Positions 1-64,000 of a stretch of DNA of 64,000 nucleotides are shown in pieces. The position numbers and the translations under genes are program-made. The stretch comes from Clostridia bacterium (GTDB lineage: Bacteria; Bacillota; Clostridia; Oscillospirales; CAG-272): the NCBI GenBank assembly GCA_017415325.1, contig JAFQGY010000247.1, positions 2,018 through 66,017 on the forward strand, in the 5' to 3' direction. The first letter of the stretch is position 1. Each line of letters starts with the position of its first letter. The notes under the pieces were generated by a model. The model did not search any database. It saw nothing but the letters and a program-made list of their open reading frames with translations, and had not been told where the DNA came from.

Positions 1-442
1 TGTCCTTCCGGCTGTATACCGGCACATCTTCCCCCGGCATCCGGCTGTCGGTACGAAATACCACCGATGCCTGTACCAGACTGTCCAACCCCAGTACGCA
101 TTCCATCACACCGCCCCGGCTTCCCTGCCCTTTCACCACGATAAAATCCAGCATATCGGCAGGGGCATACCGCAGAGACAGTCCCCCGGCCAGCGCAGGC
201 TCCGCATCCTCCCACACAGCACTGTGATCGTCTTTCGGCCGGATCGCAAACACAAACCAGGTCATCCGCCACCGCAGCAGCAGATACAGCGATGCCACCA
301 CCCCGGCCAGGCAGATCAGCTGAAAAATCCACGCATACCGCTCTGTCATGGAACCGGCAATATATCCCACAATCCCGATGCCGAGGCACAGGAACGACAG
401 CATGGTGGGAACGGATGAATTGGGACTTGGACGATAGGTCAT
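1..442 (-). CDS. membrane protein, N-terminal part (gene runs off the window start)
   Basis: ATG at 442-440 lies six nt after GGAGGG (revcomp of 449-454). My hand translation MTYRPSPNSSVPTMLSFLCLGIGIVGYIAGSM... stays open to nt 2 and has hydrophobic helices. It is absent from the ORF track because it is truncated. Confidence 0.45.
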   Translation of the reverse strand, partial: MTYRPSPNSSVPTMLSFLCLGIGIVGYIAGSMTERYAWIFQLICLAGVVASLYLLLRWRMTWFVFAIRPKDDHSAVWEDAEPALAGGLSLRYAPADMLDFIVVKGQGSRGGVMECVLGLDSLVQASVVFRTDSRMPGEDVPVYSRKD

Positions 443-665
443 GGGAAACCCTCCGGGAAAGTAAGAAGTAAGAAATCAGAGGTAAGAAGTAAGTAAGCGT
501 GCAGCCGGCTTCAGCCGTTTACCGGTACAGAGGCTGCCGGAGACAGTGAACCGACGTGGAATTCCTTCTGACCGGCTGCAGAAATGCCGGAGATTGGCCA
601 CCAGTGCACCAGCATCCGTGCATCAGCACCCGTGCATCGGCACCGGACACCGGGCACAAATGACA

Positions 666-697
666 AAACCGTGCCAACCTCAAGGGTCACACGGTTT
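666..697 (-). terminator. hairpin terminator downstream of rpmF
   Basis: Inverted repeat AAACCGTG (666-673) / CACGGTTT (690-697) sits just after the rpmF stop. A T-rich tract follows on the minus strand. Confidence 0.45.
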
Positions 698-702
698 GGA
701 TG

Positions 703-891
703 TCACGCATTTTCTTCTTTAGCGATGATCTGCTTGCCATCGTAGTAACCGCAAGCGCGGCATACGCGGTGAGCCAGATTGTATTCTCCGCAGTGAGAAC
801 ACTTTACCATGCCAGGCATGTCGAGCTTCCATACGTTGGAACGTCTCTTGTCTCTTCTTGCCTTGGAAACTTTTCTCTTCGGTACAGCCAT
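703..891 (-). CDS. rpmF: 50S ribosomal protein L32
   Basis: 62 aa starting MAVPKRKVSKARRDKRRS, with CxxC...CxxC zinc-ribbon cysteines. This is the classic L32 sequence. Confidence 0.95.
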   Translation of the reverse strand: MAVPKRKVSKARRDKRRSNVWKLDMPGMVKCSHCGEYNLAHRVCRACGYYDGKQIIAKEENA

Positions 892-973
892 GATTACACC
901 TCCTGTAGTGGTCGAGTCACATATTACAGTTTATTATATCACATTGAAAGCGAAATTTCAAGTGTTTTTTCAA

Positions 974-1606
974 TTATTCTTCGGATTTTTCCGAACTTTT
1001 TTCTCCGCGGCCGGCTTCCTCTGCTTCTTCCGCTTTGTACTGATCCAGCAGCGCCTGCAGCTTGGCCATTCTGGGGTCGATGACCTTTTTTGCCGCTTCC
1101 TTTTCGGCACAGTCGCATCCTTCGGCCTTCTTGTGTCCGCAGATGGGGCACAGACCTTCGCAGTCGTCACTGCACAGGGACACCATCGGCATCTCCAGCA
1201 GAATCTGTTCCAGAATGTCACCGTCCGGGCACACACGGCTGTCCGTCAGATACAGCACATCTTCCAGCACGCCGTCCCATTCCTCATCGTCGTCATACAC
1301 CGCATCCTGCACGGCTTCTCCGCTTCTGACCGTCCGTTCCAGATCAAACTCCATGGTATCTTCGATGGGATCCAGACACCGGGCACAGGGCACCACATAC
1401 TCCGCCGTCACATGGGCAGTCAGCCGCAGATACCCGCCTACGGAATAGATCTCGCCTTCCACCAGGATACCGTCATCCGCGATCACCAGGTCTTCCGGCA
1501 GAATCACGCTGTCTTCCCCGACATCCGCCGATGCGGGAGAAAATCTGTAAGAAAACGGCATCCGGTCCAGCCGTCCGTTCAGCACCTGCGTTACGTCCAG
1601 TTTCAT
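974..1606 (-). CDS. YceD/DUF177 family protein (L32-associated)
   Basis: 210-aa acidic protein with paired CxxC motifs (CARC, CPIC). It lies directly upstream of rpmF, the conserved bacterial arrangement. Confidence 0.85.
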   Translation of the reverse strand: MKLDVTQVLNGRLDRMPFSYRFSPASADVGEDSVILPEDLVIADDGILVEGEIYSVGGYLRLTAHVTAEYVVPCARCLDPIEDTMEFDLERTVRSGEAVQDAVYDDDEEWDGVLEDVLYLTDSRVCPDGDILEQILLEMPMVSLCSDDCEGLCPICGHKKAEGCDCAEKEAAKKVIDPRMAKLQALLDQYKAEEAEEAGRGEKSSEKSEE

Positions 1607-1807
1607 ATTCGTTTACCGCTCCTTTTTGCCTGTATTCTGACAATCACACCTTATCATTATACCGTCTAATGCCTCCTGTGTCAAGTGGTTTGAGAAAGAA
1701 ATTTTAAACCAAAAAAACAAGAAATTCCCACAGGTTTCCGACATTCGGTTGAAAAATTCATAAGTCTGTGGTATACTGACTGTATCTCATGAAAACGAGG
1801 ATGCAAT

Positions 1808-2380
1808 ATGTTCAACAAGATCATCAAGACCTTTATATACGCCGTGATTCTGGTGCTCTGCGGGCTGATCATTTTCCGCTGCTGCGCCAATGCCGACCGC
1901 TCCACCCTGACCGACCTTGCCGTAACCCCCGAGCTGGTTTCCGCCTGGGCCGATGGAGAAATGGAAGTGCTGCGGCTGGAAGAAAATGCCTCCGAAATTG
2001 CCCCGGACGGGTACTTCACCGCCTACGGATTCCGTTTTATTCCCGAGGCAAAACAATTGCAGGTGACCGTGCGATTCAACGTCAGCACATGGGAATATCT
2101 GGAACTGCCTGCCGAAACGCCCATGGACTTCTATCTGTGTCAGAATGACGACATCTCCATCCTGCGCGCGCCGGATCTGGTGCTGGAAGAATCCCGTTCC
2201 ATTTACCGGTACCGGAAGCTGGTGTGGAACAACGTGGACATCGGGGACGCCAACTGGCAGGTGTACATGGACCGGCAGGACGGGGAATACAGCATCGCTC
2301 CCATCCGGTACGTGGAACAGGAATACCGGAACTACAAGCTCTCCGGCGGGGAGAAGAAAGCATTAAGTAGTCAGAATTAA
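1808..2380 (+). CDS. hypothetical membrane-anchored protein
   Basis: 190 aa with an N-terminal hydrophobic anchor (FIYAVILVLCGLIIF). Coding-like composition. No family recognised. Confidence 0.6.
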   Translation: MFNKIIKTFIYAVILVLCGLIIFRCCANADRSTLTDLAVTPELVSAWADGEMEVLRLEENASEIAPDGYFTAYGFRFIPEAKQLQVTVRFNVSTWEYLELPAETPMDFYLCQNDDISILRAPDLVLEESRSIYRYRKLVWNNVDIGDANWQVYMDRQDGEYSIAPIRYVEQEYRNYKLSGGEKKALSSQN

Positions 2381-2545
2381 GAAATCAGAAATATACCATT
2401 GGATGCATTACGGCTTGCGGAAGGGAAATCCTGTTCTGCAGGCCGTTTTTTCCGGAAATTTTTCTGTTTGGTGAACCTTTCTCATTGTGTTTCCGTCTTG
2501 TATCATGAAACCGGTTTTATTGCATACAGGAAAGGAGGGATACAG

Positions 2546-3835
2546 ATGGACAACTTCGAGACACTGCTGGAAGCACATCTGCCCATGCTGCGGCGGCTGA
2601 CAGAGTATAGGCTTCCTCCGGCAGATGCGGAAGATGTACTGCAGGAAATTTGTCTGGCGGCGTTCCGGCACAGGGACAGTCTGCGGAATCCGTCGGCGTT
2701 CCGTCCGTGGATCTGCCAGATTGCCAGAAACCGGATCCGGGATTATTACCGGGCTGCCGGAGCAGAAGAAACAGGTCTGGCGGAACTGCGGCAGCGGCAC
2801 TCCGCTATCGGCCGGGACACCGCACCGCTGCTGGTACGGGAAACCCTTGCGTCCCTTGCGCCAGCAGACAGGCAGATTCTCCGGCTGTACTACTTTGACG
2901 AACGGCCTGTAGCGGAAATAGCAGCCCTGCTTGCCATCCCGGAAGGTACGGTAAAAAGCCGCCTGCACCATGCCAGAGAACGGTTCCGGCATCTGTATCC
3001 CCACACAGAAAAAGGAGAAACTGTTATGAAACAAACTGCACCATATACTGCCCTGCCGGAGATTCTGCCGGACTACACCATCACCGCCGACACCCGGCCG
3101 CCCTTCCCCGTGGTATGCGAGGAACTGACAAACTGGTTCATCATCCCCCGTGTGGGTGAATCCGTGGTCTGGGGCAGCTATGACATGCCGGAGAGAAAGC
3201 GGACAGAAACCGTCCGTTCCGCTGTCACCGGAAAAATCCGGATTCATGATGTGGAAGGAGTAGAGATCGAAACGGTATTCGCACCCGCAGAAACGGCAGA
3301 TAACACCGTTCTGCCGCCCCATATCTATTACGCCCAGCTGACCGACACCCACTGCCGCTGGCTGGGAGAATGCTACACCGACAGAGACGGGGTCAAGCGG
3401 ATCCTGACCTTCCTGGACGGGGACGATTTCATGGAAGAATGGGGCATCGGTGAGGACAACTGCGGTGCTCCTACCCATCTGCAGTCCGGCGGAACCATCC
3501 TGCGGCAGGGGAATACCGTCACCACGGCAGTGGAAAAGCGCTCCCCTGGACAGATGCACATGGACATCGCCGGCCGGTATACCGTAACCCTCGGCGGACA
3601 GACATACGACACAGTCCTTCTGATGCTTATCTATCCCAACGGCGCTGCTGCGGAACAGTATATCGGTACAGACGGCCGGACAGTCCTGTGGCGTCGGTTC
3701 AACCGGGACGACTGGCACTACAGCGGCATGCCGGAAGGAAGATGGAGCGAACACCTGCCGGAAAACGAACGGATCACCATTGACGGAGAGATGTACGTGC
3801 ACTGGTACGACTGCCTGCAGATCCGCGGAAAATAA
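2546..3835 (+). CDS. ECF-type sigma-70 factor with a ~260-aa fused C-terminal domain
   Basis: ATG at 2546 follows AAAGGAGGG (2531-2539). The N-terminal ~170 aa show region 2 (EDVLQEICLAAFRH...FRPWICQIARNRIRDYYR) and region 4 (ILRLYYFDERPVAEIAALLAIPEGTVKSRLHHARERF). The frame continues with no stop for ~260 more residues. Confidence 0.8.
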   Translation: MDNFETLLEAHLPMLRRLTEYRLPPADAEDVLQEICLAAFRHRDSLRNPSAFRPWICQIARNRIRDYYRAAGAEETGLAELRQRHSAIGRDTAPLLVRETLASLAPADRQILRLYYFDERPVAEIAALLAIPEGTVKSRLHHARERFRHLYPHTEKGETVMKQTAPYTALPEILPDYTITADTRPPFPVVCEELTNWFIIPRVGESVVWGSYDMPERKRTETVRSAVTGKIRIHDVEGVEIETVFAPAETADNTVLPPHIYYAQLTDTHCRWLGECYTDRDGVKRILTFLDGDDFMEEWGIGEDNCGAPTHLQSGGTILRQGNTVTTAVEKRSPGQMHMDIAGRYTVTLGGQTYDTVLLMLIYPNGAAAEQYIGTDGRTVLWRRFNRDDWHYSGMPEGRWSEHLPENERITIDGEMYVHWYDCLQIRGK

Positions 3836-3960
3836 ATCCTGCACAATCCCTGAACAGCCTGCGGAACACTCTGCGGGCTGTAATTCTGTCTGCAAAAAAC
3901 CGACCTGTCCATGTGCTTTCACACCCTGTCAGCCGGTTGTCTGTACTGTATTCTGCCTTC

Positions 3961-4479
3961 CTACGGCTTCACCGCATTCTTCATCCGGCATAGTGACCAC
4001 TCCAGGGAAGACTGCTGTACCGCTGCCGCCAGATCCCACAAATGCGCCGCAATCCGCAGCTCCACCCCACGGGAAAACAGCGCCTCCGGCAGATCCCTGC
4101 AGACATGCCTGGCAATGGGCACCTGCGTTCCGGTGGAAACATAGTACCCCGCCGCCGCGTCCTGCAGCCGGAAACCCGCCGGATCCAGTTCGTACAGGTA
4201 CAGTGTCGTATCCAGCATCCGCCGGAACCAGCCGGACTCGATCGCCACAGCCCAGGTGCAGCTGTTCATGGCAAAAAAGCGTGCCCGGTCTTCCGCAGTG
4301 GTGTTTTCCGTCACATGATATGTCACCCTGGGGCAGTCCCGGGGCGTGAGAAAATTGGGCAGATGCACTTCATCAATGGCCCACACCAGCCCCACCGCAG
4401 GATCCAGATCCGCTCTGGCAGGCAGCCGGGGATGGAACACGGCAATATCCGGCTCTTCACTGACATGAAACAAACGCAT
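3961..4479 (-). CDS. conserved hypothetical protein (possibly DUF6886-like)
   Basis: 172 aa starting MRLFHVSEEPDIAVFHPR. I recall this N-terminal pattern from an uncharacterised family. Not verified. Confidence 0.55.
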   Translation of the reverse strand: MRLFHVSEEPDIAVFHPRLPARADLDPAVGLVWAIDEVHLPNFLTPRDCPRVTYHVTENTTAEDRARFFAMNSCTWAVAIESGWFRRMLDTTLYLYELDPAGFRLQDAAAGYYVSTGTQVPIARHVCRDLPEALFSRGVELRIAAHLWDLAAAVQQSSLEWSLCRMKNAVKP

Positions 4480-4566
4480 AAAAACCTCCTTCCGGCAAAA
4501 TATCCCCCAGCCGAAACGGAACCGGGGGATATGACAGAATCCTTCTTTATTTCTGACTTCTTATTT

Positions 4567-6030
4567 TTACTGTGTCACTTCCAGTGCAGCCAGGGTCTTG
4601 CCCAGTGCGGTTTCCGCAGCCTTGGTAACTTTTTCCACACGGGAGGCCAGATCGGTCTTGTGGGCGGCGGTCAGGTCGGAGGGAACGTAGAAGAGCTTTC
4701 CCCAGTCATACAGCAGACCCAGTTCAAATATACGGGCGCTGAATACCATATCCAGAATCTGGGTGAAGATTTCGTCACGGGCAAACTTGGTGGTCACGCA
4801 GATGTCATAGTAGGCGGGGGTCAGAATGTACAGACCTTCGGCAGACAGCGCTTCCACCAGAATCCCGGTGCGGTCTGCGTCCTGCATGGACTTGGGCACA
4901 GCAACAGCAGTAGCCTGCAGCAGTGTCAGAATGGAGTGGTAGTTTTCCTGGGCTTCGTCATACTTCGGAATGGGCATGATACCGAAGTCGGTAACCATTT
5001 CCCGGAAGTCTCCCATGCTGCCTACGATACCGGTGAAGAACAGGGAGCGGTCTTCCTTGAAGATGTTGTTCCGCACGCCCCATACGTCGCCGCCGTAGCT
5101 GGGATAGTCGTTTACGATCCAGGAATATTCCTTGTTGCCGTTGATGTTGTAGGCACGGTTGAACACGTCAAAGTACCGTTCGGTGTTCATGGCGATGTAG
5201 GGAATGTCGTTTTCATCCTTCCGGAAGACATATTCCCCGGCGCCGGCAATATACACGTTGGTGTTCCATGCTTCGCCCAGCAGCCCCCACTGGTCATGTT
5301 CGTTCTGTACGCCGTCCCCGTTCAGGTCCACGGCACAGAGCTGCAGGATCTCGGTCATCCGGTCCATGGTCCAGGTGCCTTCCAGAGCCATGTCGTACAG
5401 GTTGTCCACGCCCAGTTCGGTGGCCAGCTTCTGGTTGAACATCAGCAGATAGGTGGAGTCGTTGTCACGGATATTGATATCCCCGACGATCATATGCTGC
5501 TTATGGCCGATGGAGATGGCGTCGTTGGCATACTGGTCGTACCAGGGCTTGGACAGGTCGATATAGGGGATTTCGTTGATGTCCAGCAGCAGAGAAGTGG
5601 TAGCCATATTGGCGGTGGTCAGGCAGGTTGCCATGGTGATGTCATAGGCATTGTCCCCGGCGTTGACGGCAGCCTTGACCGCATTGCCTGCAGCGGCGTC
5701 CATGATACCTTCGATGGTGACGTTGTACAGGTCTTCCACGGCGGCATTCCGCTGGTACACGGCGTCATTGATAGTTTCCCCGTTCAGTTCTTCCACGTCC
5801 ACTTCGGGATAGCGGTTGATCTTTTCGTAGATGATGTGGAATGCATAACCTTCAAAATCGCTGTCCGGCAGGTTTGTGGGAACACGGGTGGTTTCTGTCT
5901 CGGTTTCCGCAGTTTCCGCAGCGGCAGTATCGGCGGTGGTTTCCGCAGTTTTGGTGTCCCCGCAGGCAGCCAGTGCAGAAAGGAGCATGGACAGCACCAG
6001 CAGGAGGGTGAGGGATTTTTTGAATCGCAT
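4567..6030 (-). CDS. ABC transporter extracellular solute-binding lipoprotein (carbohydrate type)
   Basis: 487 aa. Signal peptide plus lipobox LSALAAC-GD. The size and composition fit family-1 solute-binding proteins. Confidence 0.8.
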   Translation of the reverse strand: MRFKKSLTLLLVLSMLLSALAACGDTKTAETTADTAAAETAETETETTRVPTNLPDSDFEGYAFHIIYEKINRYPEVDVEELNGETINDAVYQRNAAVEDLYNVTIEGIMDAAAGNAVKAAVNAGDNAYDITMATCLTTANMATTSLLLDINEIPYIDLSKPWYDQYANDAISIGHKQHMIVGDINIRDNDSTYLLMFNQKLATELGVDNLYDMALEGTWTMDRMTEILQLCAVDLNGDGVQNEHDQWGLLGEAWNTNVYIAGAGEYVFRKDENDIPYIAMNTERYFDVFNRAYNINGNKEYSWIVNDYPSYGGDVWGVRNNIFKEDRSLFFTGIVGSMGDFREMVTDFGIMPIPKYDEAQENYHSILTLLQATAVAVPKSMQDADRTGILVEALSAEGLYILTPAYYDICVTTKFARDEIFTQILDMVFSARIFELGLLYDWGKLFYVPSDLTAAHKTDLASRVEKVTKAAETALGKTLAALEVTQ

Positions 6031-6068
6031 GGTATAAGTCTCCTTGGGTTTGATTTTCGTGTGGTTGT

Positions 6069-6097
6069 ATTATAGTACAGATGCCGGGGAGATGCAA
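6069..6097 (-). promoter_or_regulatory. candidate sigma-A promoter of the solute-binding protein gene
   Basis: On the minus strand: TTGCAT (6097-6092), a 17-nt spacer, then TATAAT (6074-6069). It lies about 40 nt upstream of the start codon at 6030. Confidence 0.4.
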
Positions 6098-6183
6098 GGG
6101 GGGTATGGGGGATAATCCTATACCCGTTGGCCGGCCGGTGTCTGCCTGGTCATATCCGTTCCGGTGTGCTAGGCTGAGGGGAT

Positions 6184-6558
6184 AGCTGAAATCGTACGCC
6201 GGGGAGTCGAACCCTCACCCCTGACGGGGTGGAAAAGTTCCTCGTTTGTTTGGCTGAACAGGAAATGCATCCGGGCTGCTTTGCCTGAGCCGGACAGGGG
6301 AGCGATTCCCGGAACTTTTACAGGGGTTTTCTATCCTCATAATCGAAAAAAAATATCCATACCGGGGAGCAGAGTCAGCTGAATCCGCACGCCGGGGAGT
6401 CGAACCCTCACCCCTGGCGGGGTGGAAAAGTTCCCTGATTGTTTGGCTGAATAGGAAATGCATCCGGGCTGCTTTGCCTGAGCCGGTCAGGGGAGCGATC
6501 CCCGGAACTTTTACAGAGGTTTTCTTTCCCCATAATCGCAAAAAAATATCCATACCGG
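6184..6558 (+). repeat. 193-bp tandem duplication (2 copies) of a structured element, candidate small RNA
   Basis: ACGCCGGGGAGTCGAACCC recurs at 6196 and 6389. I count 14 differences in ~182 aligned nt. Several differences preserve helices, including one compensatory pair (see findings). Confidence 0.7.
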
Positions 6559-6577
6559 ATGGCATGGATATTTTTTG
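6540..6577 (+). terminator. intrinsic terminator closing repeat copy 2 (A/T-flanked, could act in both directions)
   Basis: ATATCCAT (6546-6553) pairs with ATGGATAT (6564-6571) around a 10-nt loop. It is flanked by A7 and T6, so the stem can extend to 13 bp. Confidence 0.65.
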
Positions 6578-6648
6578 GTGGAGAGCAGTGCGCAAAATGC
6601 GAACACCAAACTTGAAATAACTACACGATACATCATTCTGACATCCTA

Positions 6649-6677
6649 TTTACATTCTGTCTTTTCTGTGCTATAAT
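6649..6677 (+). promoter_or_regulatory. candidate sigma-A promoter of dnaB
   Basis: TTTACA (6649-6654), a 17-nt spacer, then TATAAT (6672-6677) with an upstream TGc extended -10. Confidence 0.5.
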
Positions 6678-6702
6678 AGTCCTCCCAAGGAGGTGCGCAC
6701 AA

Positions 6703-8004
6703 ATGTTTGATCGTCAACTGCCTTTTTCGCTTGAAGCCGAACAAGCCACACTCGGCTCCATCCTCATAGACCCCGCCTGTCTCGATTCCATCAAAATATC
6801 CCGTGAAGATTTCCACCTGACCGAACACGCCGAAATCTTCACCGCAATGCAAAAGTTATATATAGAATCCCGCTCCATTGATATTGTCACCCTGATAGAT
6901 ACCCTGACAAAATCCGGCACATACGATGAATCAGGCGGCAGGGAATACCTGACCATCATTGCAACTGCAGTTCCAACCGCTGCCAACGCCGAAGAATACG
7001 CTGCAATTGTCAGGGATAAAGCCAACCTAAGACGGATCATCGAAAATGCAGAATCTGTTGCAGAAGCAGCCTATTCCGGTGAATCCTTTGAAACCGTATC
7101 ACAAATGGCAGAATCCAGTTTCTCCGGTATCTCGGATGGTATAGAACGAAAAGAATTCCTCCCCATCCAAGAAGGAATTCTGCAGGTATATAAAACTCTC
7201 AACAATCTCCGTGATAACCCCGACAAATACCGTGGTGTTTCAACTGGATTCAATGCATTGGATGATGTTATAATCGGCATGAACCGCTCCGATTTGATTC
7301 TGGTGGGAGCAAGACCCGGTATGGGCAAAACATCTTTCGTCATGAATATAGCCACCCACGCCGCCGCACAAACCGGGAAAACCGTAGCTATATTCTCGTT
7401 GGAAATGTCCGCAGAGCAGCTTATAAACCGTATGTTGTCATCTTCCGCCTGCATCCCGTCCTATTGCATGAGAACCGGAGAAATGTCCACAGAGCAGTCT
7501 ACAGCCCTTGCACATGCGTCCACCAAACTTTCAGAAACCAAAATCATGATTGATGATACACCCGGTATATCAGTATCTCAGATCAAGTCCAGACTGCGCC
7601 GCGCGAAGGATCTGGGTCTTGTGGTGATTGACTATCTCCAACTTATGCAAAGCGACAACACAAGCGCAAACCGTGTGCAGGAGGTAGGAGAGATTTCCAG
7701 AGGACTAAAGCTGCTTGCCAAGGAACTGGATGTTCCGGTAATCTGCTGCGCCCAGCTTTCCCGCTCCCCGGAATCCAGACCCGACAAACGCCCCATGCTG
7801 TCAGACCTGAGAGAATCCGGATCCATTGAGCAGGATGCAGATATAGTCATGTTCTTATATAGGGATGATTATTATAAACCTGATGAAGAAAAAACAGAAT
7901 CCTCAGTAGCAGAAGTTATCATAGCAAAAAACCGTCATGGTTCTATGGACAAAATAAAGCTCGGATGGATAGGGAAATACAACAAATTTATAAACCTTGC
8001 ATAA
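6703..8004 (+). CDS. dnaB: DnaB-type replicative DNA helicase (probably element-borne)
   Basis: 433 aa. N-terminal LPFSLEAEQATLGSILIDP, Walker A GARPGMGKTSF, Walker B VVIDYLQLM, and the SRSPE...LSDLRESGSIEQDADIV motifs. GC is lower than in the flanking chromosome. Confidence 0.93.
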   Translation: MFDRQLPFSLEAEQATLGSILIDPACLDSIKISREDFHLTEHAEIFTAMQKLYIESRSIDIVTLIDTLTKSGTYDESGGREYLTIIATAVPTAANAEEYAAIVRDKANLRRIIENAESVAEAAYSGESFETVSQMAESSFSGISDGIERKEFLPIQEGILQVYKTLNNLRDNPDKYRGVSTGFNALDDVIIGMNRSDLILVGARPGMGKTSFVMNIATHAAAQTGKTVAIFSLEMSAEQLINRMLSSSACIPSYCMRTGEMSTEQSTALAHASTKLSETKIMIDDTPGISVSQIKSRLRRAKDLGLVVIDYLQLMQSDNTSANRVQEVGEISRGLKLLAKELDVPVICCAQLSRSPESRPDKRPMLSDLRESGSIEQDADIVMFLYRDDYYKPDEEKTESSVAEVIIAKNRHGSMDKIKLGWIGKYNKFINLA

Positions 8005-8006
8005 CG

Positions 8007-8037
8007 AAAAGCCCCTCGATTGAAGGGCTTTTTTCTT
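8007..8037. terminator. bidirectional hairpin between the convergent dnaB and the accessory operon
   Basis: AAAAGCCC (8007-8014) pairs with GGGCTTTT (8025-8032), followed by a T-run. It sits between the stop codons at 8004 and 8037. Confidence 0.6.
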
Positions 8038-8276
8038 TAGGTTTTAGCAGCACCATCAATAGCAACTCCTGAAAAACCACAATCCATCGGGAACGGGTTC
8101 GCATAGTTTTTCTCAGATATTGCTTTGATAGCTTCTGCAAACACATCCGGTTTGAAAAGATCATTGACAATCCGGACTGTGTCAGCGTATGTACGGAGTT
8201 CTTCCATGGACATTTCTTTCAGATCCATAGACCGAAGGTGGTCAATGAGATTCTGTTTCAGTTCGTCAAGGTTCAC
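8037..8276 (-). CDS. hypothetical protein
   Basis: 79 aa. GTG start follows AAGGAGG. Last gene of the tightly packed 7-gene operon. Confidence 0.5.
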   Translation of the reverse strand: MNLDELKQNLIDHLRSMDLKEMSMEELRTYADTVRIVNDLFKPDVFAEAIKAISEKNYANPFPMDCGFSGVAIDGAAKT

Positions 8277-8285
8277 GTGTCCTCC

Positions 8286-8708
8286 TTAGCTTTTTTCCAG
8301 CAGTTCGATAAACTTATGCGCGAGTTCCTTCTCTTGCGGGGTTCCAGCCTGACGCATCATCATTTCCACCTGCTCTTTGAGATGCTTCTTCCCATCGTCC
8401 CGGGAATATCGGCCCATACGGTCCCGTCTGTAGGAATCGCCCCCTTCATCATAGGAAGCTCCTCCGTCTCTGGCGTATCTGCCCATGGAATCCCGTCTGG
8501 AAGAATATCCACCCTCCCTGGAATACCCACGGTTGGAGTACCCACCTTCCAGTTCTTCTTCCAGCATTTCCGCCTTCAAAGATTTCTCGTAGGCAACCAT
8601 GGCCATATAGATGGGTTCAATGTTTCTCTGGTCAATCCGTTCCATGCCCATCTGTGCTATGAATTCACAAAGGTTGTCCCGGATTCTTTCAGCCGCTTCA
8701 CCATGCAT
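8286..8708 (-). CDS. hypothetical protein with a central R/G/S/Y/D-rich repeat region
   Basis: ATG at 8708 lies 8 nt after AAGGAGG. Repeats read GYSNRGYSREGGYSSRRDSMGRYARD...SYRRDRMGRYSRD, flanked by helical ends. Confidence 0.55.
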   Translation of the reverse strand: MHGEAAERIRDNLCEFIAQMGMERIDQRNIEPIYMAMVAYEKSLKAEMLEEELEGGYSNRGYSREGGYSSRRDSMGRYARDGGASYDEGGDSYRRDRMGRYSRDDGKKHLKEQVEMMMRQAGTPQEKELAHKFIELLEKS

Positions 8709-8721
8709 ATTCTTCACCTCC

Positions 8722-9150
8722 TTACGATTTCTTCACGATCAGGGATGCATTCTGCACAAGAATGTCCTGATCTGCCGTATTCACCACCGCGAAACTCAGA
8801 GGAAGCCAGCTCGGCACAAGGATTTCGGCAGAAGCCGTCACATTGCCGTATTCATCCGCTGCCGCAGGGGTAAACAGCCGCTCTGTGGAACCGATTACTT
8901 CACCATCCACTGCCAGTGCCAGAGAGATTTCTCCCACCGTACCACCTGTAGGAACCGCAATATTGGCACCGTATATGATGGTAAGCGGAGTGAAATTGCA
9001 ACCCGGCAGACCACGCACACTCACGGTTCCGGTACCGGGACGGTGATAGACAAGCTGCCTATTACAGCCCCGGAAACCGATGTCATCCGTGAAAAGTACG
9101 TTGCCATTGGCAGAAACAGTCTGAACCGCTACCGCTGTTAATTCTGCCAT
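8722..9150 (-). CDS. hypothetical beta-rich protein (possibly a BclA-C/TNF-like jelly roll, weak)
   Basis: ATG at 9150 lies 6 nt after GGGAGGTG. The composition is a V/T/G-rich beta pattern. The fold guess is from memory only. Confidence 0.5.
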   Translation of the reverse strand: MAELTAVAVQTVSANGNVLFTDDIGFRGCNRQLVYHRPGTGTVSVRGLPGCNFTPLTIIYGANIAVPTGGTVGEISLALAVDGEVIGSTERLFTPAAADEYGNVTASAEILVPSWLPLSFAVVNTADQDILVQNASLIVKKS

Positions 9151-9165
9151 AGTCCGCACCTCCCG

Positions 9166-9966
9166 TTAAAATCCATAACCATTGCCGCAGCCGCAGTTAC
9201 CTGCAAACTGGACCTGACCGCAGCAGTTAGTCGGGAAGGACACGGGGGTGGGGGGCTGCACCACATAAGCAGGAGTGGGACAGTCAGCACCCAGTCTGCG
9301 AATCAGCTCTGCTCTGGAAGCATCAATGGTGGCTGCGAAGTACGCATTCTGTTCCGCCTGAGATGCCTTGAACTTCAGTGCCTGGTTTTCGCTCTGCAGA
9401 GTAGAAATCTTATCCTGTACAAGGAAATCCATCAGTGCTCTGCTGTTGGCGTTCTGGTTGTCGATGATGTCACGGGTGGTGTTCTGGATGGTGTTTCTGG
9501 TGTCGCAAGCCTGCGTTGCCATGTCGTATCTCACGTTATCAATGGCTCTCTGCGTAGTGCAGCAGCAGTCGGAAATCTGGTGACCGATGCCGTTGATACC
9601 GGACTGCACATTGTAGCCCAGATTGCAGATAGCATTGTCAACCCCATGGAAACCGGTCATCAGAGCGTTATTCAGAGCATACGTGGAATCACAGATGCCC
9701 TGCTGGATTGCCTGAATACCTCTCTCGATGTTGTTGAATGTGAAGCCGTCATGAATGGCTGTACGTGTTTCCACGCCGTTCCATGCACTTACAAGGCCGC
9801 CACCGCCGCCGCCGAAACCACCGCCGAATCCGCCGCCCCAGCCGCCGCCGAACAGGGCGAACAGGACGATCAGACCCAGAAGATCATCGCCGAACAGGCC
9901 GTTTCTGTTGTTGTTGCCGCTCACAGCTGCATAATCAGCCGGAGACATACCTTCGTTGTAGCTCAT
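9166..9966 (-). CDS. glycine-zipper membrane protein with coiled coil and a Cys-rich C-terminus
   Basis: ATG at 9966 follows AAAGGAG. Features are LIVLFALFGGGWGGGFGGGFGGGGGG, several conserved-looking Cys (DCCCTTQ), and the tail CCGQVQFAGNCGCGNGYGF. Confidence 0.6.
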   Translation of the reverse strand: MSYNEGMSPADYAAVSGNNNRNGLFGDDLLGLIVLFALFGGGWGGGFGGGFGGGGGGLVSAWNGVETRTAIHDGFTFNNIERGIQAIQQGICDSTYALNNALMTGFHGVDNAICNLGYNVQSGINGIGHQISDCCCTTQRAIDNVRYDMATQACDTRNTIQNTTRDIIDNQNANSRALMDFLVQDKISTLQSENQALKFKASQAEQNAYFAATIDASRAELIRRLGADCPTPAYVVQPPTPVSFPTNCCGQVQFAGNCGCGNGYGF

Positions 9967-10022
9967 TTTCTCACGCTCCTTTAAATAAAATGTAGATTTA
10001 TATAACAACGGGATTCCCGTTA

Positions 10023-10244
10023 TTATCCTTGAACACCCCGCATCCGGTTATAGAGGGGACGCAGTTGATTGGCTATCCCCTGCAGCCTGTCAAGCTGGCT
10101 CTGCGGAATCTGGAATATGTCTATCCGTCTGCGGATCTCGTCCCATGGGTTCCCCTGATACCCCTGCATAAACTGTAGGAGCTGCTGTATCTGCGGGGAC
10201 ATTGCCGTATTGTCCTTCACGCCGTCCAGAATCGGGTTTGCCAT
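10023..10244 (-). CDS. hypothetical small helical protein
   Basis: 73 aa, with ATG after GGAGAAAGG. It overlaps the 3' 155 nt of the upstream ORF in another frame. Confidence 0.45.
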   Translation of the reverse strand: MANPILDGVKDNTAMSPQIQQLLQFMQGYQGNPWDEIRRRIDIFQIPQSQLDRLQGIANQLRPLYNRMRGVQG

Positions 10245-10689
10245 AATAGCCGCCTTTCTCCATGATTTCCTGCATCATGGCCAGTATTTTGTTGTTTTCC
10301 TGCACCAGTTTGTCAAATTCCTCCCGGAGAACGTATTTTTCCGGACTGGATGTGGGAATCTGTTCCGGATGCACCTCCGTAATCTGGAAATACCGCATAC
10401 TGGGAACGCCGTTCACATCCACGGTTTTCTGATATACCATGGGTTTCTCGGAATCAAAAAGCACCACTGTATTGCCGGGAGCCACAAGATACCCTTTCGC
10501 TTCTGCCTCTCCCAGTACCCGGATCAGATTGCCGCCGCCCTGGTTCATGGGCATCTGGTTCATGGGTGGATTCATCGGCGGTTGATACTGCTGCCGCATC
10601 TGCATAAGCCTGTCCTGCATCGGCTGTCCGTAAGCACCATACATGTTCGTGTTGTTGAACTGCGGATTGTAATACTCATTTCCCATCAT
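10090..10689 (-). CDS. hypothetical protein with a Q/N/M/P-rich N-terminus (3' end uncertain)
   Basis: ATGATG follows GGGAGG. The N-terminus is YNPQFNNTNMYGAYGQPMQ...PPMNPPMNQMPMNQ, followed by a globular-looking domain. The last ~50 codons look like out-of-frame sequence. Confidence 0.5.
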   Translation of the reverse strand: MMGNEYYNPQFNNTNMYGAYGQPMQDRLMQMRQQYQPPMNPPMNQMPMNQGGGNLIRVLGEAEAKGYLVAPGNTVVLFDSEKPMVYQKTVDVNGVPSMRYFQITEVHPEQIPTSSPEKYVLREEFDKLVQENNKILAMMQEIMEKGGYYGKPDSGRREGQYGNVPADTAAPTVYAGVSGEPMGRDPQTDRHIPDSAEPA

Positions 10690-11075
10690 CTTTCATCCTC
10701 CCGTTTCCAGTAGTAAATTGGAATTTCCTGTCCACTGTCCCATGTATCAAAGTAGTGCCCATCGCATACAGCGACAACATGGCTGGATAACGCAAGTACA
10801 TATATCCCTTTGGGGTTGTCCTCACAGAAGTCCGCCACCGTGTAAACATCCCGCCCATGGTCATCAACCACATACCGGCGGAACCCCTTGGAGCGTAGGA
10901 ATTCACCCCATACACTGTTGGCTGTAGGCATCTCACAGGACATGAACCCAAACAGGCAAAGACTGATATAGGTGCTGTTCCAGTCCATCCCCAGTGCCTT
11001 GGAAATGGCTCTCACGGTGCAGTCACCGGTTCTGTTTTTCGCCGGGTTGGCATTGTAATTCACATATTTGCCCAT
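10686..11075 (-). CDS. putative papain-like cysteine peptidase
   Basis: 129 aa. The N-terminal RTGDCTVRAISKAL gives a candidate nucleophile Cys. The C-terminal SSHVVAV...FDTWDSG gives candidate His/Asp. The pattern is recognised by eye only. Confidence 0.4.
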   Translation of the reverse strand: MGKYVNYNANPAKNRTGDCTVRAISKALGMDWNSTYISLCLFGFMSCEMPTANSVWGEFLRSKGFRRYVVDDHGRDVYTVADFCEDNPKGIYVLALSSHVVAVCDGHYFDTWDSGQEIPIYYWKREDER

Positions 11076-11091
11076 CGGTTTTCACCTCCGA

Positions 11092-11145
11092 ATCAAACAA
11101 AAAATCCTTATCTCTTGGCTTCATTGTACCAAGAAATAAGGATTT
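11092..11145 (-). terminator. strong intrinsic terminator ending the lysis/late transcript
   Basis: AAATCCTTATCTCTTGG (11102-11118) pairs with CCAAGAAATAAGGATTT (11129-11145). A T-run follows on the minus strand (plus A-run 11092-11101). Confidence 0.65.
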
Positions 11146-11198
11146 CAAAGTGCGCACATAATGTGCTGTTTGTGTATGGGAAGTGCATGAAAAGTGCA

Positions 11199-11447
11199 CT
11201 ACTTCTTGTATTTTCGGACAATATCCCGGAGAATCAGCATTGCTTTTCGATAATGTGCTTTTGCACTTCTCTCACAGATGTTCAATTCCATGGATATTTG
11301 CACAAAGCTTTGGTCAAGGACACGTTTCCGGTAAAGAATGTCTCTGTCAATTTTCTTGAGTGCGCATTTGTTTATGTAGTATTCGACTTCTCCATACTCA
11401 TTGCATCCGATTACTATGTCTGTGGCTTGCCTAAGATCCTCTTTCAT
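11199..11447 (-). CDS. small sigma-70 region-4-like HTH regulator
   Basis: 82 aa with an ...ICERSAKAHYRKAMLILR... HTH at the C-terminus. Confidence 0.5.
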   Translation of the reverse strand: MKEDLRQATDIVIGCNEYGEVEYYINKCALKKIDRDILYRKRVLDQSFVQISMELNICERSAKAHYRKAMLILRDIVRKYKK

Positions 11448-11462
11448 AGGCAGTTCCTCCTG

Positions 11463-11810
11463 TTACTTGCCGTCGTTGATGTCGGCATCACCCATTCCGT
11501 CTTCGTCCGCTATATTGATATTGATAGGCGCACTGTTTTCCGCTACAGCCTTGTCCACAAATGCCTGAGACAGAATCCGCACAATGTCCACGCCGCCCTC
11601 GGTGCCCATCCAGATCCAGCAGCCCTTTGTCACCAGATCAATAATGTCCATCACACCGGGGGAAATGGATTCCTCAAACAGCGTCACCACCAGAAGAATT
11701 ACCGTCAGTCCGATCATCGTAAGAAACTTCCGGGAAGACAGCTTCTGTTTCCAGTTGATCTTGTTTTCCGCCTTGCCTGCCGTTACCTGTTCCATCATGT
11801 TCTGTTCCAT
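11463..11810 (-). CDS. holin (phi LC3-family-like)
   Basis: ATG at 11810 lies 7 nt after AAAGGAG. KINWKQKLSSRKFLTMIGLTVILLVV resembles the phi LC3 holin N-terminus. It lies next to the endolysin. Confidence 0.55.
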   Translation of the reverse strand: MEQNMMEQVTAGKAENKINWKQKLSSRKFLTMIGLTVILLVVTLFEESISPGVMDIIDLVTKGCWIWMGTEGGVDIVRILSQAFVDKAVAENSAPININIADEDGMGDADINDGK

Positions 11811-12036
11811 ATTGCATCTCCTTTTCATGTTTATGTTGTTCTCGATTTTCGTTGATCCGGATTATCCCCGCTGCTATGGATTCCACACCCACCGCAGCGG
11901 ATACCCCTGCTATCAGTGCTGCCGGTTCATTCCCCGTGATAAGCCACGATACATAGCAGGCTGTAAAAAACGCCCCCATGTACAGGTATATCCCCGTCAG
12001 CAGCCTTTTCATGTAGCGCAAAGGCATCACCTCCAC
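11674..12036 (-). CDS. putative two-TM small membrane protein (start and end uncertain)
   Basis: Hydrophobic segments LLTGIYLYMGAFFTACYVSWLI and AALIAGVSAAVGVESIAAGII. The ORF runs 137 nt into the holin gene in another frame. Confidence 0.3.
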   Translation of the reverse strand: MEVMPLRYMKRLLTGIYLYMGAFFTACYVSWLITGNEPAALIAGVSAAVGVESIAAGIIRINENREQHKHEKEMQYGTEHDGTGNGRQGGKQDQLETEAVFPEVSYDDRTDGNSSGGDAV

Positions 12037-12047
12037 TGAAAAAAGAC

Positions 12048-12271
12048 TGAATAATCACTGAATTTCAGCGTTTTTCAAAGGAATTATGTATTTTCCTGTC
12101 AAATAGTCAATCTTGCATCCTTCTGTTTTATCACTGCATTTTGAACAATATTCTTTTTCACAGTGCAGTTTCCACCATTTGTCGAAATTGGTGATTTTCA
12201 GAATCCATTCATACAATCGGTTCATTGTGCGTCTCCTATCTGAGGATGAATATTCACTGAATTTCAGCGTT
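12048..12271. repeat. 25-nt direct repeats (1 mismatch) bracketing a small gene
   Basis: TGAATAATCACTGAATTTCAGCGTT (12048-12072) and TGAATATTCACTGAATTTCAGCGTT (12247-12271), 199 bp apart. Each contains the palindrome CTGAAATTCAG. Confidence 0.8.
12055..12225 (-). CDS. small Cys-rich hypothetical protein
   Basis: ATG at 12225 follows AGGAGA. Sequence MNRLYEWILKITNFDKWWKLHCEKEYCSKCSDKTEGCKIDY... The last 5 codons are supplied by the direct repeat. Confidence 0.4.
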   Translation of the reverse strand: MNRLYEWILKITNFDKWWKLHCEKEYCSKCSDKTEGCKIDYLTGKYIIPLKNAEIQ

Positions 12272-13481
12272 AATCCCAAGCAAAATACGCATTGATCTGC
12301 CTCCAGCCGCTCGACCCAGGCATCACCTTTCCATCAATCTTGCAATAATATGATCCCCCGCCGTCAAGCTTAAGGATGTCATCAAACCCTTCATCTTTCA
12401 CGATGTCCCAGAACCACATCCCATAGATCATGTTCCCGGATTTCGCTTTGCTCTGCCCGGTGATAAGCCATACTTCACCATCCCGCACACCCAGCCAGTT
12501 GTGATAGGTATTCCGCACTGTATCCGCAGGCCATCCCTGACGGTTAACATAATTGTGCCAGTCCACATCATCACCTTTGCGTACACAGGGAACGCCGGAT
12601 ACCGCATACTTTACATTATCCGGAATCATGTTTGTATCCGCCACATACGGTTTACCGCTCTTGGGAATAATAAGCGTAGTCACACTCTTGTTTCGGAACT
12701 GAGAGTCTGCCGCATTATCCAGACATCCGTACCACAGTTTCCCTGCACCAATGTGCTTATCAAGATCCTGCCGCACATCCTCCGGCACCTGATAGGATCC
12801 CATGTCACACACCAGATTCCCACGTGGAAGGGTATATGTGGTCTTCCCCCGCTTGTAGTTCCCAAAGAAATCTGCATTGCATCCGTTTCTGCCGGTGATT
12901 TTCTTTTTGTCGGCATCCAGATACACCAGCCGTGGATTTTTGCATTTCACAAACCGAAGACCACCTTTTGTGTAGTCCTCCGGTTTCACTTCCTCCCCTT
13001 TCCGGTATCCTTCTACCATCTTTAAAAAACGATCCCAGCCCATGTCAAGCGTCCGGTGCGGACAATATTTCCCGGAAAAGTCCTGATGCTTCTTCACTCG
13101 GTCAATGCCCCATCCGTATGTATCCAAAAGGGACGCAATAAACGCCGCCGCATTCTTTTCCGCTTCGATAAATCTGGTTCCCCCGGATTTGCTGTAGCAG
13201 ATTTCGATACCGACGCCCGTCCTGTTCCCTTTGCCGTTTGCACCATCCCCTGCGTGCCACCCGTTGCGAATCAGCGAAATCCCCTGCACGACCTCTTTAT
13301 CATCAATGGCAAAGTGGAAGGATACCTCCTTGTTGTTGCTCTGCATATACTTGATTTCGTTTCGTGCGGATGCATCGTTGGCAGTGTTGTGAACCACAAT
13401 GCACTCCGGCACCATCGAATACGGGCATTTGATCCCGTATTTCGATGTCGGCATGTTTATGGTAATCTGTTTGTATCCCAT
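12270..13481 (-). CDS. endolysin: N-acetylmuramoyl-L-alanine amidase (amidase_2/PGRP) plus a C-terminal phosphodiester-glycosidase-like domain
   Basis: N-terminal VVHNTANDASARNEIKYM, GWHAGDG, GVGIEICY and KYCPHR are zinc-amidase motifs. The C-terminal half ends in LKLDGGGS, typical of the NAGPA/DUF2233 domain. Confidence 0.9.
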   Translation of the reverse strand: MGYKQITINMPTSKYGIKCPYSMVPECIVVHNTANDASARNEIKYMQSNNKEVSFHFAIDDKEVVQGISLIRNGWHAGDGANGKGNRTGVGIEICYSKSGGTRFIEAEKNAAAFIASLLDTYGWGIDRVKKHQDFSGKYCPHRTLDMGWDRFLKMVEGYRKGEEVKPEDYTKGGLRFVKCKNPRLVYLDADKKKITGRNGCNADFFGNYKRGKTTYTLPRGNLVCDMGSYQVPEDVRQDLDKHIGAGKLWYGCLDNAADSQFRNKSVTTLIIPKSGKPYVADTNMIPDNVKYAVSGVPCVRKGDDVDWHNYVNRQGWPADTVRNTYHNWLGVRDGEVWLITGQSKAKSGNMIYGMWFWDIVKDEGFDDILKLDGGGSYYCKIDGKVMPGSSGWRQINAYFAWD

Positions 13482-13491
13482 ATGATACCCC

Positions 13492-13746
13492 TCATTCGTG
13501 GTGATAAAATCCCACTTTTTCTTCCAGTTTCGTTACTCTGTTTTCCAGTTTGCCGTAGTTCTTCTGCAGCTCGTCCAGTTTCCTCTCCAGCCCATCCACA
13601 CCTTTTTTGATGTAGCCCAACTCCGTCAGAACCTGCCCCGTCTGCTGCCCGTTGCTTTTTGCCTGCGTTGTGCGTCCTATAAAAAATGTTGCCACAGAAA
13701 GCGCACATCCGCACAGCGCAATCAGAAACGATACATCAATCTGCAT
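13492..13746 (-). CDS. lysis-associated membrane/coiled-coil protein
   Basis: Starts MQIDVSFLIALCGCALSVATFFIG (TM segment), followed by a coiled coil (LERKLDELQKNYGKLENRVTKLEEK). It lies directly upstream of the endolysin. Confidence 0.5.
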   Translation of the reverse strand: MQIDVSFLIALCGCALSVATFFIGRTTQAKSNGQQTGQVLTELGYIKKGVDGLERKLDELQKNYGKLENRVTKLEEKVGFYHHE

Positions 13747-13855
13747 CCATCCCACATCCTTCCCGCTTGTCTGCCTCCCCGGCCACTCTGCAGCAGCATC
13801 CGACCACCAGCCCAATGCATCCGCCGCAGACTACACCAAACAAAAACCATGCCAT
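13736..13855 (-). CDS. 39-aa single-TM peptide
   Basis: ATG at 13855 follows AAGGAGG plus 7 nt. Sequence MAWFLFGVVCGGCIGLVVGCCC... Confidence 0.4.
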   Translation of the reverse strand: MAWFLFGVVCGGCIGLVVGCCCRVAGEADKREGCGMDAD

Positions 13856-13896
13856 TTTTATATCCTCCTTGCTAAAGAATCGGGTTTTATTGCTGA

Positions 13897-16395
13897 TTAA
13901 GAAATCACCATTGCCAGACATTCCTCGTCTGTCTTAGCCTCAAACCACACTTTCACACTATGGATAGTTCCCACATACTTCCCAGTGGCAATAAACATAT
14001 TTCTGGTATGGGCGGTCGTGTTGATTTTGCCATCGGCAACGGTTGTAAGCTCAGTTGCGTCCTCTTTAGCGAAGAAGAAATTTCCACCGGAATGTCGCAG
14101 AACAAACTTATGGCGTATACCTAAACATGCATTCCAGGGCCATGTAGTAGTTGAGTCACCGTTAAATATACAGCTACGAGACACTTCACTACTTTCATTT
14201 TGAGTACCAGCGACTTTCCAACCAGGCCACGGACTTGCTATACTCTCTGCATCAAGCACCTTGTATCCTCCGTTAACGCCCTCACCATACACAGGCGTAA
14301 AATCCAAAAATACCGTATAATCTTTAACTTCGTCCTGAAGTTTGATGCCAGTGTCAATACCAGCGGTATTAGTTCCGTCAAACGTGGTTTCAGCAAGGCT
14401 ATACGCAACACTGGTGTCAACAGCCGCCACAGCTATTACAATATTGCCCGTTACATTGGTAATAGTAATCACGCCATCAGAATAAACCGTGGAAGTAATG
14501 TCAACGCCGCCCATTGTAATGGTGACGGTTGCACCTTCCAGAGTGTAGCCATCTTTTGCGGTCAGTGTTGCTTCGTAGCTTGCACCTTCTGTAACACTCG
14601 CACTTGTATTGCTATTGGTTACGCCGAACAGGTTGTTCGTAACAGAATACTGAGTTTCAATACCGCTAACCGTCACTGCGCAACTTGCAGAAACAATACC
14701 AGCGGTTGCCCGGATTACACAGCTGCCATCATGCAGGGGTGTAACCACGCCACCGTCTACAATTGCTACATTTTCGTCTGTGGATGTCCATACAACACTA
14801 TCAGTGGTGTCAGAAGGTTCAACTGTCGCCACCAGAGTTGCGGGTGTTTCGTTCGTAAAGGTCAGTGTTGACTGGCTCAACGTAATGGAGGTTGCTGCAA
14901 CTCTATATAAATATTCATCAACCCACTTCTGTCGTGCCAACGCATATGTACGAATCTGCTGTACATTATTCTTGCCCTGCAGAGGTATTGCTGTAAACGC
15001 TCCGTCTGCGGTTGTTGCGGCATAATCTTCTTTCACCAATTCTTCCGGCATAATATCCGTAAAGCGTTCAAATCGGTTAATGATATTTTCTATAGACAGT
15101 GCGCTGGACTTTAACTCTGCCCAACGTGCTTTTAGTTCGCTCCAAAACACTTCTTCCAGTCGAATATAGAGCAGATTCCCACCGCCGCTCATGTCCTCAT
15201 AACTGGAACGGGGATAGTCTGTTGCCACAAAATAGGCATTCCAGTTAAGCCCCCACGTTGCGTCCATGTCATAGACCTGTGCGAACCATTTAATACCATC
15301 CCATGTCATGAAAAGCTGGTTCTTTTCATAACCATCCATTCCGCACATAGCAAGACCAAACAGGTGATAATCAAGGAGACTCCGCACATCAATATAGTTG
15401 TCCAGATTTGCCTTGAATTCCTCATTGGTACTGTTCTGCACAAAGTCGATAACCTCGTTCCACCGGGTCATGATAGAATTCGGGACGGCATCATGGATTT
15501 CGTCAGACCACCCAGAGCCATTACTAACCCAAGATGCACGGAACAGAGCAGGATTGCCGCCCTCGCCACACAGAATGCAGTGGGTATCCAGCTCATCGTC
15601 CATGTTTGCCATCCACTTGTCTTTTGGTATATTGAGTGTATATCTTCCCTGATACACACCGTCAGCGTATACCTTGACGGGGAATCCATCAATAACGCCT
15701 AAATTTGGGCTTGTCCGCATCAGTTCGGGCAGTTCTGCATAATTGGCTCTGGACTTGATAATGTCACCCCAAATACGAGCAGACACCACGTTTCTGGCTT
15801 GGGAGAGGTCAGTCCAGTTCGCCTTGTAGCAATGCTTGTTCTGCTTGCCCCAGCCCTTGAAGTCTACTTTCAGCTTTTCGGTGCAATCTGCGTCTTTGTA
15901 CATCTTGACCGTCTGATTCTTTTTCGGGAAACGCATGGTACTGTTCCCCTGCGCCTTGATTTCAGCATACCCGGAAATATCTTCTGTTTTGGAGATATAC
16001 CGGAACGGTACAACAGCTTCATCTTTGGTTTGCTGTAAAGCCCCGCCGAAGAATACCTTCGGAATATCATCCTCTGCGGGTTCAACCAGTGTACCACCCA
16101 ACTCAGCAATCGCTTCCGAAAGTTCAGCAAGTTCCCGCTTAACTTCCCCCAGTTCCGTCTCCACGGGCACCGCAGCAGTCCCGTCCCACCAGTAGTCCGG
16201 CACATCCGCCGCCCGGATAAACAGATCCTGCCCCACTTTCAGCGTACCTGCATTCTCTGCAATATACGCCTCCATCTCCGCAACCGTGTCAAACACCACC
16301 CCCGGCGCCGCATTTTTGATTTCTTCAATCTTTGCTCTGGCAGTTACATCCGCAACCGGTCTCCCGTTTATGCTCTTTACTTCTGTTTCAGCCAT
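13897..16395 (-). CDS. tail fibre / receptor-binding protein with a CotH-like domain, a Big_2 Ig-like domain and a lectin-like C-terminus
   Basis: 832 aa. The central region (KKNQTVKMYKD...NWTDLSQARNVVSARIWGDII...VKVYADGVYQGRYTLNIPKDKWM...) resembles the CotH family. ITLSQSTLTFTNETPATLVATVEPSD...VWTSTDENVAIVDGGVVTPLHDGSCVIRA is a Big_2 repeat. Confidence 0.7.
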   Translation of the reverse strand: MAETEVKSINGRPVADVTARAKIEEIKNAAPGVVFDTVAEMEAYIAENAGTLKVGQDLFIRAADVPDYWWDGTAAVPVETELGEVKRELAELSEAIAELGGTLVEPAEDDIPKVFFGGALQQTKDEAVVPFRYISKTEDISGYAEIKAQGNSTMRFPKKNQTVKMYKDADCTEKLKVDFKGWGKQNKHCYKANWTDLSQARNVVSARIWGDIIKSRANYAELPELMRTSPNLGVIDGFPVKVYADGVYQGRYTLNIPKDKWMANMDDELDTHCILCGEGGNPALFRASWVSNGSGWSDEIHDAVPNSIMTRWNEVIDFVQNSTNEEFKANLDNYIDVRSLLDYHLFGLAMCGMDGYEKNQLFMTWDGIKWFAQVYDMDATWGLNWNAYFVATDYPRSSYEDMSGGGNLLYIRLEEVFWSELKARWAELKSSALSIENIINRFERFTDIMPEELVKEDYAATTADGAFTAIPLQGKNNVQQIRTYALARQKWVDEYLYRVAATSITLSQSTLTFTNETPATLVATVEPSDTTDSVVWTSTDENVAIVDGGVVTPLHDGSCVIRATAGIVSASCAVTVSGIETQYSVTNNLFGVTNSNTSASVTEGASYEATLTAKDGYTLEGATVTITMGGVDITSTVYSDGVITITNVTGNIVIAVAAVDTSVAYSLAETTFDGTNTAGIDTGIKLQDEVKDYTVFLDFTPVYGEGVNGGYKVLDAESIASPWPGWKVAGTQNESSEVSRSCIFNGDSTTTWPWNACLGIRHKFVLRHSGGNFFFAKEDATELTTVADGKINTTAHTRNMFIATGKYVGTIHSVKVWFEAKTDEECLAMVIS

Positions 16396-16401
16396 ATCAA
16401 A

Positions 16402-17118
16402 TCACCCTCCAATCGTAAGATTTCCTGTTTCTTCATCAAACACAACACCGCCGGACGATGCTATTTCCAGATTTCCTGTGGCTTCATCATAGGTTACATT
16501 TGTGTTACCTCCACCACCTGATCCGCCAACCTGTTTCCATACAGGATACGGAGGTTCACTTGGCATAAAACTTTCCATTCTCACACAAAGAAATATTGTC
16601 CCCGTTATGGTATTGATGTACAGATCGTTAATGGATGCAGCTTCTTCGCCAGTAGGATCCTCTTCTCCGCTCAGTACACCGCCGCCCAGAGTAATATAGC
16701 TGTTCGGATACCACTTGCTTGTGTTGATGTATAACCGGCCTGTGGTTTTGTCCACATAGAACTGCTTATAGTTGATGTCATCCCATTCACTCGGTTCTCC
16801 GCTCCCAATTTCAACAACATCATCCGGCGTCAGACCCATATTCGGTAGTTTGGCTCTGATCCTCTCCCCATCTTTCAGTAGTATTTCCAGTGTATATTCA
16901 GAAGGTTTTCCCGTGAATATGGTTTCATACACCGCTGCACTCACTGGGTATTTCTTGTTATCTGCCATTGCCCCTGTGTCAGTTTCCCCGATCCACCAGT
17001 TCCCATTGGCACCTATGTGCGGTGTTATGCCGTTTTTACCCTGTATACACGGAACAGGCACGAACTTTTTCTTCTCGTCCCGCACAAACATGGTTCCAAG
17101 ATTGCCTATTGTAGGCAT
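16402..17118 (-). CDS. tail fibre-like protein
   Basis: 238 aa. The GKNGITPHIGANGNWWIGETDTG motif is common in phage fibre proteins. It lies in the fibre cluster. Confidence 0.55.
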   Translation of the reverse strand: MPTIGNLGTMFVRDEKKKFVPVPCIQGKNGITPHIGANGNWWIGETDTGAMADNKKYPVSAAVYETIFTGKPSEYTLEILLKDGERIRAKLPNMGLTPDDVVEIGSGEPSEWDDINYKQFYVDKTTGRLYINTSKWYPNSYITLGGGVLSGEEDPTGEEAASINDLYINTITGTIFLCVRMESFMPSEPPYPVWKQVGGSGGGGNTNVTYDEATGNLEIASSGGVVFDEETGNLTIGG

Positions 17119-17130
17119 TGTATCACCTCC

Positions 17131-18540
17131 TTAAAGTTCACTTATAACTGTAGCAATATAATCTCCAAAGAATCTGTGTGTTCTTGTATATCCTGTTGCC
17201 TCAACTGTTACACCATCTATTTTGGAATATGTAACCACAAAATCTTTATTTGCACTTCGGTACAAGTAGGCTTCACCGCCATCAGCCCCTTTTTTGACCG
17301 CAACTGCATATGTTTCATATTGTTTTCCTTCATAGAAAAAACAATATAAATTTTCAACAACGTTTGTAAATTCCGATGCGGCGATATTTGATGAAGTTCT
17401 GTTCAGTATCAAAAGATATGGAGTTACTGTTTTATCCGACAATACAATTTGCAGGGTGTTTCCATCCGCTCCTGTGAATCTTTTCTCCTCAAATTTGTCT
17501 CCGCTTACAGCTTCCACTTTCAAGTTATCTTCCAAATATTTTCCTGCTGTAATGAAATATTGTGCTGTTTTACCGGGAGTGATTGCCATATTATCACCGT
17601 TATATTCACAATATACCGGGATTTCAAGACTGTTATTTGCCGTCTTCCCTCTTGCAAGATAACCGGATTTTGTTGCCGCCGAAGATGCCGATGCAAGTAA
17701 TTTTCTCTCTCCGCCTGTATTGGAGAAGTTTTTCGTTATTGCAATGGACGGTGCATCCACATCCGGCATACCTCCGGTTTTTCGCGATCCCCCCGCACGG
17801 AATGTCACACTCTCTCCGGAATCATTATATTGCCGTACATCAGAAGAGGTAGCATTGTCGTTTGTGCTGTCTTCGCCACCTCCGGATACAATCGTTTGTG
17901 GAACATTCACTTCAATATAAGCAGAGCTGTCATAATATGCACTGGATATAGATTTGAGACCGTTTGTGGTTACTGTGAATCGTTTGCCGGAACGAATTTC
18001 GATACCACCTTCTTCTACCGATCCCGCCGCTCCAACAAACTTACTCCCCTGCAGAACCTGTGCCGGTGTAGCATCTGCCCCGCTCACATCCGTATAGATA
18101 TCCGGTATGGGATCCAGAATCACCTTTGTGTAGACAATTCCGTCAGGAGAGGTATATTCCTGCTTCTTGAATGACGGAGTCAAAGACAGTGTGTCCGGCA
18201 CAATCTGCACCTTACCACCGCCCGTGTGATGTCCTTCTTCAATATCGTGTTCCGTATCGTTTCCATCCAGCGTTACTGTTTCATCAGCAATTTCCGGCAT
18301 CGAACCGTAATCCAGTTTCCCGGAAGAATCTATAAACTGCACCCGCTCCGACACATCTCCCCTTTGTGCCGTAACACCGGAAAGGTCAATATCACTCCCC
18401 CCGGAATGAATCGCCCGTATCCTGTCCGGAACATCCTGATGGTCAATCTTCTCCGAAGTCCCGTCCTTCTCCCGGATGGCATTGCAGGTATCTTCCATAA
18501 GCGCCTGCGGTGTAGGATATTTCAGTGTATCCATATCCAA
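17131..18540 (-). CDS. tail fibre / virion protein
   Basis: 469 aa. The N-terminal ...ALMEDTCNAIREKDGTSEKI...VPDRIRAI motif is seen in gut-phage fibre proteins (from memory). It is the first gene after a late-motif site. Confidence 0.55.
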   Translation of the reverse strand: MDMDTLKYPTPQALMEDTCNAIREKDGTSEKIDHQDVPDRIRAIHSGGSDIDLSGVTAQRGDVSERVQFIDSSGKLDYGSMPEIADETVTLDGNDTEHDIEEGHHTGGGKVQIVPDTLSLTPSFKKQEYTSPDGIVYTKVILDPIPDIYTDVSGADATPAQVLQGSKFVGAAGSVEEGGIEIRSGKRFTVTTNGLKSISSAYYDSSAYIEVNVPQTIVSGGGEDSTNDNATSSDVRQYNDSGESVTFRAGGSRKTGGMPDVDAPSIAITKNFSNTGGERKLLASASSAATKSGYLARGKTANNSLEIPVYCEYNGDNMAITPGKTAQYFITAGKYLEDNLKVEAVSGDKFEEKRFTGADGNTLQIVLSDKTVTPYLLILNRTSSNIAASEFTNVVENLYCFFYEGKQYETYAVAVKKGADGGEAYLYRSANKDFVVTYSKIDGVTVEATGYTRTHRFFGDYIATVISEL

Positions 18541-18584
18541 TACCTCCTTTTTTGTTCGTATATGTTAAGTATATATGAATACCA

Positions 18585-18605
18585 CCCCATAAAAGTGACA
18601 TCTTT
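18585..18605 (-). promoter_or_regulatory. conserved late motif, site 1
   Basis: Minus strand reads AAAGATGTCACTTTTATGGGG, 44 nt upstream of the ATG at 18540. It is followed by a block shared with site 2. Confidence 0.55.
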
Positions 18606-18743
18606 CCGGGAATATATAGGTTTTTTCGTCAAAAAAGAGAAATCCATATGCAGGTATTGCTTTATGCTGCGGTTGGTGGTATGATGATAATGTGAAGTTT
18701 ATTAAAAGGTTTTCAAGCAACAAACAAAACACAGAGGTATCCA

Positions 18744-18998
18744 ATGAAACACGATAAAGCAAAATCATTTTTCTATATCACAGCCGCTATATGCCTGCTT
18801 GTTTTTTCTCTTGTCTATGTTTATAACGAACTATATATTGCTAACAGATACATAAGAATCACGCAAAATGAAGATGATGTTGTCAGGGTTCGCATATTCG
18901 ATACATATACGAAGCAAATGCAGATATATCACACTGCATATGACGGTTCAGCATGGCAGTATTGGTACTATACAAAAGAACCAGAATATATCAATTGA
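18744..18998 (+). CDS. opposite-strand small membrane-anchored protein (moron)
   Basis: 84 aa with TM segment FFYITAAICLLVFSLVYVY. It is the only plus-strand gene inside the structural block and ends at a strong terminator. Confidence 0.5.
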   Translation: MKHDKAKSFFYITAAICLLVFSLVYVYNELYIANRYIRITQNEDDVVRVRIFDTYTKQMQIYHTAYDGSAWQYWYYTKEPEYIN

Positions 18999-19002
18999 TA
19001 AC

Positions 19003-19035
19003 AAAAAAAGACCAGCCACTCCCGACTGGTCTTTT
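19003..19035. terminator. bidirectional terminator (32-nt core identical to 45366-45397)
   Basis: A-run, AGACCAG, loop CCACTCCCGA, CTGGTCT, then a T-run. It sits between convergent stops at 18998 and 19042. Confidence 0.7.
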
Positions 19036-19041
19036 CTCATG

Positions 19042-22000
19042 TTACTTTATCTTGACACCGTCCCGTTCCATCAGTTTCCGGAACCACTGTTCCCGCATAT
19101 AGGAATTGATGTCATCCCGGATGGATTCCAGTGCCGCCGCTTTTTCTGTGGCAGTACCGTCCTCCTGCAGAATGGATGGGTAGTTCAGTTCAAACAGAAT
19201 GGCTGTTTCCGTGTAATATTCCAGCATATCTGCCGCCGTGAGTTCCACATAATAGGATTTGTTATTCTCCCGCTGTGTGATCTGATCCGGCGTAACAATA
19301 TACGGTGCAATGTCGGATACGGCAAATCCAGCAGCTTCCGCAATGGCAGCTACTTCTTCATCCATCTCAGATACCATTGTATCATTGACAGATTTCATGA
19401 ACGCATTGACAAGCCGTCTTGTCTCTCTGGAAGATTCCTCGTCCCCGTCAGCCTTGATAAACCTGTTGCACTTGCTGTATACATCGGCAATCTTTCCATA
19501 CTTATATGCACCGTATACGTCATAGAAATCATACCCGTTCCCTTTACCACGGAGTTTATAAGTCGCCGCTCTGGCATCATATCCTTCCTTTGTGTCGTAG
19601 AAATAGCTGATTTCGTCTGTAGAATAGGTGTTGTCCGTACGGAATGTGCTTGTAAATTCGTCGAGTGCCGTTTTCCCACCAGCAAGAAGTCCATCTTCTC
19701 CAATAGAGGTGAGGATGTTTCCGGCGTATTCAATGAACTGCCCGACAAATCCGGTTGTATCGTCCATGATGAACTGAATCCGCATAGGTGACTGGTTCAG
19801 CAGCGCACCGATGGACTTTGCCACAGCAGAAGTGTTCTCATTAAACTGTTCTTCCGGAATCAGATTCTGATATGCCGTAGAAACGATGGGCGCACCTGTG
19901 AAGGTTTCGTTCTTCGCCAGTGCGTAAGCTGTCCCGAAAATGGTCACATCTTCTACACTGTGCGGTGCCATCAGCACACCGGACAAATAGTCTGTGAATT
20001 CATAGAACGCTCTCGGGTTTTCATCATAGGCAAATTCTACAACTCTGTCAAGCATGGTGGACAGAAGCATGAAATCTTTCTGCTTCGGAATACGGATAAA
20101 CTTGCCATTTCCCTGTGGTATACACCAGTATGCATTCTTGATATACCCGGACAGCTTGTTGTATTCTTCCTCTTGATCTTCTCCGGTAATGGCAGAACCG
20201 ATAATCTTGAATGCCTGCTGTAGAATGGACATGGTAAGGTTCATGGTTATAAACTTTGCCCATGCCTGTTTTAAGGCTTTTGGGTCTTTATTTTTACCCA
20301 ACACTTCAAGCAGATGGTAGAAAGACTGCAGTGATGCGTTGAAATACGGAACAAAGGAGTCTATCTGCTTACCGATTTTCCCACGGCGGGAGAAGTTCAC
20401 AGTGACTTCTTGTTGTTCTCTCATTGCTTCCAGACAGTCCAGACCTGCTTTTTCCGCTCTTTTGAATTCGGCAAGTCTCTGTGCAGATTCCCCTATATCC
20501 ACCATTCTTGCAAAAGCATTCCAGATGCGGGTAGGTACATGCAGAATCCGTTCAATTGTGCTGTGAGGAACCATATCCCACTCCACACTGCGAAGGGTTT
20601 TCATATCCCTTGTCATGGAACCTTCGTATCCGCCGCCTGCATCCATGAATCTCTGATATGCTTCTGTGTTTCGGAATGTGTCACTGATTGCAACTATGAG
20701 ATCAGAGGTATATTTCACAGGATTTACGGTAGTTGTGGAACTTATATATCCAGATTGTGTATCACGAATGAAGTTGGTAAACGCAAAGAACGGGTTTGAA
20801 CCGGTTGTGAGAACCTTGAATCCTGCTGTTGTTTTTGAGAAAAAGGCAGAAACTACATTCATTTCCGGTGTGGAAAGGCTTGTCAGCGCATTCAGAATCG
20901 CCTTGTCATGGATTTCATAGAACTCAGGCTTCCCGTTTCTAATGACTGAAACGACATTCTTCCCCTGGAACTGTCTCGGCTTCCATGATTCCGCCACATT
21001 ACCCATAGCTTCCTGCACTTCGTCAAGCACATTCTGTCTCTCGGCATCGGTCAGATTTTCCAATGATTTGAAATCAAAGTTCTGCAGTTTCTGGTATGCA
21101 GGGAACAGCCCGATTATATCCTTGTACATGGACTGAGGAATCTTCTCCGCAAAGACACCCATGTTTTCGTTGGCGTCCACATAATCGAAGAAAGCCAGTG
21201 CAACATCGTTTCGCATAGCCGCTTTCACAACGTTTTCTGTCTGGATCATTCTGTTCTCGACAGGAGAATATATATCTCTGCCGGAACCCTTGAAAGCCTT
21301 GAAAACATTGTTCTGGTCGGTATACCGGGAACGAGCCTTTCCGCCGATCTTCGTTTTGTCATCCATCACACGATACAGAGGGGAATAATGCGGATATTTT
21401 TCTTTCCACTGCTTTATGGTTTCTTCCGAAATGATACCCGACTGTGCTGCTCTGGAAAGAAGAAGATCATCATACCGGAAAAGTTCCTGCGCCGCTTCAT
21501 GGAAACCGGGATATTTGGATTCCACTTCCCGGATTCTCTTTTCCACTGTAGCCTGTACACGGTCATCCCCGTATACTCTGCCCCCCATGGGTCTGCCGCT
21601 AGGATTTTTCTTTTCCTGCTTCATATGATCCAGTGCCGCAAGGTCTACAAGATAGCTGTCGAAAGCATTTCTGTTGGCAGGAGTAACCCCAAATTCTGAA
21701 AGTCTGCCGGTAATACCAGCCCCCAGCACTTCACCGTATTTGTCTGTTGCATTTCCGTTCAGCCATCCACGGATTACGCTGTTCGCCTGCCGTTCCCGCA
21801 TTGCCGTGTTGTAGGTGCTCCCGAAATGTTTCAGAGCATACAGATCATCGAATACATTTATCATGAATCCATCCCACAACTGTTTCCCGGTTTCTCCCAT
21901 GAAACCCTTGGGATCATACCGGGCTTCTTTCAAAGATACACCAAACTTGTGTAAAGGTGCGTTTTCCTGCGCTCTGTTGTGTACAGCCGCCTGCGCCCGT

Positions 22001-25000
22001 TTCCCGGTTTCGGAATCATAATAGGCGTTGGACATTTCCGAAAGCCTTTCAATGTTATCTGTATCTCCGCTGTCCAGAAGAGAGAAAGCAGCATCCGTAA
22101 ACTTCGGGAACTGTTTTCTTGTTTCTTCTGCGTTTTCCAGATAACTTCTGAAATATTCAGAAACCATTTCATAGGGCATTTGGAATTCTTCATATCCTTC
22201 CGCTTCCAGTGCTTCATAGAAAGCAGACCGCAGCTCCGAAACTTCCGGCAGACTGTGCAGATTGTATCTGTTGTCCAGTCTGTGACCGATTTCGTGTGCA
22301 ATGGTCAGGAAATCTCCCGCCTGTGCTACACGAATGGTATCTTCCTTTGTTTTATAAAGACCTGCCTTTCCGCCCGTCTTGCCGTAGTTTATGGGCAGAT
22401 GGAACATCTTTTCTGCGGTAATTTTCAAATCATCCAAAGAAGGAGGCGTGTCCGCTCTGTACTCTTTTCCTTCCCGGACAGTTTCTTTCGCACTCTTTCT
22501 CTTATAATATATATCTCCGTCGGAATCCTTGCCAATGGAACGGACTTTCAGAGTATCAATCATATCAGAAAGAATTGCAACACCCTTTTCCCCGGAAGGA
22601 ATGAAATACCGATTCTGGAACTGGATGTTTTCAGTAATCATATCCGGATATTTCTGTTTCAGCGCAAACAGATTACCGCCTGTTACCTCCATACGGTTTT
22701 CGCCGGATACCCGTCTGCGGGATACAGTGAGCGTACCACCGTACTGCCCGTTGAAAACAACAGTCTGTGCTTTCTTCATGACAGCATCGTATATTTCGTT
22801 TCCTGTATATACTTTGTTGTCCCCCTTTACATCGAAACTGCGAAGAACAGCATCAATCTGTTTCGGAGGAATAATTCTGCCAAGGTATTGTGACCCGTCT
22901 GCGGTTGTAATCCGTCTTGCCTTTGTGGTGCCGTCGCTGGGAAGTCTGTTCCATATGGGCAGAAGCGCACCTGTAATCATGTGTACTTCGTTTTCGTTGT
23001 ATTCCGGCACATCATGGACGGCTTCCTTCCATGCAGATTCCCATTCTTTTGCAGGAATCTTTTCGGTTTTGGCTTCCAGATTCCGTTCATTCATAGTATT
23101 GGATACAGCAGTATTGGGGCTTTGCAGCCTATACCGCTTGCTGACACGTCCGAAATTGTCCGTCTGGTCGGCAATACGGTACACAGCCCGAACCGAACCA
23201 TCTTCCATCCTGCGAATATCCACAAAGTTGGGACTGTATACTCTGGCATCTTCCACCGATTCTATCACAGAAGGCTTGTTGTATACCAGCGCACGGATGT
23301 ATTTGGTTTCTGCTCCTGTGCTTTCATCGGTATACACCGTTTCTTCCTGACCGATTTCGATTTTGTCTGCCTTTACGTTTTCCATACCCATGTCCAGTGT
23401 ACCGGCTTCAATGGCTGCATCGTAGTATGCCTGACGGATATTTTCAAAAGCCGTAAACACAGCATTCTGTTCTTCCACTTCAAGACCGAGAATCCGGTTA
23501 AGGAACTGAGGAATATCGGAAGCCACCGTTTCATTCAGTTTGAATCTGCCGTATTCATCATAGAACTTTTCGTACAGCCCCAACTTTTTCAAAGTGCTTT
23601 CCGGATCAATTCCCGATAGCTGACCATTCCCCATCTTTTTGTAAAATTCCCGCAGTGCTTCACTGGAAAGCGGAGATTCCAAGTTGTCCTTTTCGCCAAA
23701 CACACCAGAGCCTGTCTGTCTCTGTCCCTTTGTCAGTGCGCCGAGCTGGTCAAGCCGTCTTGCAATGGAAGTGACAAACCGCTTATGTCCCATTACATCG
23801 GTGGATACCAGTTTGAAAACAGGTGTATCAACCTGATTGGAACGGTGTGTTCTGCCAAATCCCTGCACTGCCTTGTCTGCCTGCCATCCGGGCTGCAGGA
23901 CATAATGAATTCGTTTCTGCTGGTTTTTGGCTCTCTTGTCTGCATGGTAGCTTCGTCCGGTAGACCCAGCAGAGGAAAACACAAGAATCCGTTTTTTGCC
24001 ATCCTGAAAGTCTCTTGTTTCCGCAATATTCGCTTTGGTGGAATTGCGTTTTTCGAGTTCCTTCCGGATATTGCCGTTTTCATCTTCTTTGTTTACGACA
24101 CGGGAACTTCTGCCGGTAATTTCCGCTACCTGATCTGCTCCGAAATGGTTGATAAGCATGTCCAGAGGCCCTTCCGGAATGCTGATTTCGTTGATCTGTG
24201 CAATCAGCGCATCTCGCATTTTTACAGCCTGTCTGTTCAGCACAGGATTTCCAGCGGAATCCACAACCGGTCGTGACTGTTTATTACCCTGTTCATCCAG
24301 ATATTCTTCATACTGCTGTACAGGAAATGCATTGTTCACATAACCGGTAATCAACTGACGGGGAGTAATGTCCAGATTGTCAAGATCGGTTTCACCCTTC
24401 GACTTGGATTCGCTTACAGCCGTATCCTGCGCAGATTCATTGGTATTCACAAGCTGGATAACACAGGAATGCCCTGCTTTCAGTTCTTTTTCAATGTCTT
24501 TAATCACAGAGGGCATTGCCATGGAAGAAAGAACCTGATTGTAGAACTGCTGCATATTCCCGTATATCTGCCCTCTGGCACGTTTCACCTGAGAACTGTT
24601 TGTGGAATCCGTAAGAACCATAGCTTTGTCAAAGTTTTGCAGAACCACCTGCCATCCCTTTGACATAGTGTCATACATATACCGCTGATCTTTTGAGAGT
24701 TTGTGCTGAAGCTGGTCATACACAACACCGTCGTAGGAAATGCTTCTTGCCAGATATACGCCCATGGCTTTCATGTCACGGGCCACCAGTTCCATAGCAG
24801 CTATACCGGCACGGCCAATCTTGGATATGAAATCTTCTTCGTTGACAAAGTTTGTTCCTTCTCCCCACAGGCCGAGGCGCTGTGCATACGCCAGATTTTC
24901 AATATTGGTAGCACCGGTGGCAGAAGCATACACAATTCTTGCATCCGGCACTTCTGCTTGGAATTTATTCCCCGCAATGGCTTTTTCTGAGGGCTTTCCA

Positions 25001-28000
25001 GTACCAAACTTCTTTTTAGTCGGTTTCAGATTTGCCATATTGTGTGCTTCGTCAAACACGATTACACCGTCAAATCCTTCTCCGAGCCAGTTTTTTATAG
25101 TATCCAGATGCTTTACGCCCTGTTTTCCGCCTTTGCTCTGTGTACCGCCTTTCAGAGTATCATATGTAACAAATATAATACCATCAGAAATACCGGAAAT
25201 GTTTTTCTTCACAGAATCCTTGGAATAATCAAAAACTTTTGCAGGGTCTCCGCCAAGGTCTGTCCAGTCTCTTACAGCATCTTCAAACAGCGTTTTCTTT
25301 TCAGAAACCCAAACAGCCTTGGTTCTACCCTGGTTGAAGTTGTCCAGAATGATCCCGGCAAGCTGTCTGCCTTTCCCAACCCCGGTACCGTCACCTATGA
25401 AATAACCCTTTCTTGCACCGTTCTTCAACACCTGTTCGTGCGCCTGTCCGGCATAAGAGATATTTTCAAGCTGTGCATCAGAAAGTGCGCCATCATCAAT
25501 AAGTTTCTGATCCAGTTTCGGTACATAATGCAGTTCCGGCGAAGAAACAGCAGACATAGCGGAAGATTCCACAAGCACTGCAGGGTGCTTCTTTGCCCCC
25601 TTCACAGTCAGCGCAGCAGGTCTGTATGTGGCATATACGCCATCATCTTGCTCTGCGGCTTTCTTGGTCTTCGGTTTCTTTACCAGATGGTCTGCATCAC
25701 TTCCCCCAGAGGGCCGTCCGCCAGATTCCATGCGTTCTCGAATTGCAGATTGTCCATTGCTTCCTCGAACTCCTGTTTTGCCGGTGCCGGGAGCGGATTC
25801 TCTTTCAGATACGTTTCCAGTTTCTCCCGAATCTCCCGGAACTGCGGTGTCCAGTATTCCTCGCCCAGATCGTTCTCCTCCTGCATCAGTTCCCGATACT
25901 GTATCGGACTGTTCTCCAGATACAGTGTCACTTCCAGAAGTCCGTCGTCTGCCGGAATCTGACCGCTCCATCCGTTTGTCAGTGCTTCCCTCGCTGTCTC
26001 TTTCAGATACTGCAGGAGCCACACCGACTTCGGGTCCGGTGTCATTCCCAGCAGTTCCATAATCCGCTTCACTTCCTGTCCCAGCGGTGTACTGTTGATC
26101 CGTTCTGTTTCTGTCATTTCTTACTCCTTTCAGAAGTTCCGGAATCTGTTTCAGATCATCGTAATTCCCGGTAATGGTTTCTCCCGTCTGCGCTCCTGTC
26201 TTGTCAATCACAAGCAACTGCACATCAAAGGTAGTTCCGTATTTCCGGTAGTTTTCTCCGTTAATCCCGATATTCGCCCGGATGCTGTAATTTTTCCGAA
26301 GTGTATCATACCAACCTCTAAAGGTAGGTGTATCGTTTGCCATTCCTTTTCCCACAATGGCAACCAGTCTGCCGCCCTCCTGCAGTCTTGCAAGAGCCTG
26401 TTCAATGTGCGGAATGGCGTTCTTTGTGGTGTTTTTGGTTCTCCCGCCAGTAGAGGAAAAGGGCGGATTCATCAGAACCACAGTAGGTGACACAGATTCC
26501 GGCAGAATGTTGTCAATCTGTTCTGCATTTTCCTGATAGAATCCATCAAAAGGCAGCTCTTTCAGCATGGCAAGACGGCTCTCGGAAAGTTCGTTGACAT
26601 ATACTGCTGCCCCATCCGCTTTTGCAAAGGAAGCCAGTCCGCCAATTCCGGCAGAAGGTTCCAGTACCGTGTCTGTACCATCAATATTTGCCACCCACGA
26701 TGCCAGATAAGCAATGTTCGGAGGGGTAGAGAACTGCTGCAGGTTGATCTGTTCCTCTGTCCGCTTTGTCTGTGTGGGAATCTTTGAGAGAATATCTTCA
26801 TCAATTTCCTTGATGGATTCCACAGCATCATTGGGATTGTTTGTGTTAAAATCCCCCTGATTTTTACCCACCAGATCAAGGATATACCGGTTTACACCCA
26901 GTTCCAGCGCATCTGTCATTGCCTTTACATCATATGCCCCCTCTGCCATGGTTCCGCCATACGAATCATTGGCAGCAGCCTGCAATTCCTGTGTGGTGAT
27001 ATTCCTGTGAGCAGTCAGACCATCCAGAACAAAATCAGAAATTTTTCCTGCAGGAGTAGTATTGGCATTCTCACCGCTTTCTTCTATACTGGTATCAGAA
27101 CGAACTGTCTCCGATTCCCGCAGTTCTTCTTTGGCTTCCTCTGTAACGGATTCAGAAGGTGTCCCGGCCGGAGGTTCCTTTGTTTCTGCTGTACTTTCCG
27201 CAACATAATCCGTGTCCGCAAATGCCGCAATATCCCCGATTCTAGATGCATCCGGTACTATGAATCCCTTTGCATACCGGGAATAATACCCGCCGACATC
27301 TTTCATGTAGTCTTTCAGTTTCTGGTATTCCTCACTGGAAAGTCGTCTTGTGGACTGGAACACATTCAGTTTCTTTCCGTCTCTGGTATCCGTGTGCAGG
27401 AAATGATGCAGACTGAATTCCTTTTCCATTGTACCACTTTCCGAAGTATTCTGCAAGGGTTCTGTGGTGTCATTGCCGCTGTTTTCATCCGGAATTGCAG
27501 CAGTTTTCTCAACAGTTTCAGTGGTTTTTGCAACATCTTCAGAAACCGGCGTATTCTGTTCCGTTTTCGGTGCAGTAAATATGGATTCCAGACCACGGCG
27601 AACTGCATTTCCGGATTCTTCAATCCCCTGCCAGTCAATAGAATCATGTTTCCGCCGCAGGAATTCTTCGATGGTTTCCCGGTTTTCCCGCAGTGTTTCA
27701 TCCACTTTTACCATAACTGCCCGTCCGATCTGTGCCTGTCTCTTTTCTTCCGGTGTCTGCGCTTCCCGGATTTCTTCATCCTTGTTCCGGATTTCCTCCA
27801 CCACGTAATCAATGGTGGCATCTACAGCGTTTTCGTCCGGTTCCAGCCCTTCTTCCACTACAGATACCAGTTCCGCCACGTTCTCCACAACATTGTCGGC
27901 AGCACCGTTGACAACACTATCCAGTGCTTCTGCCATGTCCGAGTTGTGGGTGATAATTTCTTCTCTGTGCGCTTCCAGTTCTTCACGAACATCAGAAACT

Positions 28001-29529
28001 CTGTCACGGATGTATTCCAGACGGGAAATATTATCTTTGGTTTCTTCCGTCTGCTTTTCCGCTTTCAGTACGTCAATGTTTTCATCGCACATGGTAGTCA
28101 TTGCATCCATGGTCTGTTCGAGCTTCTGAACGTCCCCATCGTTTTTTACAGAAGCCGCCGCCTTGGAAATGGCGTTCACTGCATCGTAATCCGAGCGGTA
28201 TACAGAATATCTCCCCGGAATGGAAGGAACATTGTAAACAGAACCCATAATCGCACCCAGAAGCCCTTCATACGCCACACTGGCTGCGTCTATTTCTGCA
28301 TCAGGGTTATATGTCGCCCTCTGGTTTGCCGTGGTGATAAGGCTCTGGATAACTTCCTCTGCACCTTCTCCGATCGCTTCGGATGCAGCCTTGGAAACCG
28401 CTTTCAGCATGGGTTTGGAACCAAAGAATCTGTTCAGTGCCTTGCCTGCATATCTGCCTACAGTATAGTCAAGAATACCGCTGCCCACACCGGCTGCACC
28501 GCCTAAGAGCATATCCACAAGTGCCTGATTTCCAGCTTCTCTCAGCGCATAATTTCCGGCCTGTTCTGTTGTAGCCCCTTCCGCTTTTGCTTCATCGAAT
28601 GCCATGGGGTATGCCTGAGCCGCAATAGTTCCTGCGGAGAGAACGGAACTTACAAGAGAAGATGGATTTCCCGTTGCATAAGACATCATCACGGCAGGAA
28701 GCATATATGCAGTGGTGGCATTCAGATCGCCAAGAGTCTTTATGACAGAATTGGAACGTGCTTTTTCATATGCCGGATTTGTGTCGGCATAATCCGAATC
28801 TTTTCCAAGCAGCTCTCTTGTTTTCTGCTCTTTTTTATTCTGCTGTTCCAGCGAATCATTGAATGCCTTGTTCCCGGCTGCCAGCGCATTCTTACCCAGT
28901 TCAATAACAGGCTTGATTTCAATGTTTCTGGCATCTTCCATATTCCCGGAACGAAGTGCCTGTGCCATCTTTTCTTTGGTGGCATCCACAGGATTGTGCT
29001 GCAGCTGAGATTCTGAACGCAGACTTTCAAAAAATGCCTTTACTGCCGGTACAGCAGCTTTCCCGGTTTTGTCAATGGCGTTCATTGCTTCATCGAACAT
29101 TTCCTGTCCTCTGCTCTGAATATAGGAAAGCCCGCTTTTCTGTTTGTAGGCAGGTTTTACAGGAAGTGCGGAAAGGGTATTCTGCAAAACCTCACGCTTG
29201 GAAGCTGTGCTGAGAGGCAGTGCAGGTGTGGTTCTGTTGACCACTCCTGTGATCGTGGTTTCGGGTATTTCCGGTGTTTTCTGTCGATTCTGCATCAGGT
29301 TAAGAGCTGCCTGTGCTGTATCTTGCTTTACAGGGACAGCAGGGCTTTGGGCATCCGGAGCATAAAATCCATGTGAATCCCCGGAAGATGTAGTTTTCTC
29401 ATCCCTACGCAAAGCAGCATAAGCGTCTGCATAATCCTTGTACTTGTCAGAATTCTGGGAGGAAGCTTTCCGGCGTTCCTCCCTTTTCTTTTTCAGTGCC
29501 TCATACGCATTCGTATATTTGGAATCCAT
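19042..29529 (-). CDS. 3,495-aa polyvalent virion protein (N6-adenine methyltransferase + SBNO/SNF2-like helicase + zincin metallopeptidase, DarB-like)
   Basis: A single uninterrupted ORF. Motifs are located below. It lies inside the virion-protein cluster, between a 426-aa protein and the fibres. Confidence 0.85.
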   Translation of the reverse strand: MDSKYTNAYEALKKKREERRKASSQNSDKYKDYADAYAALRRDEKTTSSGDSHGFYAPDAQSPAVPVKQDTAQAALNLMQNRQKTPEIPETTITGVVNRTTPALPLSTASKREVLQNTLSALPVKPAYKQKSGLSYIQSRGQEMFDEAMNAIDKTGKAAVPAVKAFFESLRSESQLQHNPVDATKEKMAQALRSGNMEDARNIEIKPVIELGKNALAAGNKAFNDSLEQQNKKEQKTRELLGKDSDYADTNPAYEKARSNSVIKTLGDLNATTAYMLPAVMMSYATGNPSSLVSSVLSAGTIAAQAYPMAFDEAKAEGATTEQAGNYALREAGNQALVDMLLGGAAGVGSGILDYTVGRYAGKALNRFFGSKPMLKAVSKAASEAIGEGAEEVIQSLITTANQRATYNPDAEIDAASVAYEGLLGAIMGSVYNVPSIPGRYSVYRSDYDAVNAISKAAASVKNDGDVQKLEQTMDAMTTMCDENIDVLKAEKQTEETKDNISRLEYIRDRVSDVREELEAHREEIITHNSDMAEALDSVVNGAADNVVENVAELVSVVEEGLEPDENAVDATIDYVVEEIRNKDEEIREAQTPEEKRQAQIGRAVMVKVDETLRENRETIEEFLRRKHDSIDWQGIEESGNAVRRGLESIFTAPKTEQNTPVSEDVAKTTETVEKTAAIPDENSGNDTTEPLQNTSESGTMEKEFSLHHFLHTDTRDGKKLNVFQSTRRLSSEEYQKLKDYMKDVGGYYSRYAKGFIVPDASRIGDIAAFADTDYVAESTAETKEPPAGTPSESVTEEAKEELRESETVRSDTSIEESGENANTTPAGKISDFVLDGLTAHRNITTQELQAAANDSYGGTMAEGAYDVKAMTDALELGVNRYILDLVGKNQGDFNTNNPNDAVESIKEIDEDILSKIPTQTKRTEEQINLQQFSTPPNIAYLASWVANIDGTDTVLEPSAGIGGLASFAKADGAAVYVNELSESRLAMLKELPFDGFYQENAEQIDNILPESVSPTVVLMNPPFSSTGGRTKNTTKNAIPHIEQALARLQEGGRLVAIVGKGMANDTPTFRGWYDTLRKNYSIRANIGINGENYRKYGTTFDVQLLVIDKTGAQTGETITGNYDDLKQIPELLKGVRNDRNRTDQQYTAGTGSEADYGTAGNDTGPEVGVAPAVSERDSEGSTDKRMERSDSGRRRTSGSDTVSGEQSDTVSGTDAGGERSGRGILDTAVPGDSGETGNVSERESAPGTGKTGVRGSNGQSAIRERMESGGRPSGGSDADHLVKKPKTKKAAEQDDGVYATYRPAALTVKGAKKHPAVLVESSAMSAVSSPELHYVPKLDQKLIDDGALSDAQLENISYAGQAHEQVLKNGARKGYFIGDGTGVGKGRQLAGIILDNFNQGRTKAVWVSEKKTLFEDAVRDWTDLGGDPAKVFDYSKDSVKKNISGISDGIIFVTYDTLKGGTQSKGGKQGVKHLDTIKNWLGEGFDGVIVFDEAHNMANLKPTKKKFGTGKPSEKAIAGNKFQAEVPDARIVYASATGATNIENLAYAQRLGLWGEGTNFVNEEDFISKIGRAGIAAMELVARDMKAMGVYLARSISYDGVVYDQLQHKLSKDQRYMYDTMSKGWQVVLQNFDKAMVLTDSTNSSQVKRARGQIYGNMQQFYNQVLSSMAMPSVIKDIEKELKAGHSCVIQLVNTNESAQDTAVSESKSKGETDLDNLDITPRQLITGYVNNAFPVQQYEEYLDEQGNKQSRPVVDSAGNPVLNRQAVKMRDALIAQINEISIPEGPLDMLINHFGADQVAEITGRSSRVVNKEDENGNIRKELEKRNSTKANIAETRDFQDGKKRILVFSSAGSTGRSYHADKRAKNQQKRIHYVLQPGWQADKAVQGFGRTHRSNQVDTPVFKLVSTDVMGHKRFVTSIARRLDQLGALTKGQRQTGSGVFGEKDNLESPLSSEALREFYKKMGNGQLSGIDPESTLKKLGLYEKFYDEYGRFKLNETVASDIPQFLNRILGLEVEEQNAVFTAFENIRQAYYDAAIEAGTLDMGMENVKADKIEIGQEETVYTDESTGAETKYIRALVYNKPSVIESVEDARVYSPNFVDIRRMEDGSVRAVYRIADQTDNFGRVSKRYRLQSPNTAVSNTMNERNLEAKTEKIPAKEWESAWKEAVHDVPEYNENEVHMITGALLPIWNRLPSDGTTKARRITTADGSQYLGRIIPPKQIDAVLRSFDVKGDNKVYTGNEIYDAVMKKAQTVVFNGQYGGTLTVSRRRVSGENRMEVTGGNLFALKQKYPDMITENIQFQNRYFIPSGEKGVAILSDMIDTLKVRSIGKDSDGDIYYKRKSAKETVREGKEYRADTPPSLDDLKITAEKMFHLPINYGKTGGKAGLYKTKEDTIRVAQAGDFLTIAHEIGHRLDNRYNLHSLPEVSELRSAFYEALEAEGYEEFQMPYEMVSEYFRSYLENAEETRKQFPKFTDAAFSLLDSGDTDNIERLSEMSNAYYDSETGKRAQAAVHNRAQENAPLHKFGVSLKEARYDPKGFMGETGKQLWDGFMINVFDDLYALKHFGSTYNTAMRERQANSVIRGWLNGNATDKYGEVLGAGITGRLSEFGVTPANRNAFDSYLVDLAALDHMKQEKKNPSGRPMGGRVYGDDRVQATVEKRIREVESKYPGFHEAAQELFRYDDLLLSRAAQSGIISEETIKQWKEKYPHYSPLYRVMDDKTKIGGKARSRYTDQNNVFKAFKGSGRDIYSPVENRMIQTENVVKAAMRNDVALAFFDYVDANENMGVFAEKIPQSMYKDIIGLFPAYQKLQNFDFKSLENLTDAERQNVLDEVQEAMGNVAESWKPRQFQGKNVVSVIRNGKPEFYEIHDKAILNALTSLSTPEMNVVSAFFSKTTAGFKVLTTGSNPFFAFTNFIRDTQSGYISSTTTVNPVKYTSDLIVAISDTFRNTEAYQRFMDAGGGYEGSMTRDMKTLRSVEWDMVPHSTIERILHVPTRIWNAFARMVDIGESAQRLAEFKRAEKAGLDCLEAMREQQEVTVNFSRRGKIGKQIDSFVPYFNASLQSFYHLLEVLGKNKDPKALKQAWAKFITMNLTMSILQQAFKIIGSAITGEDQEEEYNKLSGYIKNAYWCIPQGNGKFIRIPKQKDFMLLSTMLDRVVEFAYDENPRAFYEFTDYLSGVLMAPHSVEDVTIFGTAYALAKNETFTGAPIVSTAYQNLIPEEQFNENTSAVAKSIGALLNQSPMRIQFIMDDTTGFVGQFIEYAGNILTSIGEDGLLAGGKTALDEFTSTFRTDNTYSTDEISYFYDTKEGYDARAATYKLRGKGNGYDFYDVYGAYKYGKIADVYSKCNRFIKADGDEESSRETRRLVNAFMKSVNDTMVSEMDEEVAAIAEAAGFAVSDIAPYIVTPDQITQRENNKSYYVELTAADMLEYYTETAILFELNYPSILQEDGTATEKAAALESIRDDINSYMREQWFRKLMERDGVKIK
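22282..22296 (-). other. HExxH zinc-metallopeptidase motif of the giant protein (aa ~2412)
   Basis: Codons CAC GAA ATC GGT CAC encode HEIGH within ...GDFLTIAHEIGHRLDNRY... Confidence 0.6.
23650..25542 (-). other. helicase region of the giant protein (aa ~1330-1960)
   Basis: P-loop GDGTGVGKGRQ (25369-25395), DEAH in VIVFDEAHNMAN (25042-25053), and the C-terminal lobe ILVFSSAGSTGRSYHAD and QGFGRTHRSNQ (23833-23865). This architecture resembles strawberry-notch-type helicases. Confidence 0.75.
25680..26117 (-). CDS. embedded +1-frame ORF: acidic 145-aa protein (candidate overlapping gene)
   Basis: ATG at 26117 lies 6 nt after AAAGGAG (26130-26124). The sequence looks globular (28 D+E vs 12 K+R) with CTG/CCG/CGG-rich codons. 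The giant-gene frame is low-complexity over the same nucleotides. Confidence 0.45.
   Translation of the reverse strand: MTETERINSTPLGQEVKRIMELLGMTPDPKSVWLLQYLKETAREALTNGWSGQIPADDGLLEVTLYLENSPIQYRELMQEENDLGEEYWTPQFREIREKLETYLKENPLPAPAKQEFEEAMDNLQFENAWNLADGPLGEVMQTIW
26155..26770 (-). other. N6-adenine DNA methyltransferase domain of the giant protein (aa ~920-1125)
   Basis: Motif I LEPSAGIGGL (26641-26664) and motif IV NPPF (26458-26469). Confidence 0.8.
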
Positions 29530-29541
29530 ATGTTCTCTCCT

Positions 29542-30822
29542 TTAATTTCCGGTATTCAATGTGTATCCGCTTGTGCCAGATGTTAGTTTGTTAAGATTAT
29601 TGATGTAATTCCGGATTTCCTGTTCATATTCCGGATGCAGGCCAACCGCAGCCTGATATACATCAGAAAGAGATGTGATACCATTCTGTTTGGAACGGAA
29701 CATGTTGTACAGTTCATGAAGATCAGCATATAGACCATTCAACGGTTCTGTTTCTGCCGCTTCCTCATCTACTGCTTCCTTCTTCGCCGCTTCAATCTCC
29801 GCCATATCCGCTTCATAGGTCTTGTCAGCCTTGTATCTGTCTGCCGCTGCCTGTGCATACGCTTCCTGCAGAGCCTGATCCGCCTTGTACTGCGCTCCCT
29901 GCAGATCAATGTCCGCTCCATACTTTGTCCCTTCAAGGGTCTTGTCAGCCTGATATTTCGATGTTTCCCCTGTGATGTTCGCCACAAGTTCATCAATCTG
30001 TGCCTGATACTTTGCCCGTTCCATGGCCGCTGCCTGATTGAGTGCATTCTGTCTCTCCGACGAATCAATCTGGTAATACTGTGACCCGATGTTCAGTGCA
30101 TCATTGTTCTGCGCACCCATGGTGCCAAGGTGAGCCCCAATGCTGTCATACATGTTCTGGTATGCCGCAAGCTGCTGTGCAATGGTGTCAAGTGCCGCCT
30201 GTGTCCCTGCTGTGGTAAAGGCAAGCTGCTGCCGGTTTGCGTTGGCTGCTGCATAGGAATCAATGTTCCCGCTGTTTCCTGCCGCCCCGGTTGCCAGCGC
30301 ACCCTTCGCCGCATTCTGTCCACCAAGCTGATACTGTGCCATCAGATTTTCATACCACGGCTGTTTGGTCATGTCCAGATTGTTGATGTAGTCAAGCTGA
30401 CCCTTGCCGGTATTGTAGTAGTCCACGTTCAGCCCGGATACCACATTCCCGTTGGCATCTTTTCTGACATCCCCGTTCAGCAGATCATTATTTTTATTAT
30501 ACACAGCCATGATCTGGTCAACCGTTTCGCTCCGCACAGGCTTGGACGCTTCTTCAATCTTCTGCCCCACAAGATTGTCATACCAGTCATATTCCGTAGG
30601 TGCGTTGTATCCTTTCAGGATTTCCAGTGAACCTGTGTAATCCACCCCGGCCAGCTTATCCGCAACATCCCCTTTTCCGTTGTCCCGCAGGTTCTGATAA
30701 TACTGTACGGCTTCCTGCGCATACTGTGTGGGATCCTGACCTTTTTCCTTGGCTGTGTGATAGCTGCCCTTCAATTCCGAAATTTTCTTTACATCCTCAT
30801 AAGGATTATATTTCTTGGCCAT
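29542..30822 (-). CDS. virion-associated protein (Q/A/N-rich, coiled-coil)
   Basis: 426 aa. First gene after late-motif site 2, directly upstream of the giant gene. No family recognised. Confidence 0.5.
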   Translation of the reverse strand: MAKKYNPYEDVKKISELKGSYHTAKEKGQDPTQYAQEAVQYYQNLRDNGKGDVADKLAGVDYTGSLEILKGYNAPTEYDWYDNLVGQKIEEASKPVRSETVDQIMAVYNKNNDLLNGDVRKDANGNVVSGLNVDYYNTGKGQLDYINNLDMTKQPWYENLMAQYQLGGQNAAKGALATGAAGNSGNIDSYAAANANRQQLAFTTAGTQAALDTIAQQLAAYQNMYDSIGAHLGTMGAQNNDALNIGSQYYQIDSSERQNALNQAAAMERAKYQAQIDELVANITGETSKYQADKTLEGTKYGADIDLQGAQYKADQALQEAYAQAAADRYKADKTYEADMAEIEAAKKEAVDEEAAETEPLNGLYADLHELYNMFRSKQNGITSLSDVYQAAVGLHPEYEQEIRNYINNLNKLTSGTSGYTLNTGN

Positions 30823-30869
30823 ATCAAGCCCTCCTTTTTACTGTATACGTTAATTATATTTGAACAAAC

Positions 30870-30890
30870 CCCCGTAAAAGTGACATCTTT
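30870..30890 (-). promoter_or_regulatory. conserved late motif, site 2
   Basis: Minus strand reads AAAGATGTCACTTTTACGGGG, 47 nt upstream of the ATG at 30822. A GGGGT...ACCCC hairpin precedes it, after the stop at 30927. Confidence 0.55.
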
Positions 30891-30926
30891 TTATAAATAA
30901 TGGGGTAATCCCGAAGGAAAACCCCA

Positions 30927-32156
30927 TCAAGAAGAACCGTTCAGAAACCCATAGAGCATCTGGTTCACGTAAGCAGCAACAGCCGCACCGCTGACAGGAT
31001 CAGCCCCATCCTCTGTCACCGTTCCCGCTATCGTGATGTTTTTTGCATTGGTCACGGTAAATCTGGTGGTAGAGCCATCGGAAAAGGTAATGGTGTAGGT
31101 ATCCACATTGTCCTCCGATGCAGTTTTCTCCACCGTAAGAATTCCTTTTCCTTCCAGATCGGAAAGAGGAATCAGATTCATCCACTCTCCGCCCTCCTGC
31201 CGCCACTGGATATACCCGCCGGAAACTTGCATTTCCACGGATTTTCCGTCCTCCCCACGGATTCCGTTCACAGAACCGTTGTTTTTCCATGTGCCGCTGA
31301 CGCCGTCATAAATGAAAATGTCATATGGTGCTTCCGTTCCCACCCCGTACGCCATCCCGGCAGAAGGTTCCGGTACCGCCGCTTCCAGTGCTTCCAGCGT
31401 ATCATAATACCCCAGTATCACAAAATTCTTGCCGTCAGAACCGTTGTATACCTGATATTCCGTGGAAGAATTGTCCGAATAGAATATGGTATAGGTGTCG
31501 TATTCCCCCGGCTTTCCTGTGCCTGAAGTGCGGTATATGGCAATGATCCCACGGTCAAAGATTTGTACCTCCTGCGCATTGAAAGGATCAATAACCACTC
31601 TATAATCTTCCGGAACATCGTCAAGGGTTTCTCCCTCAGAAAGGATGTATACCCCGGGGTCGCCGACTTCCCCTTTGTCGCCACGGTCGCCCTTGTCCCC
31701 TTTATCCCCCTTGTCGCCTTTGAATTCCCCGGAATCCTTGGCGTTTGTCAGGGCCTTTTCAATATCATCCACAAGCCCTTTTCTGAGCTGCTCATACATG
31801 GTGGGTGTGCCGTAAATCCCGTTTGCCGCCTTGTCATCCAGAGTGTGACGGACAATCAGGTGACAGGGATCGGTAAGCAGCCGTTCATGCAGCAGACCAT
31901 GTTCCAGAATATACCCGTGAAATACCACACTGGCATCCCCGGAATATTTCTTGACCTCCCACGGAATGGGGATAGCCTTGCCCATCCAAGCGATTTCCAC
32001 TTCCCGGCCACGGGAGGGCTGAAATACCGCTTTTATCAGCATCCTGTCCCAGTCATCGGAGAAGTCCGGTTCCAGAAAGTCAACCCCCACAGACCCTTTC
32101 GTCCCCACTTCCAGCACATCCGGAAACACTTTATCCTTCAACACCTGTATCTTCAT
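30927..32156 (-). CDS. collagen-like-repeat fibre/structural protein
   Basis: ATG at 32156 follows GAAGGAGG. It contains the G-x-y run GDKGDKGDKGDRGDKGEVGDPG. Confidence 0.6.
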   Translation of the reverse strand: MKIQVLKDKVFPDVLEVGTKGSVGVDFLEPDFSDDWDRMLIKAVFQPSRGREVEIAWMGKAIPIPWEVKKYSGDASVVFHGYILEHGLLHERLLTDPCHLIVRHTLDDKAANGIYGTPTMYEQLRKGLVDDIEKALTNAKDSGEFKGDKGDKGDKGDRGDKGEVGDPGVYILSEGETLDDVPEDYRVVIDPFNAQEVQIFDRGIIAIYRTSGTGKPGEYDTYTIFYSDNSSTEYQVYNGSDGKNFVILGYYDTLEALEAAVPEPSAGMAYGVGTEAPYDIFIYDGVSGTWKNNGSVNGIRGEDGKSVEMQVSGGYIQWRQEGGEWMNLIPLSDLEGKGILTVEKTASEDNVDTYTITFSDGSTTRFTVTNAKNITIAGTVTEDGADPVSGAAVAAYVNQMLYGFLNGSS

Positions 32157-32325
32157 GGGTTTCCTCCTTCTTTTCAGTGAATTCCGTCTGTTCCAGTGTC
32201 TTATACACCAGTGCCAGCTTGTCACGGATCAATACTTTTCTGTAGCAGTCTTTGAAATCTGTCACGGGAATCTGTTCCAACTGTACAAGACTTTCCTTGA
32301 TAAGGTTTAAAATGTCGTTTTTCAT
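32131..32325 (-). CDS. small hypothetical protein
   Basis: 64 aa, helical. It overlaps the next gene by 26 nt. Confidence 0.4.
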   Translation of the reverse strand: MKNDILNLIKESLVQLEQIPVTDFKDCYRKVLIRDKLALVYKTLEQTEFTEKKEETHEDTGVEG

Positions 32326-32338
32326 GATTTTTCTCCTG

Positions 32339-33400
32339 TTACTGGTAATAAGGATTTTCTACAAGTTTATGTGTCCCGAAATATATACCATCGAGCGCAA
32401 ATACATAGTCGTAGTCAGAATATACAGGATATGCGTCATTTGCAGTATCAAAACTCGAAACAGCTCTTATTCTGGTACAATATGGAGATGCAAGTGTTAT
32501 ATATGCTCCTTCCATATATACATCTTCCATGGATTCAATGGATGTACCGCCCGCAGACCTTAATTTGATTGCAGGTTGATAATAATTACCTCTCCTTGTT
32601 TTGAGTTCGTATGTCTCCAGAAGCAACGCATAACGACTGTAAGTTCCGGTATCTTCTCCATCTGCTTTCATTGTTACAGCACCTACAGTTTCGGAGGTTT
32701 CCACACCGCCTGTATCAAGCCAATAATTGAAATTCAGTCTGCTTGTACTTTCAATTTCATCGTACTCATCATCTATCATACCATTCATTTCCATGGTGAT
32801 TCTGTTTCCGGAAATAATTGCTGTGCCGTCTATCCCAATATCATCAAACGTGACATACCCGTTCAAATTGATTGAACCGGCTACCAATTCTGCAAAAGAT
32901 TCATCATCCTTAAAGGCAAGGGTGAACTGCGCTGTGTTGATTTTGTTTTCGTCTGTGACAATAAGAGCTATTTTACTCTCATTTTCAGATGCTGAAACCT
33001 CCACTGCAGCCAATCTGTCATCGTATTTTGCCACAATATCCACGGAAGCCTGTAAACTGTCCGCTGTTGCCTGCACATACGAAACTGCTTCTTTGATTTC
33101 ACCGTCTATCTCCGTCTTGAATGAAGCAAGCATTTTTGCAACCGCTCCATCTTCCGATGTAATAGCCGATATTTCCGCTCTGGCATCCGCAATTTCGCTG
33201 GAATAGTGAGAAAACAACCGCTTCATGGAAGGGGACATATTCCGCATGTCAATATTGTAAAGCGCATCCAGATTGTCCCGGTTTCTCTTGATGTTTTCAT
33301 CCTTGATCCGTTTAATATCTTCCCGCAGCCTGTCAAGTGCATTGTCCCCGGAAGGTTTCTTCCCATCTTTGGGAGCCGATTCCTCCTTGGGAACATACAT
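32339..33400 (-). CDS. virion structural protein (start uncertain)
   Basis: The ORF is open from 33514. I place the start at the ATG at 33400 (MYVPKEE), 10 nt after the upstream stop. No clear SD. Coiled-coil N-terminus. Confidence 0.45.
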   Translation of the reverse strand: MYVPKEESAPKDGKKPSGDNALDRLREDIKRIKDENIKRNRDNLDALYNIDMRNMSPSMKRLFSHYSSEIADARAEISAITSEDGAVAKMLASFKTEIDGEIKEAVSYVQATADSLQASVDIVAKYDDRLAAVEVSASENESKIALIVTDENKINTAQFTLAFKDDESFAELVAGSINLNGYVTFDDIGIDGTAIISGNRITMEMNGMIDDEYDEIESTSRLNFNYWLDTGGVETSETVGAVTMKADGEDTGTYSRYALLLETYELKTRRGNYYQPAIKLRSAGGTSIESMEDVYMEGAYITLASPYCTRIRAVSSFDTANDAYPVYSDYDYVFALDGIYFGTHKLVENPYYQ

Positions 33401-33410
33401 GGAGCCGTAC

Positions 33411-34853
33411 TTACCGTTCTTTATAGTAATCACCTCCCCATGAAATCTGCAGTTCCGCCGCATGGATCCGTACTTTGCCATGTCCCACAAACCGAATCCT
33501 GTGCATATCCGCACTCATGCCCCGCACAAGCGCACTCAGCGTCCGCCAGCCGTGACCTTTGGAGGACAGCACCTTTCTGGTGGTAACCTTGTTGAATGTC
33601 TCCCCGTCTTTTAAAAGGTAGACTTCCAGCGATGCCAACGGTGCAATCTCGCAAAGTACCGTGATTTTCTTGACCCGCCGCACATCCAGTCGACCTGCAG
33701 CCATGAAATCTGTCTCAAACCACCAGTCACCATAAGACATATCCGTTTCCTGCATCCCGTCAATTCTGGCAATGGTTCCATCACGGAACAGCGCATACAG
33801 CCCGTTTTCGTTGGCGGCAAACTGCATAATCCCGGAGGGAAGCACTCTTTCAGACCACACACCGTCCCGCAGGGTGTACAGTGTATCCCCCACACAAAGA
33901 TAGGTTCTGTCCTTGTAAGACCCCATACAGGCTCCCCTGTAGTCTGTGATGCCCAGTTCTTCCCCCACAGCCTTGGGAACTCCACCCGTAAAGGCATATA
34001 CCATATCAGAGGATGCAAAATACAGCGTTCCTTCCGTTTCTGTAATGGCCTTGGGATTGTCCGCCCCGTAAGCCGTCACATCCACAATCCGGAATGGGTT
34101 TTCGTCATTATATACAAGCTGCGTGAAATCCTTTTTGAACAGAACCACATGGTTGTCGTATGTCCAGATTCCCGTGAAATTCCCGTCCGCTTTTACATTG
34201 CTCTGGCTGGTGGATACCCATGCATTTTTGGGAGAAGTTTCGTCCGCTGTGTCCAGTTCCCAGAACGTATAGTCGTTGAACCCGGACGCATATACCCGGT
34301 CATCGTCCACACCAAATACACGGGATCCGTATACCGTGGCATATTTGATGGAAGGGTAAGCATCCCCCAGAGAAGCAGGTACAAAGTTTTCGCTTATATG
34401 GAAGTCCATGGATTTCTGGTCGGGATAAATCACCAGTTTCCGGTTGTATGTAGCAGAAACGATGTTTTCCGTCCCTTCCAGCACATTGAACTGCACAATG
34501 GAACGATGCTCGAAATCCCTTGCATCTCCCTTTGCATCCCCCACAATGCCGGTAAAATTTCGACCATTTTTGTGATAGTCCGCCCGGATTTTTCCAGCCG
34601 CACGATACAGTACCACCAGAAAATCATCAAAACCATAGATCCCTATAGGCTCTGCATACTTCGTGAACGGTTCAAACACAGGAGCAGCACTTACATACGG
34701 AGGATTGATGTTTACCCCGTCACAGGCTGTAATATCCCCCGTATCAATCACACGGGAACGGTTCAGACCTCCCCACCCCCAGCGGATTAGACGATACCGG
34801 GATTCCCCGGAAGGAACAGCCATGCTTCCATATGAAAATTCCTTATTCGCCAT
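33411..34853 (-). CDS. virion structural protein (tail/nozzle candidate)
   Basis: ATG at 34853 (MANKEFSYGSM). 480 aa, beta-rich. The call is by position only. Confidence 0.5.
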   Translation of the reverse strand: MANKEFSYGSMAVPSGESRYRLIRWGWGGLNRSRVIDTGDITACDGVNINPPYVSAAPVFEPFTKYAEPIGIYGFDDFLVVLYRAAGKIRADYHKNGRNFTGIVGDAKGDARDFEHRSIVQFNVLEGTENIVSATYNRKLVIYPDQKSMDFHISENFVPASLGDAYPSIKYATVYGSRVFGVDDDRVYASGFNDYTFWELDTADETSPKNAWVSTSQSNVKADGNFTGIWTYDNHVVLFKKDFTQLVYNDENPFRIVDVTAYGADNPKAITETEGTLYFASSDMVYAFTGGVPKAVGEELGITDYRGACMGSYKDRTYLCVGDTLYTLRDGVWSERVLPSGIMQFAANENGLYALFRDGTIARIDGMQETDMSYGDWWFETDFMAAGRLDVRRVKKITVLCEIAPLASLEVYLLKDGETFNKVTTRKVLSSKGHGWRTLSALVRGMSADMHRIRFVGHGKVRIHAAELQISWGGDYYKER

Positions 34854-35424
34854 ATCTATCGTTCCTTCCCGCTGCCCAAATCTTAAACGATTCCAGCTGC
34901 ATGTTGTAGTCCTGCATCCATTTTCCTGCAAGTCCGTCCTCGTTGGCAATTTTGTAGGATTCAGAGCGCATCCGTGCCGCCAGCATATCCAGCCATTCCA
35001 CCGGCAGATGAATGTGTTCTTCCCCCGTAACCTTTACAGCAGGACGCAGACGGTATACAATCGTCACCACAGCAGGATCATACACCGGATGCAGCACCAG
35101 ATTCCCCGCATAGTCAGTCCAGAACATGGGTCTGTCCGGCACACCAATCCCGGCAATCACTCCCGCCCTGTCCAGCTCCACATCATCCCCATATACGCTG
35201 ACGACATCATCATAGATGACATTCTCCCCGATCTCTCCAAACGGTATTTTCTCTGTGTACGGCACTTCGGTCTGTACATATTCTGCGAGAATTTCCGCAT
35301 ACAGGAACTGTTCGACTGTGTTGATCCACCGCAGCCACGATGCTTCCGGTATGACTGCCGAAATGTCCGCTTCCTCCCGCAGTGTCGCAATGAATTCTTT
35401 TGCTGTGATGCCGCAATCATACAT
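34843..35424 (-). CDS. head-tail joining candidate
   Basis: 193 aa, downstream of the capsid gene. The call is by position only. Confidence 0.45.
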   Translation of the reverse strand: MYDCGITAKEFIATLREEADISAVIPEASWLRWINTVEQFLYAEILAEYVQTEVPYTEKIPFGEIGENVIYDDVVSVYGDDVELDRAGVIAGIGVPDRPMFWTDYAGNLVLHPVYDPAVVTIVYRLRPAVKVTGEEHIHLPVEWLDMLAARMRSESYKIANEDGLAGKWMQDYNMQLESFKIWAAGRNDRYGE

Positions 35425-35827
35425 CGTAATACCCCCTTGCCAGAAATTTTCCTTTCCCGTGAACCCGTGACCATACAGCCCTGTATGCGTTTTCCGCTTC
35501 TTCTACGAAATCTACCTTCCGATCTTCGTTTTTCGATACCATATAGGCAATGTTATCCACCAGAGCCGTAAAATACATCTCATCCACCGGAATATCCGTG
35601 TCCAGAGACGTAGGTTTCACGTAGGATGACTGCCCCACTACATATTTCATGCCGTATTTTGATATAAGATACTGCACTGTGATGTGGAGATAGGACAGGA
35701 ATTTCGGCTGCGAACAGGGCGTGTCCACCAGTACCGCTTCATAAATGTCTCTGATATACATGTTTCCCTCCATAAACCAGAAATGGGAGCGGGAGTGTTC
35801 TCCTGCCCCCATCTCGTTTCGGGTCAT
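35417..35827 (-). CDS. head-tail joining candidate
   Basis: 136 aa. Its start overlaps the capsid gene stop. Confidence 0.45.
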   Translation of the reverse strand: MTRNEMGAGEHSRSHFWFMEGNMYIRDIYEAVLVDTPCSQPKFLSYLHITVQYLISKYGMKYVVGQSSYVKPTSLDTDIPVDEMYFTALVDNIAYMVSKNEDRKVDFVEEAENAYRAVWSRVHGKGKFLARGYYDV

Positions 35828-37038
35828 TAGATTTCATTTGCGTTGTCGATTTCAAACGCCGCACCGGGATTCTTGCAGACCAGTTCCATGTAGTTGGCCA
35901 GCAGACCACGGTATTCAGAAGTGCCGGGCTTCAGATTGAAGGGAGTATCCTGATAATCAGCGAAATCCCAGCCGGTTTCACGGAACTCGAACAGGGAGGA
36001 ATCCACACCCCAGATCTTGTTGGCAGGAACATGACGGGCATTCACCACATCAATGGTTCTGTTGCCTACAACGATGGCATAGCCGGATGCGCCGCCCACA
36101 AACTTTCTCTTTTCCACCAGATTGATGTGGGTGGAGGAGGACTTCATGTAGCGTTCGTATGCGTCATATGCATTGTCGCCGAACATCAGAGTGTCGATGT
36201 CCGCACCATACATATCCTTTGCCGCACGAACCGCTCTGGTAATCAGAGTATCTTCGATTTCGTTCTTTGCGTCGATCTTGTTGGGCTTCAGGTAGATGTT
36301 TTCTTCCTTGTTCAGCCCATAGATTTCCTTCACGTTGTCATCAAACAGCGCCCCCAGACCGGTGATTTCCCGACCATAGGACTGCTGTACGGTAATGAAA
36401 CCATATGCGCTGCCGTTTGCAGTGGACGCAGTCACAGGGTTGGACAGGGTAACTTCCTTGTTTGCAGCGTCGATGGCAATGATCTGCACCTTTTCATTGG
36501 CAGCAGTCAGAGTAGGTTCGCCATCTGCATAGGTATGTACATCAATGGTAATACCCACGATGATGTTGTTGACGGAATCCAGCGTGATCTTGTTGGTGTT
36601 GGATGCACTCTTGGTGATGTTCGCCAGAACACCAGTACCATTGCCGTATACCATACGGGCAGTGTTCCACTTGGCTGCTTCATAGGACGCCATCATGTAA
36701 TCCTTGACAGTATCCATCATCACTGCCTTGTTGTCTCTGCCCAGCTGTACCACCTTGTTGGAAATAGCCAGTTCAACGTACCCATCCTTGGGAGAAAACT
36801 TCATACGGCTGTACAGAGGTGCCTTGGAAATGGGAGTGGGCGCTCTTTCCTCGGACATACCCACGTTACCGGCTACACCGATTCGTGCGCCGAAAACCCC
36901 ATCACCCTGCATGGGCGCCTTGGGAATCTTTGCGAGGAAGGGGTCTGCTTCCACGTTCAGCATGTTATTCAGATAGGGAAGGTAGATTTCCTTTGTCACC
37001 TTCTGAATGGTAATCATATCCTGTGCTACATTCGGCAT
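35827..37038 (-). CDS. major capsid protein
   Basis: 403 aa directly after the scaffold gene. The size, position and composition fit an HK97-fold capsid protein. Confidence 0.75.
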   Translation of the reverse strand: MPNVAQDMITIQKVTKEIYLPYLNNMLNVEADPFLAKIPKAPMQGDGVFGARIGVAGNVGMSEERAPTPISKAPLYSRMKFSPKDGYVELAISNKVVQLGRDNKAVMMDTVKDYMMASYEAAKWNTARMVYGNGTGVLANITKSASNTNKITLDSVNNIIVGITIDVHTYADGEPTLTAANEKVQIIAIDAANKEVTLSNPVTASTANGSAYGFITVQQSYGREITGLGALFDDNVKEIYGLNKEENIYLKPNKIDAKNEIEDTLITRAVRAAKDMYGADIDTLMFGDNAYDAYERYMKSSSTHINLVEKRKFVGGASGYAIVVGNRTIDVVNARHVPANKIWGVDSSLFEFRETGWDFADYQDTPFNLKPGTSEYRGLLANYMELVCKNPGAAFEIDNANEI

Positions 37039-37119
37039 TTTTACTATTCTCCTTCGTAATTAAATAATATTCTCGTTCTTCATAGCATTCCGTCCTTAAT
37101 ATATATAGGAATGGTACCT

Positions 37120-38046
37120 TTATCGCACCATTAACCCCTTGAGAAGTGCCGCCCCCAGTTCCTTGTCGTTCTTCGGGCGGTTTTCGGGAATCGCCTGTGC
37201 CTGTGCCATCCCCGTAGATGCGGCAATCTTGGGTACTCCCGCCTGTGCCTGTGCCATTTCCGTTGCCTGCTGTGCTGCAAGGGCTTTCATGACTTCCGGA
37301 TTGGCTCTTGCCATCGCCAGAATTTCTTCCGTGGTGGGTGCGTTCTGGTGACGCATACCTCTGTCCATAAGCCCACCAATCACATATCTGTCGGTGGGAG
37401 AAAGCCCCTGCAGAGCAGGAGTGTTGTTGATAACCTGTTCAATGGCATCCCGTCTGTCGGCAAAATCCGTGAACCGGGGATCTCCGAACACCGCAGTTCT
37501 GGCTGCATCGTTTTCCGCCATTCTCCGGTTTGCTTCATACTGTTCCCGGATGGGCTTCATTTCCCCCATAGCCTTTTCCATGGCGTCCTGTACGGCTCTT
37601 TCCATCACCGCCTGCTGCCACTGGGCAATGGCCTGATTCTGTGCGTCCCCTTCCATATACCGGACAGCATTCCAGTCAAGCTGCGGATAAGGTTCCATGG
37701 TTCTGTTGACGGCTTCTTCTGCAAGTTCGCTCTGCTGCTGCATGGCCTGTCCCGCCTGCTGATTCTGTGCCGTGAGCTGCTGGATAATTGCCTGCTGCTG
37801 CTGGATCATCTGCATCAGCTGTGCATTCTGGGATTCCAGAGGATTCACAGGGTTTACAGGTGCTTCAACAGGAGTTTCAACAGGTGCAGGTTCTTCTGCA
37901 GGCACTTCTGCATTGGCTTCCGGAGCAGTTTCCGCTTCCACAGGTGCTTCCACGGGTGCTTCTGCAGCAGGTTCTTCTCCCACGGCCGCATCCCATCCGG
38001 CTGTAATGGCTTCCGCCAGACTCATGGTCTTTTCATTTTCATCCAT
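37120..38046 (-). CDS. scaffolding protein
   Basis: 308 aa. P/A/E-rich N-terminus (EAPVEAPVEAETAPE), then a Q-rich coiled coil. It lies between the portal and capsid genes. Confidence 0.65.
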   Translation of the reverse strand: MDENEKTMSLAEAITAGWDAAVGEEPAAEAPVEAPVEAETAPEANAEVPAEEPAPVETPVEAPVNPVNPLESQNAQLMQMIQQQQAIIQQLTAQNQQAGQAMQQQSELAEEAVNRTMEPYPQLDWNAVRYMEGDAQNQAIAQWQQAVMERAVQDAMEKAMGEMKPIREQYEANRRMAENDAARTAVFGDPRFTDFADRRDAIEQVINNTPALQGLSPTDRYVIGGLMDRGMRHQNAPTTEEILAMARANPEVMKALAAQQATEMAQAQAGVPKIAASTGMAQAQAIPENRPKNDKELGAALLKGLMVR

Positions 38047-40051
38047 TAGTATTACCTCTCATTATCATCTGCTGCTGCATGGCAGCCTGTTCTCTCTTTG
38101 CGATTTCCTGTTGATGCACCGCAATGTGTTCTTCAAATTTCGCCGCATATTCCGGCATTTTCTTGGCAAATATCTGATAGTCCCGGGAAATGGCAAACCG
38201 GATATGTTCATCCAGATGTACCCGGTCATCGTCATACCGCCCTCTCTCGGGCAGTACACCCTGATCCAGATAGCTGTTTTCTCTGGCTGCATATTTCCGC
38301 TGCAGTTCCTCCATGGAAAGGGATTCTGCATCCCCTTCCATAAACAGTTCCCGGTATTTCCGCTTCACCTCCTGCGGCAGCATACCATTTTCATCTGTGT
38401 AAAGCCCCGCATTCAGAGCCGCAAGGAAATCCTGCTTCTTTTGTTCTGCAGATCGTCTCAGCTCATTTTCCGCCGTGTATTCCACATCATAGGAGTTAAT
38501 GTCCTCCCGTGTCCATATGCTTACATACCCGGCATCATCACTCCCCGCAATCCGCAGTACCCGGTATCCTCCGGCAAACGCTTTGCACAGCTTCAGCCAG
38601 ATTTTCGCCATCTCGATAACCCCGTCCCGGATATTGTCCGCTGTCAGGCTCATACGGGTGTTATCAATGTCCCGCAGGTTTTCTATAGCAGTACCCGATG
38701 TAACCCCGGTCGGTGTACCGCCGTACATCATCATCTGGGATACCCCGGCTGTGTATTCCATGGCTTCTTCCAGCTTCATCCGCTCATTTTCCACCACAGA
38801 GGGAGGGGAGGGATATTGCAGAAACTCCGGGATCTTCGCCCCCGGCCTTGTGAGAATGATAGAACCCGGTTCTATGCCGTTGTTTTCGATTTCACCCATG
38901 TTGGTGACAGCCCCATCTTCCATCGCAACAGGGTTGGCTGTGATGGTACCGATGAAATCCTGTATCTTGTTGCAGACATTGTTGTAGGATCGCTGCAGAG
39001 GAATCAAATCCTGTATCACGGACTTGCCGTAAAACTGCCCCGCCACGGATTTTGCCTTGATGTCCCGCAGCGGCATAACCCCGCCCGGCAAATCTCCGTA
39101 GAATATTAGCTTGTTCCTGACAATAATGGCAATCCTGCCAATGGGATAATCCCTTGACGGGTTTTCCAGATAGGTTATCACCTTGGCAGCATTTTCAGTG
39201 TTCTCCTTTTGCAGACCAAAGGTGAAATTGGAATGCCCATGCCCTGTAACCCCCTGCGGAATGGGTGTGAGTACGTAGTTTTCCACGCTCTCTCCCTCTA
39301 CTCGCAGACCGTACATATCATAGACAGTCCCTACATCTCTGACCTGCTCAATGATGATAAACCGCTGGTCTGCGATTTCCTCCGTTGTCAGGGAGGCAGG
39401 GAATACCTCATAGGAGGAAACAAGCCCAAAATCCAGATCCCCGGAATATATCGGTGCCATGGTAACGGTTTCAGTGCCATCATCAGATACCTCCATTCTT
39501 TCCATTTCTCCGACCTTGTCCCCTGCCTGCGTATCCCACCATGACAGCGTGTATACCGTCCCGGTGAGTTCCGCCCATGCAACGGCTTTCCGCATTTTGT
39601 GTGCAAATCCCGTATTCGCCTTGCAGTATTCCAATATCTTGGTGGACACGGAAGCCTTTGCATAGTCATCCGCTTCGTAGGTACGGGGTTTGACTACCAT
39701 ATCGTAGGTAACACTGCCCAGATGTGCCAGTCTTGTTTCCATGATAGGCCCGATCCGGTTGTATACCCGCCGTTCCCTGTCCCGGATTTCCATGTTCTCT
39801 TCTTCCGTGATCCGCCGCAGGTTTATATCCATCTCGCAGTTCTGATGCCCCGCCAGAAAATTGGCATTCATCGTCCATTGGAGTTCATACACCATCCGTT
39901 CATCCCGAATCCGTTCCAGCTCTCCGGTGATGTGCGCAACAATATCGTCCGCATATACCGTTTCCCCTTCTACCTGCCCCATGGCGATTTCCGGCGGCAT
40001 CCGTTCCAGATCGTCCTTTTTTCGGTGAAACATCCGATCCAATATGCTCAC
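38039..40051 (-). CDS. portal protein
   Basis: 670 aa, in the terminase to scaffold position. Portal-like size. Confidence 0.75.
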   Translation of the reverse strand: MSILDRMFHRKKDDLERMPPEIAMGQVEGETVYADDIVAHITGELERIRDERMVYELQWTMNANFLAGHQNCEMDINLRRITEEENMEIRDRERRVYNRIGPIMETRLAHLGSVTYDMVVKPRTYEADDYAKASVSTKILEYCKANTGFAHKMRKAVAWAELTGTVYTLSWWDTQAGDKVGEMERMEVSDDGTETVTMAPIYSGDLDFGLVSSYEVFPASLTTEEIADQRFIIIEQVRDVGTVYDMYGLRVEGESVENYVLTPIPQGVTGHGHSNFTFGLQKENTENAAKVITYLENPSRDYPIGRIAIIVRNKLIFYGDLPGGVMPLRDIKAKSVAGQFYGKSVIQDLIPLQRSYNNVCNKIQDFIGTITANPVAMEDGAVTNMGEIENNGIEPGSIILTRPGAKIPEFLQYPSPPSVVENERMKLEEAMEYTAGVSQMMMYGGTPTGVTSGTAIENLRDIDNTRMSLTADNIRDGVIEMAKIWLKLCKAFAGGYRVLRIAGSDDAGYVSIWTREDINSYDVEYTAENELRRSAEQKKQDFLAALNAGLYTDENGMLPQEVKRKYRELFMEGDAESLSMEELQRKYAARENSYLDQGVLPERGRYDDDRVHLDEHIRFAISRDYQIFAKKMPEYAAKFEEHIAVHQQEIAKREQAAMQQQMIMRGNTNG

Positions 40052-40233
40052 ATCATGTCACCTTCCTTCTTTTTCTTATATGGTGAAATCACCCGTGATG
40101 TGCCGTTTTCCGGTATCTGCACAGGCATCCCCGCCATGGTTCGTGCCATCCTGATTACATCCCCGTACAGCTTCCAACACAGCAGAGCCAGCACCACAAT
40201 GGCAATTCCTTCCACTATAATACAGGCAATCAT
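40048..40233 (-). CDS. 61-aa single-TM protein
   Basis: MIACIIVEGIAIVVLALLCW... Overlapping stop/start with its neighbours. Confidence 0.4.
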   Translation of the reverse strand: MIACIIVEGIAIVVLALLCWKLYGDVIRMARTMAGMPVQIPENGTSRVISPYKKKKEGDMM

Positions 40234-40616
40234 TCCACATCTTCCTTCCGTCTGCGCCCTCTCTTAGGCGTTTCAGCGGCTTCTTCAGCTTCTTCCGCCG
40301 TTTCTTCCACAGTTTCTTCTACTGTTTCTTCCACAGTTTCTTCTACTGTTTCTTCCACAGTTTCTTCTACTGTTTCTTCGGATTCCTCCGGTTTCAGCAG
40401 TTCCAGCACATCCGCTAGCTTCTCCCGTGCCGCATCTACACCGACGATTTCCACGAATTTTGCCACAATATCATGGACACAGTCACTGCACAGATGCATG
40501 GGATTATGCCCACCATCGCTACCCCTGAAATACTGTATTGTGTCTCTGTTCCGGCACCGGTCAACTGTACACTGAATCTGCCTGTGCCATTTCCTCCCAT
40601 TCATCGTAAACGCCAT
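40230..40616 (-). CDS. Cys-rich protein with an acidic (ETVE)n repeat tail
   Basis: 128 aa. Cys/His-rich N-terminal half (C16, C21, C43, C46) that could bind zinc, then EETVEETVEETVEETVEETVEETVEE. Confidence 0.5.
   Translation of the reverse strand: MAFTMNGRKWHRQIQCTVDRCRNRDTIQYFRGSDGGHNPMHLCSDCVHDIVAKFVEIVGVDAAREKLADVLELLKPEESEETVEETVEETVEETVEETVEETVEETAEEAEEAAETPKRGRRRKEDVE
40300..40379. repeat. 24-bp tandem repeat x3.3 (12-bp subunits)
   Basis: GTTTCTTCCACAGTTTCTTCTACT is repeated and encodes the ETVE tract. Confidence 0.85.
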
Positions 40617-40642
40617 TTGTACTTCCTCCTATATTTAATATA

Positions 40643-40716
40643 TGGGACATCAGGGACTCGAACCCCAAACCGTCCGGTTATGAGCCGGATGCTCTCACCA
40701 TTTGCGCTAATGTCCC
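40643..40716 (-). tRNA. tRNA with CAT anticodon (Met, or Ile2 if lysidine-modified)
   Basis: Hand-folded cloverleaf: acceptor GGGACAT/ATGTCCC, anticodon arm TCCGG-CTCATAA-CCGGA, T arm TGGGG-TTCGAGT-CCCTG, discriminator A. 74 nt, no encoded CCA. Confidence 0.8.
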
Positions 40717-40739
40717 GTATGATTCCCCATAAAGGGAAA

Positions 40740-42131
40740 TCATCTGTATACCTTAATACCACTCTTTCTCCCTAGCCGCCGTGACCTGTAGTCCGCCAAC
40801 CTGTCCGCTTCTGTTTCTTCTTTTGGTTCCACCGCAGGAACTGTATGCTGTACGCAGAAATACCGCAGGGAATCGGGCAAATGTGTCAGCTCGTGCGGCT
40901 CTGTTGCCACATCATTGATGTTTTTCTCATCCGCTTTGATGGTTGACAGCGTCCGAATCAGGTTTTTGCAGCAGGAGAATATATGGATCCTTGCTGTTTT
41001 GGTTATCTCCCCATCCTCCGCCCGTCTTTCCATCACTTTCAGGCGCTCGTGAATTTCCATCCACCCGGCAATTCTGGCATTGCTGGATGATACCAGAGGT
41101 ACTCCGTTTTCGTAAAACAGTTCCGACACCTGTTTACCGGTATCTTTTGTCCTGCTCCACAAATCCGGCGGCGCATATGTTATCATGTCTCTCTCTGGGA
41201 ACGGATTCCCTTCTATGAGAGCTGCACAGGCATCCGATACCACAAGCCCCGGCTGGTATACCTCAGATACCACATATACATCCCCGATGGTATCTATGGC
41301 GTAATACAGCCCCGCCAGAGCATCCAAACCGTAGTCGATGCTTCTGTATTTCCGCCAGTGCGCCGGTATCGGAAATGGCGATACAACATGCACGGACTTG
41401 TCAAATTCTTCATAGTAGACACATCCATCAACACCCCATCCGCCCAGCCCGGCCACTTTGTATCTCTCTGGACGTGTCCGCTTCATTTCCTCAAATTCCT
41501 GCATATCTTCCTCCGACAGCCACTCGTTGCACAGATAATTGGTAGTCATTGCTAGTACATTTGGGTCTTCTCTGTCAAAAAATCGTGCCTTGATCCATGT
41601 TCCCTCGCTCCATGGGTTAAATGTAAGAGTTGTCTGCTTATAATACCCATCGGGAAGGGAACCCATCATGGATTCATTCAGCATATCGAAATCTTTTTCT
41701 TCTTCAATTTCAAACGCTTCTTCAATCCACAGCCAGCACAGAGCGCCGAATTCCACCGTCACAGAGGTTATTTTCAGAGGATCATCCAACCCCCGAAAAT
41801 AGATCTGCTGCCCCGTCTCGTTAAATGTGATTTCAAGCGGACTCTCCTTAAATGTAAACTTATCGTATACTCCAAGGTTTCTTGCCGCCCATTTCAACTC
41901 TTTGAAGCAGGAATCCTTCATGGTGTTATAGTACCGCCTGACCACCAGAGCGTGAGACAACGGGTACTTGATGAGCTGGTATATCAGTTTCATGGCCTGT
42001 GTTTTGGATTTCTTGCTGCGTCGGCTGCCCTTGACAGCCACATACCGGCACTTAGACCGCCACATAGTACCGTACCCCTTACCCACCTTGTCCGGCAGAT
42101 AGATATTGTTCAGCACATCAGCAGCTTTCAT
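40740..42131 (-). CDS. terL: terminase large subunit
   Basis: 463 aa. Walker A-like VAVKGSRRSKKSKT, and the later nuclease-half motifs SIDYGLD...YYAIDTIGDVYVV. Its start overlaps the terS stop. Confidence 0.9.
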   Translation of the reverse strand: MKAADVLNNIYLPDKVGKGYGTMWRSKCRYVAVKGSRRSKKSKTQAMKLIYQLIKYPLSHALVVRRYYNTMKDSCFKELKWAARNLGVYDKFTFKESPLEITFNETGQQIYFRGLDDPLKITSVTVEFGALCWLWIEEAFEIEEEKDFDMLNESMMGSLPDGYYKQTTLTFNPWSEGTWIKARFFDREDPNVLAMTTNYLCNEWLSEEDMQEFEEMKRTRPERYKVAGLGGWGVDGCVYYEEFDKSVHVVSPFPIPAHWRKYRSIDYGLDALAGLYYAIDTIGDVYVVSEVYQPGLVVSDACAALIEGNPFPERDMITYAPPDLWSRTKDTGKQVSELFYENGVPLVSSSNARIAGWMEIHERLKVMERRAEDGEITKTARIHIFSCCKNLIRTLSTIKADEKNINDVATEPHELTHLPDSLRYFCVQHTVPAVEPKEETEADRLADYRSRRLGRKSGIKVYR

Positions 42132-42544
42132 CAGTCCTCCAAATCGTTCTCCCCGCTGATAACAACAGGGACGCCACCTTTAATATCGGTTTCCGTTTTT
42201 GTGGTATACCCATATCTGCCCATCCATAGACCGGAGAGCTGTGTCGGAATCACACCCATTTCAAACTTTCTGCGGGCATCCAGCTCAACTTCTTCCCGGA
42301 TCATATTGACTAACTCAGAAAATTCTTTATCTTCAGCATATGTGGTGTAATAGCTCTGTTCCGTCATCCCCAAATATACTGCAAATCCTTTGACTGTGTA
42401 TGTAATTGGTGCTGGTATTTCACTTGTGTAGTATTCCCCCTGGAAGAATTTTGCCATCTTCCTTGTGTTGTTATCACAAGCATCTTTGTATTCATCCCAT
42501 TTTTCCTTCATTTCTTCCAGTGTGTACATTCTTGGCCTTGCCAC
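42131..42544 (-). CDS. terS: terminase small subunit
   Basis: 137 aa. GTG start follows AAAGGAGAG. N-terminal HTH-like region. Directly upstream of terL. Confidence 0.7.
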   Translation of the reverse strand: MARPRMYTLEEMKEKWDEYKDACDNNTRKMAKFFQGEYYTSEIPAPITYTVKGFAVYLGMTEQSYYTTYAEDKEFSELVNMIREEVELDARRKFEMGVIPTQLSGLWMGRYGYTTKTETDIKGGVPVVISGENDLED

Positions 42545-42545
42545 T

Positions 42546-42743
42546 TCACAACTCTCCTTTCTTTGATAGTGATTGGTTATATTTGCTATATATCAGCCCC
42601 ATGGTGATCCATTGAGCGGACAGGCACACTACTCCCACCACAGAGAGAGCAGCGTACCCATCCACAACCAGCCCCACGGAGCCACCACGTCGCATCAAGG
42701 CAGTCCAATCCATATGCACCATCATGCCATACCGGCCCGGCAT
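42546..42743 (-). CDS. possible 65-aa membrane peptide in the terS leader
   Basis: ATG lies 9 nt after GAGGAG. One hydrophobic stretch. It could be non-coding leader. Confidence 0.3.
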   Translation of the reverse strand: MPGRYGMMVHMDWTALMRRGGSVGLVVDGYAALSVVGVVCLSAQWITMGLIYSKYNQSLSKKGEL

Positions 42744-42953
42744 CGTGCATATCTCCTCATCCGGTACTTCCTACCCGACCTGTATATTTACGTGGTATGA
42801 TGTCGACCACCCACTCTCGTCATCCGGGACCATTGGACAAACCCCGGAACCGTGGCATTTTTGCGTCGGTGCCAACCCCGCCATTGGTACCCCGGATGGC
42901 GCACGCCGGTACTATTGTTTTCTTAAGTTATCAACAGTTTATCACCATACCCC

Positions 42954-42973
42954 CCCCTAAAACTGACATCTTT
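42954..42973 (-). promoter_or_regulatory. conserved late motif, site 3
   Basis: Minus strand reads AAAGATGTCAGTTTTAGGGG, 409 nt upstream of the terS start codon. Confidence 0.5.
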
Positions 42974-43009
42974 ATGAAATAACTGTATTTATATTATGAA
43001 ATAACTGTA
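42973..43009. repeat. 15-bp direct repeat x2 abutting late-motif site 3
   Basis: TATGAAATAACTGTA occurs at 42973-42987 and 42995-43009. Confidence 0.75.
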
Positions 43010-43026
43010 AACGGGTGGTTTTGGGG

Positions 43027-43071
43027 GCAAAATAAAAAGGACATGGATTTTTACTCCACGTCCATGTCCTT
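43027..43071 (-). terminator. intrinsic terminator of the RHH gene
   Basis: An 11-bp perfect stem, AAGGACATGGA (43038-43048) pairing with TCCATGTCCTT (43061-43071), spans the stop codon. T-rich TTTATTTTG follows on the minus strand. Confidence 0.65.
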
Positions 43072-43254
43072 TTCCAGTTTTTCCGCTATCGCCAGATTGA
43101 TATATCCGTTGATGGATAGTCCATATTTTTCCGCCGCCTGCCGCAGGATTTCCTTCCTGCCCTTAGCCATAGTCACGTTGATTCTGTCGTAATTTTCCTT
43201 CACGTACCTATTCACGCAGGCTTGCTGTTTTTTGCTAACCGGCACACCAATCAC
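43051..43254 (-). CDS. ribbon-helix-helix (CopG/Arc-like) repressor
   Basis: 64-67 aa. Pattern ...DRINVTMAKGRKEILRQAAEKYGLSINGYINLAIAEKLEKD (beta strand followed by two helices). The true start is probably the GTG at 43245, 9 nt after AAGGAG. Confidence 0.65.
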   Translation of the reverse strand: MIGVPVSKKQQACVNRYVKENYDRINVTMAKGRKEILRQAAEKYGLSINGYINLAIAEKLEKDMDVE

Positions 43255-43267
43255 CTCCTTTACTTTT

Positions 43268-43296
43268 ATTATATCACACTAATATATTGGTGTAAA
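43268..43296 (-). promoter_or_regulatory. sigma-A promoter of the RHH gene
   Basis: Minus strand reads TTTACA (43296-43291), 17 nt, then TGATATAAT (-10 at 43273-43268). Confidence 0.6.
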
Positions 43297-43368
43297 TAGT
43301 GTTTTTGCACAACTTATTGCAGAAATATTTGTGACTATTGGCACTTGACTATTGGTGTAAATAGTGTT
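43285..43368. promoter_or_regulatory. two identical 19-bp operator-like repeats, one in each divergent promoter
   Basis: TATTGGTGTAAATAGTGTT occurs at 43285-43303 (covering the -35 of the minus promoter) and at 43350-43368 (the spacer of the plus promoter). Confidence 0.65.
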
Positions 43369-43373
43369 ATAAT
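43345..43373 (+). promoter_or_regulatory. near-consensus sigma-A promoter of the plus-strand island
   Basis: TTGACT (43345-43350), 17 nt, then TGTTATAAT (-10 at 43368-43373). Confidence 0.7.
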
Positions 43374-43421
43374 GGGTACAACGAAAGGGAAACACCCAAA
43401 CAACGAACGGAGAAAGAAAAA

Positions 43422-43676
43422 ATGAAACACTCTATCATGACCGCAAAAGCAATGGAAGAACTTTATATCAGATATGACCTTGATGAAAAAACGTGGAAAA
43501 TGCTGTATGAAATGGCGTGTCACAATCTGATTGACTATGAAACATGGGCGAAATTCTTTAACAAGTGCAAGGGATACACTTTCAAGGATGATGAACAGAC
43601 CGCAGTAATTGATGATTATGAAAATCAGAACGTAATCTATATCCGCAACAAAGACGGCGTTCTGGTTCGTGCATAA
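43422..43676 (+). CDS. hypothetical protein (island gene 1)
   Basis: 84 aa. AGAAAGAAAAAATG start context. Globular-looking. Confidence 0.5.
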   Translation: MKHSIMTAKAMEELYIRYDLDEKTWKMLYEMACHNLIDYETWAKFFNKCKGYTFKDDEQTAVIDDYENQNVIYIRNKDGVLVRA

Positions 43677-43751
43677 AGCGTCTGACGAGTCGTTGAGAAT
43701 TACGACGAAACCGCCCCGGCGGTCACGCTGAAACGAAAAGGAGAACAAAAA

Positions 43752-44033
43752 ATGAAATATGTAAGCATTATCCGCAGGATTTTGAGCATCGACAATGCGC
43801 TTAGCCGCATCCCGCTCCACGACAGCTATTATGAAACGGAACGCTACGATGACATAGAAGACCGCCTCTGGAACAAGCGCAAAGAGCTTGCTCAACTCAT
43901 CAGTGAGTACACCAGTTGCCCCGACAGAACAAACAAGGAGCTTCGCCGACACTACTACGGGCATAAGAAGCAAGTGAAGCTCGCTTGTAGGCTCCTCGGT
44001 GCTGACTACTACAAGGTGTTAAGAGGATTTTAA
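43752..44033 (+). CDS. hypothetical basic protein (island gene 2)
   Basis: 93 aa, with AAAGGAGAAC upstream of the ATG. Confidence 0.5.
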   Translation: MKYVSIIRRILSIDNALSRIPLHDSYYETERYDDIEDRLWNKRKELAQLISEYTSCPDRTNKELRRHYYGHKKQVKLACRLLGADYYKVLRGF

Positions 44034-44047
44034 GCCGAAATGGGCAA

Positions 44048-44341
44048 ATGCCCATCACCGTGAACCGCCCCACACGGTCTGATGATGGCAGGGCAGAAAG
44101 GATAAGAAACATGGGAGAAATCATGGGCGCAATCAGAAACGCAATGATTGAAACCGGCCGGATGGATGCAAAATGCAAACTGGAATGCACCAACGTAGTA
44201 ACAGACGGCGATTGGGCACGAGTCGAATGCTATCTGTATAAAGGGCAGAGAGCAAAGAAACCATGTATGTACTGGAATGTCTGTGTGTATGTACCGGAAA
44301 GAAAAGTCCATTGGGACACAACAACATTCTACCATCTATAA
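44048..44341 (+). CDS. hypothetical Cys-containing protein (island gene 3)
   Basis: 97 aa. Start uncertain, because internal Met codons are present. Confidence 0.45.
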   Translation: MPITVNRPTRSDDGRAERIRNMGEIMGAIRNAMIETGRMDAKCKLECTNVVTDGDWARVECYLYKGQRAKKPCMYWNVCVYVPERKVHWDTTTFYHL

Positions 44342-44393
44342 ACCACCCCACCAAGCCGAGCCGGGCGTCAAATCCCGGCAGAAAGTGACTACA

Positions 44394-44552
44394 ATGACAA
44401 ATCAAGAAATCTTTGAAATGCTTGCAGATTTGGAAGAAAGGCTGTTTTACGCCTACTGTGCAGATCGTGAAAACGATGCTCTGAAATCTGCCCACGAATC
44501 TGCAAGAAAAGCACTGGAAGAATTCGCCAGAAAAACCGGAACACATAATTAA
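44394..44552 (+). CDS. 52-aa helical protein (island gene 4)
   Basis: MTNQEIFEMLADLEERLFYAY... Weak SD. Confidence 0.4.
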   Translation: MTNQEIFEMLADLEERLFYAYCADRENDALKSAHESARKALEEFARKTGTHN

Positions 44553-44597
44553 CTCCCGATTCCTGCTTGATTTTACCGAAAAACTTTTGCCAAACCC

Positions 44598-44626
44598 CTC
44601 GACTTGTCACCAGATTGTTGATATAA
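44598..44626 (+). promoter_or_regulatory. sigma-A promoter of island gene 5
   Basis: TCGACT (44598-44603), 17 nt, then TGATATAAT (-10 at 44621-44626). Confidence 0.55.
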
Positions 44627-44761
44627 TATAGACACAGCATACGTCGAAAACTGGGAGTGCGGCAAAAGCATATGCCCACCGTATCTGTTTGATTTGATGC
44701 GGTATAAGATGGAGCATGAAAATAAAATTGATCCCCAATATGCAAATAAGGAGATTGCAAA

Positions 44762-45274
44762 ATGAAACTCAAGGTAAAGACTTCTGTCAACGAATATCAC
44801 AACATTCACTACTACACTACGTTCGATGTAGAATATGATAAGCCGGAAATCGAAGACAGTTTCGGCACGATGACCGGAACCAGAATCTCCGATGTATTCC
44901 CGGTGTATCCCGATCTCAGCACAACCAACATCTACACACCGGACTTTGAGCACTTCTTCGAGCTCTGGGGCGCAAAGGTTTTGACTGATGAAGAGGACGA
45001 AAGCCAGTTTGAATACCGCTACATTGCTGTTCCTGTAGACCCAATAGAATCAGAGGAATCCCTTCAGAAAGATGCCAACGGCCTCGATAAGGACACATTT
45101 GAAAGTATGGTGCAGGATTATTTGTCTGACCGTGGAGAAGATGATCTGCTCCTTTGCGGCGAACCAGAACTGGATGAAGACGGGTGCTGGATGCAATGCG
45201 TGAAAGGCGTAGACGACAACCGGATTTATACATTGCATTACACCAGCGACATGGACATTTATTTGGCTTACTAA
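44762..45274 (+). CDS. very acidic 170-aa protein (island gene 5)
   Basis: AAGGAGATTGCAAAATG start context. By hand count 40 D+E vs 12 K+R (net about -28). No family recognised. Confidence 0.55.
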   Translation: MKLKVKTSVNEYHNIHYYTTFDVEYDKPEIEDSFGTMTGTRISDVFPVYPDLSTTNIYTPDFEHFFELWGAKVLTDEEDESQFEYRYIAVPVDPIESEESLQKDANGLDKDTFESMVQDYLSDRGEDDLLLCGEPELDEDGCWMQCVKGVDDNRIYTLHYTSDMDIYLAY

Positions 45275-45365
45275 ACGGATATATCATTGACTGGGGTATT
45301 GTAACCCACAACGGCAAAACATACTACATCATGTATGTACTCTGATATATTTCAAAAATCACATC

Positions 45366-45397
45366 AAAAAAGACCAGCCACTCCCGACTGGTCTTTT
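45366..45397. terminator. bidirectional terminator (32-nt core identical to 19004-19035)
   Basis: The same AAAAAAGACCAGCCACTCCCGACTGGTCTTTT sequence sits between convergent stops at 45274 and 45404. Confidence 0.7.
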
Positions 45398-45403
45398 TAC
45401 TTA

Positions 45404-45673
45404 TTACACCGCAGCCAATCCCACAGCAGAGCTTTTAATCCGCAGAACCGTTCGCTCACTGTAGTTGAGCTGCATCGCTATGTATACTATACTTCTCGCA
45501 TTGTGGTAGTATTCCACAAAAATCACACGCTGTACACCATCCAACTTCTCAGCATCAATCCAGAAATCCAAATACAAATCCCTGTAACGTCTGCTTCTCA
45601 TGATCCATCCGCTTCCGGTTTTGATGTATTTCCACCTCAGCCGACGGAATTCTTTCAGCTCATTGCGTGTCAT
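45404..45673 (-). CDS. late-gene activator candidate (RinA/ArpU/sigma-70 region-4-like)
   Basis: 89 aa with C-terminal HTH ...QLNYSERTVLRIKSSAV... It is the last early-side gene before the packaging module. Confidence 0.5.
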   Translation of the reverse strand: MTRNELKEFRRLRWKYIKTGSGWIMRSRRYRDLYLDFWIDAEKLDGVQRVIFVEYYHNARSIVYIAMQLNYSERTVLRIKSSAVGLAAV

Positions 45674-45688
45674 AGTCCTCCTATAGGA

Positions 45689-46105
45689 TTATTTGTCAAT
45701 CCTCCTTGCATATACGACTTCCATGTGCTGTGTCAGATTTGGAGGATACCTTTTATCTTTTACCCCAAATAATGCTCTTGCTTTGGCATCCTCAATTCCA
45801 TCTGCGTCCACAGCAATGTTAATTGTGCCGCTTGTCCTGATACATACATCGTATCTTGCCGATGCATATAAAGCCCGCTCAATGTATCCTATGACCACAG
45901 GATTTGTCTGTTCCTGCAACACGGTAAGTATCCTGTCGAGTATCTCGTCCTGTGTTTGGGTTGATACATATAACGCTTTTTCTCCCTCCGCAATCGGTAT
46001 GGATGCCCAGTCATGACCAACGCACACGCATACCTTATCACCTTCTTGTTTCAGCCACAAGCGATCATTGGCATATCCAAAAGCTATAATCTCTTCGGTT
46101 ATCAT
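45689..46105 (-). CDS. hypothetical protein
   Basis: ATG at 46105 follows GGGGGA, right after the ssb stop. Confidence 0.5.
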   Translation of the reverse strand: MITEEIIAFGYANDRLWLKQEGDKVCVCVGHDWASIPIAEGEKALYVSTQTQDEILDRILTVLQEQTNPVVIGYIERALYASARYDVCIRTSGTINIAVDADGIEDAKARALFGVKDKRYPPNLTQHMEVVYARRIDK

Positions 46106-46115
46106 ATATCCCCCA

Positions 46116-46583
46116 TCAGAAAGGCAATTCGTCCGAATCCGTGATATCCTCATACATTGGTGCGGTCTGAGGTGCAGCCTGATTCACCTGCTGCCCCATA
46201 GCCTGATACTGGTTCGCCATGTAGTCCTGATTCTGCTGTACCGGCTGTGTCCCCTGAGAATCACTCTTTGCATCCACAAAATACGCTTCATCGGCAACAA
46301 TATCTGTAGCATACCGCTTCTGCCCGTTCTGGTCTGTCCATTCCCGGTTCTGGATCGATCCCACCACACAGATGGAGGATCCCTTGCGGAAATATTTGGT
46401 CACAAAGTCCGCTGTATTCCGCCACGCCTGCACATTGAAGAAATCCGTATTGTTTCCCGCTCCACGACGATTCACGGCAATCCGGAAACTTGTTGTATTG
46501 ATCCCCTGAGGAGTCACCCGCAGCTCCGGATTTTCCACCATTTTACCGCCGAGAATTACTTTGTTGAAGTTGAAATTAGATGC
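46116..46583 (-). CDS. ssb: single-stranded DNA-binding protein
   Basis: Starts MASNFNFNKVILGGKMVENPELR (OB fold). Q-rich linker and acidic tip DSDELPF. Confidence 0.9.
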   Translation of the reverse strand, partial: ASNFNFNKVILGGKMVENPELRVTPQGINTTSFRIAVNRRGAGNNTDFFNVQAWRNTADFVTKYFRKGSSICVVGSIQNREWTDQNGQKRYATDIVADEAYFVDAKSDSQGTQPVQQNQDYMANQYQAMGQQVNQAAPQTAPMYEDITDSDELPF

Positions 46584-46602
46584 CATATTATTTTTCCTCC
46601 TT

Positions 46603-47025
46603 TCATCGTCCGGTGCTTCCAAATCCACCAGTCCCACGTTCCGTCTCGTCCAGAGTTTCCACCCGACTGAATCCGCACAGCTCAACCGGATAAATCACAA
46701 TCTGACTGATTTTATCCCCCTTGTGTACCTTGTGGGGTTTCCATCCCAGATTGTACAGTTTCACCCGGATGCTGCCCGTGTATCCGCTGTCAATGGTTCC
46801 CCATCCCACAAGGTTGTGGTTTACATTCAGCCCGGACTTCGGTTCGATTTCTCCCACATATCCCTTTGGGATGGCAATGTGCACACCCGTATCAAATACA
46901 GCACTGCTCCAAGGCCAGATCCATTTATCCTCCCTGGAAAACAGATCTGCCCCCGCATCCGCTTCATGAGCCCTGTCTGGGTACACAGCTTCTTCATCCA
47001 AAACAACACCAAGCACTTCTCTCAT
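46603..47025 (-). CDS. dut: dUTP diphosphatase
   Basis: 140 aa with AGADL, GTIDSGYTG and the C-terminal RGTGGFGSTG motifs. Confidence 0.9.
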   Translation of the reverse strand: MREVLGVVLDEEAVYPDRAHEADAGADLFSREDKWIWPWSSAVFDTGVHIAIPKGYVGEIEPKSGLNVNHNLVGWGTIDSGYTGSIRVKLYNLGWKPHKVHKGDKISQIVIYPVELCGFSRVETLDETERGTGGFGSTGR

Positions 47026-47474
47026 TTTTCTTCCACCTCCATTCTTCTTTCCACAAGTTCCATCACAGCATAGTTCGCCAGATCCACAAGCGTATCGTCA
47101 ATGGATTCATCCACTTTCGCAGATTCCCCGCCAATCAGTGTATCCAGTCGGTTCAGCTTGTCAAACAGCCGGATCAAAATGGCATTCGGGTATCTCTCTC
47201 TGGTGAAATTGAAACTGTTTCCGTAATCGTGATTCTTCGCCGCATATACATCCGCCATTCTTTCCGTGATTTCCCGGAACACTTCTTCCCGTGAAGTCGG
47301 TTTTTCTTCCCGTTTCACAGTCTCGTCCATCTCCCACAGAGTAGGGATGGAAGTACCGTTATAACTGCAGTCCTCTCGGAATCCTTCGTCAATCGCACAT
47401 GTTTTTCTGTTTGTGCAGGTTGTACACCACTCTGTTAACATCTTGATGCTTTTGGAACCTGTTCTTTCCATCAT
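47022..47474 (-). CDS. DUF1599-like nucleotide-modification-associated protein with an N-terminal Cys cluster
   Basis: ...VYAAKNHDYGNSF...LIRLFDKLNRL...DTLVDLANYA... matches my memory of DUF1599. ATGA overlap with the nrdG stop. Confidence 0.55.
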   Translation of the reverse strand: MMERTGSKSIKMLTEWCTTCTNRKTCAIDEGFREDCSYNGTSIPTLWEMDETVKREEKPTSREEVFREITERMADVYAAKNHDYGNSFNFTRERYPNAILIRLFDKLNRLDTLIGGESAKVDESIDDTLVDLANYAVMELVERRMEVEEK

Positions 47475-48010
47475 TCTTCTCCTTCCCATATTACAGGCTT
47501 CATTTTACCCGTTTTCCAGTATTCCACAAATGTTGCCGTAGTCTCAATAACCCTCTGGTTCCTGCTCCCACGGTATTTCAGCGTTATATCACGCTCGTCC
47601 TCCCGGTATTCCCCATCTACAAGCACATCCGCCGTATCAAGGATATACCAGATCTCCCGTTCGGTTTTTGCCCGGTTCACCAGTTGCTCCAAAGTATACC
47701 CACTGTAGATCCAGATACTCTTCCCGGATTCTTCGGCAATCTGCACAATTTCCGCAACACCGGGTATGTTCTCCTGCTCAAAGGGTTCTCCACCCAAAAT
47801 GGTGATACCATCAATATAATCCGGTTCCAGCAGTTTCAGTATGTATTCCTTCGTCTGTTCGGTGTACGGTTCCCCGAATCCAAAATCCCACGCTTCCGCA
47901 TTCTGGCACCCATGGCAGTGTCTCCGGCACCCGGATACAAACACCGACACTCTCACGCCGGGTCCATCCGCAATGTCACACGGTTTGATTTTCGCCACGT
48001 TCATTTTCAT
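47471..48010 (-). CDS. nrdG: anaerobic ribonucleotide reductase activating protein (radical SAM)
   Basis: CDIADGPGVRVSVFVSGCRRHCHGCQNAEAW and the C-terminal YRGSRNQRVI are NrdG hallmarks. No nrdD is in the window. Confidence 0.85.
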   Translation of the reverse strand: MKMNVAKIKPCDIADGPGVRVSVFVSGCRRHCHGCQNAEAWDFGFGEPYTEQTKEYILKLLEPDYIDGITILGGEPFEQENIPGVAEIVQIAEESGKSIWIYSGYTLEQLVNRAKTEREIWYILDTADVLVDGEYREDERDITLKYRGSRNQRVIETTATFVEYWKTGKMKPVIWEGEE

Positions 48011-48215
48011 CTTCCCCCTGCACAAATACCTGCGTCTTCATGTCCAGCTTGTGATTCGCATACCTGTCAAATTTATCGTGGATTTTGACTTCCTGCTTCC
48101 GGGATAACCACTTCCGGCACTCCCCGAAATCCGCATGATACGCCCTGCGGAAATCCTCCGGTGTCATGTCGATTTCCCGCTCGATCACAACTTCACTTCT
48201 GATTCTGATTTTCAT
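47976..48215 (-). CDS. hypothetical protein
   Basis: 79 aa, charged. Packed in the operon. Confidence 0.4.
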   Translation of the reverse strand: MKIRIRSEVVIEREIDMTPEDFRRAYHADFGECRKWLSRKQEVKIHDKFDRYANHKLDMKTQVFVQGEDENERGENQTV

Positions 48216-48534
48216 GCTGTTCTCCTTTCAACTGTTTGATTTCTTCCTCCTGTGCCTGAATGATTGACCTCTGCTTTATAGCAAGTTGTCTCAATTCTTC
48301 CGATGCCGCACACAGCCTTCTGCCGCTTTCAGCCAATCTTTCCAGATCTTTAATCCTGTCCAAATGCAGAAGATTGGTAAAGCAGCACGCCACCACAATA
48401 AGCGCCCACGGCCATCCTGGCATTACATAATCCGATATAACATCTGCCAACGCAGCGGAAAATGCATTGATTATAATAAGCCAGCTCAGAGTTACACCTA
48501 TCTGTTGTTCACTGGGTTTCTTTATCTTTTTCAT
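48193..48534 (-). CDS. membrane / coiled-coil protein
   Basis: 113 aa with two hydrophobic helices, then a coiled coil. Confidence 0.45.
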   Translation of the reverse strand: MKKIKKPSEQQIGVTLSWLIIINAFSAALADVISDYVMPGWPWALIVVACCFTNLLHLDRIKDLERLAESGRRLCAASEELRQLAIKQRSIIQAQEEEIKQLKGEQHENQNQK

Positions 48535-48543
48535 GTCTACCTC

Positions 48544-48837
48544 CTAAAATTCTCTCCCGAACAGCCAGTCCAGTGACACGCCGTAATAACATGCTATGGT
48601 CAACAGCCGCCTTGCGTCCGGGAAGTTTATTCCTTGTTCATATTGTCCTATGGACTGCTTGTTCATGCCCATGTCTTCCGCTGCTTCTCTGAGTGACAGC
48701 CCTTGCGCTTCTCTGAGACCTCTGATTTTGGCTGGGAACACAGCTATTGCTTCCAGAACCTCCTGCCGCACCTCCGGGCATACAATCTGCGGTATGTTCG
48801 ATCTGTTTCCGTTTGTTCTGTTGCCCTTCAATTCCAT
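48544..48837 (-). CDS. XRE-family HTH protein (paralogue 3)
   Basis: QGLSLREAAEDMGMNKQSIGQYEQG...YYGVSLDWLFG. Confidence 0.7.
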   Translation of the reverse strand: MELKGNRTNGNRSNIPQIVCPEVRQEVLEAIAVFPAKIRGLREAQGLSLREAAEDMGMNKQSIGQYEQGINFPDARRLLTIACYYGVSLDWLFGREF

Positions 48838-49130
48838 TCACCTCCCATCAACCAGTCCACAGTAACCCCGTAGTATCTGGCCAAAAGACACAGGTTTACA
48901 AAATTTGGCAAACTCTCTCCCCGCTCATATGCAGATATGTTCTGCCATGGGATCCCGGTTCCTCTCGCAGTGTCCTTGAGTACCATGTTGGCATTTACCC
49001 GTATCTCTCGCAGCCTCTCCGGGAACACCTCTATAGCTTTGTCCACCACCATGCGCAGTTCCTTATCCGGAATCCCACGCAGCTTGTCCAGATGTTTTTC
49101 CAGCATCACCCGACCTCCCCGATAAGCCAC
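48828..49130 (-). CDS. XRE-family HTH protein (paralogue 2)
   Basis: MVLKDTARGTGIPWQNISAYERG...YYGVTVDWLMG. Confidence 0.7.
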   Translation of the reverse strand: MAYRGGRVMLEKHLDKLRGIPDKELRMVVDKAIEVFPERLREIRVNANMVLKDTARGTGIPWQNISAYERGESLPNFVNLCLLARYYGVTVDWLMGGEWN

Positions 49131-49354
49131 CCAGCAGATACGCCATAGTATTCCGCAAGGAGTATCAGATGTCCCAGCGTCGGTACCCGCATCCCTGTCT
49201 CGTATTTGGATATGCTCACCATGCAGATACCAGTGTCCAGTGCAACTTTCATCTGCGTCAGGTGCTTCTCCCGTCTGGCTTTATACAACCGATCCCCAAT
49301 AGCCCTGCGCATATCCGGTGAGATGTTTTCATTGTGCTTCATCCATTTCACCAA
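49106..49354 (-). CDS. XRE-family HTH protein (paralogue 1)
   Basis: LTQMKVALDTGICMVSISKYETG...YYGVSAGWLIG. Confidence 0.7.
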   Translation of the reverse strand: MVKWMKHNENISPDMRRAIGDRLYKARREKHLTQMKVALDTGICMVSISKYETGMRVPTLGHLILLAEYYGVSAGWLIGEVG

Positions 49355-50348
49355 CTTTCATTTGGTTCTCATCAGGTGCGATCTTCTTATAGTCCTCAAA
49401 TTTCGGGCACTTCTTCCGGATCGCCGGCAGATTGCACCATCTCTGCAGATCCAGATACAACGGATCGCACGACGGCTTATTAAAAATCATCACATACGGA
49501 TTATACCCCAGTTTATCCAGTGTATATATCCGCCGCAGATCATCTTCAAACGCCGACCAGTAATTCACCAGCACATACACTGTAGCATAATTCCCGTGCG
49601 GTTTTCTGACGGCATGTTCCGCATACCACTGAAAAACCGGCTCCATATATTCTTGCGGATCGTCCCACGCAAAATGGATCTCCTTCACCTTGATTTTGTT
49701 CAGCAAATCCACATTTTTCTTGTTCAGCAATCTTGCATCAAGCCCCTGTGTAAAATCCACGTAAGCGCCGCTGTCCGCAAGCTGCCCCAGCAGTTCCAGA
49801 TGCTCCCGGCAGGCTAAAATATTGGGATCCATCAGCTTAATATATTTCTGCCCCCTCCAGAACTCGGACAAATCCGCCACTTTCCGGCTTACACGTCCTT
49901 CTTTCTGCGATACAAGGCAAAATGCACAGTTTCTCGGGCACCCCCGTGTCAGGTATCCATATGCAGTATCCTTCGTCAGTTCCGGATACATGGAATAGTC
50001 AGGATATGTATGTTCTTCTTGCCATGGGAGTTCTTCCCTATACACCTCATTTCCATATACATGATTTCCAAATCTCCATTTTCCGGCATTGTATGTTTCA
50101 ATCATCCCGTCTTCCTGCCTGCGTATATACCCTGTTCCACCTTTAATAATGTGTTTGGCCATCGGAACCCAGTCAATATCAGGACTATACGTTTCGTCGA
50201 ACACCTTCGACATATACACCAGATCATACTGCTCCATCCGGTTGCACCATTCCACGGTATCACCGCACTGCTTGTGCCATGCGGACAGTTTCATCAATGC
50301 AAGGTTTGGGAAATTGTGACCATCAACATCAATCAGTCCTATTTTCAT
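49329..50348 (-). CDS. radical SAM domain protein
   Basis: Starts MKIGLIDVDGHNFPNLALMKL (Rossmann/B12-like N-terminus). CPRNCAFC is a CxxxCxxC cluster. Confidence 0.7.
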   Translation of the reverse strand: MKIGLIDVDGHNFPNLALMKLSAWHKQCGDTVEWCNRMEQYDLVYMSKVFDETYSPDIDWVPMAKHIIKGGTGYIRRQEDGMIETYNAGKWRFGNHVYGNEVYREELPWQEEHTYPDYSMYPELTKDTAYGYLTRGCPRNCAFCLVSQKEGRVSRKVADLSEFWRGQKYIKLMDPNILACREHLELLGQLADSGAYVDFTQGLDARLLNKKNVDLLNKIKVKEIHFAWDDPQEYMEPVFQWYAEHAVRKPHGNYATVYVLVNYWSAFEDDLRRIYTLDKLGYNPYVMIFNKPSCDPLYLDLQRWCNLPAIRKKCPKFEDYKKIAPDENQMKVGEMDEAQ

Positions 50349-50559
50349 CAAGCAACCTCCGATATACTTCCCGCCACATATACACCCCGGCAGTATTCCC
50401 GCCGTCCAGCACACATGCGTGATACATATTGTCGTATTTCCGGTATTCCGCGTCCAGCTTCTCCGGCGGCAGCTTCTTTCTCCTGATAGATGCCATGTCC
50501 CGCCTGATCTGCGCTTCCATTTCCGATTCCGTCATCACATGCGGCTTATCTTTTTCCAC
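50329..50559 (-). CDS. hypothetical protein
   Basis: 76 aa. Overlapping starts and stops with its neighbours. Confidence 0.4.
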   Translation of the reverse strand: MEKDKPHVMTESEMEAQIRRDMASIRRKKLPPEKLDAEYRKYDNMYHACVLDGGNTAGVYMWREVYRRLLDENRTD

Positions 50560-50764
50560 GCTTTCTCACCACCTTAAACATTTCGTCAACTTCCACAAAT
50601 CTGTTGTGATACCATTTCCGCCACCCCACGCAGTCCCGGCATATCGTGCAGTTCCCCTTACCTCTGGGGCATTTGTCACACGGATACTCAGGAAACCTGT
50701 CGGACAGTTTCTGCGGCGGAGGTTTTACGGTTTTTATTTCTGCAAGAATGTCATTTGCTTCCAT
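50546..50764 (-). CDS. small Cys-rich (zinc-ribbon-like) protein
   Basis: 72 aa with CDKCPRGKGNCTICRDC. Confidence 0.4.
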   Translation of the reverse strand: MEANDILAEIKTVKPPPQKLSDRFPEYPCDKCPRGKGNCTICRDCVGWRKWYHNRFVEVDEMFKVVRKRGKR

Positions 50765-50767
50765 GGG

Positions 50768-51556
50768 CTATACCTCCATCTGCATCTGTTGCGGGATGTT
50801 CTGTAAATTCAGCATCTTTTCCGTGGACATGTCGTAGAATTTTTTACTTACTTCAAATCCATAACTGTTCCTGCCCATTTCCCATGCTGCCCGCAGAGTA
50901 GAGCCGCTTCCTGCACATGGATCAATCACAACATCCCCCGGGTCTGTGAATATCTCAATCAGCCGTTTCAGTACCGCTATCGGTTTCTGTGTCGGATGGA
51001 TTTTCGGATATTCCTTCCCGTCTCGCTTCCACTCGAACCAGTTGAAAACCATGTGGCCTTTCCCGTCAGCACCGATATTGTTGAATTTCGGAAGCTTGTC
51101 CCGATACATCACAATACCGTATTCTGTGGCACCAACAATTTTCATGTTTGCTTTCAGTACCTGTGCGGAATAATTCTTACAAAACACAAGCGGTATGTAG
51201 TGCTGATACCCGTGCTTCTTTCCGATTTCCACAAGATCCATAGCCTGTTCAAAGGAGCAGAACACAATCATACAGGGAGCCTTTCCACGTTCCTTCGGTT
51301 CCTTTTTCAAAAGTTTCCCGCAGAAATGAAAGTATTCGTTCAAGTTGAAATCCCCATCCCCATTGAAGAAAGCAGATGCGGCCAGTTTGCTTTCCCCGTT
51401 GTGGTTGTCCCCGCCGTTGTACCACATGGGATTGCTTGCGTAAGCCTTGACGCCCAGATTATACGGTATATCCGCAATCACAAGCTGTGCCTTTGGAATT
51501 CCATACCGCTTGTAATTCTGGAAGTTGTCATGGTACAGTTTGCATTTCACATCCAT
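50768..51556 (-). CDS. DNA N4/N6 methyltransferase (beta class)
   Basis: ATG at 51556 follows GGGAGG. Motif IV variant ADIPYNLG comes first. The AdoMet motif VIDPCAGSGSTLRAA is near the C-terminus. Confidence 0.8.
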   Translation of the reverse strand: MDVKCKLYHDNFQNYKRYGIPKAQLVIADIPYNLGVKAYASNPMWYNGGDNHNGESKLAASAFFNGDGDFNLNEYFHFCGKLLKKEPKERGKAPCMIVFCSFEQAMDLVEIGKKHGYQHYIPLVFCKNYSAQVLKANMKIVGATEYGIVMYRDKLPKFNNIGADGKGHMVFNWFEWKRDGKEYPKIHPTQKPIAVLKRLIEIFTDPGDVVIDPCAGSGSTLRAAWEMGRNSYGFEVSKKFYDMSTEKMLNLQNIPQQMQMEV

Positions 51557-51557
51557 C

Positions 51558-51941
51558 TCATACCTCCCTGACAACCACCCGGATGCAGTCTTCGTCATGG
51601 AAATACATCTCCACCCCATGCACCCATGTCCGGTTGTCGTCCCTGATTACCCTGCCTTTCAGCGAGTCAATGACATATTTTAGAACAATACTATGATTGT
51701 CGACATCAAGCCGGTCGTTCACAAACAGCGTGATTATCACAGGGTTTTCATACGGAAATTTCCGTACTTTCTGCCGTTCCATCTCTCCCCACACAAGAGC
51801 ATGGAAATAATCTTTGTCCTTATTCCTCTGCTGCCATACCTTACCGGAATAGTAAGCATTTGTCCCGAACCGTGCAGTCCATTTGGATTTTGCTTTTTTG
51901 TCGGCAGGGTAGGGTATATCAAATACTGTTTTCTTCGGCAT
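51558..51941 (-). CDS. RusA-family Holliday junction resolvase
   Basis: 127 aa. DRLDVDNHSIVLKYVIDSLKGRVIRDDN fits the RusA acidic motif. Confidence 0.65.
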   Translation of the reverse strand: MPKKTVFDIPYPADKKAKSKWTARFGTNAYYSGKVWQQRNKDKDYFHALVWGEMERQKVRKFPYENPVIITLFVNDRLDVDNHSIVLKYVIDSLKGRVIRDDNRTWVHGVEMYFHDEDCIRVVVREV

Positions 51942-52356
51942 TATGTTCCTCCGTCATTTCTTTCACAAGGCTGTCGATTATATTGAGAACAGACCCCCTC
52001 ATCGTTCCAGCTCCCGTTGTGAGTTCTCCTTTTAGTTCCTCCGCAAACTCCTTGATTGCATTTACTCTGATAACCTCAACACTTTTTAAGCATGATTCGT
52101 AATTATCAACCGATTTTGACAGGTTTATAATTTCATTATCCTGTCTTGCTATTACTTCCGCACATATTTTATTTTTCGCTTCAAGGTCAGCAATGAAGTC
52201 TTTCAGAAAGGTAACATCTCTTACAAAATCTGCTATATCTTTGTTCTGCACATCAACAGGCTTGCCGAACCACAACTCCCGTCCTGCTCTTTGACCGCCA
52301 AAGAATTCGAATTTATCAAGGATATCAAGCACCTTGGTGATATCGTTATTGTTCAT
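51919..52356 (-). CDS. hypothetical coiled-coil protein
   Basis: 145 aa. Confidence 0.45.
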   Translation of the reverse strand: MNNNDITKVLDILDKFEFFGGQRAGRELWFGKPVDVQNKDIADFVRDVTFLKDFIADLEAKNKICAEVIARQDNEIINLSKSVDNYESCLKSVEVIRVNAIKEFAEELKGELTTGAGTMRGSVLNIIDSLVKEMTEEHNAEENSI

Positions 52357-52583
52357 TCTGTTGCCCTCTCGATCTTATCCCGGATTTCTTCGTAGCATTC
52401 CCAACATTCAAAACACGGATAGTCAGTCGCAAACTCAGGAATATCATCTGTATATATTTTATTGTCGGTCACCTCTACAATGTGCCGGATGTTTACAAGG
52501 TGAAGGCTGCCATCCTTGGTGGTTATTTCGATAAAACCTTTCATTTCTCCCCTCCGTCCATCTTTGCGCTGCAGATGGGGCAA
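52353..52583 (-). CDS. hypothetical protein
   Basis: 76 aa. Confidence 0.4.
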   Translation of the reverse strand: MPHLQRKDGRRGEMKGFIEITTKDGSLHLVNIRHIVEVTDNKIYTDDIPEFATDYPCFECWECYEEIRDKIERATE

Positions 52584-52867
52584 AACTTATGCAATTTTTC
52601 AAAATTCTCCACGCCAGATTCGTGCGTTAAGTGTGTGTTGTTTGCTACCACGTATTTACAGGCAGAGCAGATTGCTTTTGTACGCCAGATTGCGTCTTCG
52701 TCTGTTTCATACACCCACTTCCCATGCACCACAGGGGCTACATCGGCGGTTTGCGCAGTCCATAACGGGCATTTTGATTTATCACATTCTGTTCCATTGC
52801 ATCTGCATATGTTATTGCAGTAGTTCTCACGGTCTATGTATTCTTTATCCATATTGTTATCGTTCAT
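52541..52867 (-). CDS. Cys-rich zinc-ribbon protein
   Basis: 108 aa, with CNNICRCNGTEC...C and CSACKY...CPICS. Confidence 0.45.
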   Translation of the reverse strand: MNDNNMDKEYIDRENYCNNICRCNGTECDKSKCPLWTAQTADVAPVVHGKWVYETDEDAIWRTKAICSACKYVVANNTHLTHESGVENFEKLHKFCPICSAKMDGGEK

Positions 52868-52868
52868 T

Positions 52869-53222
52869 TCAGTCTTCCTCGTCGTGTATCGTTACAGAGA
52901 GCCTTTCACCGAGCCAATCAAGCCCTTTGCGTGTCATGTGGTAAATAACGTTCCCGAGCGGTGTATATCCTCGCCCTGCGAAACCCGATTCTACAAGGCT
53001 TTCCCAATTTGGTTCTTTCTGGAATGTAGAATAGTAATTTCGATATGGTCGATAAAATTCTTTCCCGTGACGATGGTATGTTTTCCGGTTATCCATTCCG
53101 ATGCAATGTTTGGCCATCTCAATCTTGGCCGATTCCAACAGTTTCGTGTTATCGTTCATTCCAAATCCTCCATCTGCATAAGTTGTTGCAGTATACTCCC
53201 GGTCTATGTATTCCTTAGGCAT
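52869..53222 (-). CDS. hypothetical protein
   Basis: ATG at 53222 lies 6 nt after GGAGG. It shares the KEYIDRE N-terminus with the downstream gene. Confidence 0.45.
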   Translation of the reverse strand: MPKEYIDREYTATTYADGGFGMNDNTKLLESAKIEMAKHCIGMDNRKTYHRHGKEFYRPYRNYYSTFQKEPNWESLVESGFAGRGYTPLGNVIYHMTRKGLDWLGERLSVTIHDEED

Positions 53223-53634
53223 CGGCATCCTCCTTCGGTGCTTCCGGCAGCGGCTTCCAGTGAGTGACTTTTTCCTGTGTATCAAATTCCCCTACGTGCC
53301 AGCTTTCGGTTACATCACTGTACCAACCAACACTTACACGACTTCCTCCGCCACGTTTTGGTGTCGCCACCCAAACATCTACACGTGCTTCTGGCAGTCT
53401 CTCCGTCACCGGAATCCACCGTTCCGCTTCTTTCTCCCACTCCTCCTTCCAGTACTGCCGCAGTGTGGTATAACAGTACACCGCCATCACCCACACATCA
53501 TCCAGTCGGATTCCTGCTCCCTCCGCCAGTTCAATGTCGCAGGGAGATTCCATAAACTGCCGGTATGCTTCATGGACTTCATATTTCTCCAAGTCGCAAA
53601 TGGCATTTTCCAAAAGATGCTCAACATTCAACAT
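53215..53634 (-). CDS. DUF551-like phage protein
   Basis: C-terminal RWIPVTERLPE...VWVA...THWKPLPEAP pattern. Confidence 0.5.
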   Translation of the reverse strand: MLNVEHLLENAICDLEKYEVHEAYRQFMESPCDIELAEGAGIRLDDVWVMAVYCYTTLRQYWKEEWEKEAERWIPVTERLPEARVDVWVATPKRGGGSRVSVGWYSDVTESWHVGEFDTQEKVTHWKPLPEAPKEDADA

Positions 53635-53637
53635 ATT

Positions 53638-54246
53638 TCACGCCCCTCCCAGAGCGTCCAGAACCGCATTCCTGCGCTCGTTTTCTTCTCCCGCTGTAAG
53701 AACCCGCTCACCATCCATACGCCCGTACAATCGGCTCACAGCGTCTCTCACACCCTCCGGAAGGCTGTCGTGATATTCCTGCCGCTCCCGGATGCCGGAA
53801 ATCTGCCGGAGAAACTGCCCATGCACCACCGTGTCAAGGGTTTTCTCGTCCTGCATCGCCATTTCCCGCAGAGCAGAGGGAGAGCCGCAGTACCGTTTCA
53901 GCACCGGCGGCAGTCTCTCAAATTCTTCGCAGGATCCGTACAGCCCATTTGCAGCAGCCTTCCGCAGAATCCGCCACAGTTCCTCGTCTGTAGGCTCTCC
54001 CGTGGATGCCTGTACCAGATCACGGATAGCCTTTTTTACATCCGCTATTTTCGGTGCGCTGTTGTCGGTTCTCGTTTCGATCATCATGTCAATGACAAAG
54101 TTCACCATGCGGTAATCTTCGTTTACAAAATGCCTGTGCCAGTCCATCACTGCTGCCTGAAACTCCGATTCCGGCAGATTGTGGTAGAAATATGTAAAAT
54201 GTCGTTTCAGTTTTCTGAATACTGACAAGGTTTCTTCAAGTGTCAT
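53638..54246 (-). CDS. helicase-loader candidate (G39P-like position)
   Basis: 202 aa, immediately after the replisome organizer. The call rests mostly on position. Confidence 0.4.
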   Translation of the reverse strand: MTLEETLSVFRKLKRHFTYFYHNLPESEFQAAVMDWHRHFVNEDYRMVNFVIDMMIETRTDNSAPKIADVKKAIRDLVQASTGEPTDEELWRILRKAAANGLYGSCEEFERLPPVLKRYCGSPSALREMAMQDEKTLDTVVHGQFLRQISGIRERQEYHDSLPEGVRDAVSRLYGRMDGERVLTAGEENERRNAVLDALGGA

Positions 54247-55090
54247 TGACAGCTCCTTCCATCATGGCATACAGAGAATCCCATCCGTCCGACTTTTTAT
54301 CCGCCGCTGGTGTGTGCGGTTTTTCAGGCGCATTCAGATACCCCTCAAACTTTGTGCCGAACAGCGTTTCCGGTCTCAGGTATTTCTCCATATCCGTGCC
54401 TATCCATTCGTTTGCTTTCTTCTCGATTACCAGCTTGAAATCTTCTACGGTGAATCCTTCGTTGATTCTGGCGGAAATCAGTTCTCCCGTTTTCCGGACA
54501 TTCCGGTATTTGGTTCCGATTCTCTGGTTCAGATAGTCAACGATCTCTTTCACCACCTCCGCAGAAGCCCCCTTTGGGGGTTTGGGGGTATTATCTACAC
54601 TATCCTTACCTAACCTATCCTTACCTAACCTTACCTGGGTATCCATTTTGGATACAGGTTGTATACATTCTGTGTCCATGTTGGATACATTCTGGATACA
54701 GGGTTCGGAAAGATGCATTTCCGGGGCTTCAATCACCGGCGAAACCGTGTCCATCAGGCTGTAAATCCCGTTTTCTTCCATCACATTGGATTTTTCCGCT
54801 ATGCAGTCTGTAGGATGGTACCTGTCCTTCTGGATGTAGTTATGTATTTTCCAGTGCCGGATAACCACAACCCCTGTTTCAAAGGATATGAGAAACTGTT
54901 TTGCCAGAAGCACCTTGAAGTCATCATCGCTGGCACCGCATATCCTCTGGATGGAACGGGGATTGTTGATAAACCCGTCATCGTCCGCCCTCATGGACAG
55001 ATGGAAATACAAAGCCTGCGTTGACAGCGGCATGGATAGAAACATATCACTGTCAATCACATTTTTTGCAAACATTCGTCTTTCAGCCAT
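54236..55090 (-). CDS. phage replisome organizer (N-terminal domain plus DnaD-like C-terminus)
   Basis: MAERRMFAKNVIDSDMFLSMPLSTQALYFHLSMRADDDGF is the typical N-terminus. The C-terminal ...VDYLNQRIGTKYR...EDFKLVIEKK...LRPETLFGTKFEGYLN is the DnaD-like repeat. Confidence 0.8.
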   Translation of the reverse strand: MAERRMFAKNVIDSDMFLSMPLSTQALYFHLSMRADDDGFINNPRSIQRICGASDDDFKVLLAKQFLISFETGVVVIRHWKIHNYIQKDRYHPTDCIAEKSNVMEENGIYSLMDTVSPVIEAPEMHLSEPCIQNVSNMDTECIQPVSKMDTQVRLGKDRLGKDSVDNTPKPPKGASAEVVKEIVDYLNQRIGTKYRNVRKTGELISARINEGFTVEDFKLVIEKKANEWIGTDMEKYLRPETLFGTKFEGYLNAPEKPHTPAADKKSDGWDSLYAMMEGAVNDT

Positions 55091-55399
55091 TCATTCCTCC
55101 TGATCCAAATAATTCCTACCAAATACCGCCCGGAACTGACCGATAGTCCACCCGTATCGTTCCATGGCTTTTCTCTGTGCGTATCTCTGCAGCTTCCGGT
55201 TATTTTCTGCATTCACATGTACAGCATTTTCACCAAAGATATGGCATGACTTGTGGTGGAGATACACAAACAGCCCGTACTTCTCCGACCACTTCCGGTT
55301 GGAAGCCCCGAAACAATGGTGTTTATCCAGCGGTTCCATGTGACCGTTCCCGCCGCAGAGGAAACAGTAATGCGGGTTTGCCTGTATGATGGATTTCAT
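55091..55399 (-). CDS. zinc-binding HNH/NinG-like protein
   Basis: 102 aa with CFLCGG...H...HHCF...CH. Confidence 0.4.
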   Translation of the reverse strand: MKSIIQANPHYCFLCGGNGHMEPLDKHHCFGASNRKWSEKYGLFVYLHHKSCHIFGENAVHVNAENNRKLQRYAQRKAMERYGWTIGQFRAVFGRNYLDQEE

Positions 55400-55403
55400 T
55401 TCG

Positions 55404-56105
55404 TCACCCCCACTGTTCCGCCATGGCTCTGGCTATGCCGGGAAAGGTTTTGCTTCTGTGCACCGAACTCTTTTCCTTGCCGTAAACAACCCCTTTTGCG
55501 GCTTGTTTCTTCCAGATTTCGCTGTTCCCGCATACATAAGGCCCCACCGGCTCCACAATATCTGTCGGCATAAGAGCCGGAAGACCTTTCAGCCACAGGT
55601 ATGTTTTTTTTGTGTAAGGATGCCCATATTCATACGGTTGGATTATCTGTGTCTTTTCCGGCAGTTCAACACATCGAAGCGGCACAGGATTTTCAATACA
55701 GATTCTTTCGCAGTCTGCGTTGTAAATTTCCATGAAGAATTTTTTAGCTTCCATTGCTTTTGCGAATCTGTCTGGATCTATCTGCCCTTTTTTGGGATAC
55801 ATACGGCACGCTCCGGCATTGCTCATGTATGTGCACGGTGGATGTGCTATGATCAAATCCCACCATCCATCCATTGTGTGCGCTGTGCCGTCCATTGTTT
55901 TATATCTTATCGATGGTATTCTTAATCCGGGTATGTGTGTTTTTCTGAAATTTGGATTCAGCACTTTCAGCACATCCCCCTGTATATGCCACTCAGGATG
56001 CCCACCGGAACACGGCTGTAGATCACACGAATACGCATTGTGTCCCCGTTCCCGGAATGCCGTGCATACTCTCTGCGATTCTTCACATGCTACCAGTACC
56101 TTCAT
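55404..56105 (-). CDS. C5-cytosine DNA methyltransferase-like protein (short phage type)
   Basis: MKVLVACEESQ..., IIAHPPCTYMS (PC motif), ICIENPVP (ENV-like), QPYEYGHPYTKKTYLW, and RSKTFPGIARAMAEQW. Confidence 0.6.
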   Translation of the reverse strand: MKVLVACEESQRVCTAFRERGHNAYSCDLQPCSGGHPEWHIQGDVLKVLNPNFRKTHIPGLRIPSIRYKTMDGTAHTMDGWWDLIIAHPPCTYMSNAGACRMYPKKGQIDPDRFAKAMEAKKFFMEIYNADCERICIENPVPLRCVELPEKTQIIQPYEYGHPYTKKTYLWLKGLPALMPTDIVEPVGPYVCGNSEIWKKQAAKGVVYGKEKSSVHRSKTFPGIARAMAEQWG

Positions 56106-56641
56106 TTCGTTCGTTCCTCCCAAAACTTCATCATAGCTTCAATTTCCTCCGGCGGCCTTGTCTCAATCCCCTGTGCCTTGCATTCCTCCACAATCATATC
56201 AATCAGCCTGCTCATCTGCTCTGTAGTGTAGGTGCTGCTGCCGTAATATGTCATCACATTGACATATCCGTGCCACTTTGACGGGAATGTGTCTGTCAAC
56301 CACCCGATACCATTTTTTCGCCATGCGGCACAGAACCTTTCTACCGCATCCGCCCGAACCGGAACGATTTCGTAATTGTCCCCTACATCCTTCACCATTT
56401 CCCGGTAAACGATTTCCGGCGCAATTTTCAGTTTGGCACCAAGTTTTCCCAGAAGCACCCATGCGTAGGAATTGGAATCCTGCGATCTTTTGTCCCGCCA
56501 CTTCTTCACGGAAATCTCGCACTTCTCACAAAGATTCAGCTCATCATACAGCGTTTCCGCCGCCTGTCGTTCGTTGATTTCCAGCGTCAGAATGGTTTTC
56601 CCATGCCGATCCACAGACAGATCCTTGATCCTGCCGGTCAT
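56102..56641 (-). CDS. hypothetical protein
   Basis: 179 aa, in the recombination/replication block. Confidence 0.45.
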   Translation of the reverse strand: MTGRIKDLSVDRHGKTILTLEINERQAAETLYDELNLCEKCEISVKKWRDKRSQDSNSYAWVLLGKLGAKLKIAPEIVYREMVKDVGDNYEIVPVRADAVERFCAAWRKNGIGWLTDTFPSKWHGYVNVMTYYGSSTYTTEQMSRLIDMIVEECKAQGIETRPPEEIEAMMKFWEERTK

Positions 56642-56886
56642 ACAACCTCCACAAGAACCTTAACACGTTCAATGGTGTGTACATGTACCTTAATTCCGTT
56701 CCGCATTGCAAATCTGTAGATTGCAACTCTCGCACGTGCCGCATCCGAGTATGTTCTATACTCAAACAGTACATTATGTCCCTTCGTAAGCTTTGTCAGA
56801 ATTTTATATTCCTCGGCATACTTTAACCTTTTGGATGTAGTATGCTGTCCAAAATCCACGTCACATGTGTGCTTAATCATAAACAT
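56638..56886 (-). CDS. hypothetical protein
   Basis: 82 aa. Confidence 0.4.
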   Translation of the reverse strand: MFMIKHTCDVDFGQHTTSKRLKYAEEYKILTKLTKGHNVLFEYRTYSDAARARVAIYRFAMRNGIKVHVHTIERVKVLVEVV

Positions 56887-56895
56887 TCCTCCGTT

Positions 56896-57165
56896 TTAGG
56901 ACACCACTTCCACCGTGTGCCCGTTTTTATGCACAATCCTATAAAGTCCAAGCCGCTCCACAGCCCGTCTCATCAACCGGTATTTCGATTGGGTTTCACG
57001 CTCCGTTGCATATCGGAACCGAATCATCCTGTCCGGCTCCATTTTCACCACTGCCATCACATCGGGACCATATAACCCCTGCGGTCTGCCCGGCGGATTT
57101 CCCGTTTTCGGTCTGCCCATATTACTCCTTCCCATAGGGGATAAATCCATCCCCATACAGCCCAT
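56896..57165 (-). CDS. hypothetical protein
   Basis: 89 aa. It overlaps the upstream gene end by 44 nt. Confidence 0.35.
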   Translation of the reverse strand: MGCMGMDLSPMGRSNMGRPKTGNPPGRPQGLYGPDVMAVVKMEPDRMIRFRYATERETQSKYRLMRRAVERLGLYRIVHKNGHTVEVVS

Positions 57166-58273
57166 TCAGCACATCAAATACATGCCCCATACCAAGCCCT
57201 TCTTTCGTAGGCTTCCACAGTCCGTCTTCCGGATCATACCCGCCGCCGTAGATGCAGTACAGCCACAGTTTCGGGTGCGTCCGTTTCAGCCGCTCGAACC
57301 GGCCTTCGCCTTTCTCTAAATGTGCGCCGAATCCGCAGAATATACAGCCAGTGCGATCACATCCCGTGGTACACAGCCGCTCTCCACAGAAACTTTCGTC
57401 CATGCGAATTTGCTCCGGATCATCCGCAAACACGACATCCCCATACACGGATGCTATCGGTATATCGCATTTTTTGATGTAGGCCAGCACATCTTGACCC
57501 AGCCAGAAGGACATTGGATTACTTTTTGGCTCTTTAGCTTCAAATGCATTACATCCACTTTTTAACCATGTGTTTTCTCGAAGTGTGCTTTCCTCAGCCA
57601 TCTGACCGGTAATAGGATGCTTTCCGCTCTGCCGCACAAATTCGTGCATTGGGTGCTTTTTCATCACATCGCAACACATATCTGAGACAAGAAAGTCAAC
57701 CGAAAGTAAGGATCTATATTTTTCGATAGTATATTTCGATCCATCAGCAGTCCTGTGATATTTTGCAATCATGTCCGAATCCGGCATTTCCAGACCCATA
57801 TCAACCGCTTAGGTTTCAGAAATCCCCAAATTCATGAGTCTGAGACTATATTTTTTATTTTCCAGATTTTTTCTTCCTAACCCGATGTATCCCGCCTGCC
57901 GCTTCCCAATCATCGGATACCCATATTTGGCTATCACCTCCGCAAACGTCATCTTCGGCCGCAGCACCGTGATCTGTACGTCAATATCGTATTTCGCCCT
58001 CAGATACTGCGCAAACGTCCGCACATGCTCCTTGATCTCCGGGTATTCCAGTCCCGTATCCACAAACACAAGATACAGCGGTATCCCTGCAATGGCACAC
58101 CATTTTGCCGCAATGTCCGCCAGCACCGTGGAATCTTTGCCGCCGGAAAATGATACATAGCATTGATTGTCCCAGTATGCGTACCACTCCGAAATCAGCC
58201 CCAGTGTGCGCTGGACTTTGTCATCCAGTGACTGTGCCTGCAGCTTACGCAGATCTTCACGTGTTGCCATCAC
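57122..58273 (-). pseudogene. PAPS-reductase/DndC-like PP-loop protein interrupted by one in-frame TAA
   Basis: ORF 57809-58273 carries the PP-loop SFSGGKDST. ORF 57122-57799 carries ITGQMAEESTLR and the Cys cluster CTTGCDRTGCIFCGFG. The TAA at 57811-57809 is in the same frame as the ATG at 57799, with 3 codons between them. Confidence 0.6.
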
Positions 58274-58821
58274 TTCACCTCAAACTTCCCCGGAACTTCC
58301 TTCGGCAGAATCCCATCAACAATCTCCCCGGTGTCGCTCATGGCATATACACCTTCCCCGATCTGGACGATGCTTTTCTTCACCGTTTCCCAGTCCGGTT
58401 TCTTTTCCACCTTCACCAGTCCCGGACGGTTCGCTTCCAGCCAGCCCACAAGCGCTTCTCCCGGCTGTATGTCAACCTTCGGTAACTTATACACCAACTT
58501 GGCATTCAGCAGCGCATACGAACGCTGTGTGGGCGTATCACGGGTTTTTACCGATGCCATGTAAGAGAGCAGCTGTGTTTCCAGATAATCCGTATTCCGG
58601 ATGTACCGTTCCTTGATCTCTTTCTCTCTGGCATCCAGCCGTTCCCGCTCCGCTTTCACCAGAGCAAGCAGCCTGTCCCGTTCCTCCGCTTCTTCCTTGA
58701 CAACACGTGCCGCCCAGTCTGCCTTTTCGTCATTGTCCACGATAAACGGTTTCTTACCTTCTTCGGTGATTTCTTCCATGTCCGCTTCTTCCCACGGATA
58801 GCTCAGTCTGTATTCATCCAT
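58270..58821 (-). CDS. Gam-like host-nuclease inhibitor candidate
   Basis: MDEYRL...FIVDNDEKADWAARVVKEEAEERDRLLALVKAERERLD... The coiled-coil N-terminal half and the position beside the annealing protein fit the Mu Gam-like family (from memory). Confidence 0.5.
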   Translation of the reverse strand: MDEYRLSYPWEEADMEEITEEGKKPFIVDNDEKADWAARVVKEEAEERDRLLALVKAERERLDAREKEIKERYIRNTDYLETQLLSYMASVKTRDTPTQRSYALLNAKLVYKLPKVDIQPGEALVGWLEANRPGLVKVEKKPDWETVKKSIVQIGEGVYAMSDTGEIVDGILPKEVPGKFEVK

Positions 58822-59467
58822 TGTAAGGCGCCCCCATTTCTTCCAGAATCTCAATCAGACGTTCCGGCGGTGTTGTCTTGTCGAATTGATACTGCTGCTT
58901 GCATCCATCAAAGGAAATCCCTCTTGCCACACACAGATTTTTGATCACGTTATAGGGGTGCGGCAGCTTTGCCGGTTGGGTCTGTTCCTGCTGTTTGGGA
59001 GGTTCCTGCTGTCCTTCTCCCTGTGCGGTGTATTTACTTCTCCCTGCCTCCCAATACACATCTGCACCAACGCCCAGTGCCTTACATGCCACAGACAGCG
59101 CATCCGTCAGAGCCATCTTGAAGCATTCATCAGAGGTATATTTCCCATTCCGCTCATTGGCAATATAGGAAGCACCTCCGATCCCCGGAATAGGTGCAGA
59201 CCATTCTCCGTCCACTTTCACATACAGGTTGATGTCAACAAAAGCGCACACAGAATCATTGTCCCCGGCTTCCAGTCTCTGGCTGACAATCTCATACTTC
59301 CATCCGAACCCGCACATACCGAAAGCTTCCGTGAGCATCATGATTCTCCACATGGGGTTGATGTCCGTCATGCCTTTCAGCCGACCTGCACCGATTCCTT
59401 TCTGTGCTTCTACCGGAACAACAGCAAATTTGTTGTAATATTCCATATTTTCCATTTCTTTCACCAA
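58814..59467 (-). CDS. Rad52/Sak-type single-strand annealing protein
   Basis: INPMWRIMMLTEAFGMCGFGWKYEI... resembles Rad52/22-family phage recombinases. Q/P-rich linker. Confidence 0.6.
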   Translation of the reverse strand: MVKEMENMEYYNKFAVVPVEAQKGIGAGRLKGMTDINPMWRIMMLTEAFGMCGFGWKYEIVSQRLEAGDNDSVCAFVDINLYVKVDGEWSAPIPGIGGASYIANERNGKYTSDECFKMALTDALSVACKALGVGADVYWEAGRSKYTAQGEGQQEPPKQQEQTQPAKLPHPYNVIKNLCVARGISFDGCKQQYQFDKTTPPERLIEILEEMGAPYNG

Positions 59468-59706
59468 TCCTTTCCCAGTTCAATCCCCAGCTTCAGGGTG
59501 CATCCCATCAGCCGTTCCAGATATTCCAGTGCCGACATTTTTTTCAGACAATCAGCGCAGATCACATCCCCGTCAATCGCGTGGCACTTCTCAAACTCGT
59601 CAATCTGTTTCCCGCAGTCAAAGCAGTACACCCCCGTCCCCGGTTTGGTTTCCGCTTCTTCCTCTGCCCCATGGTGGTGGCATTCGTCATACACAGCTCT
59701 CGTCAC
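59461..59706 (-). CDS. zinc-ribbon protein
   Basis: 81 aa, with CFDCGK...CADC. Confidence 0.45.
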   Translation of the reverse strand: MTRAVYDECHHHGAEEEAETKPGTGVYCFDCGKQIDEFEKCHAIDGDVICADCLKKMSALEYLERLMGCTLKLGIELGKDW

Positions 59707-59978
59707 GGTCTCCGTCCTCCTTCATCGGTCCATCCATACTTTTCCGAAAAGGTGATATACCCCCGTCTCATGGGCGGCAGGGATGCAAAGTAGTTGATAA
59801 CAGCACCAACCCCGATCCCCAGCCACACGGCAGTCTCACCGCACAGGGCAATCCCCGCATATCCAACCCATTCTTGCAGCGGGGAATTCCCCTCAACCGC
59901 ACAGGCCAGACACAGCAGCACCGCACCCAGCAGCAGGGCAGTGATACCGGCATTGATTTTTAAAGCAAGCTCTTTCAT
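59703..59978 (-). CDS. two-TM membrane protein
   Basis: Starts MKELALKINAGITALLLGAVLLCLACAV. ATGA overlap with the upstream stop. Confidence 0.45.
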   Translation of the reverse strand: MKELALKINAGITALLLGAVLLCLACAVEGNSPLQEWVGYAGIALCGETAVWLGIGVGAVINYFASLPPMRRGYITFSEKYGWTDEGGRRP

Positions 59979-60160
59979 TTGTATCTGCGCTCCCATTCTT
60001 CCCTGTTGGTTTTGAAAAGTTCGTATTCTTCCTGCAGTGCCGGATCCCGGAATGTGTCCCGCTTGTCTCCGCAAAGGTCTTTCGCCATCGACAGTACGCA
60101 CCGTCCAAGGGATTCCACAGCCCATTTCGGCACTTTGTTTGCGTCAGGTTTTGCAGCCAT
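59975..60160 (-). CDS. hypothetical protein
   Basis: 61 aa. Confidence 0.4.
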   Translation of the reverse strand: MAAKPDANKVPKWAVESLGRCVLSMAKDLCGDKRDTFRDPALQEEYELFKTNREEWERRYK

Positions 60161-60386
60161 GTTCCAACTCCTCCAATATGTCCAGCAGGTGTTTGTAAAC
60201 CACCGTTTCCTTGCCGTCTTTCAGCGGAACCTGTCGTGCCGCCTTGGACAGCAGCATCGACATGAATCCCTCGTTTACGGAATAATCCGTCCCGTCCGCT
60301 TTGCACCGCTTGGTTACTTCTTCCGCAAGTGCCGCCTGTGTCTTGTGATATACGTACCGGAGTGTGTACCGGATGTCTGTTGCCAT
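60144..60386 (-). CDS. hypothetical (possible HTH) protein
   Basis: 80 aa. Confidence 0.4.
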   Translation of the reverse strand: MATDIRYTLRYVYHKTQAALAEEVTKRCKADGTDYSVNEGFMSMLLSKAARQVPLKDGKETVVYKHLLDILEELEHGCKT

Positions 60387-60389
60387 GTT

Positions 60390-61115
60390 TCACATTCCTT
60401 CCTTTGCCATCATTGCATGGATTTTCTGCCGTCCCGTCGGCGTGATTTTCGTCTGTACGCTTGTAGTGATTTCCGTTCCCTTTGTATAAGTAAACTCAGA
60501 AACTTCAAACCACTTGTTTTTCCGCCCTTCTGCGTAAGGCACCAGCCGTCTGTGGGAATTCCGGTACACAAGTTTGTGGTCAAGCAGGAACTGAATGAAT
60601 TCCTTCTCCTTCACACCGAATGCCTTTGCCGTGTCCCGGAAACAGAGGGAACCTTTGGATTCAGCAACTCGATCGAAGTACGACGCTTTCGGTTCCATAA
60701 GGGCAATCTGTTCCGCCTGTTCCTTGATCTTCCGTTCCGCAAACAGAATCGCTCTCGCCATCAGTTCTTCCCCGGACATTTCTTCCTGTCCGGCAATGTA
60801 CCCGCCGTGTTTCCGCACAGAGGGAAGAACTTCATCGAATACCCACGATTCAAACTTCTGTGCTTCCGGCAGCTTGCTGTGGGTGATAAGCCGGTATACG
60901 TCACCTTCGGGGATGAATAACATTGTTTGAACTCCGCTTGTGGTGGGGGCTTCCATTTTGGAAACCCCCTTGCAGTGTGTGTTTACCGCTTTTGTAGGGA
61001 TTGCATACCCAAGTGCCTTTGCCACATCGCTGCCGCAGAACAGCACTTTCCCGTTTTCTTCCATCGTCCGGATTTCCCCGAACTGTTCGTTTTTGAAAAT
61101 GATGATGTCGTTCAT
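60390..61115 (-). CDS. antirepressor (BRO-N domain plus KilAC/ORF6C-type C-terminus)
   Basis: MNDIIIFKNEQFGEIRTMEENGKVLFCGSDVAKALGY...DVYRLITHSKLPEAQKFESWVFDEVLPSVRKHG is a BRO-N domain. Confidence 0.85.
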   Translation of the reverse strand: MNDIIIFKNEQFGEIRTMEENGKVLFCGSDVAKALGYAIPTKAVNTHCKGVSKMEAPTTSGVQTMLFIPEGDVYRLITHSKLPEAQKFESWVFDEVLPSVRKHGGYIAGQEEMSGEELMARAILFAERKIKEQAEQIALMEPKASYFDRVAESKGSLCFRDTAKAFGVKEKEFIQFLLDHKLVYRNSHRRLVPYAEGRKNKWFEVSEFTYTKGTEITTSVQTKITPTGRQKIHAMMAKEGM

Positions 61116-61164
61116 TTTATACTCCTGTATATACATTTATGTGGTTTATGCAACAGTGTCACTA

Positions 61165-61193
61165 TTGACTTATCGTGAAACTTATGATATAAT
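61165..61193 (+). promoter_or_regulatory. near-consensus sigma-A promoter of a small plus-strand gene
   Basis: TTGACT (61165-61170), 17 nt, then TGATATAAT (-10 at 61188-61193). Confidence 0.65.
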
Positions 61194-61224
61194 AATGAAG
61201 GAAACTATAGAAAGGAGATCCGCT

Positions 61225-61356
61225 ATGAATAAGACGACCAGTAAAGCTGTTGCATCGAAAGCTTCTAAGATTTTGCGTGATAACCGTTACAGCACAGCAT
61301 CGAAAAGTGTTGCGGGTAGTGCGCTGTCTCAGGCTCAGAAGAAGAAATCCAAATAG
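61225..61356 (+). CDS. 43-aa basic S/K/A-rich peptide
   Basis: AAAGGAG plus 7 nt, then ATG. Sequence MNKTTSKAVASKASKILRDNRYSTASKSVAGSALSQAQKKKSK. It converges on the cro-like gene at hairpin 61362-61396. Confidence 0.4.
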   Translation: MNKTTSKAVASKASKILRDNRYSTASKSVAGSALSQAQKKKSK

Positions 61357-61385
61357 CTTTTCAGAAGGTGGGATGTGGCAGCATC

Positions 61386-61583
61386 TCACTTTTCTGTTTC
61401 AAAAACCGTCAGCGGATTTTCTATATCCAGTATCCTGCAGATTTTAACGACTTCCCGGTACAGGAAGGGAACTCTGCCCTTCATTTTATTGCACATGGCA
61501 TGTTCGGAAATCCCGATCTGCTCTGCAAGCTGTTTCTGCGAAATCTTCTTCTCTTTCAGTTTCGCATAAAGCCTGACTTCCAT
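61386..61583 (-). CDS. Cro-like XRE HTH protein
   Basis: 65 aa. ISQKQLAEQIGISEHAMCNKMKG. First gene of the leftward early operon. Confidence 0.7.
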   Translation of the reverse strand: MEVRLYAKLKEKKISQKQLAEQIGISEHAMCNKMKGRVPFLYREVVKICRILDIENPLTVFETEK

Positions 61584-61638
61584 GTTCTGTCTGCTCCTTT
61601 CCCCTTATTAGGTGATTTCACTAAATTGCGTGTGTTCC

Positions 61639-61656
61639 ATCCGAAGAACTTTGGAA
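61639..61656. promoter_or_regulatory. operator-like imperfect palindrome (third copy)
   Basis: ATCCGAAGAACTTTGGAA, with 2 mismatches to the ATCCGAAG-NN-CTTCGGAT pattern. Confidence 0.45.
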
Positions 61657-61687
61657 ATTCAAATCCTCTCTTTCTTGGCTAACCCTA

Positions 61688-61716
61688 TTGACATCACCGA
61701 AATTTCGTTGTATAAT
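61688..61716 (+). promoter_or_regulatory. perfect-consensus sigma-A promoter
   Basis: TTGACA (61688-61693), 17 nt, then TATAAT (61711-61716). The next credible start codon is ~340 nt downstream, at 62065. Confidence 0.6.
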
Positions 61717-61981
61717 GAACGTGTTTGAAGGTTCACTATACAAGCTGCTCGGTCTGTCCGGGTTGCTTTTGCTATGCCTGCCCTTGGTAAGAAGTTCTTT
61801 TTCGCTTCTCCCCATAAAAACCGGGTGGTCATCCCCGGAGATTATGGAAGGACGGATTCTATGAAGTTCACCCGCTCTGGACTTGCACCAAAGCATGACA
61901 GCTATGTCGGGTGATATTTGCCATCAGGTCTGATTTGCTTTTTGGAAGGAGTGCATCAGGCTTGGTGGATGTACCTATTAT

Positions 61982-62030
61982 ATCCGAAGTTCTTCGGATT
62001 GTCAATGGGGTTATCCGAACTTCTTCGGAT
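61982..62030. promoter_or_regulatory. two 18-bp operator palindromes
   Basis: ATCCGAAGTTCTTCGGAT (61982-61999) and ATCCGAACTTCTTCGGAT (62013-62030), 31 bp centre to centre. Confidence 0.65.
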
Positions 62031-62064
62031 TCTACCGATTGGCCAAAATGGAGGTATTTTTGTT

Positions 62065-62295
62065 ATGCACAATCCCCAAACACTTGCGAATGTTATCAAA
62101 ACCACCGCCCAAAACAAAGGGTTTTCCGTGGCACAAATGCTGAGAGATTGTGGATTAAACAAAGATCTGATTTCGACCACACAGTCAAAAGGGTATTACC
62201 CAAGAGTTGATGCCCTGGCTTCTATCGCCGACTACCTCGATGTCTCAGTTGACTTCCTTCTCGGCAGAACCGACATCCCTGAGGTGAACCGGTAG
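62065..62295 (+). CDS. XRE-family HTH repressor-like protein
   Basis: ATG at 62065 follows GGAGG plus 9 nt. FSVAQMLRDCGLNKDLISTTQSKG...LDVSVDFLLGR. Confidence 0.7.
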   Translation: MHNPQTLANVIKTTAQNKGFSVAQMLRDCGLNKDLISTTQSKGYYPRVDALASIADYLDVSVDFLLGRTDIPEVNR

Positions 62296-62389
62296 TACAG
62301 CGGATCCCACCACTCGGCAGGATCACCGCACAACCGGGAGAAAAATTGAAGATAGACGCACAGCGTATGTTGTATTCCCCTTTCGGGGT

Positions 62390-62455
62390 TGGTCACACTT
62401 TGCGGAATCGAACCGCAGGACGGGGTGTTGTAGCCCAGTCTGAACCATCTGTGTG
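62390..62455 (-). ncRNA. tRNA-like element lacking a D arm, with encoded ACCA
   Basis: Minus strand has CACAC...GTGTG (5-bp acceptor-like helix), the canonical T arm TGCGG-TTCGATT-CCGCA, the central hairpin GAC(U)GGG...CCCGUC, and a 3' ACCA. It is flanked by hairpins at 62462-62494 and CCCCGAAAGGGG (62377-62388). At 66 nt it is too short for a canonical tRNA. Confidence 0.4.
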
Positions 62456-62496
62456 ATACGGCAGCGGATGAAAGGAAAAGTCCCGCCGCCGTGGAA

Positions 62497-63177
62497 TCAA
62501 GTGCTTTCGCACAGATTTTTCTGTAAGTGTTTCATGTAGTACCATTCCAGATGCCGCTTGCGCTGGTCGTAGTCGGGCATGGCAAGCATTAAGCCTGTAT
62601 CAATACGAATCAGCTTGTCAATGTGTTCAAGCTGTGTTTCTGTCAGATACGGTTTGATTACTTCTCCCTTTGAAATGCCGTTCTCGACTCTGAACTGTCT
62701 TGCGCTCTTGCCAAGAACAATCCGGTAAATCATGTCATACTCGTTGGAAAAATGGTACGGTTTCGGTTCTTCGTGAGCAAGCGTGATCTGCTCTGTGAAC
62801 ATCGGATGTTCCAGTCTGGATTCCCGCAGTTGGAGAATGAAGTTCTCCATCTCATTGAACCGCTTGATATATGCTTCCTTGAACTGAGCTGCTTTCCTTC
62901 CGGTGAAACCCATCACAAGATAAGTGAATCCATCACGTGTCATGCAGTAATACGGTTTCTTTCTACCTTGTGAATCGGTGTAATGGGTGAGTCCAAAATT
63001 GGACTTACGGAATTCCTCGCTCAAACCGGATTCCGGATCAAGTATTGTCCGGATCGTTCTCATAACGTGTTTGTGGTCTTTCTCAAAAACCTCTGCCACG
63101 TACCGGGAATCCACTCTTGCAACTTCCTTCGCATCCGCAAAGATACCATACTCGTTCATAGGTACGAGTTCTCGCAT
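62497..63177 (-). CDS. Rha-family phage regulatory protein
   Basis: ATG at 63177 follows AAAGGAAGTGG. VDSRYVAEVFEKDHKHVMRTIR...MTRDGFTYLVMGFTGRKAAQFKEAYIKRFNEME is a Phage_pRha domain. Confidence 0.8.
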   Translation of the reverse strand: MRELVPMNEYGIFADAKEVARVDSRYVAEVFEKDHKHVMRTIRTILDPESGLSEEFRKSNFGLTHYTDSQGRKKPYYCMTRDGFTYLVMGFTGRKAAQFKEAYIKRFNEMENFILQLRESRLEHPMFTEQITLAHEEPKPYHFSNEYDMIYRIVLGKSARQFRVENGISKGEVIKPYLTETQLEHIDKLIRIDTGLMLAMPDYDQRKRHLEWYYMKHLQKNLCEST

Positions 63178-63330
63178 ATTATTCCACTTCCTTTGTAAAT
63201 GAACTATCCACACCCTTATAGTATGGTCACCCGGCAGGGAAGGATGTGGAAAACCCTGCCGGAACCATGTCACACACCGCAGCTTTTTTGGGAAGAAGAA
63301 GATACGGTGTGTTTACGTGCATATTATAAT

Positions 63331-63374
63331 CCAACTTTTGTTGGATGTCAAGCCCATTTTCCAACATTTGTTGG
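63331..63374. promoter_or_regulatory. two inverted-repeat operator candidates of a second switch region
   Basis: CCAACTTTTGTTGG (63331-63344) and CCAACATTTGTTGG (63361-63374), 30 bp apart. They lie between the divergent Rha and HTH genes. Confidence 0.5.
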
Positions 63375-63435
63375 AATCTATGTGTTGCATATATTGACAA
63401 GTCAAATTCTGTTTTAAATCACTACGGAGGTTCTT

Positions 63436-63771
63436 ATGGCTAAAATACCTCATGTAAACATCGACAAGATAAAAGACCTGTGCAAATCCAAAGGCCTTAC
63501 CATGAAGTTCCTGTGCGATCAGATAGCACGTGACAGAACTTATTTCGCCAACATCAGGAGCGGAAAGACAAGAATAGATGATGACGAAATAGAGTTTATT
63601 GCTCACATGTTGGATACCACAGTGGACTATTTAACCGATCTGACAGACCAAAAAGAAAAGCCCACCGAATTACCAGCGGACGCTATCGAACTGAATTCCA
63701 TGCTGCTCCGTATGACGGATGAACAGATCGCAAGGCTGAAAGACCTTGCCAAGGATATACTCGGAGAATAA
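63436..63771 (+). CDS. HTH (XRE-like) repressor candidate
   Basis: 111 aa. GGAGG lies upstream. LTMKFLCDQIARDRTYFANIRSG, followed by an acidic C-terminal helix. Confidence 0.65.
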   Translation: MAKIPHVNIDKIKDLCKSKGLTMKFLCDQIARDRTYFANIRSGKTRIDDDEIEFIAHMLDTTVDYLTDLTDQKEKPTELPADAIELNSMLLRMTDEQIARLKDLAKDILGE

Positions 63772-63775
63772 AGAA

Positions 63776-63803
63776 AAGGCTGGAATCACCCAGCCTTCTT
63801 ATC
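63776..63803 (+). terminator. hairpin after the HTH gene
   Basis: AAGGCTGG (63776-63783) pairs with CCAGCCTT (63790-63797). The T-tract is weak. Confidence 0.4.
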
Positions 63804-63932
63804 TATGTTTTTGCCCGGAAGATCGCCGAACATATCCCGCACCACTTCCATGTAAATTTCTCTCTGCTCTGGCGTCATCTTTTCCAGCATTTCCAGAATT
63901 TCACGGATCATTGCTTGTCTGTCACTTTCCAT
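63786..63932 (-). CDS. 48-aa hypothetical protein
   Basis: My translation: GGAGGAAATATG, then MESDRQAMIREILEMLEKMTPEQREIYMEVVRDMFGDLPGKNIDKKAG. Below the ORF-track length cutoff. Confidence 0.35.
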   Translation of the reverse strand: MESDRQAMIREILEMLEKMTPEQREIYMEVVRDMFGDLPGKNIDKKAG

Positions 63933-64000
63933 ATTTCCTCCACTGTTACTTTTTTCCATCGTTCTGATACCGGATGAGCTGCCGCAGCACCATATACATT
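63908..64000 (-). CDS. 3' end of a gene entering from beyond the window
   Basis: Open frame ...NVYGAAAAHPVSERWKKVTVEEIWKVTDKQ, ending at TGA 63910-63908 and overlapping the next start. Very little sequence to judge. Confidence 0.25.
   Translation of the reverse strand, partial: NVYGAAAAHPVSERWKKVTVEEIWKVTDKQ

Follow-up and report, generated by a model that had tools for sequence, protein, structure and literature searches.

A tandem repeat beside a prophage attachment site in a Clostridia bacterium: a probable recombination scar in the trailer of a tRNA-Ala gene

The locus

The stretch of DNA analysed here, referred to as the window, comprises 64,000 nucleotides of a 73.9-kb scaffold from a ruminant-gut metagenome, belonging to an uncultured Clostridia bacterium. 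It contains the boundary between the chromosome and a prophage, and a tandem repeat lies on the chromosomal side of this boundary. The main features are the following.

4567-6030, minus strand: chromosomal lipoprotein gene, 487 aa, solute-binding-protein-like (open reading frame, lipobox, annotated homologues)
6069-6097, minus strand: likely lipoprotein-gene promoter, TTGCAT-17-TATAAT (read from the sequence)
6184-6376: repeat unit 1, 193 bp (Tandem Repeats Finder, alignment, BLAST)
6377-6569: repeat unit 2, 193 bp (Tandem Repeats Finder, alignment, BLAST)
6540-6577, minus strand: predicted intrinsic terminator of tRNA-Ala(GGC) (fold and empty sites)
6575-6584: attL crossover region, block TTGGTGGAGA (attP of L004, attR of L012, empty sites, BLAST breakpoint)
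6585-64000: prophage of about 59.2 kb, continuing past the window end (Pfam, free contigs, right end of the scaffold, promoter scan)
6649-6677: dnaB promoter (promoter scan)
6703-8004: dnaB gene, at the start of the prophage

On its left, the intergenic region is bounded by the 487-aa lipoprotein gene, a gene with homologues annotated as extracellular solute-binding proteins. The TATAAT of its likely promoter is retained in three phage-free assemblies of the locus (L099, L152 and L153); the promoter scan missed this site because the first hexamer has only 3/6 matches. As the promoter sits between the repeat and the gene, the possibility that the repeat represents a 5′ leader or riboswitch of the lipoprotein gene was rejected.

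The prophage and its attachment sites

The prophage was recognised by Pfam matches to DnaB, portal, capsid and amidase. It also carries a tRNA-Met at 40643-40716, detected with Rfam at the gathering threshold. The free-phage contigs L004 and L005 match the window by BLAST from position 6575 onward only, which places the chromosome/prophage junction here; an earlier note, made from the sequence of the window alone, had placed the array exactly at this junction, which was indeed found at 6575-6584. The free phage forms (L004, L005 and L007) measure about 59.3 kb, and their dnaB gene is directly preceded by that of a large serine recombinase (537 aa). In the scaffold, the recombinase gene of the prophage and attR with tRNA-Ala lie approximately 0.3-1.9 kb beyond position 64000.

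The attP sequence reads ...gagtatgTTGGTGGAGAgcagtgcgc..., the attL in the window ...ggatattttTTGGTGGAGAgcagtgcgc... and the attR ...gagtatgTTGGTGGAGAtaaggggagtcgaacccc..., with a complete minus-strand tRNA-Ala(GGC) to the right of the latter. The 10-bp block TTGGTGGAGA is the sole block common to attP and attB, and it corresponds to the ...UCUCCACCAA 3′ end of tRNA-Ala. The locus thereby combines what is expected of a large serine recombinase attL, namely the recombinase domains, the 10-bp identity between attP and attB, a free form of the phage and empty sites. Read from the sequences, the CGAAC motif lies 5 bp nearer the centre in attB, where it belongs to the tRNA T arm, than in attP. This offset reportedly agrees with the known geometry in the structural model of Rutherford and Van Duyne.

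The 59-kb serine-recombinase phage inserted at the CCA end of tRNA-Ala, parting the tRNA from its terminator, and its insertion left the repeat abutting attL. The proposal that the repeat itself served as the integration target does not hold, since the phage targets the tRNA, at its CCA end and T arm. The comparison with prophage-free strains, suggested in order to see whether a repeat copy is ancestral and whether attB lies at its 3′ end, shows that the units are already present in the empty sites and that attB is the tRNA CCA end instead of the repeat.

The native locus and the tRNA-Ala terminator

The tRNA-Ala(GGC) gene, located by ARAGORN on the minus strand beyond the prophage, is 59 kb away and intact at attR. 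Three independent phage-free assemblies of the empty site, a Logan assembly (L099), the NCBI MAG GCA_965324585.1 (L152) and a JGI metagenome (L153), share the order lipoprotein gene, units, hairpin, tRNA. ARAGORN calls the tRNA in L152 and L153, and the L099 contig stops within it. On the minus strand, the native order begins with GreA, a 497-aa lipoprotein gene, a promoter that is a perfect TTGACA-17-TATAAT and tRNA-Ala, and continues with the hairpin, the repeat units, the TTGCAT-17-TATAAT promoter (6097-6069) and the 487-aa lipoprotein gene. The two lipoprotein genes on either side of the tRNA are paralogous (the paralogue is found in L012).

The hairpin at 6540-6577 displays the shape of a bidirectional terminator, with A7, a 12-bp stem, a 4-nt loop and T6/7, and a folding energy of -20.3 kcal/mol (z -5.7). 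In L099, L152 and L153 it immediately follows the CCA end of the tRNA, so that it can be assigned as the intrinsic terminator of this gene. A sister species (L101) has no repeat unit and yet retains the hairpin, in which the changes are paired. Judged from these comparisons, the hairpin is the predicted terminator of tRNA-Ala(GGC), a gene that the prophage has moved 59 kb away. The earlier note had seen correctly that the full A7-hairpin-T6 is present in copy 2 only (6540-6577), that copy 1 holds just the left arm (with A-run and loop at 6346-6365), and that the duplication boundary falls within the hairpin loop, as borne out by the alignment of the copies. Its view of the terminator as part of the element gives way to the evidence from the empty sites and from the repeat-less L101.

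Anatomy of the repeat array

The two tandem copies of 193 bp, present at 6184-6569, are 92% identical. Tandem Repeats Finder reports one array at 6184-6558 (period 193, 1.9 copies, 92% matches, score 652), and the ungapped 182-nt self-BLAST match at 92.3% contains 14 mismatches, the number of differences counted in the earlier note. The 25-mer at the unit start occurs in the window only at 6197 and 6390, while shuffles expect 0 occurrences, and no further unit-like sequence was detected across the 64-kb window beyond the two tandem copies. The boundaries of the units contain the following elements.

6201-6222, minus strand: fragment of the tRNA-Ala variable loop and T arm, unit 1 (GGGGAGTCGAACCCTCACCCCT; local alignment)
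6394-6415, minus strand: fragment of the tRNA-Ala variable loop and T arm, unit 2 (local alignment, empty-site reconstruction)
6152-6200: junction J0, a degenerate left arm of the terminator (ATATCCGTTCCGG, 6152-6164) and after it a 36-nt patch with AGCTGAAATCGTACGCC at its end (all-junction alignment)
6346-6393: junction J1, A8 with terminator left arm and loop (6346-6365) followed by a 28-nt patch at 6366-6393 (alignments)

By local alignment, the unit start GGGGAGTCGAACCCTCACCCCT matches the variable loop and T arm of tRNA-Ala at 20/23 bases, a score reached by 2/300 shuffles for copy 1 and by 0/300 for copy 2. The T-stem part of the unit fragments lacks one G, so that they would not represent a functional T arm. 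In the empty sites, the true tRNA T arm lies 195 bp beyond the fragment of unit 2, the period of the array being 193 bp; the tRNA itself can therefore be regarded as the next partial repeat, in register. At their 3′ ends the units carry the A-run of the terminator with its left arm and loop, and these direct repeats of 19-23 bp bound the units. From this anatomy, the array resembles J0-core-J1-core-J2(tRNA), with each J copying 'terminator ... T arm'.

The junction centres (28-29 nt) are much more diverged than their flanks. Between the conserved flanks, a patch of 28-29 nt takes the place of the 29 nt that contain the right arm, T-run and acceptor/CCA in the real gene, and in J1 the patch stands where the right arm, T-run and tRNA acceptor end would be. 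The acceptor strand and CCA are unrecognisable in the tRNA fragments of the units, except perhaps in J0 of L099, whose orthologous junction retains both hairpin arms (14.5 versus 8.7+/-1.5; 0/500 shuffles). The origin of the array as a decayed copy of the whole tRNA-Ala gene was rejected, as only 23 nt align.

The T-arm fragments invite the reading of a minus-strand, tRNA-like trailer RNA, produced by read-through of the tRNA-Ala terminator, with a T-arm mimic closing each unit. The minus strand carries the T-loop GGGUUCGACUCCCC in sense orientation, with a hairpin ahead of it like that of class II tRNAs, and the unit lies directly downstream of a strongly promoted tRNA. Against this proposal, the T stem has only 3 pairs after the loss of the G and no acceptor pairing partner, ARAGORN and the Rfam models of tRNA, tmRNA and YrlA-type RNAs find nothing, and a strong terminator (z -5.7) intervenes. 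A tmRNA or tRNA-like RNA on the minus strand was rejected on the broken T stem, the missing acceptor partner and the lack of a model match, and the trailer RNA as a whole is considered very improbable.

The direct repeats at the unit ends also speak for a second possibility, namely that the unit is a small non-autonomous mobile element, either MITE-like or a mini integrative element with an att-like site, moved in trans by a recombinase. Such an element would target the terminator or 3′ region of tRNA-Ala, with its inverted repeats acting as structures for protein binding or in single-strand DNA. The J1 patch forms an imperfect palindrome centred on CAGCTG and matches the phage P′ arm at 18/28 positions without gaps (local p ~0.002); in addition, the half-sites B′, P and P′ of the phage att sites each contain the T-arm motif xGTCGAAC, and the locus is an active integration hot spot. 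Nevertheless, the inverted repeats of the unit are internal, its ends being direct repeats of tRNA and terminator fragments, and terminal inverted repeats with a target-site duplication, as in dispersed REP/MITE sequences, were not found. Moreover, a circle of 193 bp would be a very small substrate for recombination, and the phage-free strains already carry the units at their empty sites. An origin from this particular phage was rejected, given that the unit is unlike both the DNA flanking attP and the attP region of a variant with a tyrosine integrase; its comparison with the 3′ region of the recombinase gene yields a weak local score, reached by 6-8/200 shuffles. A group II intron remnant, a retron, an attC site and an ssDNA-hairpin element were likewise discarded, with no supporting feature or model match for any of them.

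The array does not appear to code for protein. The 126-aa ORF at 6215-6595 on the minus strand had been described as a mere translation of the repeat. The units indeed have no coding capacity, and the frame differs between the copies; the start of the ORF, on the other hand, lies inside phage DNA. No homologue of this ORF was found among 5.8 billion proteins.

Searches for homologues

Rfam 15 at gathering thresholds leaves the repeat unmatched, the tRNA-Met of the phage being its only hit, and at E<=10 in the region 5900-6900 it returns merely sub-threshold chance matches to the hairpin. These searches, which covered 6S RNA too, agree with the earlier note, in which the element could be matched neither to tRNA, tmRNA, SRP RNA or RNase P RNA nor to a riboswitch. 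ARAGORN finds no tRNA or tmRNA at the repeat.

The unit has no BLAST match in phage and plasmid collections, and three patterns run against viral contigs gave a single hit, which is a chance match. In GTDB genomes, no hit was obtained with a 25-mer that spans an A/G polymorphism; in a synteny search of the same database, the best lipoprotein hit is 43% identical, which implies that the species is not represented there. A pattern search of JGI contigs gave two hits, both chance matches in a coding region, and this negative is weak because the JGI record of L153 itself was not returned. With nhmmer, no copy was detected elsewhere in 151 fetched loci (1.37 Mb), nor in the approximately 45 kb of other chromosome from this species among them. 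In the collections scanned, the unit was found at one locus only, in what appears to be one species-level clade, and only in tandem. The absence of a second location in the 64-kb window, in the 1.37 Mb of loci or in any scanned collection is a further argument against a mobile element.

Strain variation and evolutionary rate

The number of units varies among close relatives, identified here by their assemblies.

L152: one unit
Window strain and L099: two units
L153: two units and a third, internally deleted one
L154, intermediate lineage (lipoprotein gene 93.5% identical in nucleotides): only about the first 90 nt of a unit
L101, sister species (87.6% nucleotide identity in the lipoprotein gene): no unit

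In the decayed copy of L154, the GGGGA 5′ strand is replaced and the CACCCC hairpin is weakened, after which unrelated sequence follows. The spacer between the lipoprotein gene and the tRNA in L101 is just ~200 nt long, and its similarity scores against the unit are at background; homology of the unit to the L101 trailer was rejected, as the common 9-mer and a similar G-rich hairpin are within chance. Such variable presence among close relatives (none, one, two, two plus a deleted unit, and a decayed unit) is a property of integration remnants, and presence or absence between close lineages together with variable copy number would also suit a mobile element. With the evidence on both its sides taken together, the mobile element is judged improbable.

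Between the window strain and L153, the unit cores are 13-17% different, while the copies within one strain differ by 5-7%. The adjacent gene is 4.4% different overall and has synonymous differences in 10.5% of codons; compared with this gene, the units change at a roughly neutral rate, about that of synonymous sites. The units would be homogenised locally, as tandem repeats are. Between the window and L099, J0 and unit 1 constitute the most divergent stretch of the whole locus.

Fold of the units and the question of an RNA gene

The helices named in the earlier note are all present in the minimum-free-energy folds of both copies:

6216-6231 and 6409-6424: CACCCC-TGRC-GGGGTG hairpin (fold)
6297-6310 and 6490-6503: GGGGA-GCGA-TYCCC hairpin (fold)
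6233-6241 with 6311-6319, with a counterpart in copy 2: long-range helix AAAAGTTCC...GGAACTTTT (fold)
Both copies: closing stem GGGGA/UCCYC (fold)

It has been proposed on this basis that the units might encode a structured, novel sRNA. One form of this idea would be a young, species-restricted RNA of the plus strand, transcribed, unit by unit or as the whole array, towards tRNA-Ala and stopped by the bidirectional terminator, and folded into the closing stem, the 6-bp hairpin, the 9-bp long-range helix and the GNRA-capped hairpin. The array does end at a hairpin with a plus-strand T-run, GCGA forms a GNRA tetraloop on the plus strand only, and the predicted 5′ end of such an RNA would contain 14 nt perfectly complementary to the T arm of tRNA-Ala.

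The comparison of seven copies offers the best case for this proposal. The consensus fold reaches -50.1 kcal/mol on the plus strand (z -3.9 versus column-shuffled controls) and -37.5 kcal/mol on the minus strand (z -2.6), with 47 and 32 consensus pairs, respectively; as the structure was derived from plus-strand folding, this comparison of strands is biased. Depending on the structure tested, 94-98% of the alignment cells pair. The outer, framework helices are invariant across the seven copies, and in the inner helices most changes are compatible with G-U pairing on the plus strand only, about ten one-sided changes being G-U-compatible on this strand. These wobble-type substitutions would produce A-C mismatches on the minus strand, which, together with the weaker consensus fold of that strand, also argues against the trailer RNA. 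Changes on both sides affect 2-4 pairs, among them pair 105:112 of the GNRA hairpin (G-C to G-U to A-U) and pair 57:96 (G-C to A-U).

Several observations weaken this case. The change from CCT(c)GTT/AACAGG to CCT(g)ATT/AATAGG, once described as compensatory, turned out to be a one-base register shift and not covariation in the same columns. The single-copy folds of the 144-nt core are unremarkable (z -0.95 to -3.1). The shuffle controls for covariation (7-8/500) are borderline, though not negligible, and within the range of the tool for unconstrained related sequences. The decay in L154, which lost the 5′ closing strand and has a weakened first hairpin, indicates that the fold is not maintained in every lineage. 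The plus-strand fold signal may thus be regarded as suggestive only, and not as evidence of function.

Neither strand of the unit carries a consensus promoter, whereas the neighbouring tRNA, lipoprotein and dnaB genes have near-consensus ones. Only weak promoter-like sites (8-9/12) occur, at least 100 nt upstream and near 6045-6074; the best candidate for an sRNA is TTGGGT-18-TATTAT at ~6045-6074, with equivalents of 9/12 in L152 and L153, and no part of the locus is less conserved than the stretch directly preceding unit 1. An internal promoter at the unit 3′ ends, TTTACA-15-CATAAT, was rejected for its poor spacing and because the -10 is lost in L153.

The conservation beyond the species that would be expected of a small RNA was not found: the unit is absent from the sister species L101 at 87.6% nucleotide identity, is decayed in L154 and was found nowhere else in the collections scanned. 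In addition, its divergence is close to the synonymous rate, its copy number varies and the hairpin is demonstrably that of the tRNA. The evidence from conservation, promoters and databases does not support the reading as an RNA gene. What survives of the sRNA proposal is a modest excess of pair-preserving changes on the plus strand; the lack of homologues and of a promoter, the near-neutral rate, the decayed copy, the varying copy number and the make-up of the unit ends from pieces of the tRNA and terminator speak against it. The sRNA is a minority reading, which we hold to be unlikely. The more specific model, in which the units may encode a very young, species-restricted plus-strand RNA of ~190-230 nt, arising from duplicated DNA at an integration hot spot in a tRNA gene, convergent with tRNA-Ala and sharing its terminator, with a fold kept by wobble and compensatory changes and a dose of one or two depending on the strain, must be deemed a little less likely still.

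Origin of the array

The explanation that we favour, and consider somewhat probable, is that the repeat is a duplication or integration scar in the trailer of tRNA-Ala(GGC), that is, non-coding and lineage-specific filler and not a gene. The sequence of events would begin with ~150 bp of foreign or rearranged DNA acquiring, on either side, a copy of the segment from the left arm of the terminator to the tRNA T arm, in a process resembling an insertion or integration event at the tRNA 3′ region. The array would then have grown and shrunk by unequal homologous recombination or slippage between the flanking repeats of ~70 bp, so that strains now carry one unit, two, or two and a deleted one. Through gene conversion, the copies inside a strain would stay closer to each other than to their orthologues in other strains. 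The serine-integrase phage would have arrived later, at the CCA end. According to this model, the nested inverted repeats would be properties of the duplicated DNA and not evidence of a selected RNA.

In favour of an integration remnant, the adjoining tRNA is intact and used as an attachment site, and partial tRNA copies bound the units (20/23 bases, in register), with the acceptor/CCA mostly unrecognisable. Partial tRNA copies and decayed elements in tandem have been described before where tRNA genes serve as integration sites (PMC5704250; bioRxiv 10.1101/2020.12.28.424599). The scar model fits imperfectly in three respects. Nothing of the supposed inserted element survives, neither a gene trace (an integrase, for instance) nor significant similarity to the phage and plasmid collections, the present phage or its variant with a tyrosine integrase. 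The tRNA fragment lacks the acceptor strand, unlike classical tyrosine-integrase scars. Finally, simple duplication followed by neutral decay does not predict the divergence at the junction centres.

The main value of the analysis lies in a correction, in which an apparent structured RNA with its own terminator becomes repeated tRNA trailer DNA. The locus illustrates how the integration of an element can conceal the gene that accounts for a feature nearby, as the prophage cut tRNA-Ala from view. It also provides a clean natural example of a serine-integrase phage that takes a tRNA gene, at its CCA end and T arm, as attB and has its attP inside the integrase gene, and such an example of a tRNA attB could help the mining of serine integrases and their sites. 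Were the young sRNA real, the locus would give a rare view of an sRNA at birth; nothing observed requires it.

Comparison with known systems

The integration system has its closest counterparts in those of phiC31, Bxb1 and A118, which likewise employ a recombinase with Resolvase, Recombinase and Zn_ribbon_recom domains. As in other large serine recombinase sites, attP and attB have only a short block in common (10 bp), and the attP contains an imperfect inverted repeat, GTGTTCGAC ... GCGAACAC, centred in this block, as in the phiC31/Bxb1/A118 type. It differs from this type in that it targets a tRNA gene, at the CCA end and T arm, instead of a protein-coding gene and that attP lies inside the 3′ end of the recombinase's own gene; the 193-bp repeat does not belong to the att site. 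In general, tRNA genes are not the usual targets of serine integrases. In the prophages of M. abscessus, most tyrosine-integrase attB sites overlap tRNA genes (PMC8092301).

The hairpin at 6540-6577 shares the A-run, 12-bp stem, 4-nt loop and T-run of Rho-independent bidirectional terminators. Beyond this generic reading, the comparative data give it to the tRNA, whereas the earlier note had given it to the repeat.

With the structured intergenic repeats of Firmicutes and enterobacteria (BOX, RUP, ERIC and Correia-type MITEs), the unit shares a length of 100-200 bp, an intergenic position, presence or absence between strains and nested inverted repeats that predict stable RNA folds. A genome carries tens to hundreds of scattered copies of such elements, while the unit was seen at one locus and in tandem only.

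The remnants of the CIME type found beside ICEs and IMEs, and the degraded elements with additional partial tRNAs in the islands of Prochlorococcus, offer the nearest parallel to a scar. Like the units described here, they lie distal to an intact tRNA gene, are bounded by partial copies of the tRNA 3′ region, are stacked in tandem, vary between strains and are absent in close relatives, and an active integrating element continues to use the tRNA in question. Compared with CIME-type remnants, the units here are only 193 bp long, without a gene or integrase remnant, their tRNA fragment consists of the variable loop and T arm instead of the acceptor end, and the left arm of the terminator is repeated as well. 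A further difference is that plain unequal crossing-over explains the copy number at this locus at least as well as repeated integration.

The serine recombinase gene and its attachment site

The serine recombinase gene contains attP in its 3′ end, about 100 nt ahead of the stop codon. Because the site lies inside the gene, the length of the recombinase depends on the state of the phage: the free phage encodes a protein of 537 aa and the prophage one of 516 aa, its ORF crossing attR into the antisense strand of the tRNA-Ala.

attP within the 3′ end of the recombinase gene
L004 (free-phage contig carrying attP), 9840-9974
L008, 10873-12423
Window, 6575-6584 (attL crossover)

In close relatives of the phage, DnaB and the neighbouring genes are identical but a 348-aa tyrosine integrase replaces the serine recombinase, and a tRNA 3′ fragment, GGGTTCAAGTCCCGTCTCCCGCA, is present in the 374-bp gap preceding dnaB. 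The integration module has been swapped, and the tRNA target differs with it.

Tyrosine-integrase variants of the phage
L009, 4091-5511
L013, 1281-2701

Among serine recombinases, a 40%-identical protein encoded on an IMG/VR contig (L132, 4300-4577) likewise ends directly at a tRNA's CCA end, in this case that of tRNA-Leu(TAG) on the minus strand. This recombinase clade may therefore be characterised by targeting tRNA 3′ ends.

Other prophage genes

Elsewhere in the prophage, a single ORF of 3495 aa (19042-29529, minus strand) is found amid the structural genes. A phage-borne tRNA-Met(CAT) (40643-40716, minus strand), the only Rfam or ARAGORN match in the window, lies immediately downstream of the portal gene region. 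Adjoining the lysis amidase, an 832-aa protein (13897-16395, minus strand) combines a CotH kinase domain with a Big_2 domain, and possibly serves in the tail or in host interaction.

The repeat locus in this and other lineages

The spacer that holds the tRNA-Ala and the repeat is bordered by two paralogous, solute-binding-protein-like lipoprotein genes. The two are about 40% identical; uncultured gut Clostridia and Oscillospiraceae carry the large, multi-copy family of which both are members.

Paralogous lipoprotein genes
Window, 4567-6030, minus strand
L012 (locus with attR), 3824-5317, minus strand

In the intermediate lineage with a decayed unit (L154, 1-110), the unit ends abruptly after TTTGGCTG; from there to the contig end the sequence is unrelated and open in one frame, and could be the edge of another element inserted at the same tRNA-Ala site. 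In the sister species without the unit (L101, 95-125, minus-sense trailer), another G+C-rich hairpin with a U-run behind it (GGGGGGCCGCUACCCCCUUUUU) stands about 36 nt past the tRNA terminator and may act as a back-up terminator. Its position is comparable to that of the unit's GGGGA-GCGA-UCCCC hairpin, but the similarity between the two is not significant.

At the junction of units 1 and 2, a 28-nt patch (6366-6393) forms an imperfect palindrome around CAGCTG and matches the phage P′ arm (6580-6607) at 18 of 28 positions, ungapped. Locally, this level is reached by about 0.2% of shuffles; over the whole window and both strands, it is also reached at 5 other positions. A fossil att half-site is one possible explanation of the patch, a chance likeness another.

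Symmetry of the attachment sites

att sites compared
attP, L004, 9853-9903
attR, L012, 3640-3690
attL, window, 6555-6584

An imperfect inverted repeat in attP, GTGTTCGAC ... GCGAACAC, has its centre within the 10-bp shared block. In attB, little symmetry is seen in the left half, which corresponds to the right arm of the terminator. The right half, formed by the T arm of the tRNA, has the CGAAC motif 5 bp nearer the centre than in attP, and a 5-bp offset between attB and attP is that expected for the sites of large serine recombinases.

Follow-up and report, generated by a model that had tools for sequence, protein, structure and literature searches.

The region from 43039 to 45398 of the analysed DNA, a 64-kb stretch that we call the window, is probably a hypervariable accessory-gene slot in a Clostridia siphophage, filled here by an operon that a repressor would damp and whose message would be processed by ribozymes. 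The slot belongs to a phage of gut Clostridia, lies at the boundary of the early and late regions, and holds swappable cargo genes under a small ribbon-helix-helix (RHH) repressor. Judged from their sequence, two of the intergenic spacers are hammerhead self-cleaving ribozymes, one of type I (HH-A) and one of type II (HH-B), both of which the earlier note on this DNA had overlooked. These two elements are the most informative part of the locus, and they alter how the operon must be read. Systems of this kind are already known, and the present locus is a good yet not unprecedented instance of them. The features of the island are listed in Table 1.

Table 1. Features of the island, in window coordinates.
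Feature	Position	Strand	Basis or remark
Intrinsic terminator of RHH gene, left edge	43039-43063	-	Terminator scan: 9-bp stem, 5 G-C pairs, T-run
RHH (Arc-like) repressor gene	43051-43254	-	64-67 aa by choice of GTG start; family matches
RHH promoter, TTTACA-17-TATAAT, TG-extended	43268-43296 (reads 43296-43268)	-	Consensus scan, 11/12
Operator O1 (19-mer)	43285-43303		Overlaps -35 of RHH promoter
Island promoter, TTGACT-17-TATAAT, TG-extended	43345-43373	+	Consensus scan, 11/12
Operator O2 (identical 19-mer)	43350-43368		Fills island-promoter spacer
g1	43422-43676	+	84 aa; ORF with ribosome-binding site; hypothetical protein MBQ3178210
HH-A, predicted type I hammerhead, stem I open	43677-43729	+	Core, stems and fold
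g2	43752-44033	+	93 aa, basic; predicted three-helix bundle, pLDDT 88.8; family of 9 clusters
HH-B, predicted type II hammerhead with pseudoknot	44033-44102	+	Descriptor scan and subfamily
g3	44111-44341	+	76 aa (72 aa from ATG 44123), Cys-rich; start 8 nt past conserved Shine-Dalgarno
G+C-rich hairpin in g3-g4 spacer (44342-44393), then AGAAAGUGA	44360-44379	+	Fold z = -1.5
g4	44394-44552	+	52 aa, helical, acidic; recurrent small family, from homologues
P3 promoter, TCGACT-17-TATAAT, TG-extended, without 19-mer	44599-44627	+	Consensus scan, 10/12
HTH regulator remnant	44628-44765	+	C-terminal 45 codons, no usable start; alignment to L192 protein
g5	44762-45274	+	170 aa; 40 D+E vs 12 K+R, net -28, pI 4.05
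Bidirectional intrinsic terminator, right edge	45367-45398	both	Folding

On the left the slot adjoins the terminator of the late-activator gene, which encodes a small sigma-70-region-4/RinA/ArpU-like protein, and on the right a conserved late leader of 480 nt that precedes terS (PF16677, 2e-11). The island had been described as interrupting the adjacency of these two genes; it lies between the activator's terminator and the late leader, and no operon is broken. Its transcription, from sigma-70-type promoters, opposes that of the rest of the phage. Terminators insulate both of its ends, as had been proposed, and the right-hand one folds well in both directions (z = -6.8 and -5.0). Homology to related phages stops at about 43012-43038 on the left and picks up again at 45366-45368 on the right. 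In four near-identical phages (L192/L194, L193 and L195), with terL 98-99% and act89 97.8% identical, the flanks share 95-97% DNA identity and different opposite-strand islands occupy the same slot, which supports the earlier view of a terminator-bounded cargo island with host-type promoters. Breakpoints among these islands fall at 43761, 44033 and 44038, one of them at the 5' edge of HH-B, and g2 moves as a single cassette, L193 having only window positions 43761-44033 in common. Two more distant phages, L022 and L005, carry an island in the same place beside an activator homologue; that of L022 includes a g4-like gene of 71 aa and has its RHH gene last on the island strand, and that of L005 contains a pistol ribozyme (66 bits) and an AcrVA2-like gene.

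None of the five cargo proteins had been recognisable to the earlier reader, and g1-g5 likewise gave no match in Pfam, PHROGs, NCBIfam or PADLOC, nor any known anti-defence domain in these collections, the PADLOC models being of defence and not of anti-defence. The g1 product is 98.8% identical in L195. The predicted bundle of g2 had no match in the PDB; one g2 homologue belongs to a run of small genes, among them a weak match to Lar (restriction alleviation), and another lies beside PcfJ/PcfK. Database matches to g3 were confined to itself, on 4 contigs. A g3 start at 44048 was rejected, being inside the ribozyme, in favour of ATG 44111, or 44123 according to public gene calls. The hairpin between g3 and g4 was considered as a recognised ribozyme and rejected, with no Rfam match at E<=10 and none with our two hammerhead subfamily models (R1 and R2). 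Homologues of g4 that are 56-62% identical occur in L003, L079 and L093, and in L046 a g4 homologue stands directly 3' of a type II hammerhead. We tentatively suggest that the cargo may function in counter-defence or in competition among mobile elements. The hints of counter-defence come from the neighbours of distant homologues, among which Lar is weak, and Aca14 offers a precedent for an RHH regulator of anti-defence operons (PMC13551039).

It is unlikely that the cargo consists instead of genes for lysogenic conversion or superinfection exclusion, which the prophage would express weakly and steadily to the benefit of the host, with the ribozymes as mere passengers of the cassettes. Host-type promoters and terminator insulation would suit such genes, as would negative autoregulation, which yields low steady expression. 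The window also contains Rha and Ant genes, which point to a temperate lifestyle, and in an Oscillospiraceae genome (L191) a related RHH module borders on genes of the host (rmlA-like and secG-like ORFs), a position typical of such cargo. However, g1-g5 include no signal peptides, membrane proteins or known exclusion families, and no integrase was seen in the 64-kb window. The tight packing of stop codon, ribozyme and Shine-Dalgarno sequence described below argues that the ribozymes are selected parts and not passengers.

The third strong promoter reported earlier, P3, is present, although the coordinates had been given one base off (44598-44626). The earlier note had placed all five genes under the RHH protein; the last of them has P3 as its own promoter. 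In related phages the homologue of P3 is the main promoter of the island: window positions 44575-44639 match the region around that promoter in L192/L194 at 83% identity, and the block upstream of P3, gaaaaacttttgcYaaacccc, is common to L192 and L193. The reading of the next 134 nt as a leader of the last gene was rejected, as they are the tail of a truncated HTH gene. The translation of this remnant, IDTAYVENWECGKSICPPYLFDLMRYKMEHENKIDPQYANKEIAK followed by the stop, aligns with a 66-aa HTH_3 protein of L192, and positions 44644-44741 share 86% DNA identity with the gene for that protein. The stop codon of the remnant and the start codon of g5 share the sequence ATGA, and in L002-L004 the HTH gene is intact and has a 4-bp overlap with the g5 homologue. 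On these alignments the gene for P3's cognate HTH regulator is truncated here, and P3 probably escapes RHH control because it belongs to this second cassette.

The acidic composition that had been reported for the g5 protein is as stated, and the structure prediction proposed as a check did yield a model (pLDDT 82), beta-rich and of two domains, although it found no counterpart in the PDB by Foldseek at E<0.1. The N-terminal beta domain (residues 1-95) is rare, conserved and a separate rare family, and the C-terminal alpha/beta domain (about 110-170) is lineage-specific; relatives amounted to 11 matches among 1.84 billion representatives, and matches in BFVD were to uncharacterised phage proteins only. 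That g5 is an ArdA/Ocr-type DNA mimic blocking restriction enzymes, as the earlier note suggested, seems decidedly unlikely. The net charge of a protein of this size, to which both domains contribute, points that way, as do the AcrVA2-like gene that adjoins the g5 homologue in L005 and the hammerheads that flank ardA in Agrobacterium and Legionella (PMC3088659). The likeness is nevertheless one of charge only: there was no ArdA/Ocr Pfam match at E<=1, no profile match to any PDB sequence and no PDB structural match better than E=0.4, the model shows globular domains and not an elongated helical mimic, acidic small phage proteins are common, and g5 itself has no flanking ribozyme.

Control of the remaining cargo genes would centre on the minus-strand gene, whose identification as ribbon-helix-helix stands: its product matches phrog_13890 (2e-16) and phrog_582, an Arc-like family (3.5e-5), and matches weakly the RHH families DUF6290, RepB-RCR_reg, RelB and BrnA, with P22 Arc as its top, though weak, PDB sequence match (E=0.13). 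The back-to-back consensus promoters of the RHH gene and the island are likewise present as described; a promoter scan gave 13 matches, with these two and P3 as the top three, compared with 7.0 +/- 2.7 in shuffles. Each of the two contains one copy of the identical 19-mer TATTGGTGTAAATAGTGTT, in agreement with the earlier note; the 64 kb contain exactly two copies, and none of 100 shuffles yielded two matches. Within O1 are two TRGTGT half-sites, 9 bp apart, with extra inverted half-sites nearby (ACACTA at 43276 and ACACCA at 43244), and the six half-sites within 125 nt form the densest cluster of the window.

RHH homologues adjoin the same or analogous operators in L195 (17/19 identity at O2), L191 and L057. 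In L191 the RHH protein is 52% identical, and both operator copies are kept ahead of an unrelated single gene, one copy identical at 17 of 19 positions and the other at all 19; the latter copy and the -10 fall in a stretch of 28 nt that shows no difference from the island-promoter region of the window, and the RHH promoter is arranged alike, its -35 TTTACA again falling inside the operator. L057 combines a 42%-identical RHH protein with the same layout and a different palindromic repeat. This comparison of L191 and L057 supports the prediction that the RHH protein acts on the 19-mers, and the layout predicts negative feedback, for which "autoregulated switch", the wording used before, is an overstatement. 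Very improbably, the island could be an immunity module like immI of phage P22, in which the RHH protein, as Mnt or Arc, would restrain a small antirepressor among g1-g4 and the island would govern prophage induction instead of carrying accessory cargo. An operator in the spacer of the cargo promoter, together with divergent promoters, is the classical Arc/Pant geometry of P22, and it recurs here with an Arc-like RHH protein in an island internal to the phage, not at an end. Against such a module, g1-g5 gave no Ant, KilAC or Bro match, and a separate Bro-N/KilAC antirepressor, apart from the island, is encoded at 60390-61136. The cargo is also swapped wholesale between backbones that are 95-99% identical, and a repressor-matched antirepressor should not be so replaceable; in L191 an unrelated single gene has the same RHH and operators.

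Both predicted ribozymes lie in spacers on the coding strand. HH-A begins with the base directly after the g1 stop codon, and its predicted cleavage site, after C43724, is 27 nt ahead of the g2 start. Its core is complete (CUGAcGA / GAAA / A15.1-U16.1 / C17), with three 5-bp stems and no mispair beside the core, and its minimum-energy fold is exactly the expected three-way junction. The Rfam hammerhead model matches it in part, at 19.8 bits, below the gathering threshold of 48.5. Its subfamily is found in 29 viral contigs, in which 5 of 5 stem I pairs covary. Our model R2, whose training set included HH-A, gives it 73.4 bits; two independent copies, in L197 and L057, reach 61.3 and 38.9 bits.

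The stop codon of g2 supplies, with its final base, the first A of HH-B, which is predicted to cleave after C44056 and ends in a 3' tail, AAAGGA (44097-44102), that is the Shine-Dalgarno sequence of g3. In the descriptor scan its stems III and I are of 6 bp each. Its score against Rfam is 14.1 bits, below the gathering threshold of 37; an intergenic element of phage Mushu, 82% identical to it with compensatory changes, scores 34.5 bits (E=3e-4) against Hammerhead_II, nearly at threshold. The pair at 15.2-16.2 is A-U, a rarer type, and the cleavage triplet is therefore AUC; a C.A mismatch lies at the edge of the pseudoknot. At least 120 viral contigs contain members of the HH-B subfamily; pairing holds in 94.9% of the cells of its alignment, and compensatory changes are seen at 10 pairs, with stem II and the pseudoknot invariant and yielding no covariation evidence because the search pattern fixed their 3' strands. 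Model R1 gives HH-B 93.1 bits, but HH-B was a training sequence. In 54 of 67 distinct type II contexts the hammerhead starts -1 to +2 nt from the end of the upstream stop codon, and AAAGGA follows it directly in 50. That the two elements are inactive relics or chance matches, leaving an ordinary polycistronic operon, is highly improbable: sub-threshold Rfam scores, individual folding energies no better than shuffles (z = -0.7 to -0.8) and documented inactive hammerhead-like RNAs (PMC3088659) would fit, but every core nucleotide is present, the stems covary over dozens of viral copies, HH-A is 97% conserved in L195 and has an independent counterpart in L197 directly after a 53%-identical g2 homologue, and the descriptor, which picked out both elements on the strand of the island, gave just one further candidate in the 64 kb, a weak one on the opposite strand, with about 0.3 matches in shuffles.

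We propose that the damped, ribozyme-processed operon works as follows. The RHH protein would bind the TRGTGT half-sites of the two operators and repress both promoters, because these sites lie over its own -35 and in the island-promoter spacer. On entry of the DNA into a cell without the RHH protein, a burst of g1-g4 expression would be followed by damping to a low level. The polycistronic RNA would cut itself at the two predicted sites, freeing g1, g2 and g3-g4 as independent messages with defined ends, and each downstream piece would start with a 5'-OH and carry its own Shine-Dalgarno sequence. Cleavage may thereby affect stability or translation, and g5 would also be driven by P3, the island promoter of the second cassette.

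The closest known systems are the clustered hammerheads of prophages, which flank single genes such as ardA or short gene blocks and cleave both in vitro and in vivo (Perreault et al. 2011; PMC3088659). As in those clusters, types I and II occupy spacers between the genes of a phage operon, loop I of the type II copy pairs with the 3' tail in a pseudoknot, and the flanked genes are small, unknown and inconstant between phages. Unlike them, the present locus has a regulatory context of an RHH gene and two operators, occupies a set genomic slot between late activator and terS, shows a cassette breakpoint at a ribozyme 5' edge among near-isogenic phages, and carries elements that fall under the Rfam gathering thresholds and are unannotated in the public record. 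Ribozyme-associated phage gene neighbourhoods led to the pistol, hatchet and twister-sister ribozymes, according to work cited in PMC4604425, and the pistol ribozyme of the L005 island is in keeping with such neighbourhoods.

In layout, the locus resembles Aca14 operons (PMC13551039) in its small RHH repressor, binding repeats within strong promoters, predicted repression of its own gene and of small unknown phage genes, and a regulator that stays while the cargo varies. It differs in that the RHH gene is divergent and not the last of the operon (as it is in L022), the half-sites are in tandem over the -35 and spacer and not inverted over the -10, and the window contains no known acr gene. With P22 immI (Arc, Mnt, Ant) it shares an Arc-like RHH protein, promoters that diverge and overlap, a cargo promoter with an operator between its -35 and -10, and an internal position in the phage at a distance from the main immunity region; it departs from immI in having no Ant-like cargo, genes interchangeable among isogenic phages, and ribozymes. 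The g5 protein is like ArdA and Ocr in size and strong negative charge, and ardA is hammerhead-flanked in some bacteria, whereas its sequence and predicted two-domain, beta-rich fold show no similarity to theirs. Finally, in synthetic insulators of the RiboJ type, a self-cleaving ribozyme just upstream of the ribosome-binding site sheds the upstream RNA context and gives the downstream gene a fixed 5' end. The present copies are of a self-cleaving type and occupy the same position relative to the ribosome-binding site, and may insulate in a similar way; unlike RiboJ, they are natural and lie between cistrons instead of after a promoter.

The island between terS and act89, the gene for an 89-aa late-activator protein, consists of one minus-strand gene, encoding a ribbon-helix-helix (RHH) protein, and five plus-strand cargo genes, g1 to g5. 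The phage genes of the window are oriented on the minus strand, with early genes, including SSB and dUTPase, lying above 46 kb. The sequence derives from a Clostridia bacterium MAG, and its island genes are entered in the public record as hypothetical proteins MBQ3178208-14. The five-gene reading of the earlier note overlooked the spacers between g1 and g2 and between g2 and g3, in which we identified two hammerhead ribozymes, designated HH-A and HH-B. All three promoters claimed in that note were the top-ranked candidates in our promoter scan (RHH promoter, 43296-43268; island promoter, 43345-43373; third promoter, P3, upstream of g5, 44599-44627), and the terminators that it placed at both ends of the island were recovered by terminator scanning and folding (43039-43063 and 45367-45398). 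A search of the window for an integrase or other lysogeny genes returned nothing decisive.

Positions of the two ribozymes and the neighboring phage genes in the window
Feature	Position	Strand	Description
HH-A	43677-43729	plus	Complete type I hammerhead, g1-g2 spacer
HH-B	44033-44102	plus	Type II hammerhead, g2-g3 spacer
terL	40740-42131	minus	
terS	42131-42544	minus	PF16677, 2e-11
act89	45404-45673		89 aa, sigma-70-region-4/RinA/ArpU-like (profile searches)

The hammerhead core (C3-U4-G5-A6-N7-G8-A9, G12-A13-A14, A15.1-U16.1 and H17) was complete in both ribozymes. In HH-A it is made up of CUGACGA, GAAA and ACCGC...GCGGU-C; stems I (AGCGU/ACGCU), II (GUCGU...ACGAC) and III (ACCGC...GCGGU) are ordered such that the core CUGACGA lies between stems I and II, GAAA follows stem II and C17 follows stem III, with predicted cleavage after C43724, and the minimum-energy fold was exactly the predicted three-way junction. 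The corresponding pieces of HH-B are GAAA, AUGGGC...GCCCAU-C and CUGAUGA, arranged as AGCC-GAAA, a 6-bp stem III, UC with predicted cleavage after C44056, and a 6-bp stem I with a 10-nt loop, followed by CUGAUGA-UGGC-AGGGCAG-AAAGGA. The tail interaction that would form the HH-B pseudoknot, GCCC/GGGC, can reach four pairs, the fifth position being a C.A, and shows no covariation because these columns are nearly invariant in the family. In the HH-A family we observed only a conserved loop II, UGARAAUU. A descriptor scan of the 64 kb found HH-A and HH-B on the plus strand, against an average of about 0.3 matches in shuffled sequences. The sole other match was a weak type II-like element with 4-bp stems on the minus strand (18281-18319), which is probably due to chance, since the shuffles gave similar weak matches.

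Both ribozymes fell below the Rfam gathering thresholds, HH-A scoring 19.8 against 48.5 bits (Hammerhead_3, partial) and HH-B 14.1 against 37 bits (Hammerhead_II). At the gathering threshold a whole-window Rfam search returned only one tRNA, and permissive scans detected HH-B solely in a very short slice. Because these scores were sub-threshold, family membership was tested by comparison. A 72-nt stretch covering HH-B (44031-44102), the only part of the island DNA with similarity to deposited phages, aligned at 82% identity with a spacer between genes of Faecalibacterium phage Mushu, with compensatory changes in stems III and I; the Mushu spacer scored 34.5 bits (E=3e-4) against Hammerhead_II, for which the gathering score is 37. 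The 3' motif of HH-B was present in at least 120 viral contigs. When 39 distinct copies were aligned, 94.9% of cells were paired and 10 pairs were compensatory, compared with at most 45% paired in slid controls. A motif comprising the core and stem II of HH-A was found in 29 viral contigs, and all 24 distinct copies had the type I layout, with 94.7% pairing and compensatory changes at all five pairs of stem I, a stem that lay outside the search pattern. The HH-A covariance model scored 61.3 bits in one contig (L197), directly after a 53%-identical g2 homolog, and 38.9 bits at the second ribozyme of another island (L057). The g3-g4 spacer (44342-44393) was considered as a third ribozyme of the twister or pistol kind and rejected: a 105-nt slice gave no Rfam match at E<=10, neither subfamily covariance model matched, and the spacer folds as an ordinary hairpin (z = -1.5).

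The packing of the type II ribozymes between genes was regular. Among 67 distinct contexts, the upstream stop codon ended within -1 to +2 nt of the first A of the ribozyme in 54, AAAGGA lay directly 3' of it in 50, and the start codon mostly followed 12-17 nt past its 3' end, indicating a unit of stop codon, ribozyme, Shine-Dalgarno sequence and start codon. This unit places the start of g3 at 44111. Public gene calls place it at 44123, and an ATG at 44048 falls within HH-B, such that ORF callers can set a gene start inside a ribozyme; equally, biologically relevant ribozyme copies can score below Rfam thresholds and be absent from public annotation. The genes flanking about 130 hammerheads formed clusters mostly from Mushu-like phages; Pfam searches with ten representatives yielded one DnaJ domain, one weak DUF4411 match and nothing else, and gene neighborhood was thus an uninformative guide to function. 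One contig (L120, minus strand, ~10230-10850) has three hammerheads from the same type II subfamily inside about 550 nt, which leaves very short cassettes between the ribozymes.

Comparison with related phages revealed that the island occupies a hypervariable slot. The 90%-identity cluster of act89 is found on many contigs, and four near-isogenic relatives (L192-L195) share 97.8% identity in act89, 96-98% in terS and 98-99% in terL. DNA identity in the right flank (45367-45700) is 95-97% for all four. In the left flank (42101 to about 43038) it is about 95% for L192, L193 and L194, and 97% from 42587 onward, the only part present in the short L195 contig. In L195, similarity to the window takes in the RHH gene, the two promoters, g1 and HH-A and continues through g2 as far as 44038, with other genes thereafter, and this breakpoint is the 5' edge of HH-B. 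L193 shares g2 alone (43761-44033), set amid other genes, one of them for a different RHH-like regulator, and we found no ribozymes in its island. The islands of L192 and L194 consist of three genes, encoding a 189-aa protein, a 66-aa HTH protein and a 107-aa protein. More distant phages likewise carry an opposite-strand island adjoining an activator homolog: that of L022 holds a type II hammerhead, a g4-like gene and, last on the island's strand, an RHH gene, and that of L005 holds a pistol ribozyme, a g5 homolog and an AcrVA2-like gene. The pistol ribozyme lies in the first spacer of the L005 island (L005:356-423) and scored 66 bits against a gathering score of 34.5. At the activator-proximal end of the L192 and L195 islands (L192:5271-5452; L195:1768-1920) is a hairpin-rich element of about 95 nt, GCCGTTGCAGC...GCTGCAACGGC, followed by a T-run and accompanied by a promoter-like site, clearest in L192; this element, which is absent from the window, may be a small RNA gene. 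The position of the slot between a terminator and the late leader, at the boundary of early and late genes, suggests that cargo can be swapped without disturbing the phage.

P3 and the block upstream of it have homologs in the island promoters of L192 and L193. The only differences are in the spacers, which in those relatives hold palindromes suited to their own regulators. Downstream, 44628-44765 encodes the C-terminal 45 residues of an L192-type HTH protein, without a usable start; the stop codon of this remnant overlaps the g5 start as ATGA, an overlap also seen between intact HTH genes and g5 homologs in L002-L004. The remnant and the promoter homology together indicate that a deletion joined P3 to the middle of an HTH gene. 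A structured RNA or riboswitch in the g5 leader was rejected, as its folding was unremarkable (z = -0.36) and the region is the truncated HTH gene. Because P3 lacks the 19-mer found in the other two promoters, g5 probably has expression that is independent of the RHH protein, on top of any read-through from the island promoter.

The RHH protein belongs to phrog_13890 (2e-16) and matched the Arc-like phrog_582 (3.5e-5); its Pfam and NCBIfam matches were all to RHH families and all below cut-offs, and its best PDB match was P22 Arc, which was weak (E=0.13). [quoted passage not shown] The 19-mer occurs exactly twice in the window, a frequency that shuffles never reproduced. As the earlier note had claimed, one copy is over the -35 of the RHH promoter and the other fills the spacer of the island promoter. 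Each copy contains two TRGTGT half-sites 9 bp apart, and with inverted half-sites at 43244 and 43276 there are six in 125 nt, the densest cluster in the window. In an Oscillospiraceae MAG (L191), the RHH protein is 52% identical and both operators are placed alike relative to both promoters, one being identical at 17/19 positions and the other across 28 nt including the -10; the cargo there is a single unrelated 95-aa gene. In L057, where the RHH protein is 42% identical, a different palindromic repeat occupies the same two positions, and the RHH gene is followed by a small gene and two hammerheads, first a type II and then a type I. An 18-mer operator search of 596 Gb of genomes gave 33 single matches, compared with about 17 expected by chance (an arithmetic estimate), and among these an RHH homolog was present at L191 only. 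Conservation of the regulator together with its site, and the modularity of the arrangement, suggest that the RHH protein represses both promoters; to this extent the autoregulation proposed in the earlier note is supported, and we infer that the protein binds the 19-mer.

As claimed earlier, the cargo is unlike known families, g1-g5 having matched none of Pfam, PHROGs, NCBIfam and PADLOC. The acidic composition of g5 was also confirmed (40 D+E against 12 K+R, net -28). Beyond size and charge, to which the earlier note had limited its comparison, g5 showed no similarity to the ArdA/Ocr DNA mimics in sequence or fold: Pfam gave no ArdA or Ocr match at E<=1, a family profile gave no PDB sequence match, and Foldseek gave no PDB match better than E=0.4 for a confident structure model (pLDDT 82), and membership was rejected on these grounds. 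Matches of g5 in BFVD were small uncharacterized phage proteins only. Its N-terminal beta domain is rare, with 11 matches among 1.84 billion representatives, and its C-terminal domain is lineage-specific. Structure prediction, which the earlier note had proposed for all five proteins, was carried out for g5 and g2; the latter is predicted to fold as a three-helix bundle and its family comprises nine clusters; the fold search for it returned only generic helical bundles. One g2 homolog belongs to a small-gene array located between a lysin and a recombinase, with a weak Lar match (L196), a second is beside PcfJ/PcfK, and a third is in an opposite-strand islet adjoining a terS. The g4 gene recurs in several islands, and a database search found no relatives of g3. 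Anti-defense matches occurred solely near distant homologs, namely the AcrVA2-like gene in L005 and the weak Lar match in L196. Such gene neighborhoods would fit arrays of accessory or counter-defense genes, and prove nothing. A cargo role in counter-defense or in competition between elements is a tentative suggestion, to which we give slightly less than even weight.

Immediately upstream of terS is a G-rich minus-strand stretch of about 430 nt that has no ORF (42545-42975) and is about 95% conserved among related phages. On the minus strand it folded far more stably than shuffled sequences (z = -3.95), which was not so on the plus strand (z = -1.19). It contains a hairpin with compensatory changes (42823-42848) and a long G.U-rich hairpin (42595-42683); searches of Rfam and of the phage collection returned no family and no similar DNA, respectively. 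The stretch could be a structured late leader, or else an RNA related to packaging. At its upstream edge a 16-mer, TTATGAAATAACTGTA, occurs twice, 22 bp apart (42972-42987 and 42994-43009), and both copies are retained in relatives, making the repeats a candidate late promoter or binding site of the small activator. Elsewhere in the phage, the minus strand encodes a tRNA-Met with a CAT anticodon just downstream of terL (40643-40716), and the structural region contains a single ORF of 3495 aa (19042-29529, minus strand). Minus-strand genes of the early region (49329-51619 and 57122-57799) include a weak radical-SAM match, an N6/N4 DNA methylase and a PAPS-reductase-like protein, and may form a DNA-modification module.

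The most likely mechanism is that the RHH protein damps a strong island promoter and that the primary transcript cleaves itself after g1 and again after g2, leaving every cassette on a separate message that has a ribosome-binding site and a fixed 5' end. An additional, probably unregulated, promoter would serve g5. It is conceivable, but in our judgment improbable, that the hammerhead and Shine-Dalgarno units serve as functional joints of cassette exchange for phage counter-defense genes. If so, each mobile unit would comprise a ribozyme, a ribosome-binding site and a gene, self-cleavage would release the new gene from upstream RNA and allow correct expression wherever the cassette lands, and the conserved ribozyme sequences would double as short homology patches for recombination; g1-g5 would then be new anti-defense proteins, and g5 a new kind of acidic inhibitor. 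Reasonable candidates for anti-defense screening in phages of gut Clostridia are the recurrent small families of g2 and g4, the N-terminal beta domain of g5, and g3, which has no relatives.

The RHH-operator layout has two closest analogs, one of which is the Arc/Mnt-Pant arrangement of P22. The island differs from P22 immI in that Pfam found no ANT, KilAC or Bro domain in g1-g5, and the Bro-N/KilAC gene of the window is located away from the island, at 60390-61136. Aca14, an RHH regulator of anti-defense genes, is likewise among the closest described analogs (PMC13551039). With Aca-type operons the island shares a small repressor with putative sites in the operon promoter, but it differs in that no known anti-defense family (Acr, ArdA, Ocr or Lar) is present in g1-g5. 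For the ribozymes, the precedent is in prophages, where multiple hammerheads flank single genes or short blocks and the flanked genes vary, ardA among them; cleavage was demonstrated in vitro and in vivo, and the function was left unexplained (PMC3088659). The role of self-cleaving ribozymes in phage operons has been a standing question since their discovery in 2011. The present locus provides a compact natural test bed, in which a single repressor and a single promoter are combined with two ribozymes that differ in topology, and for which there are four or more near-isogenic phages whose sole differences are in the cassettes, one breakpoint falling exactly at a ribozyme edge, and the question thereby becomes directly testable. 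The locus is a further case of a known arrangement, notable mainly as a clean natural system in which to address the role of phage ribozymes.
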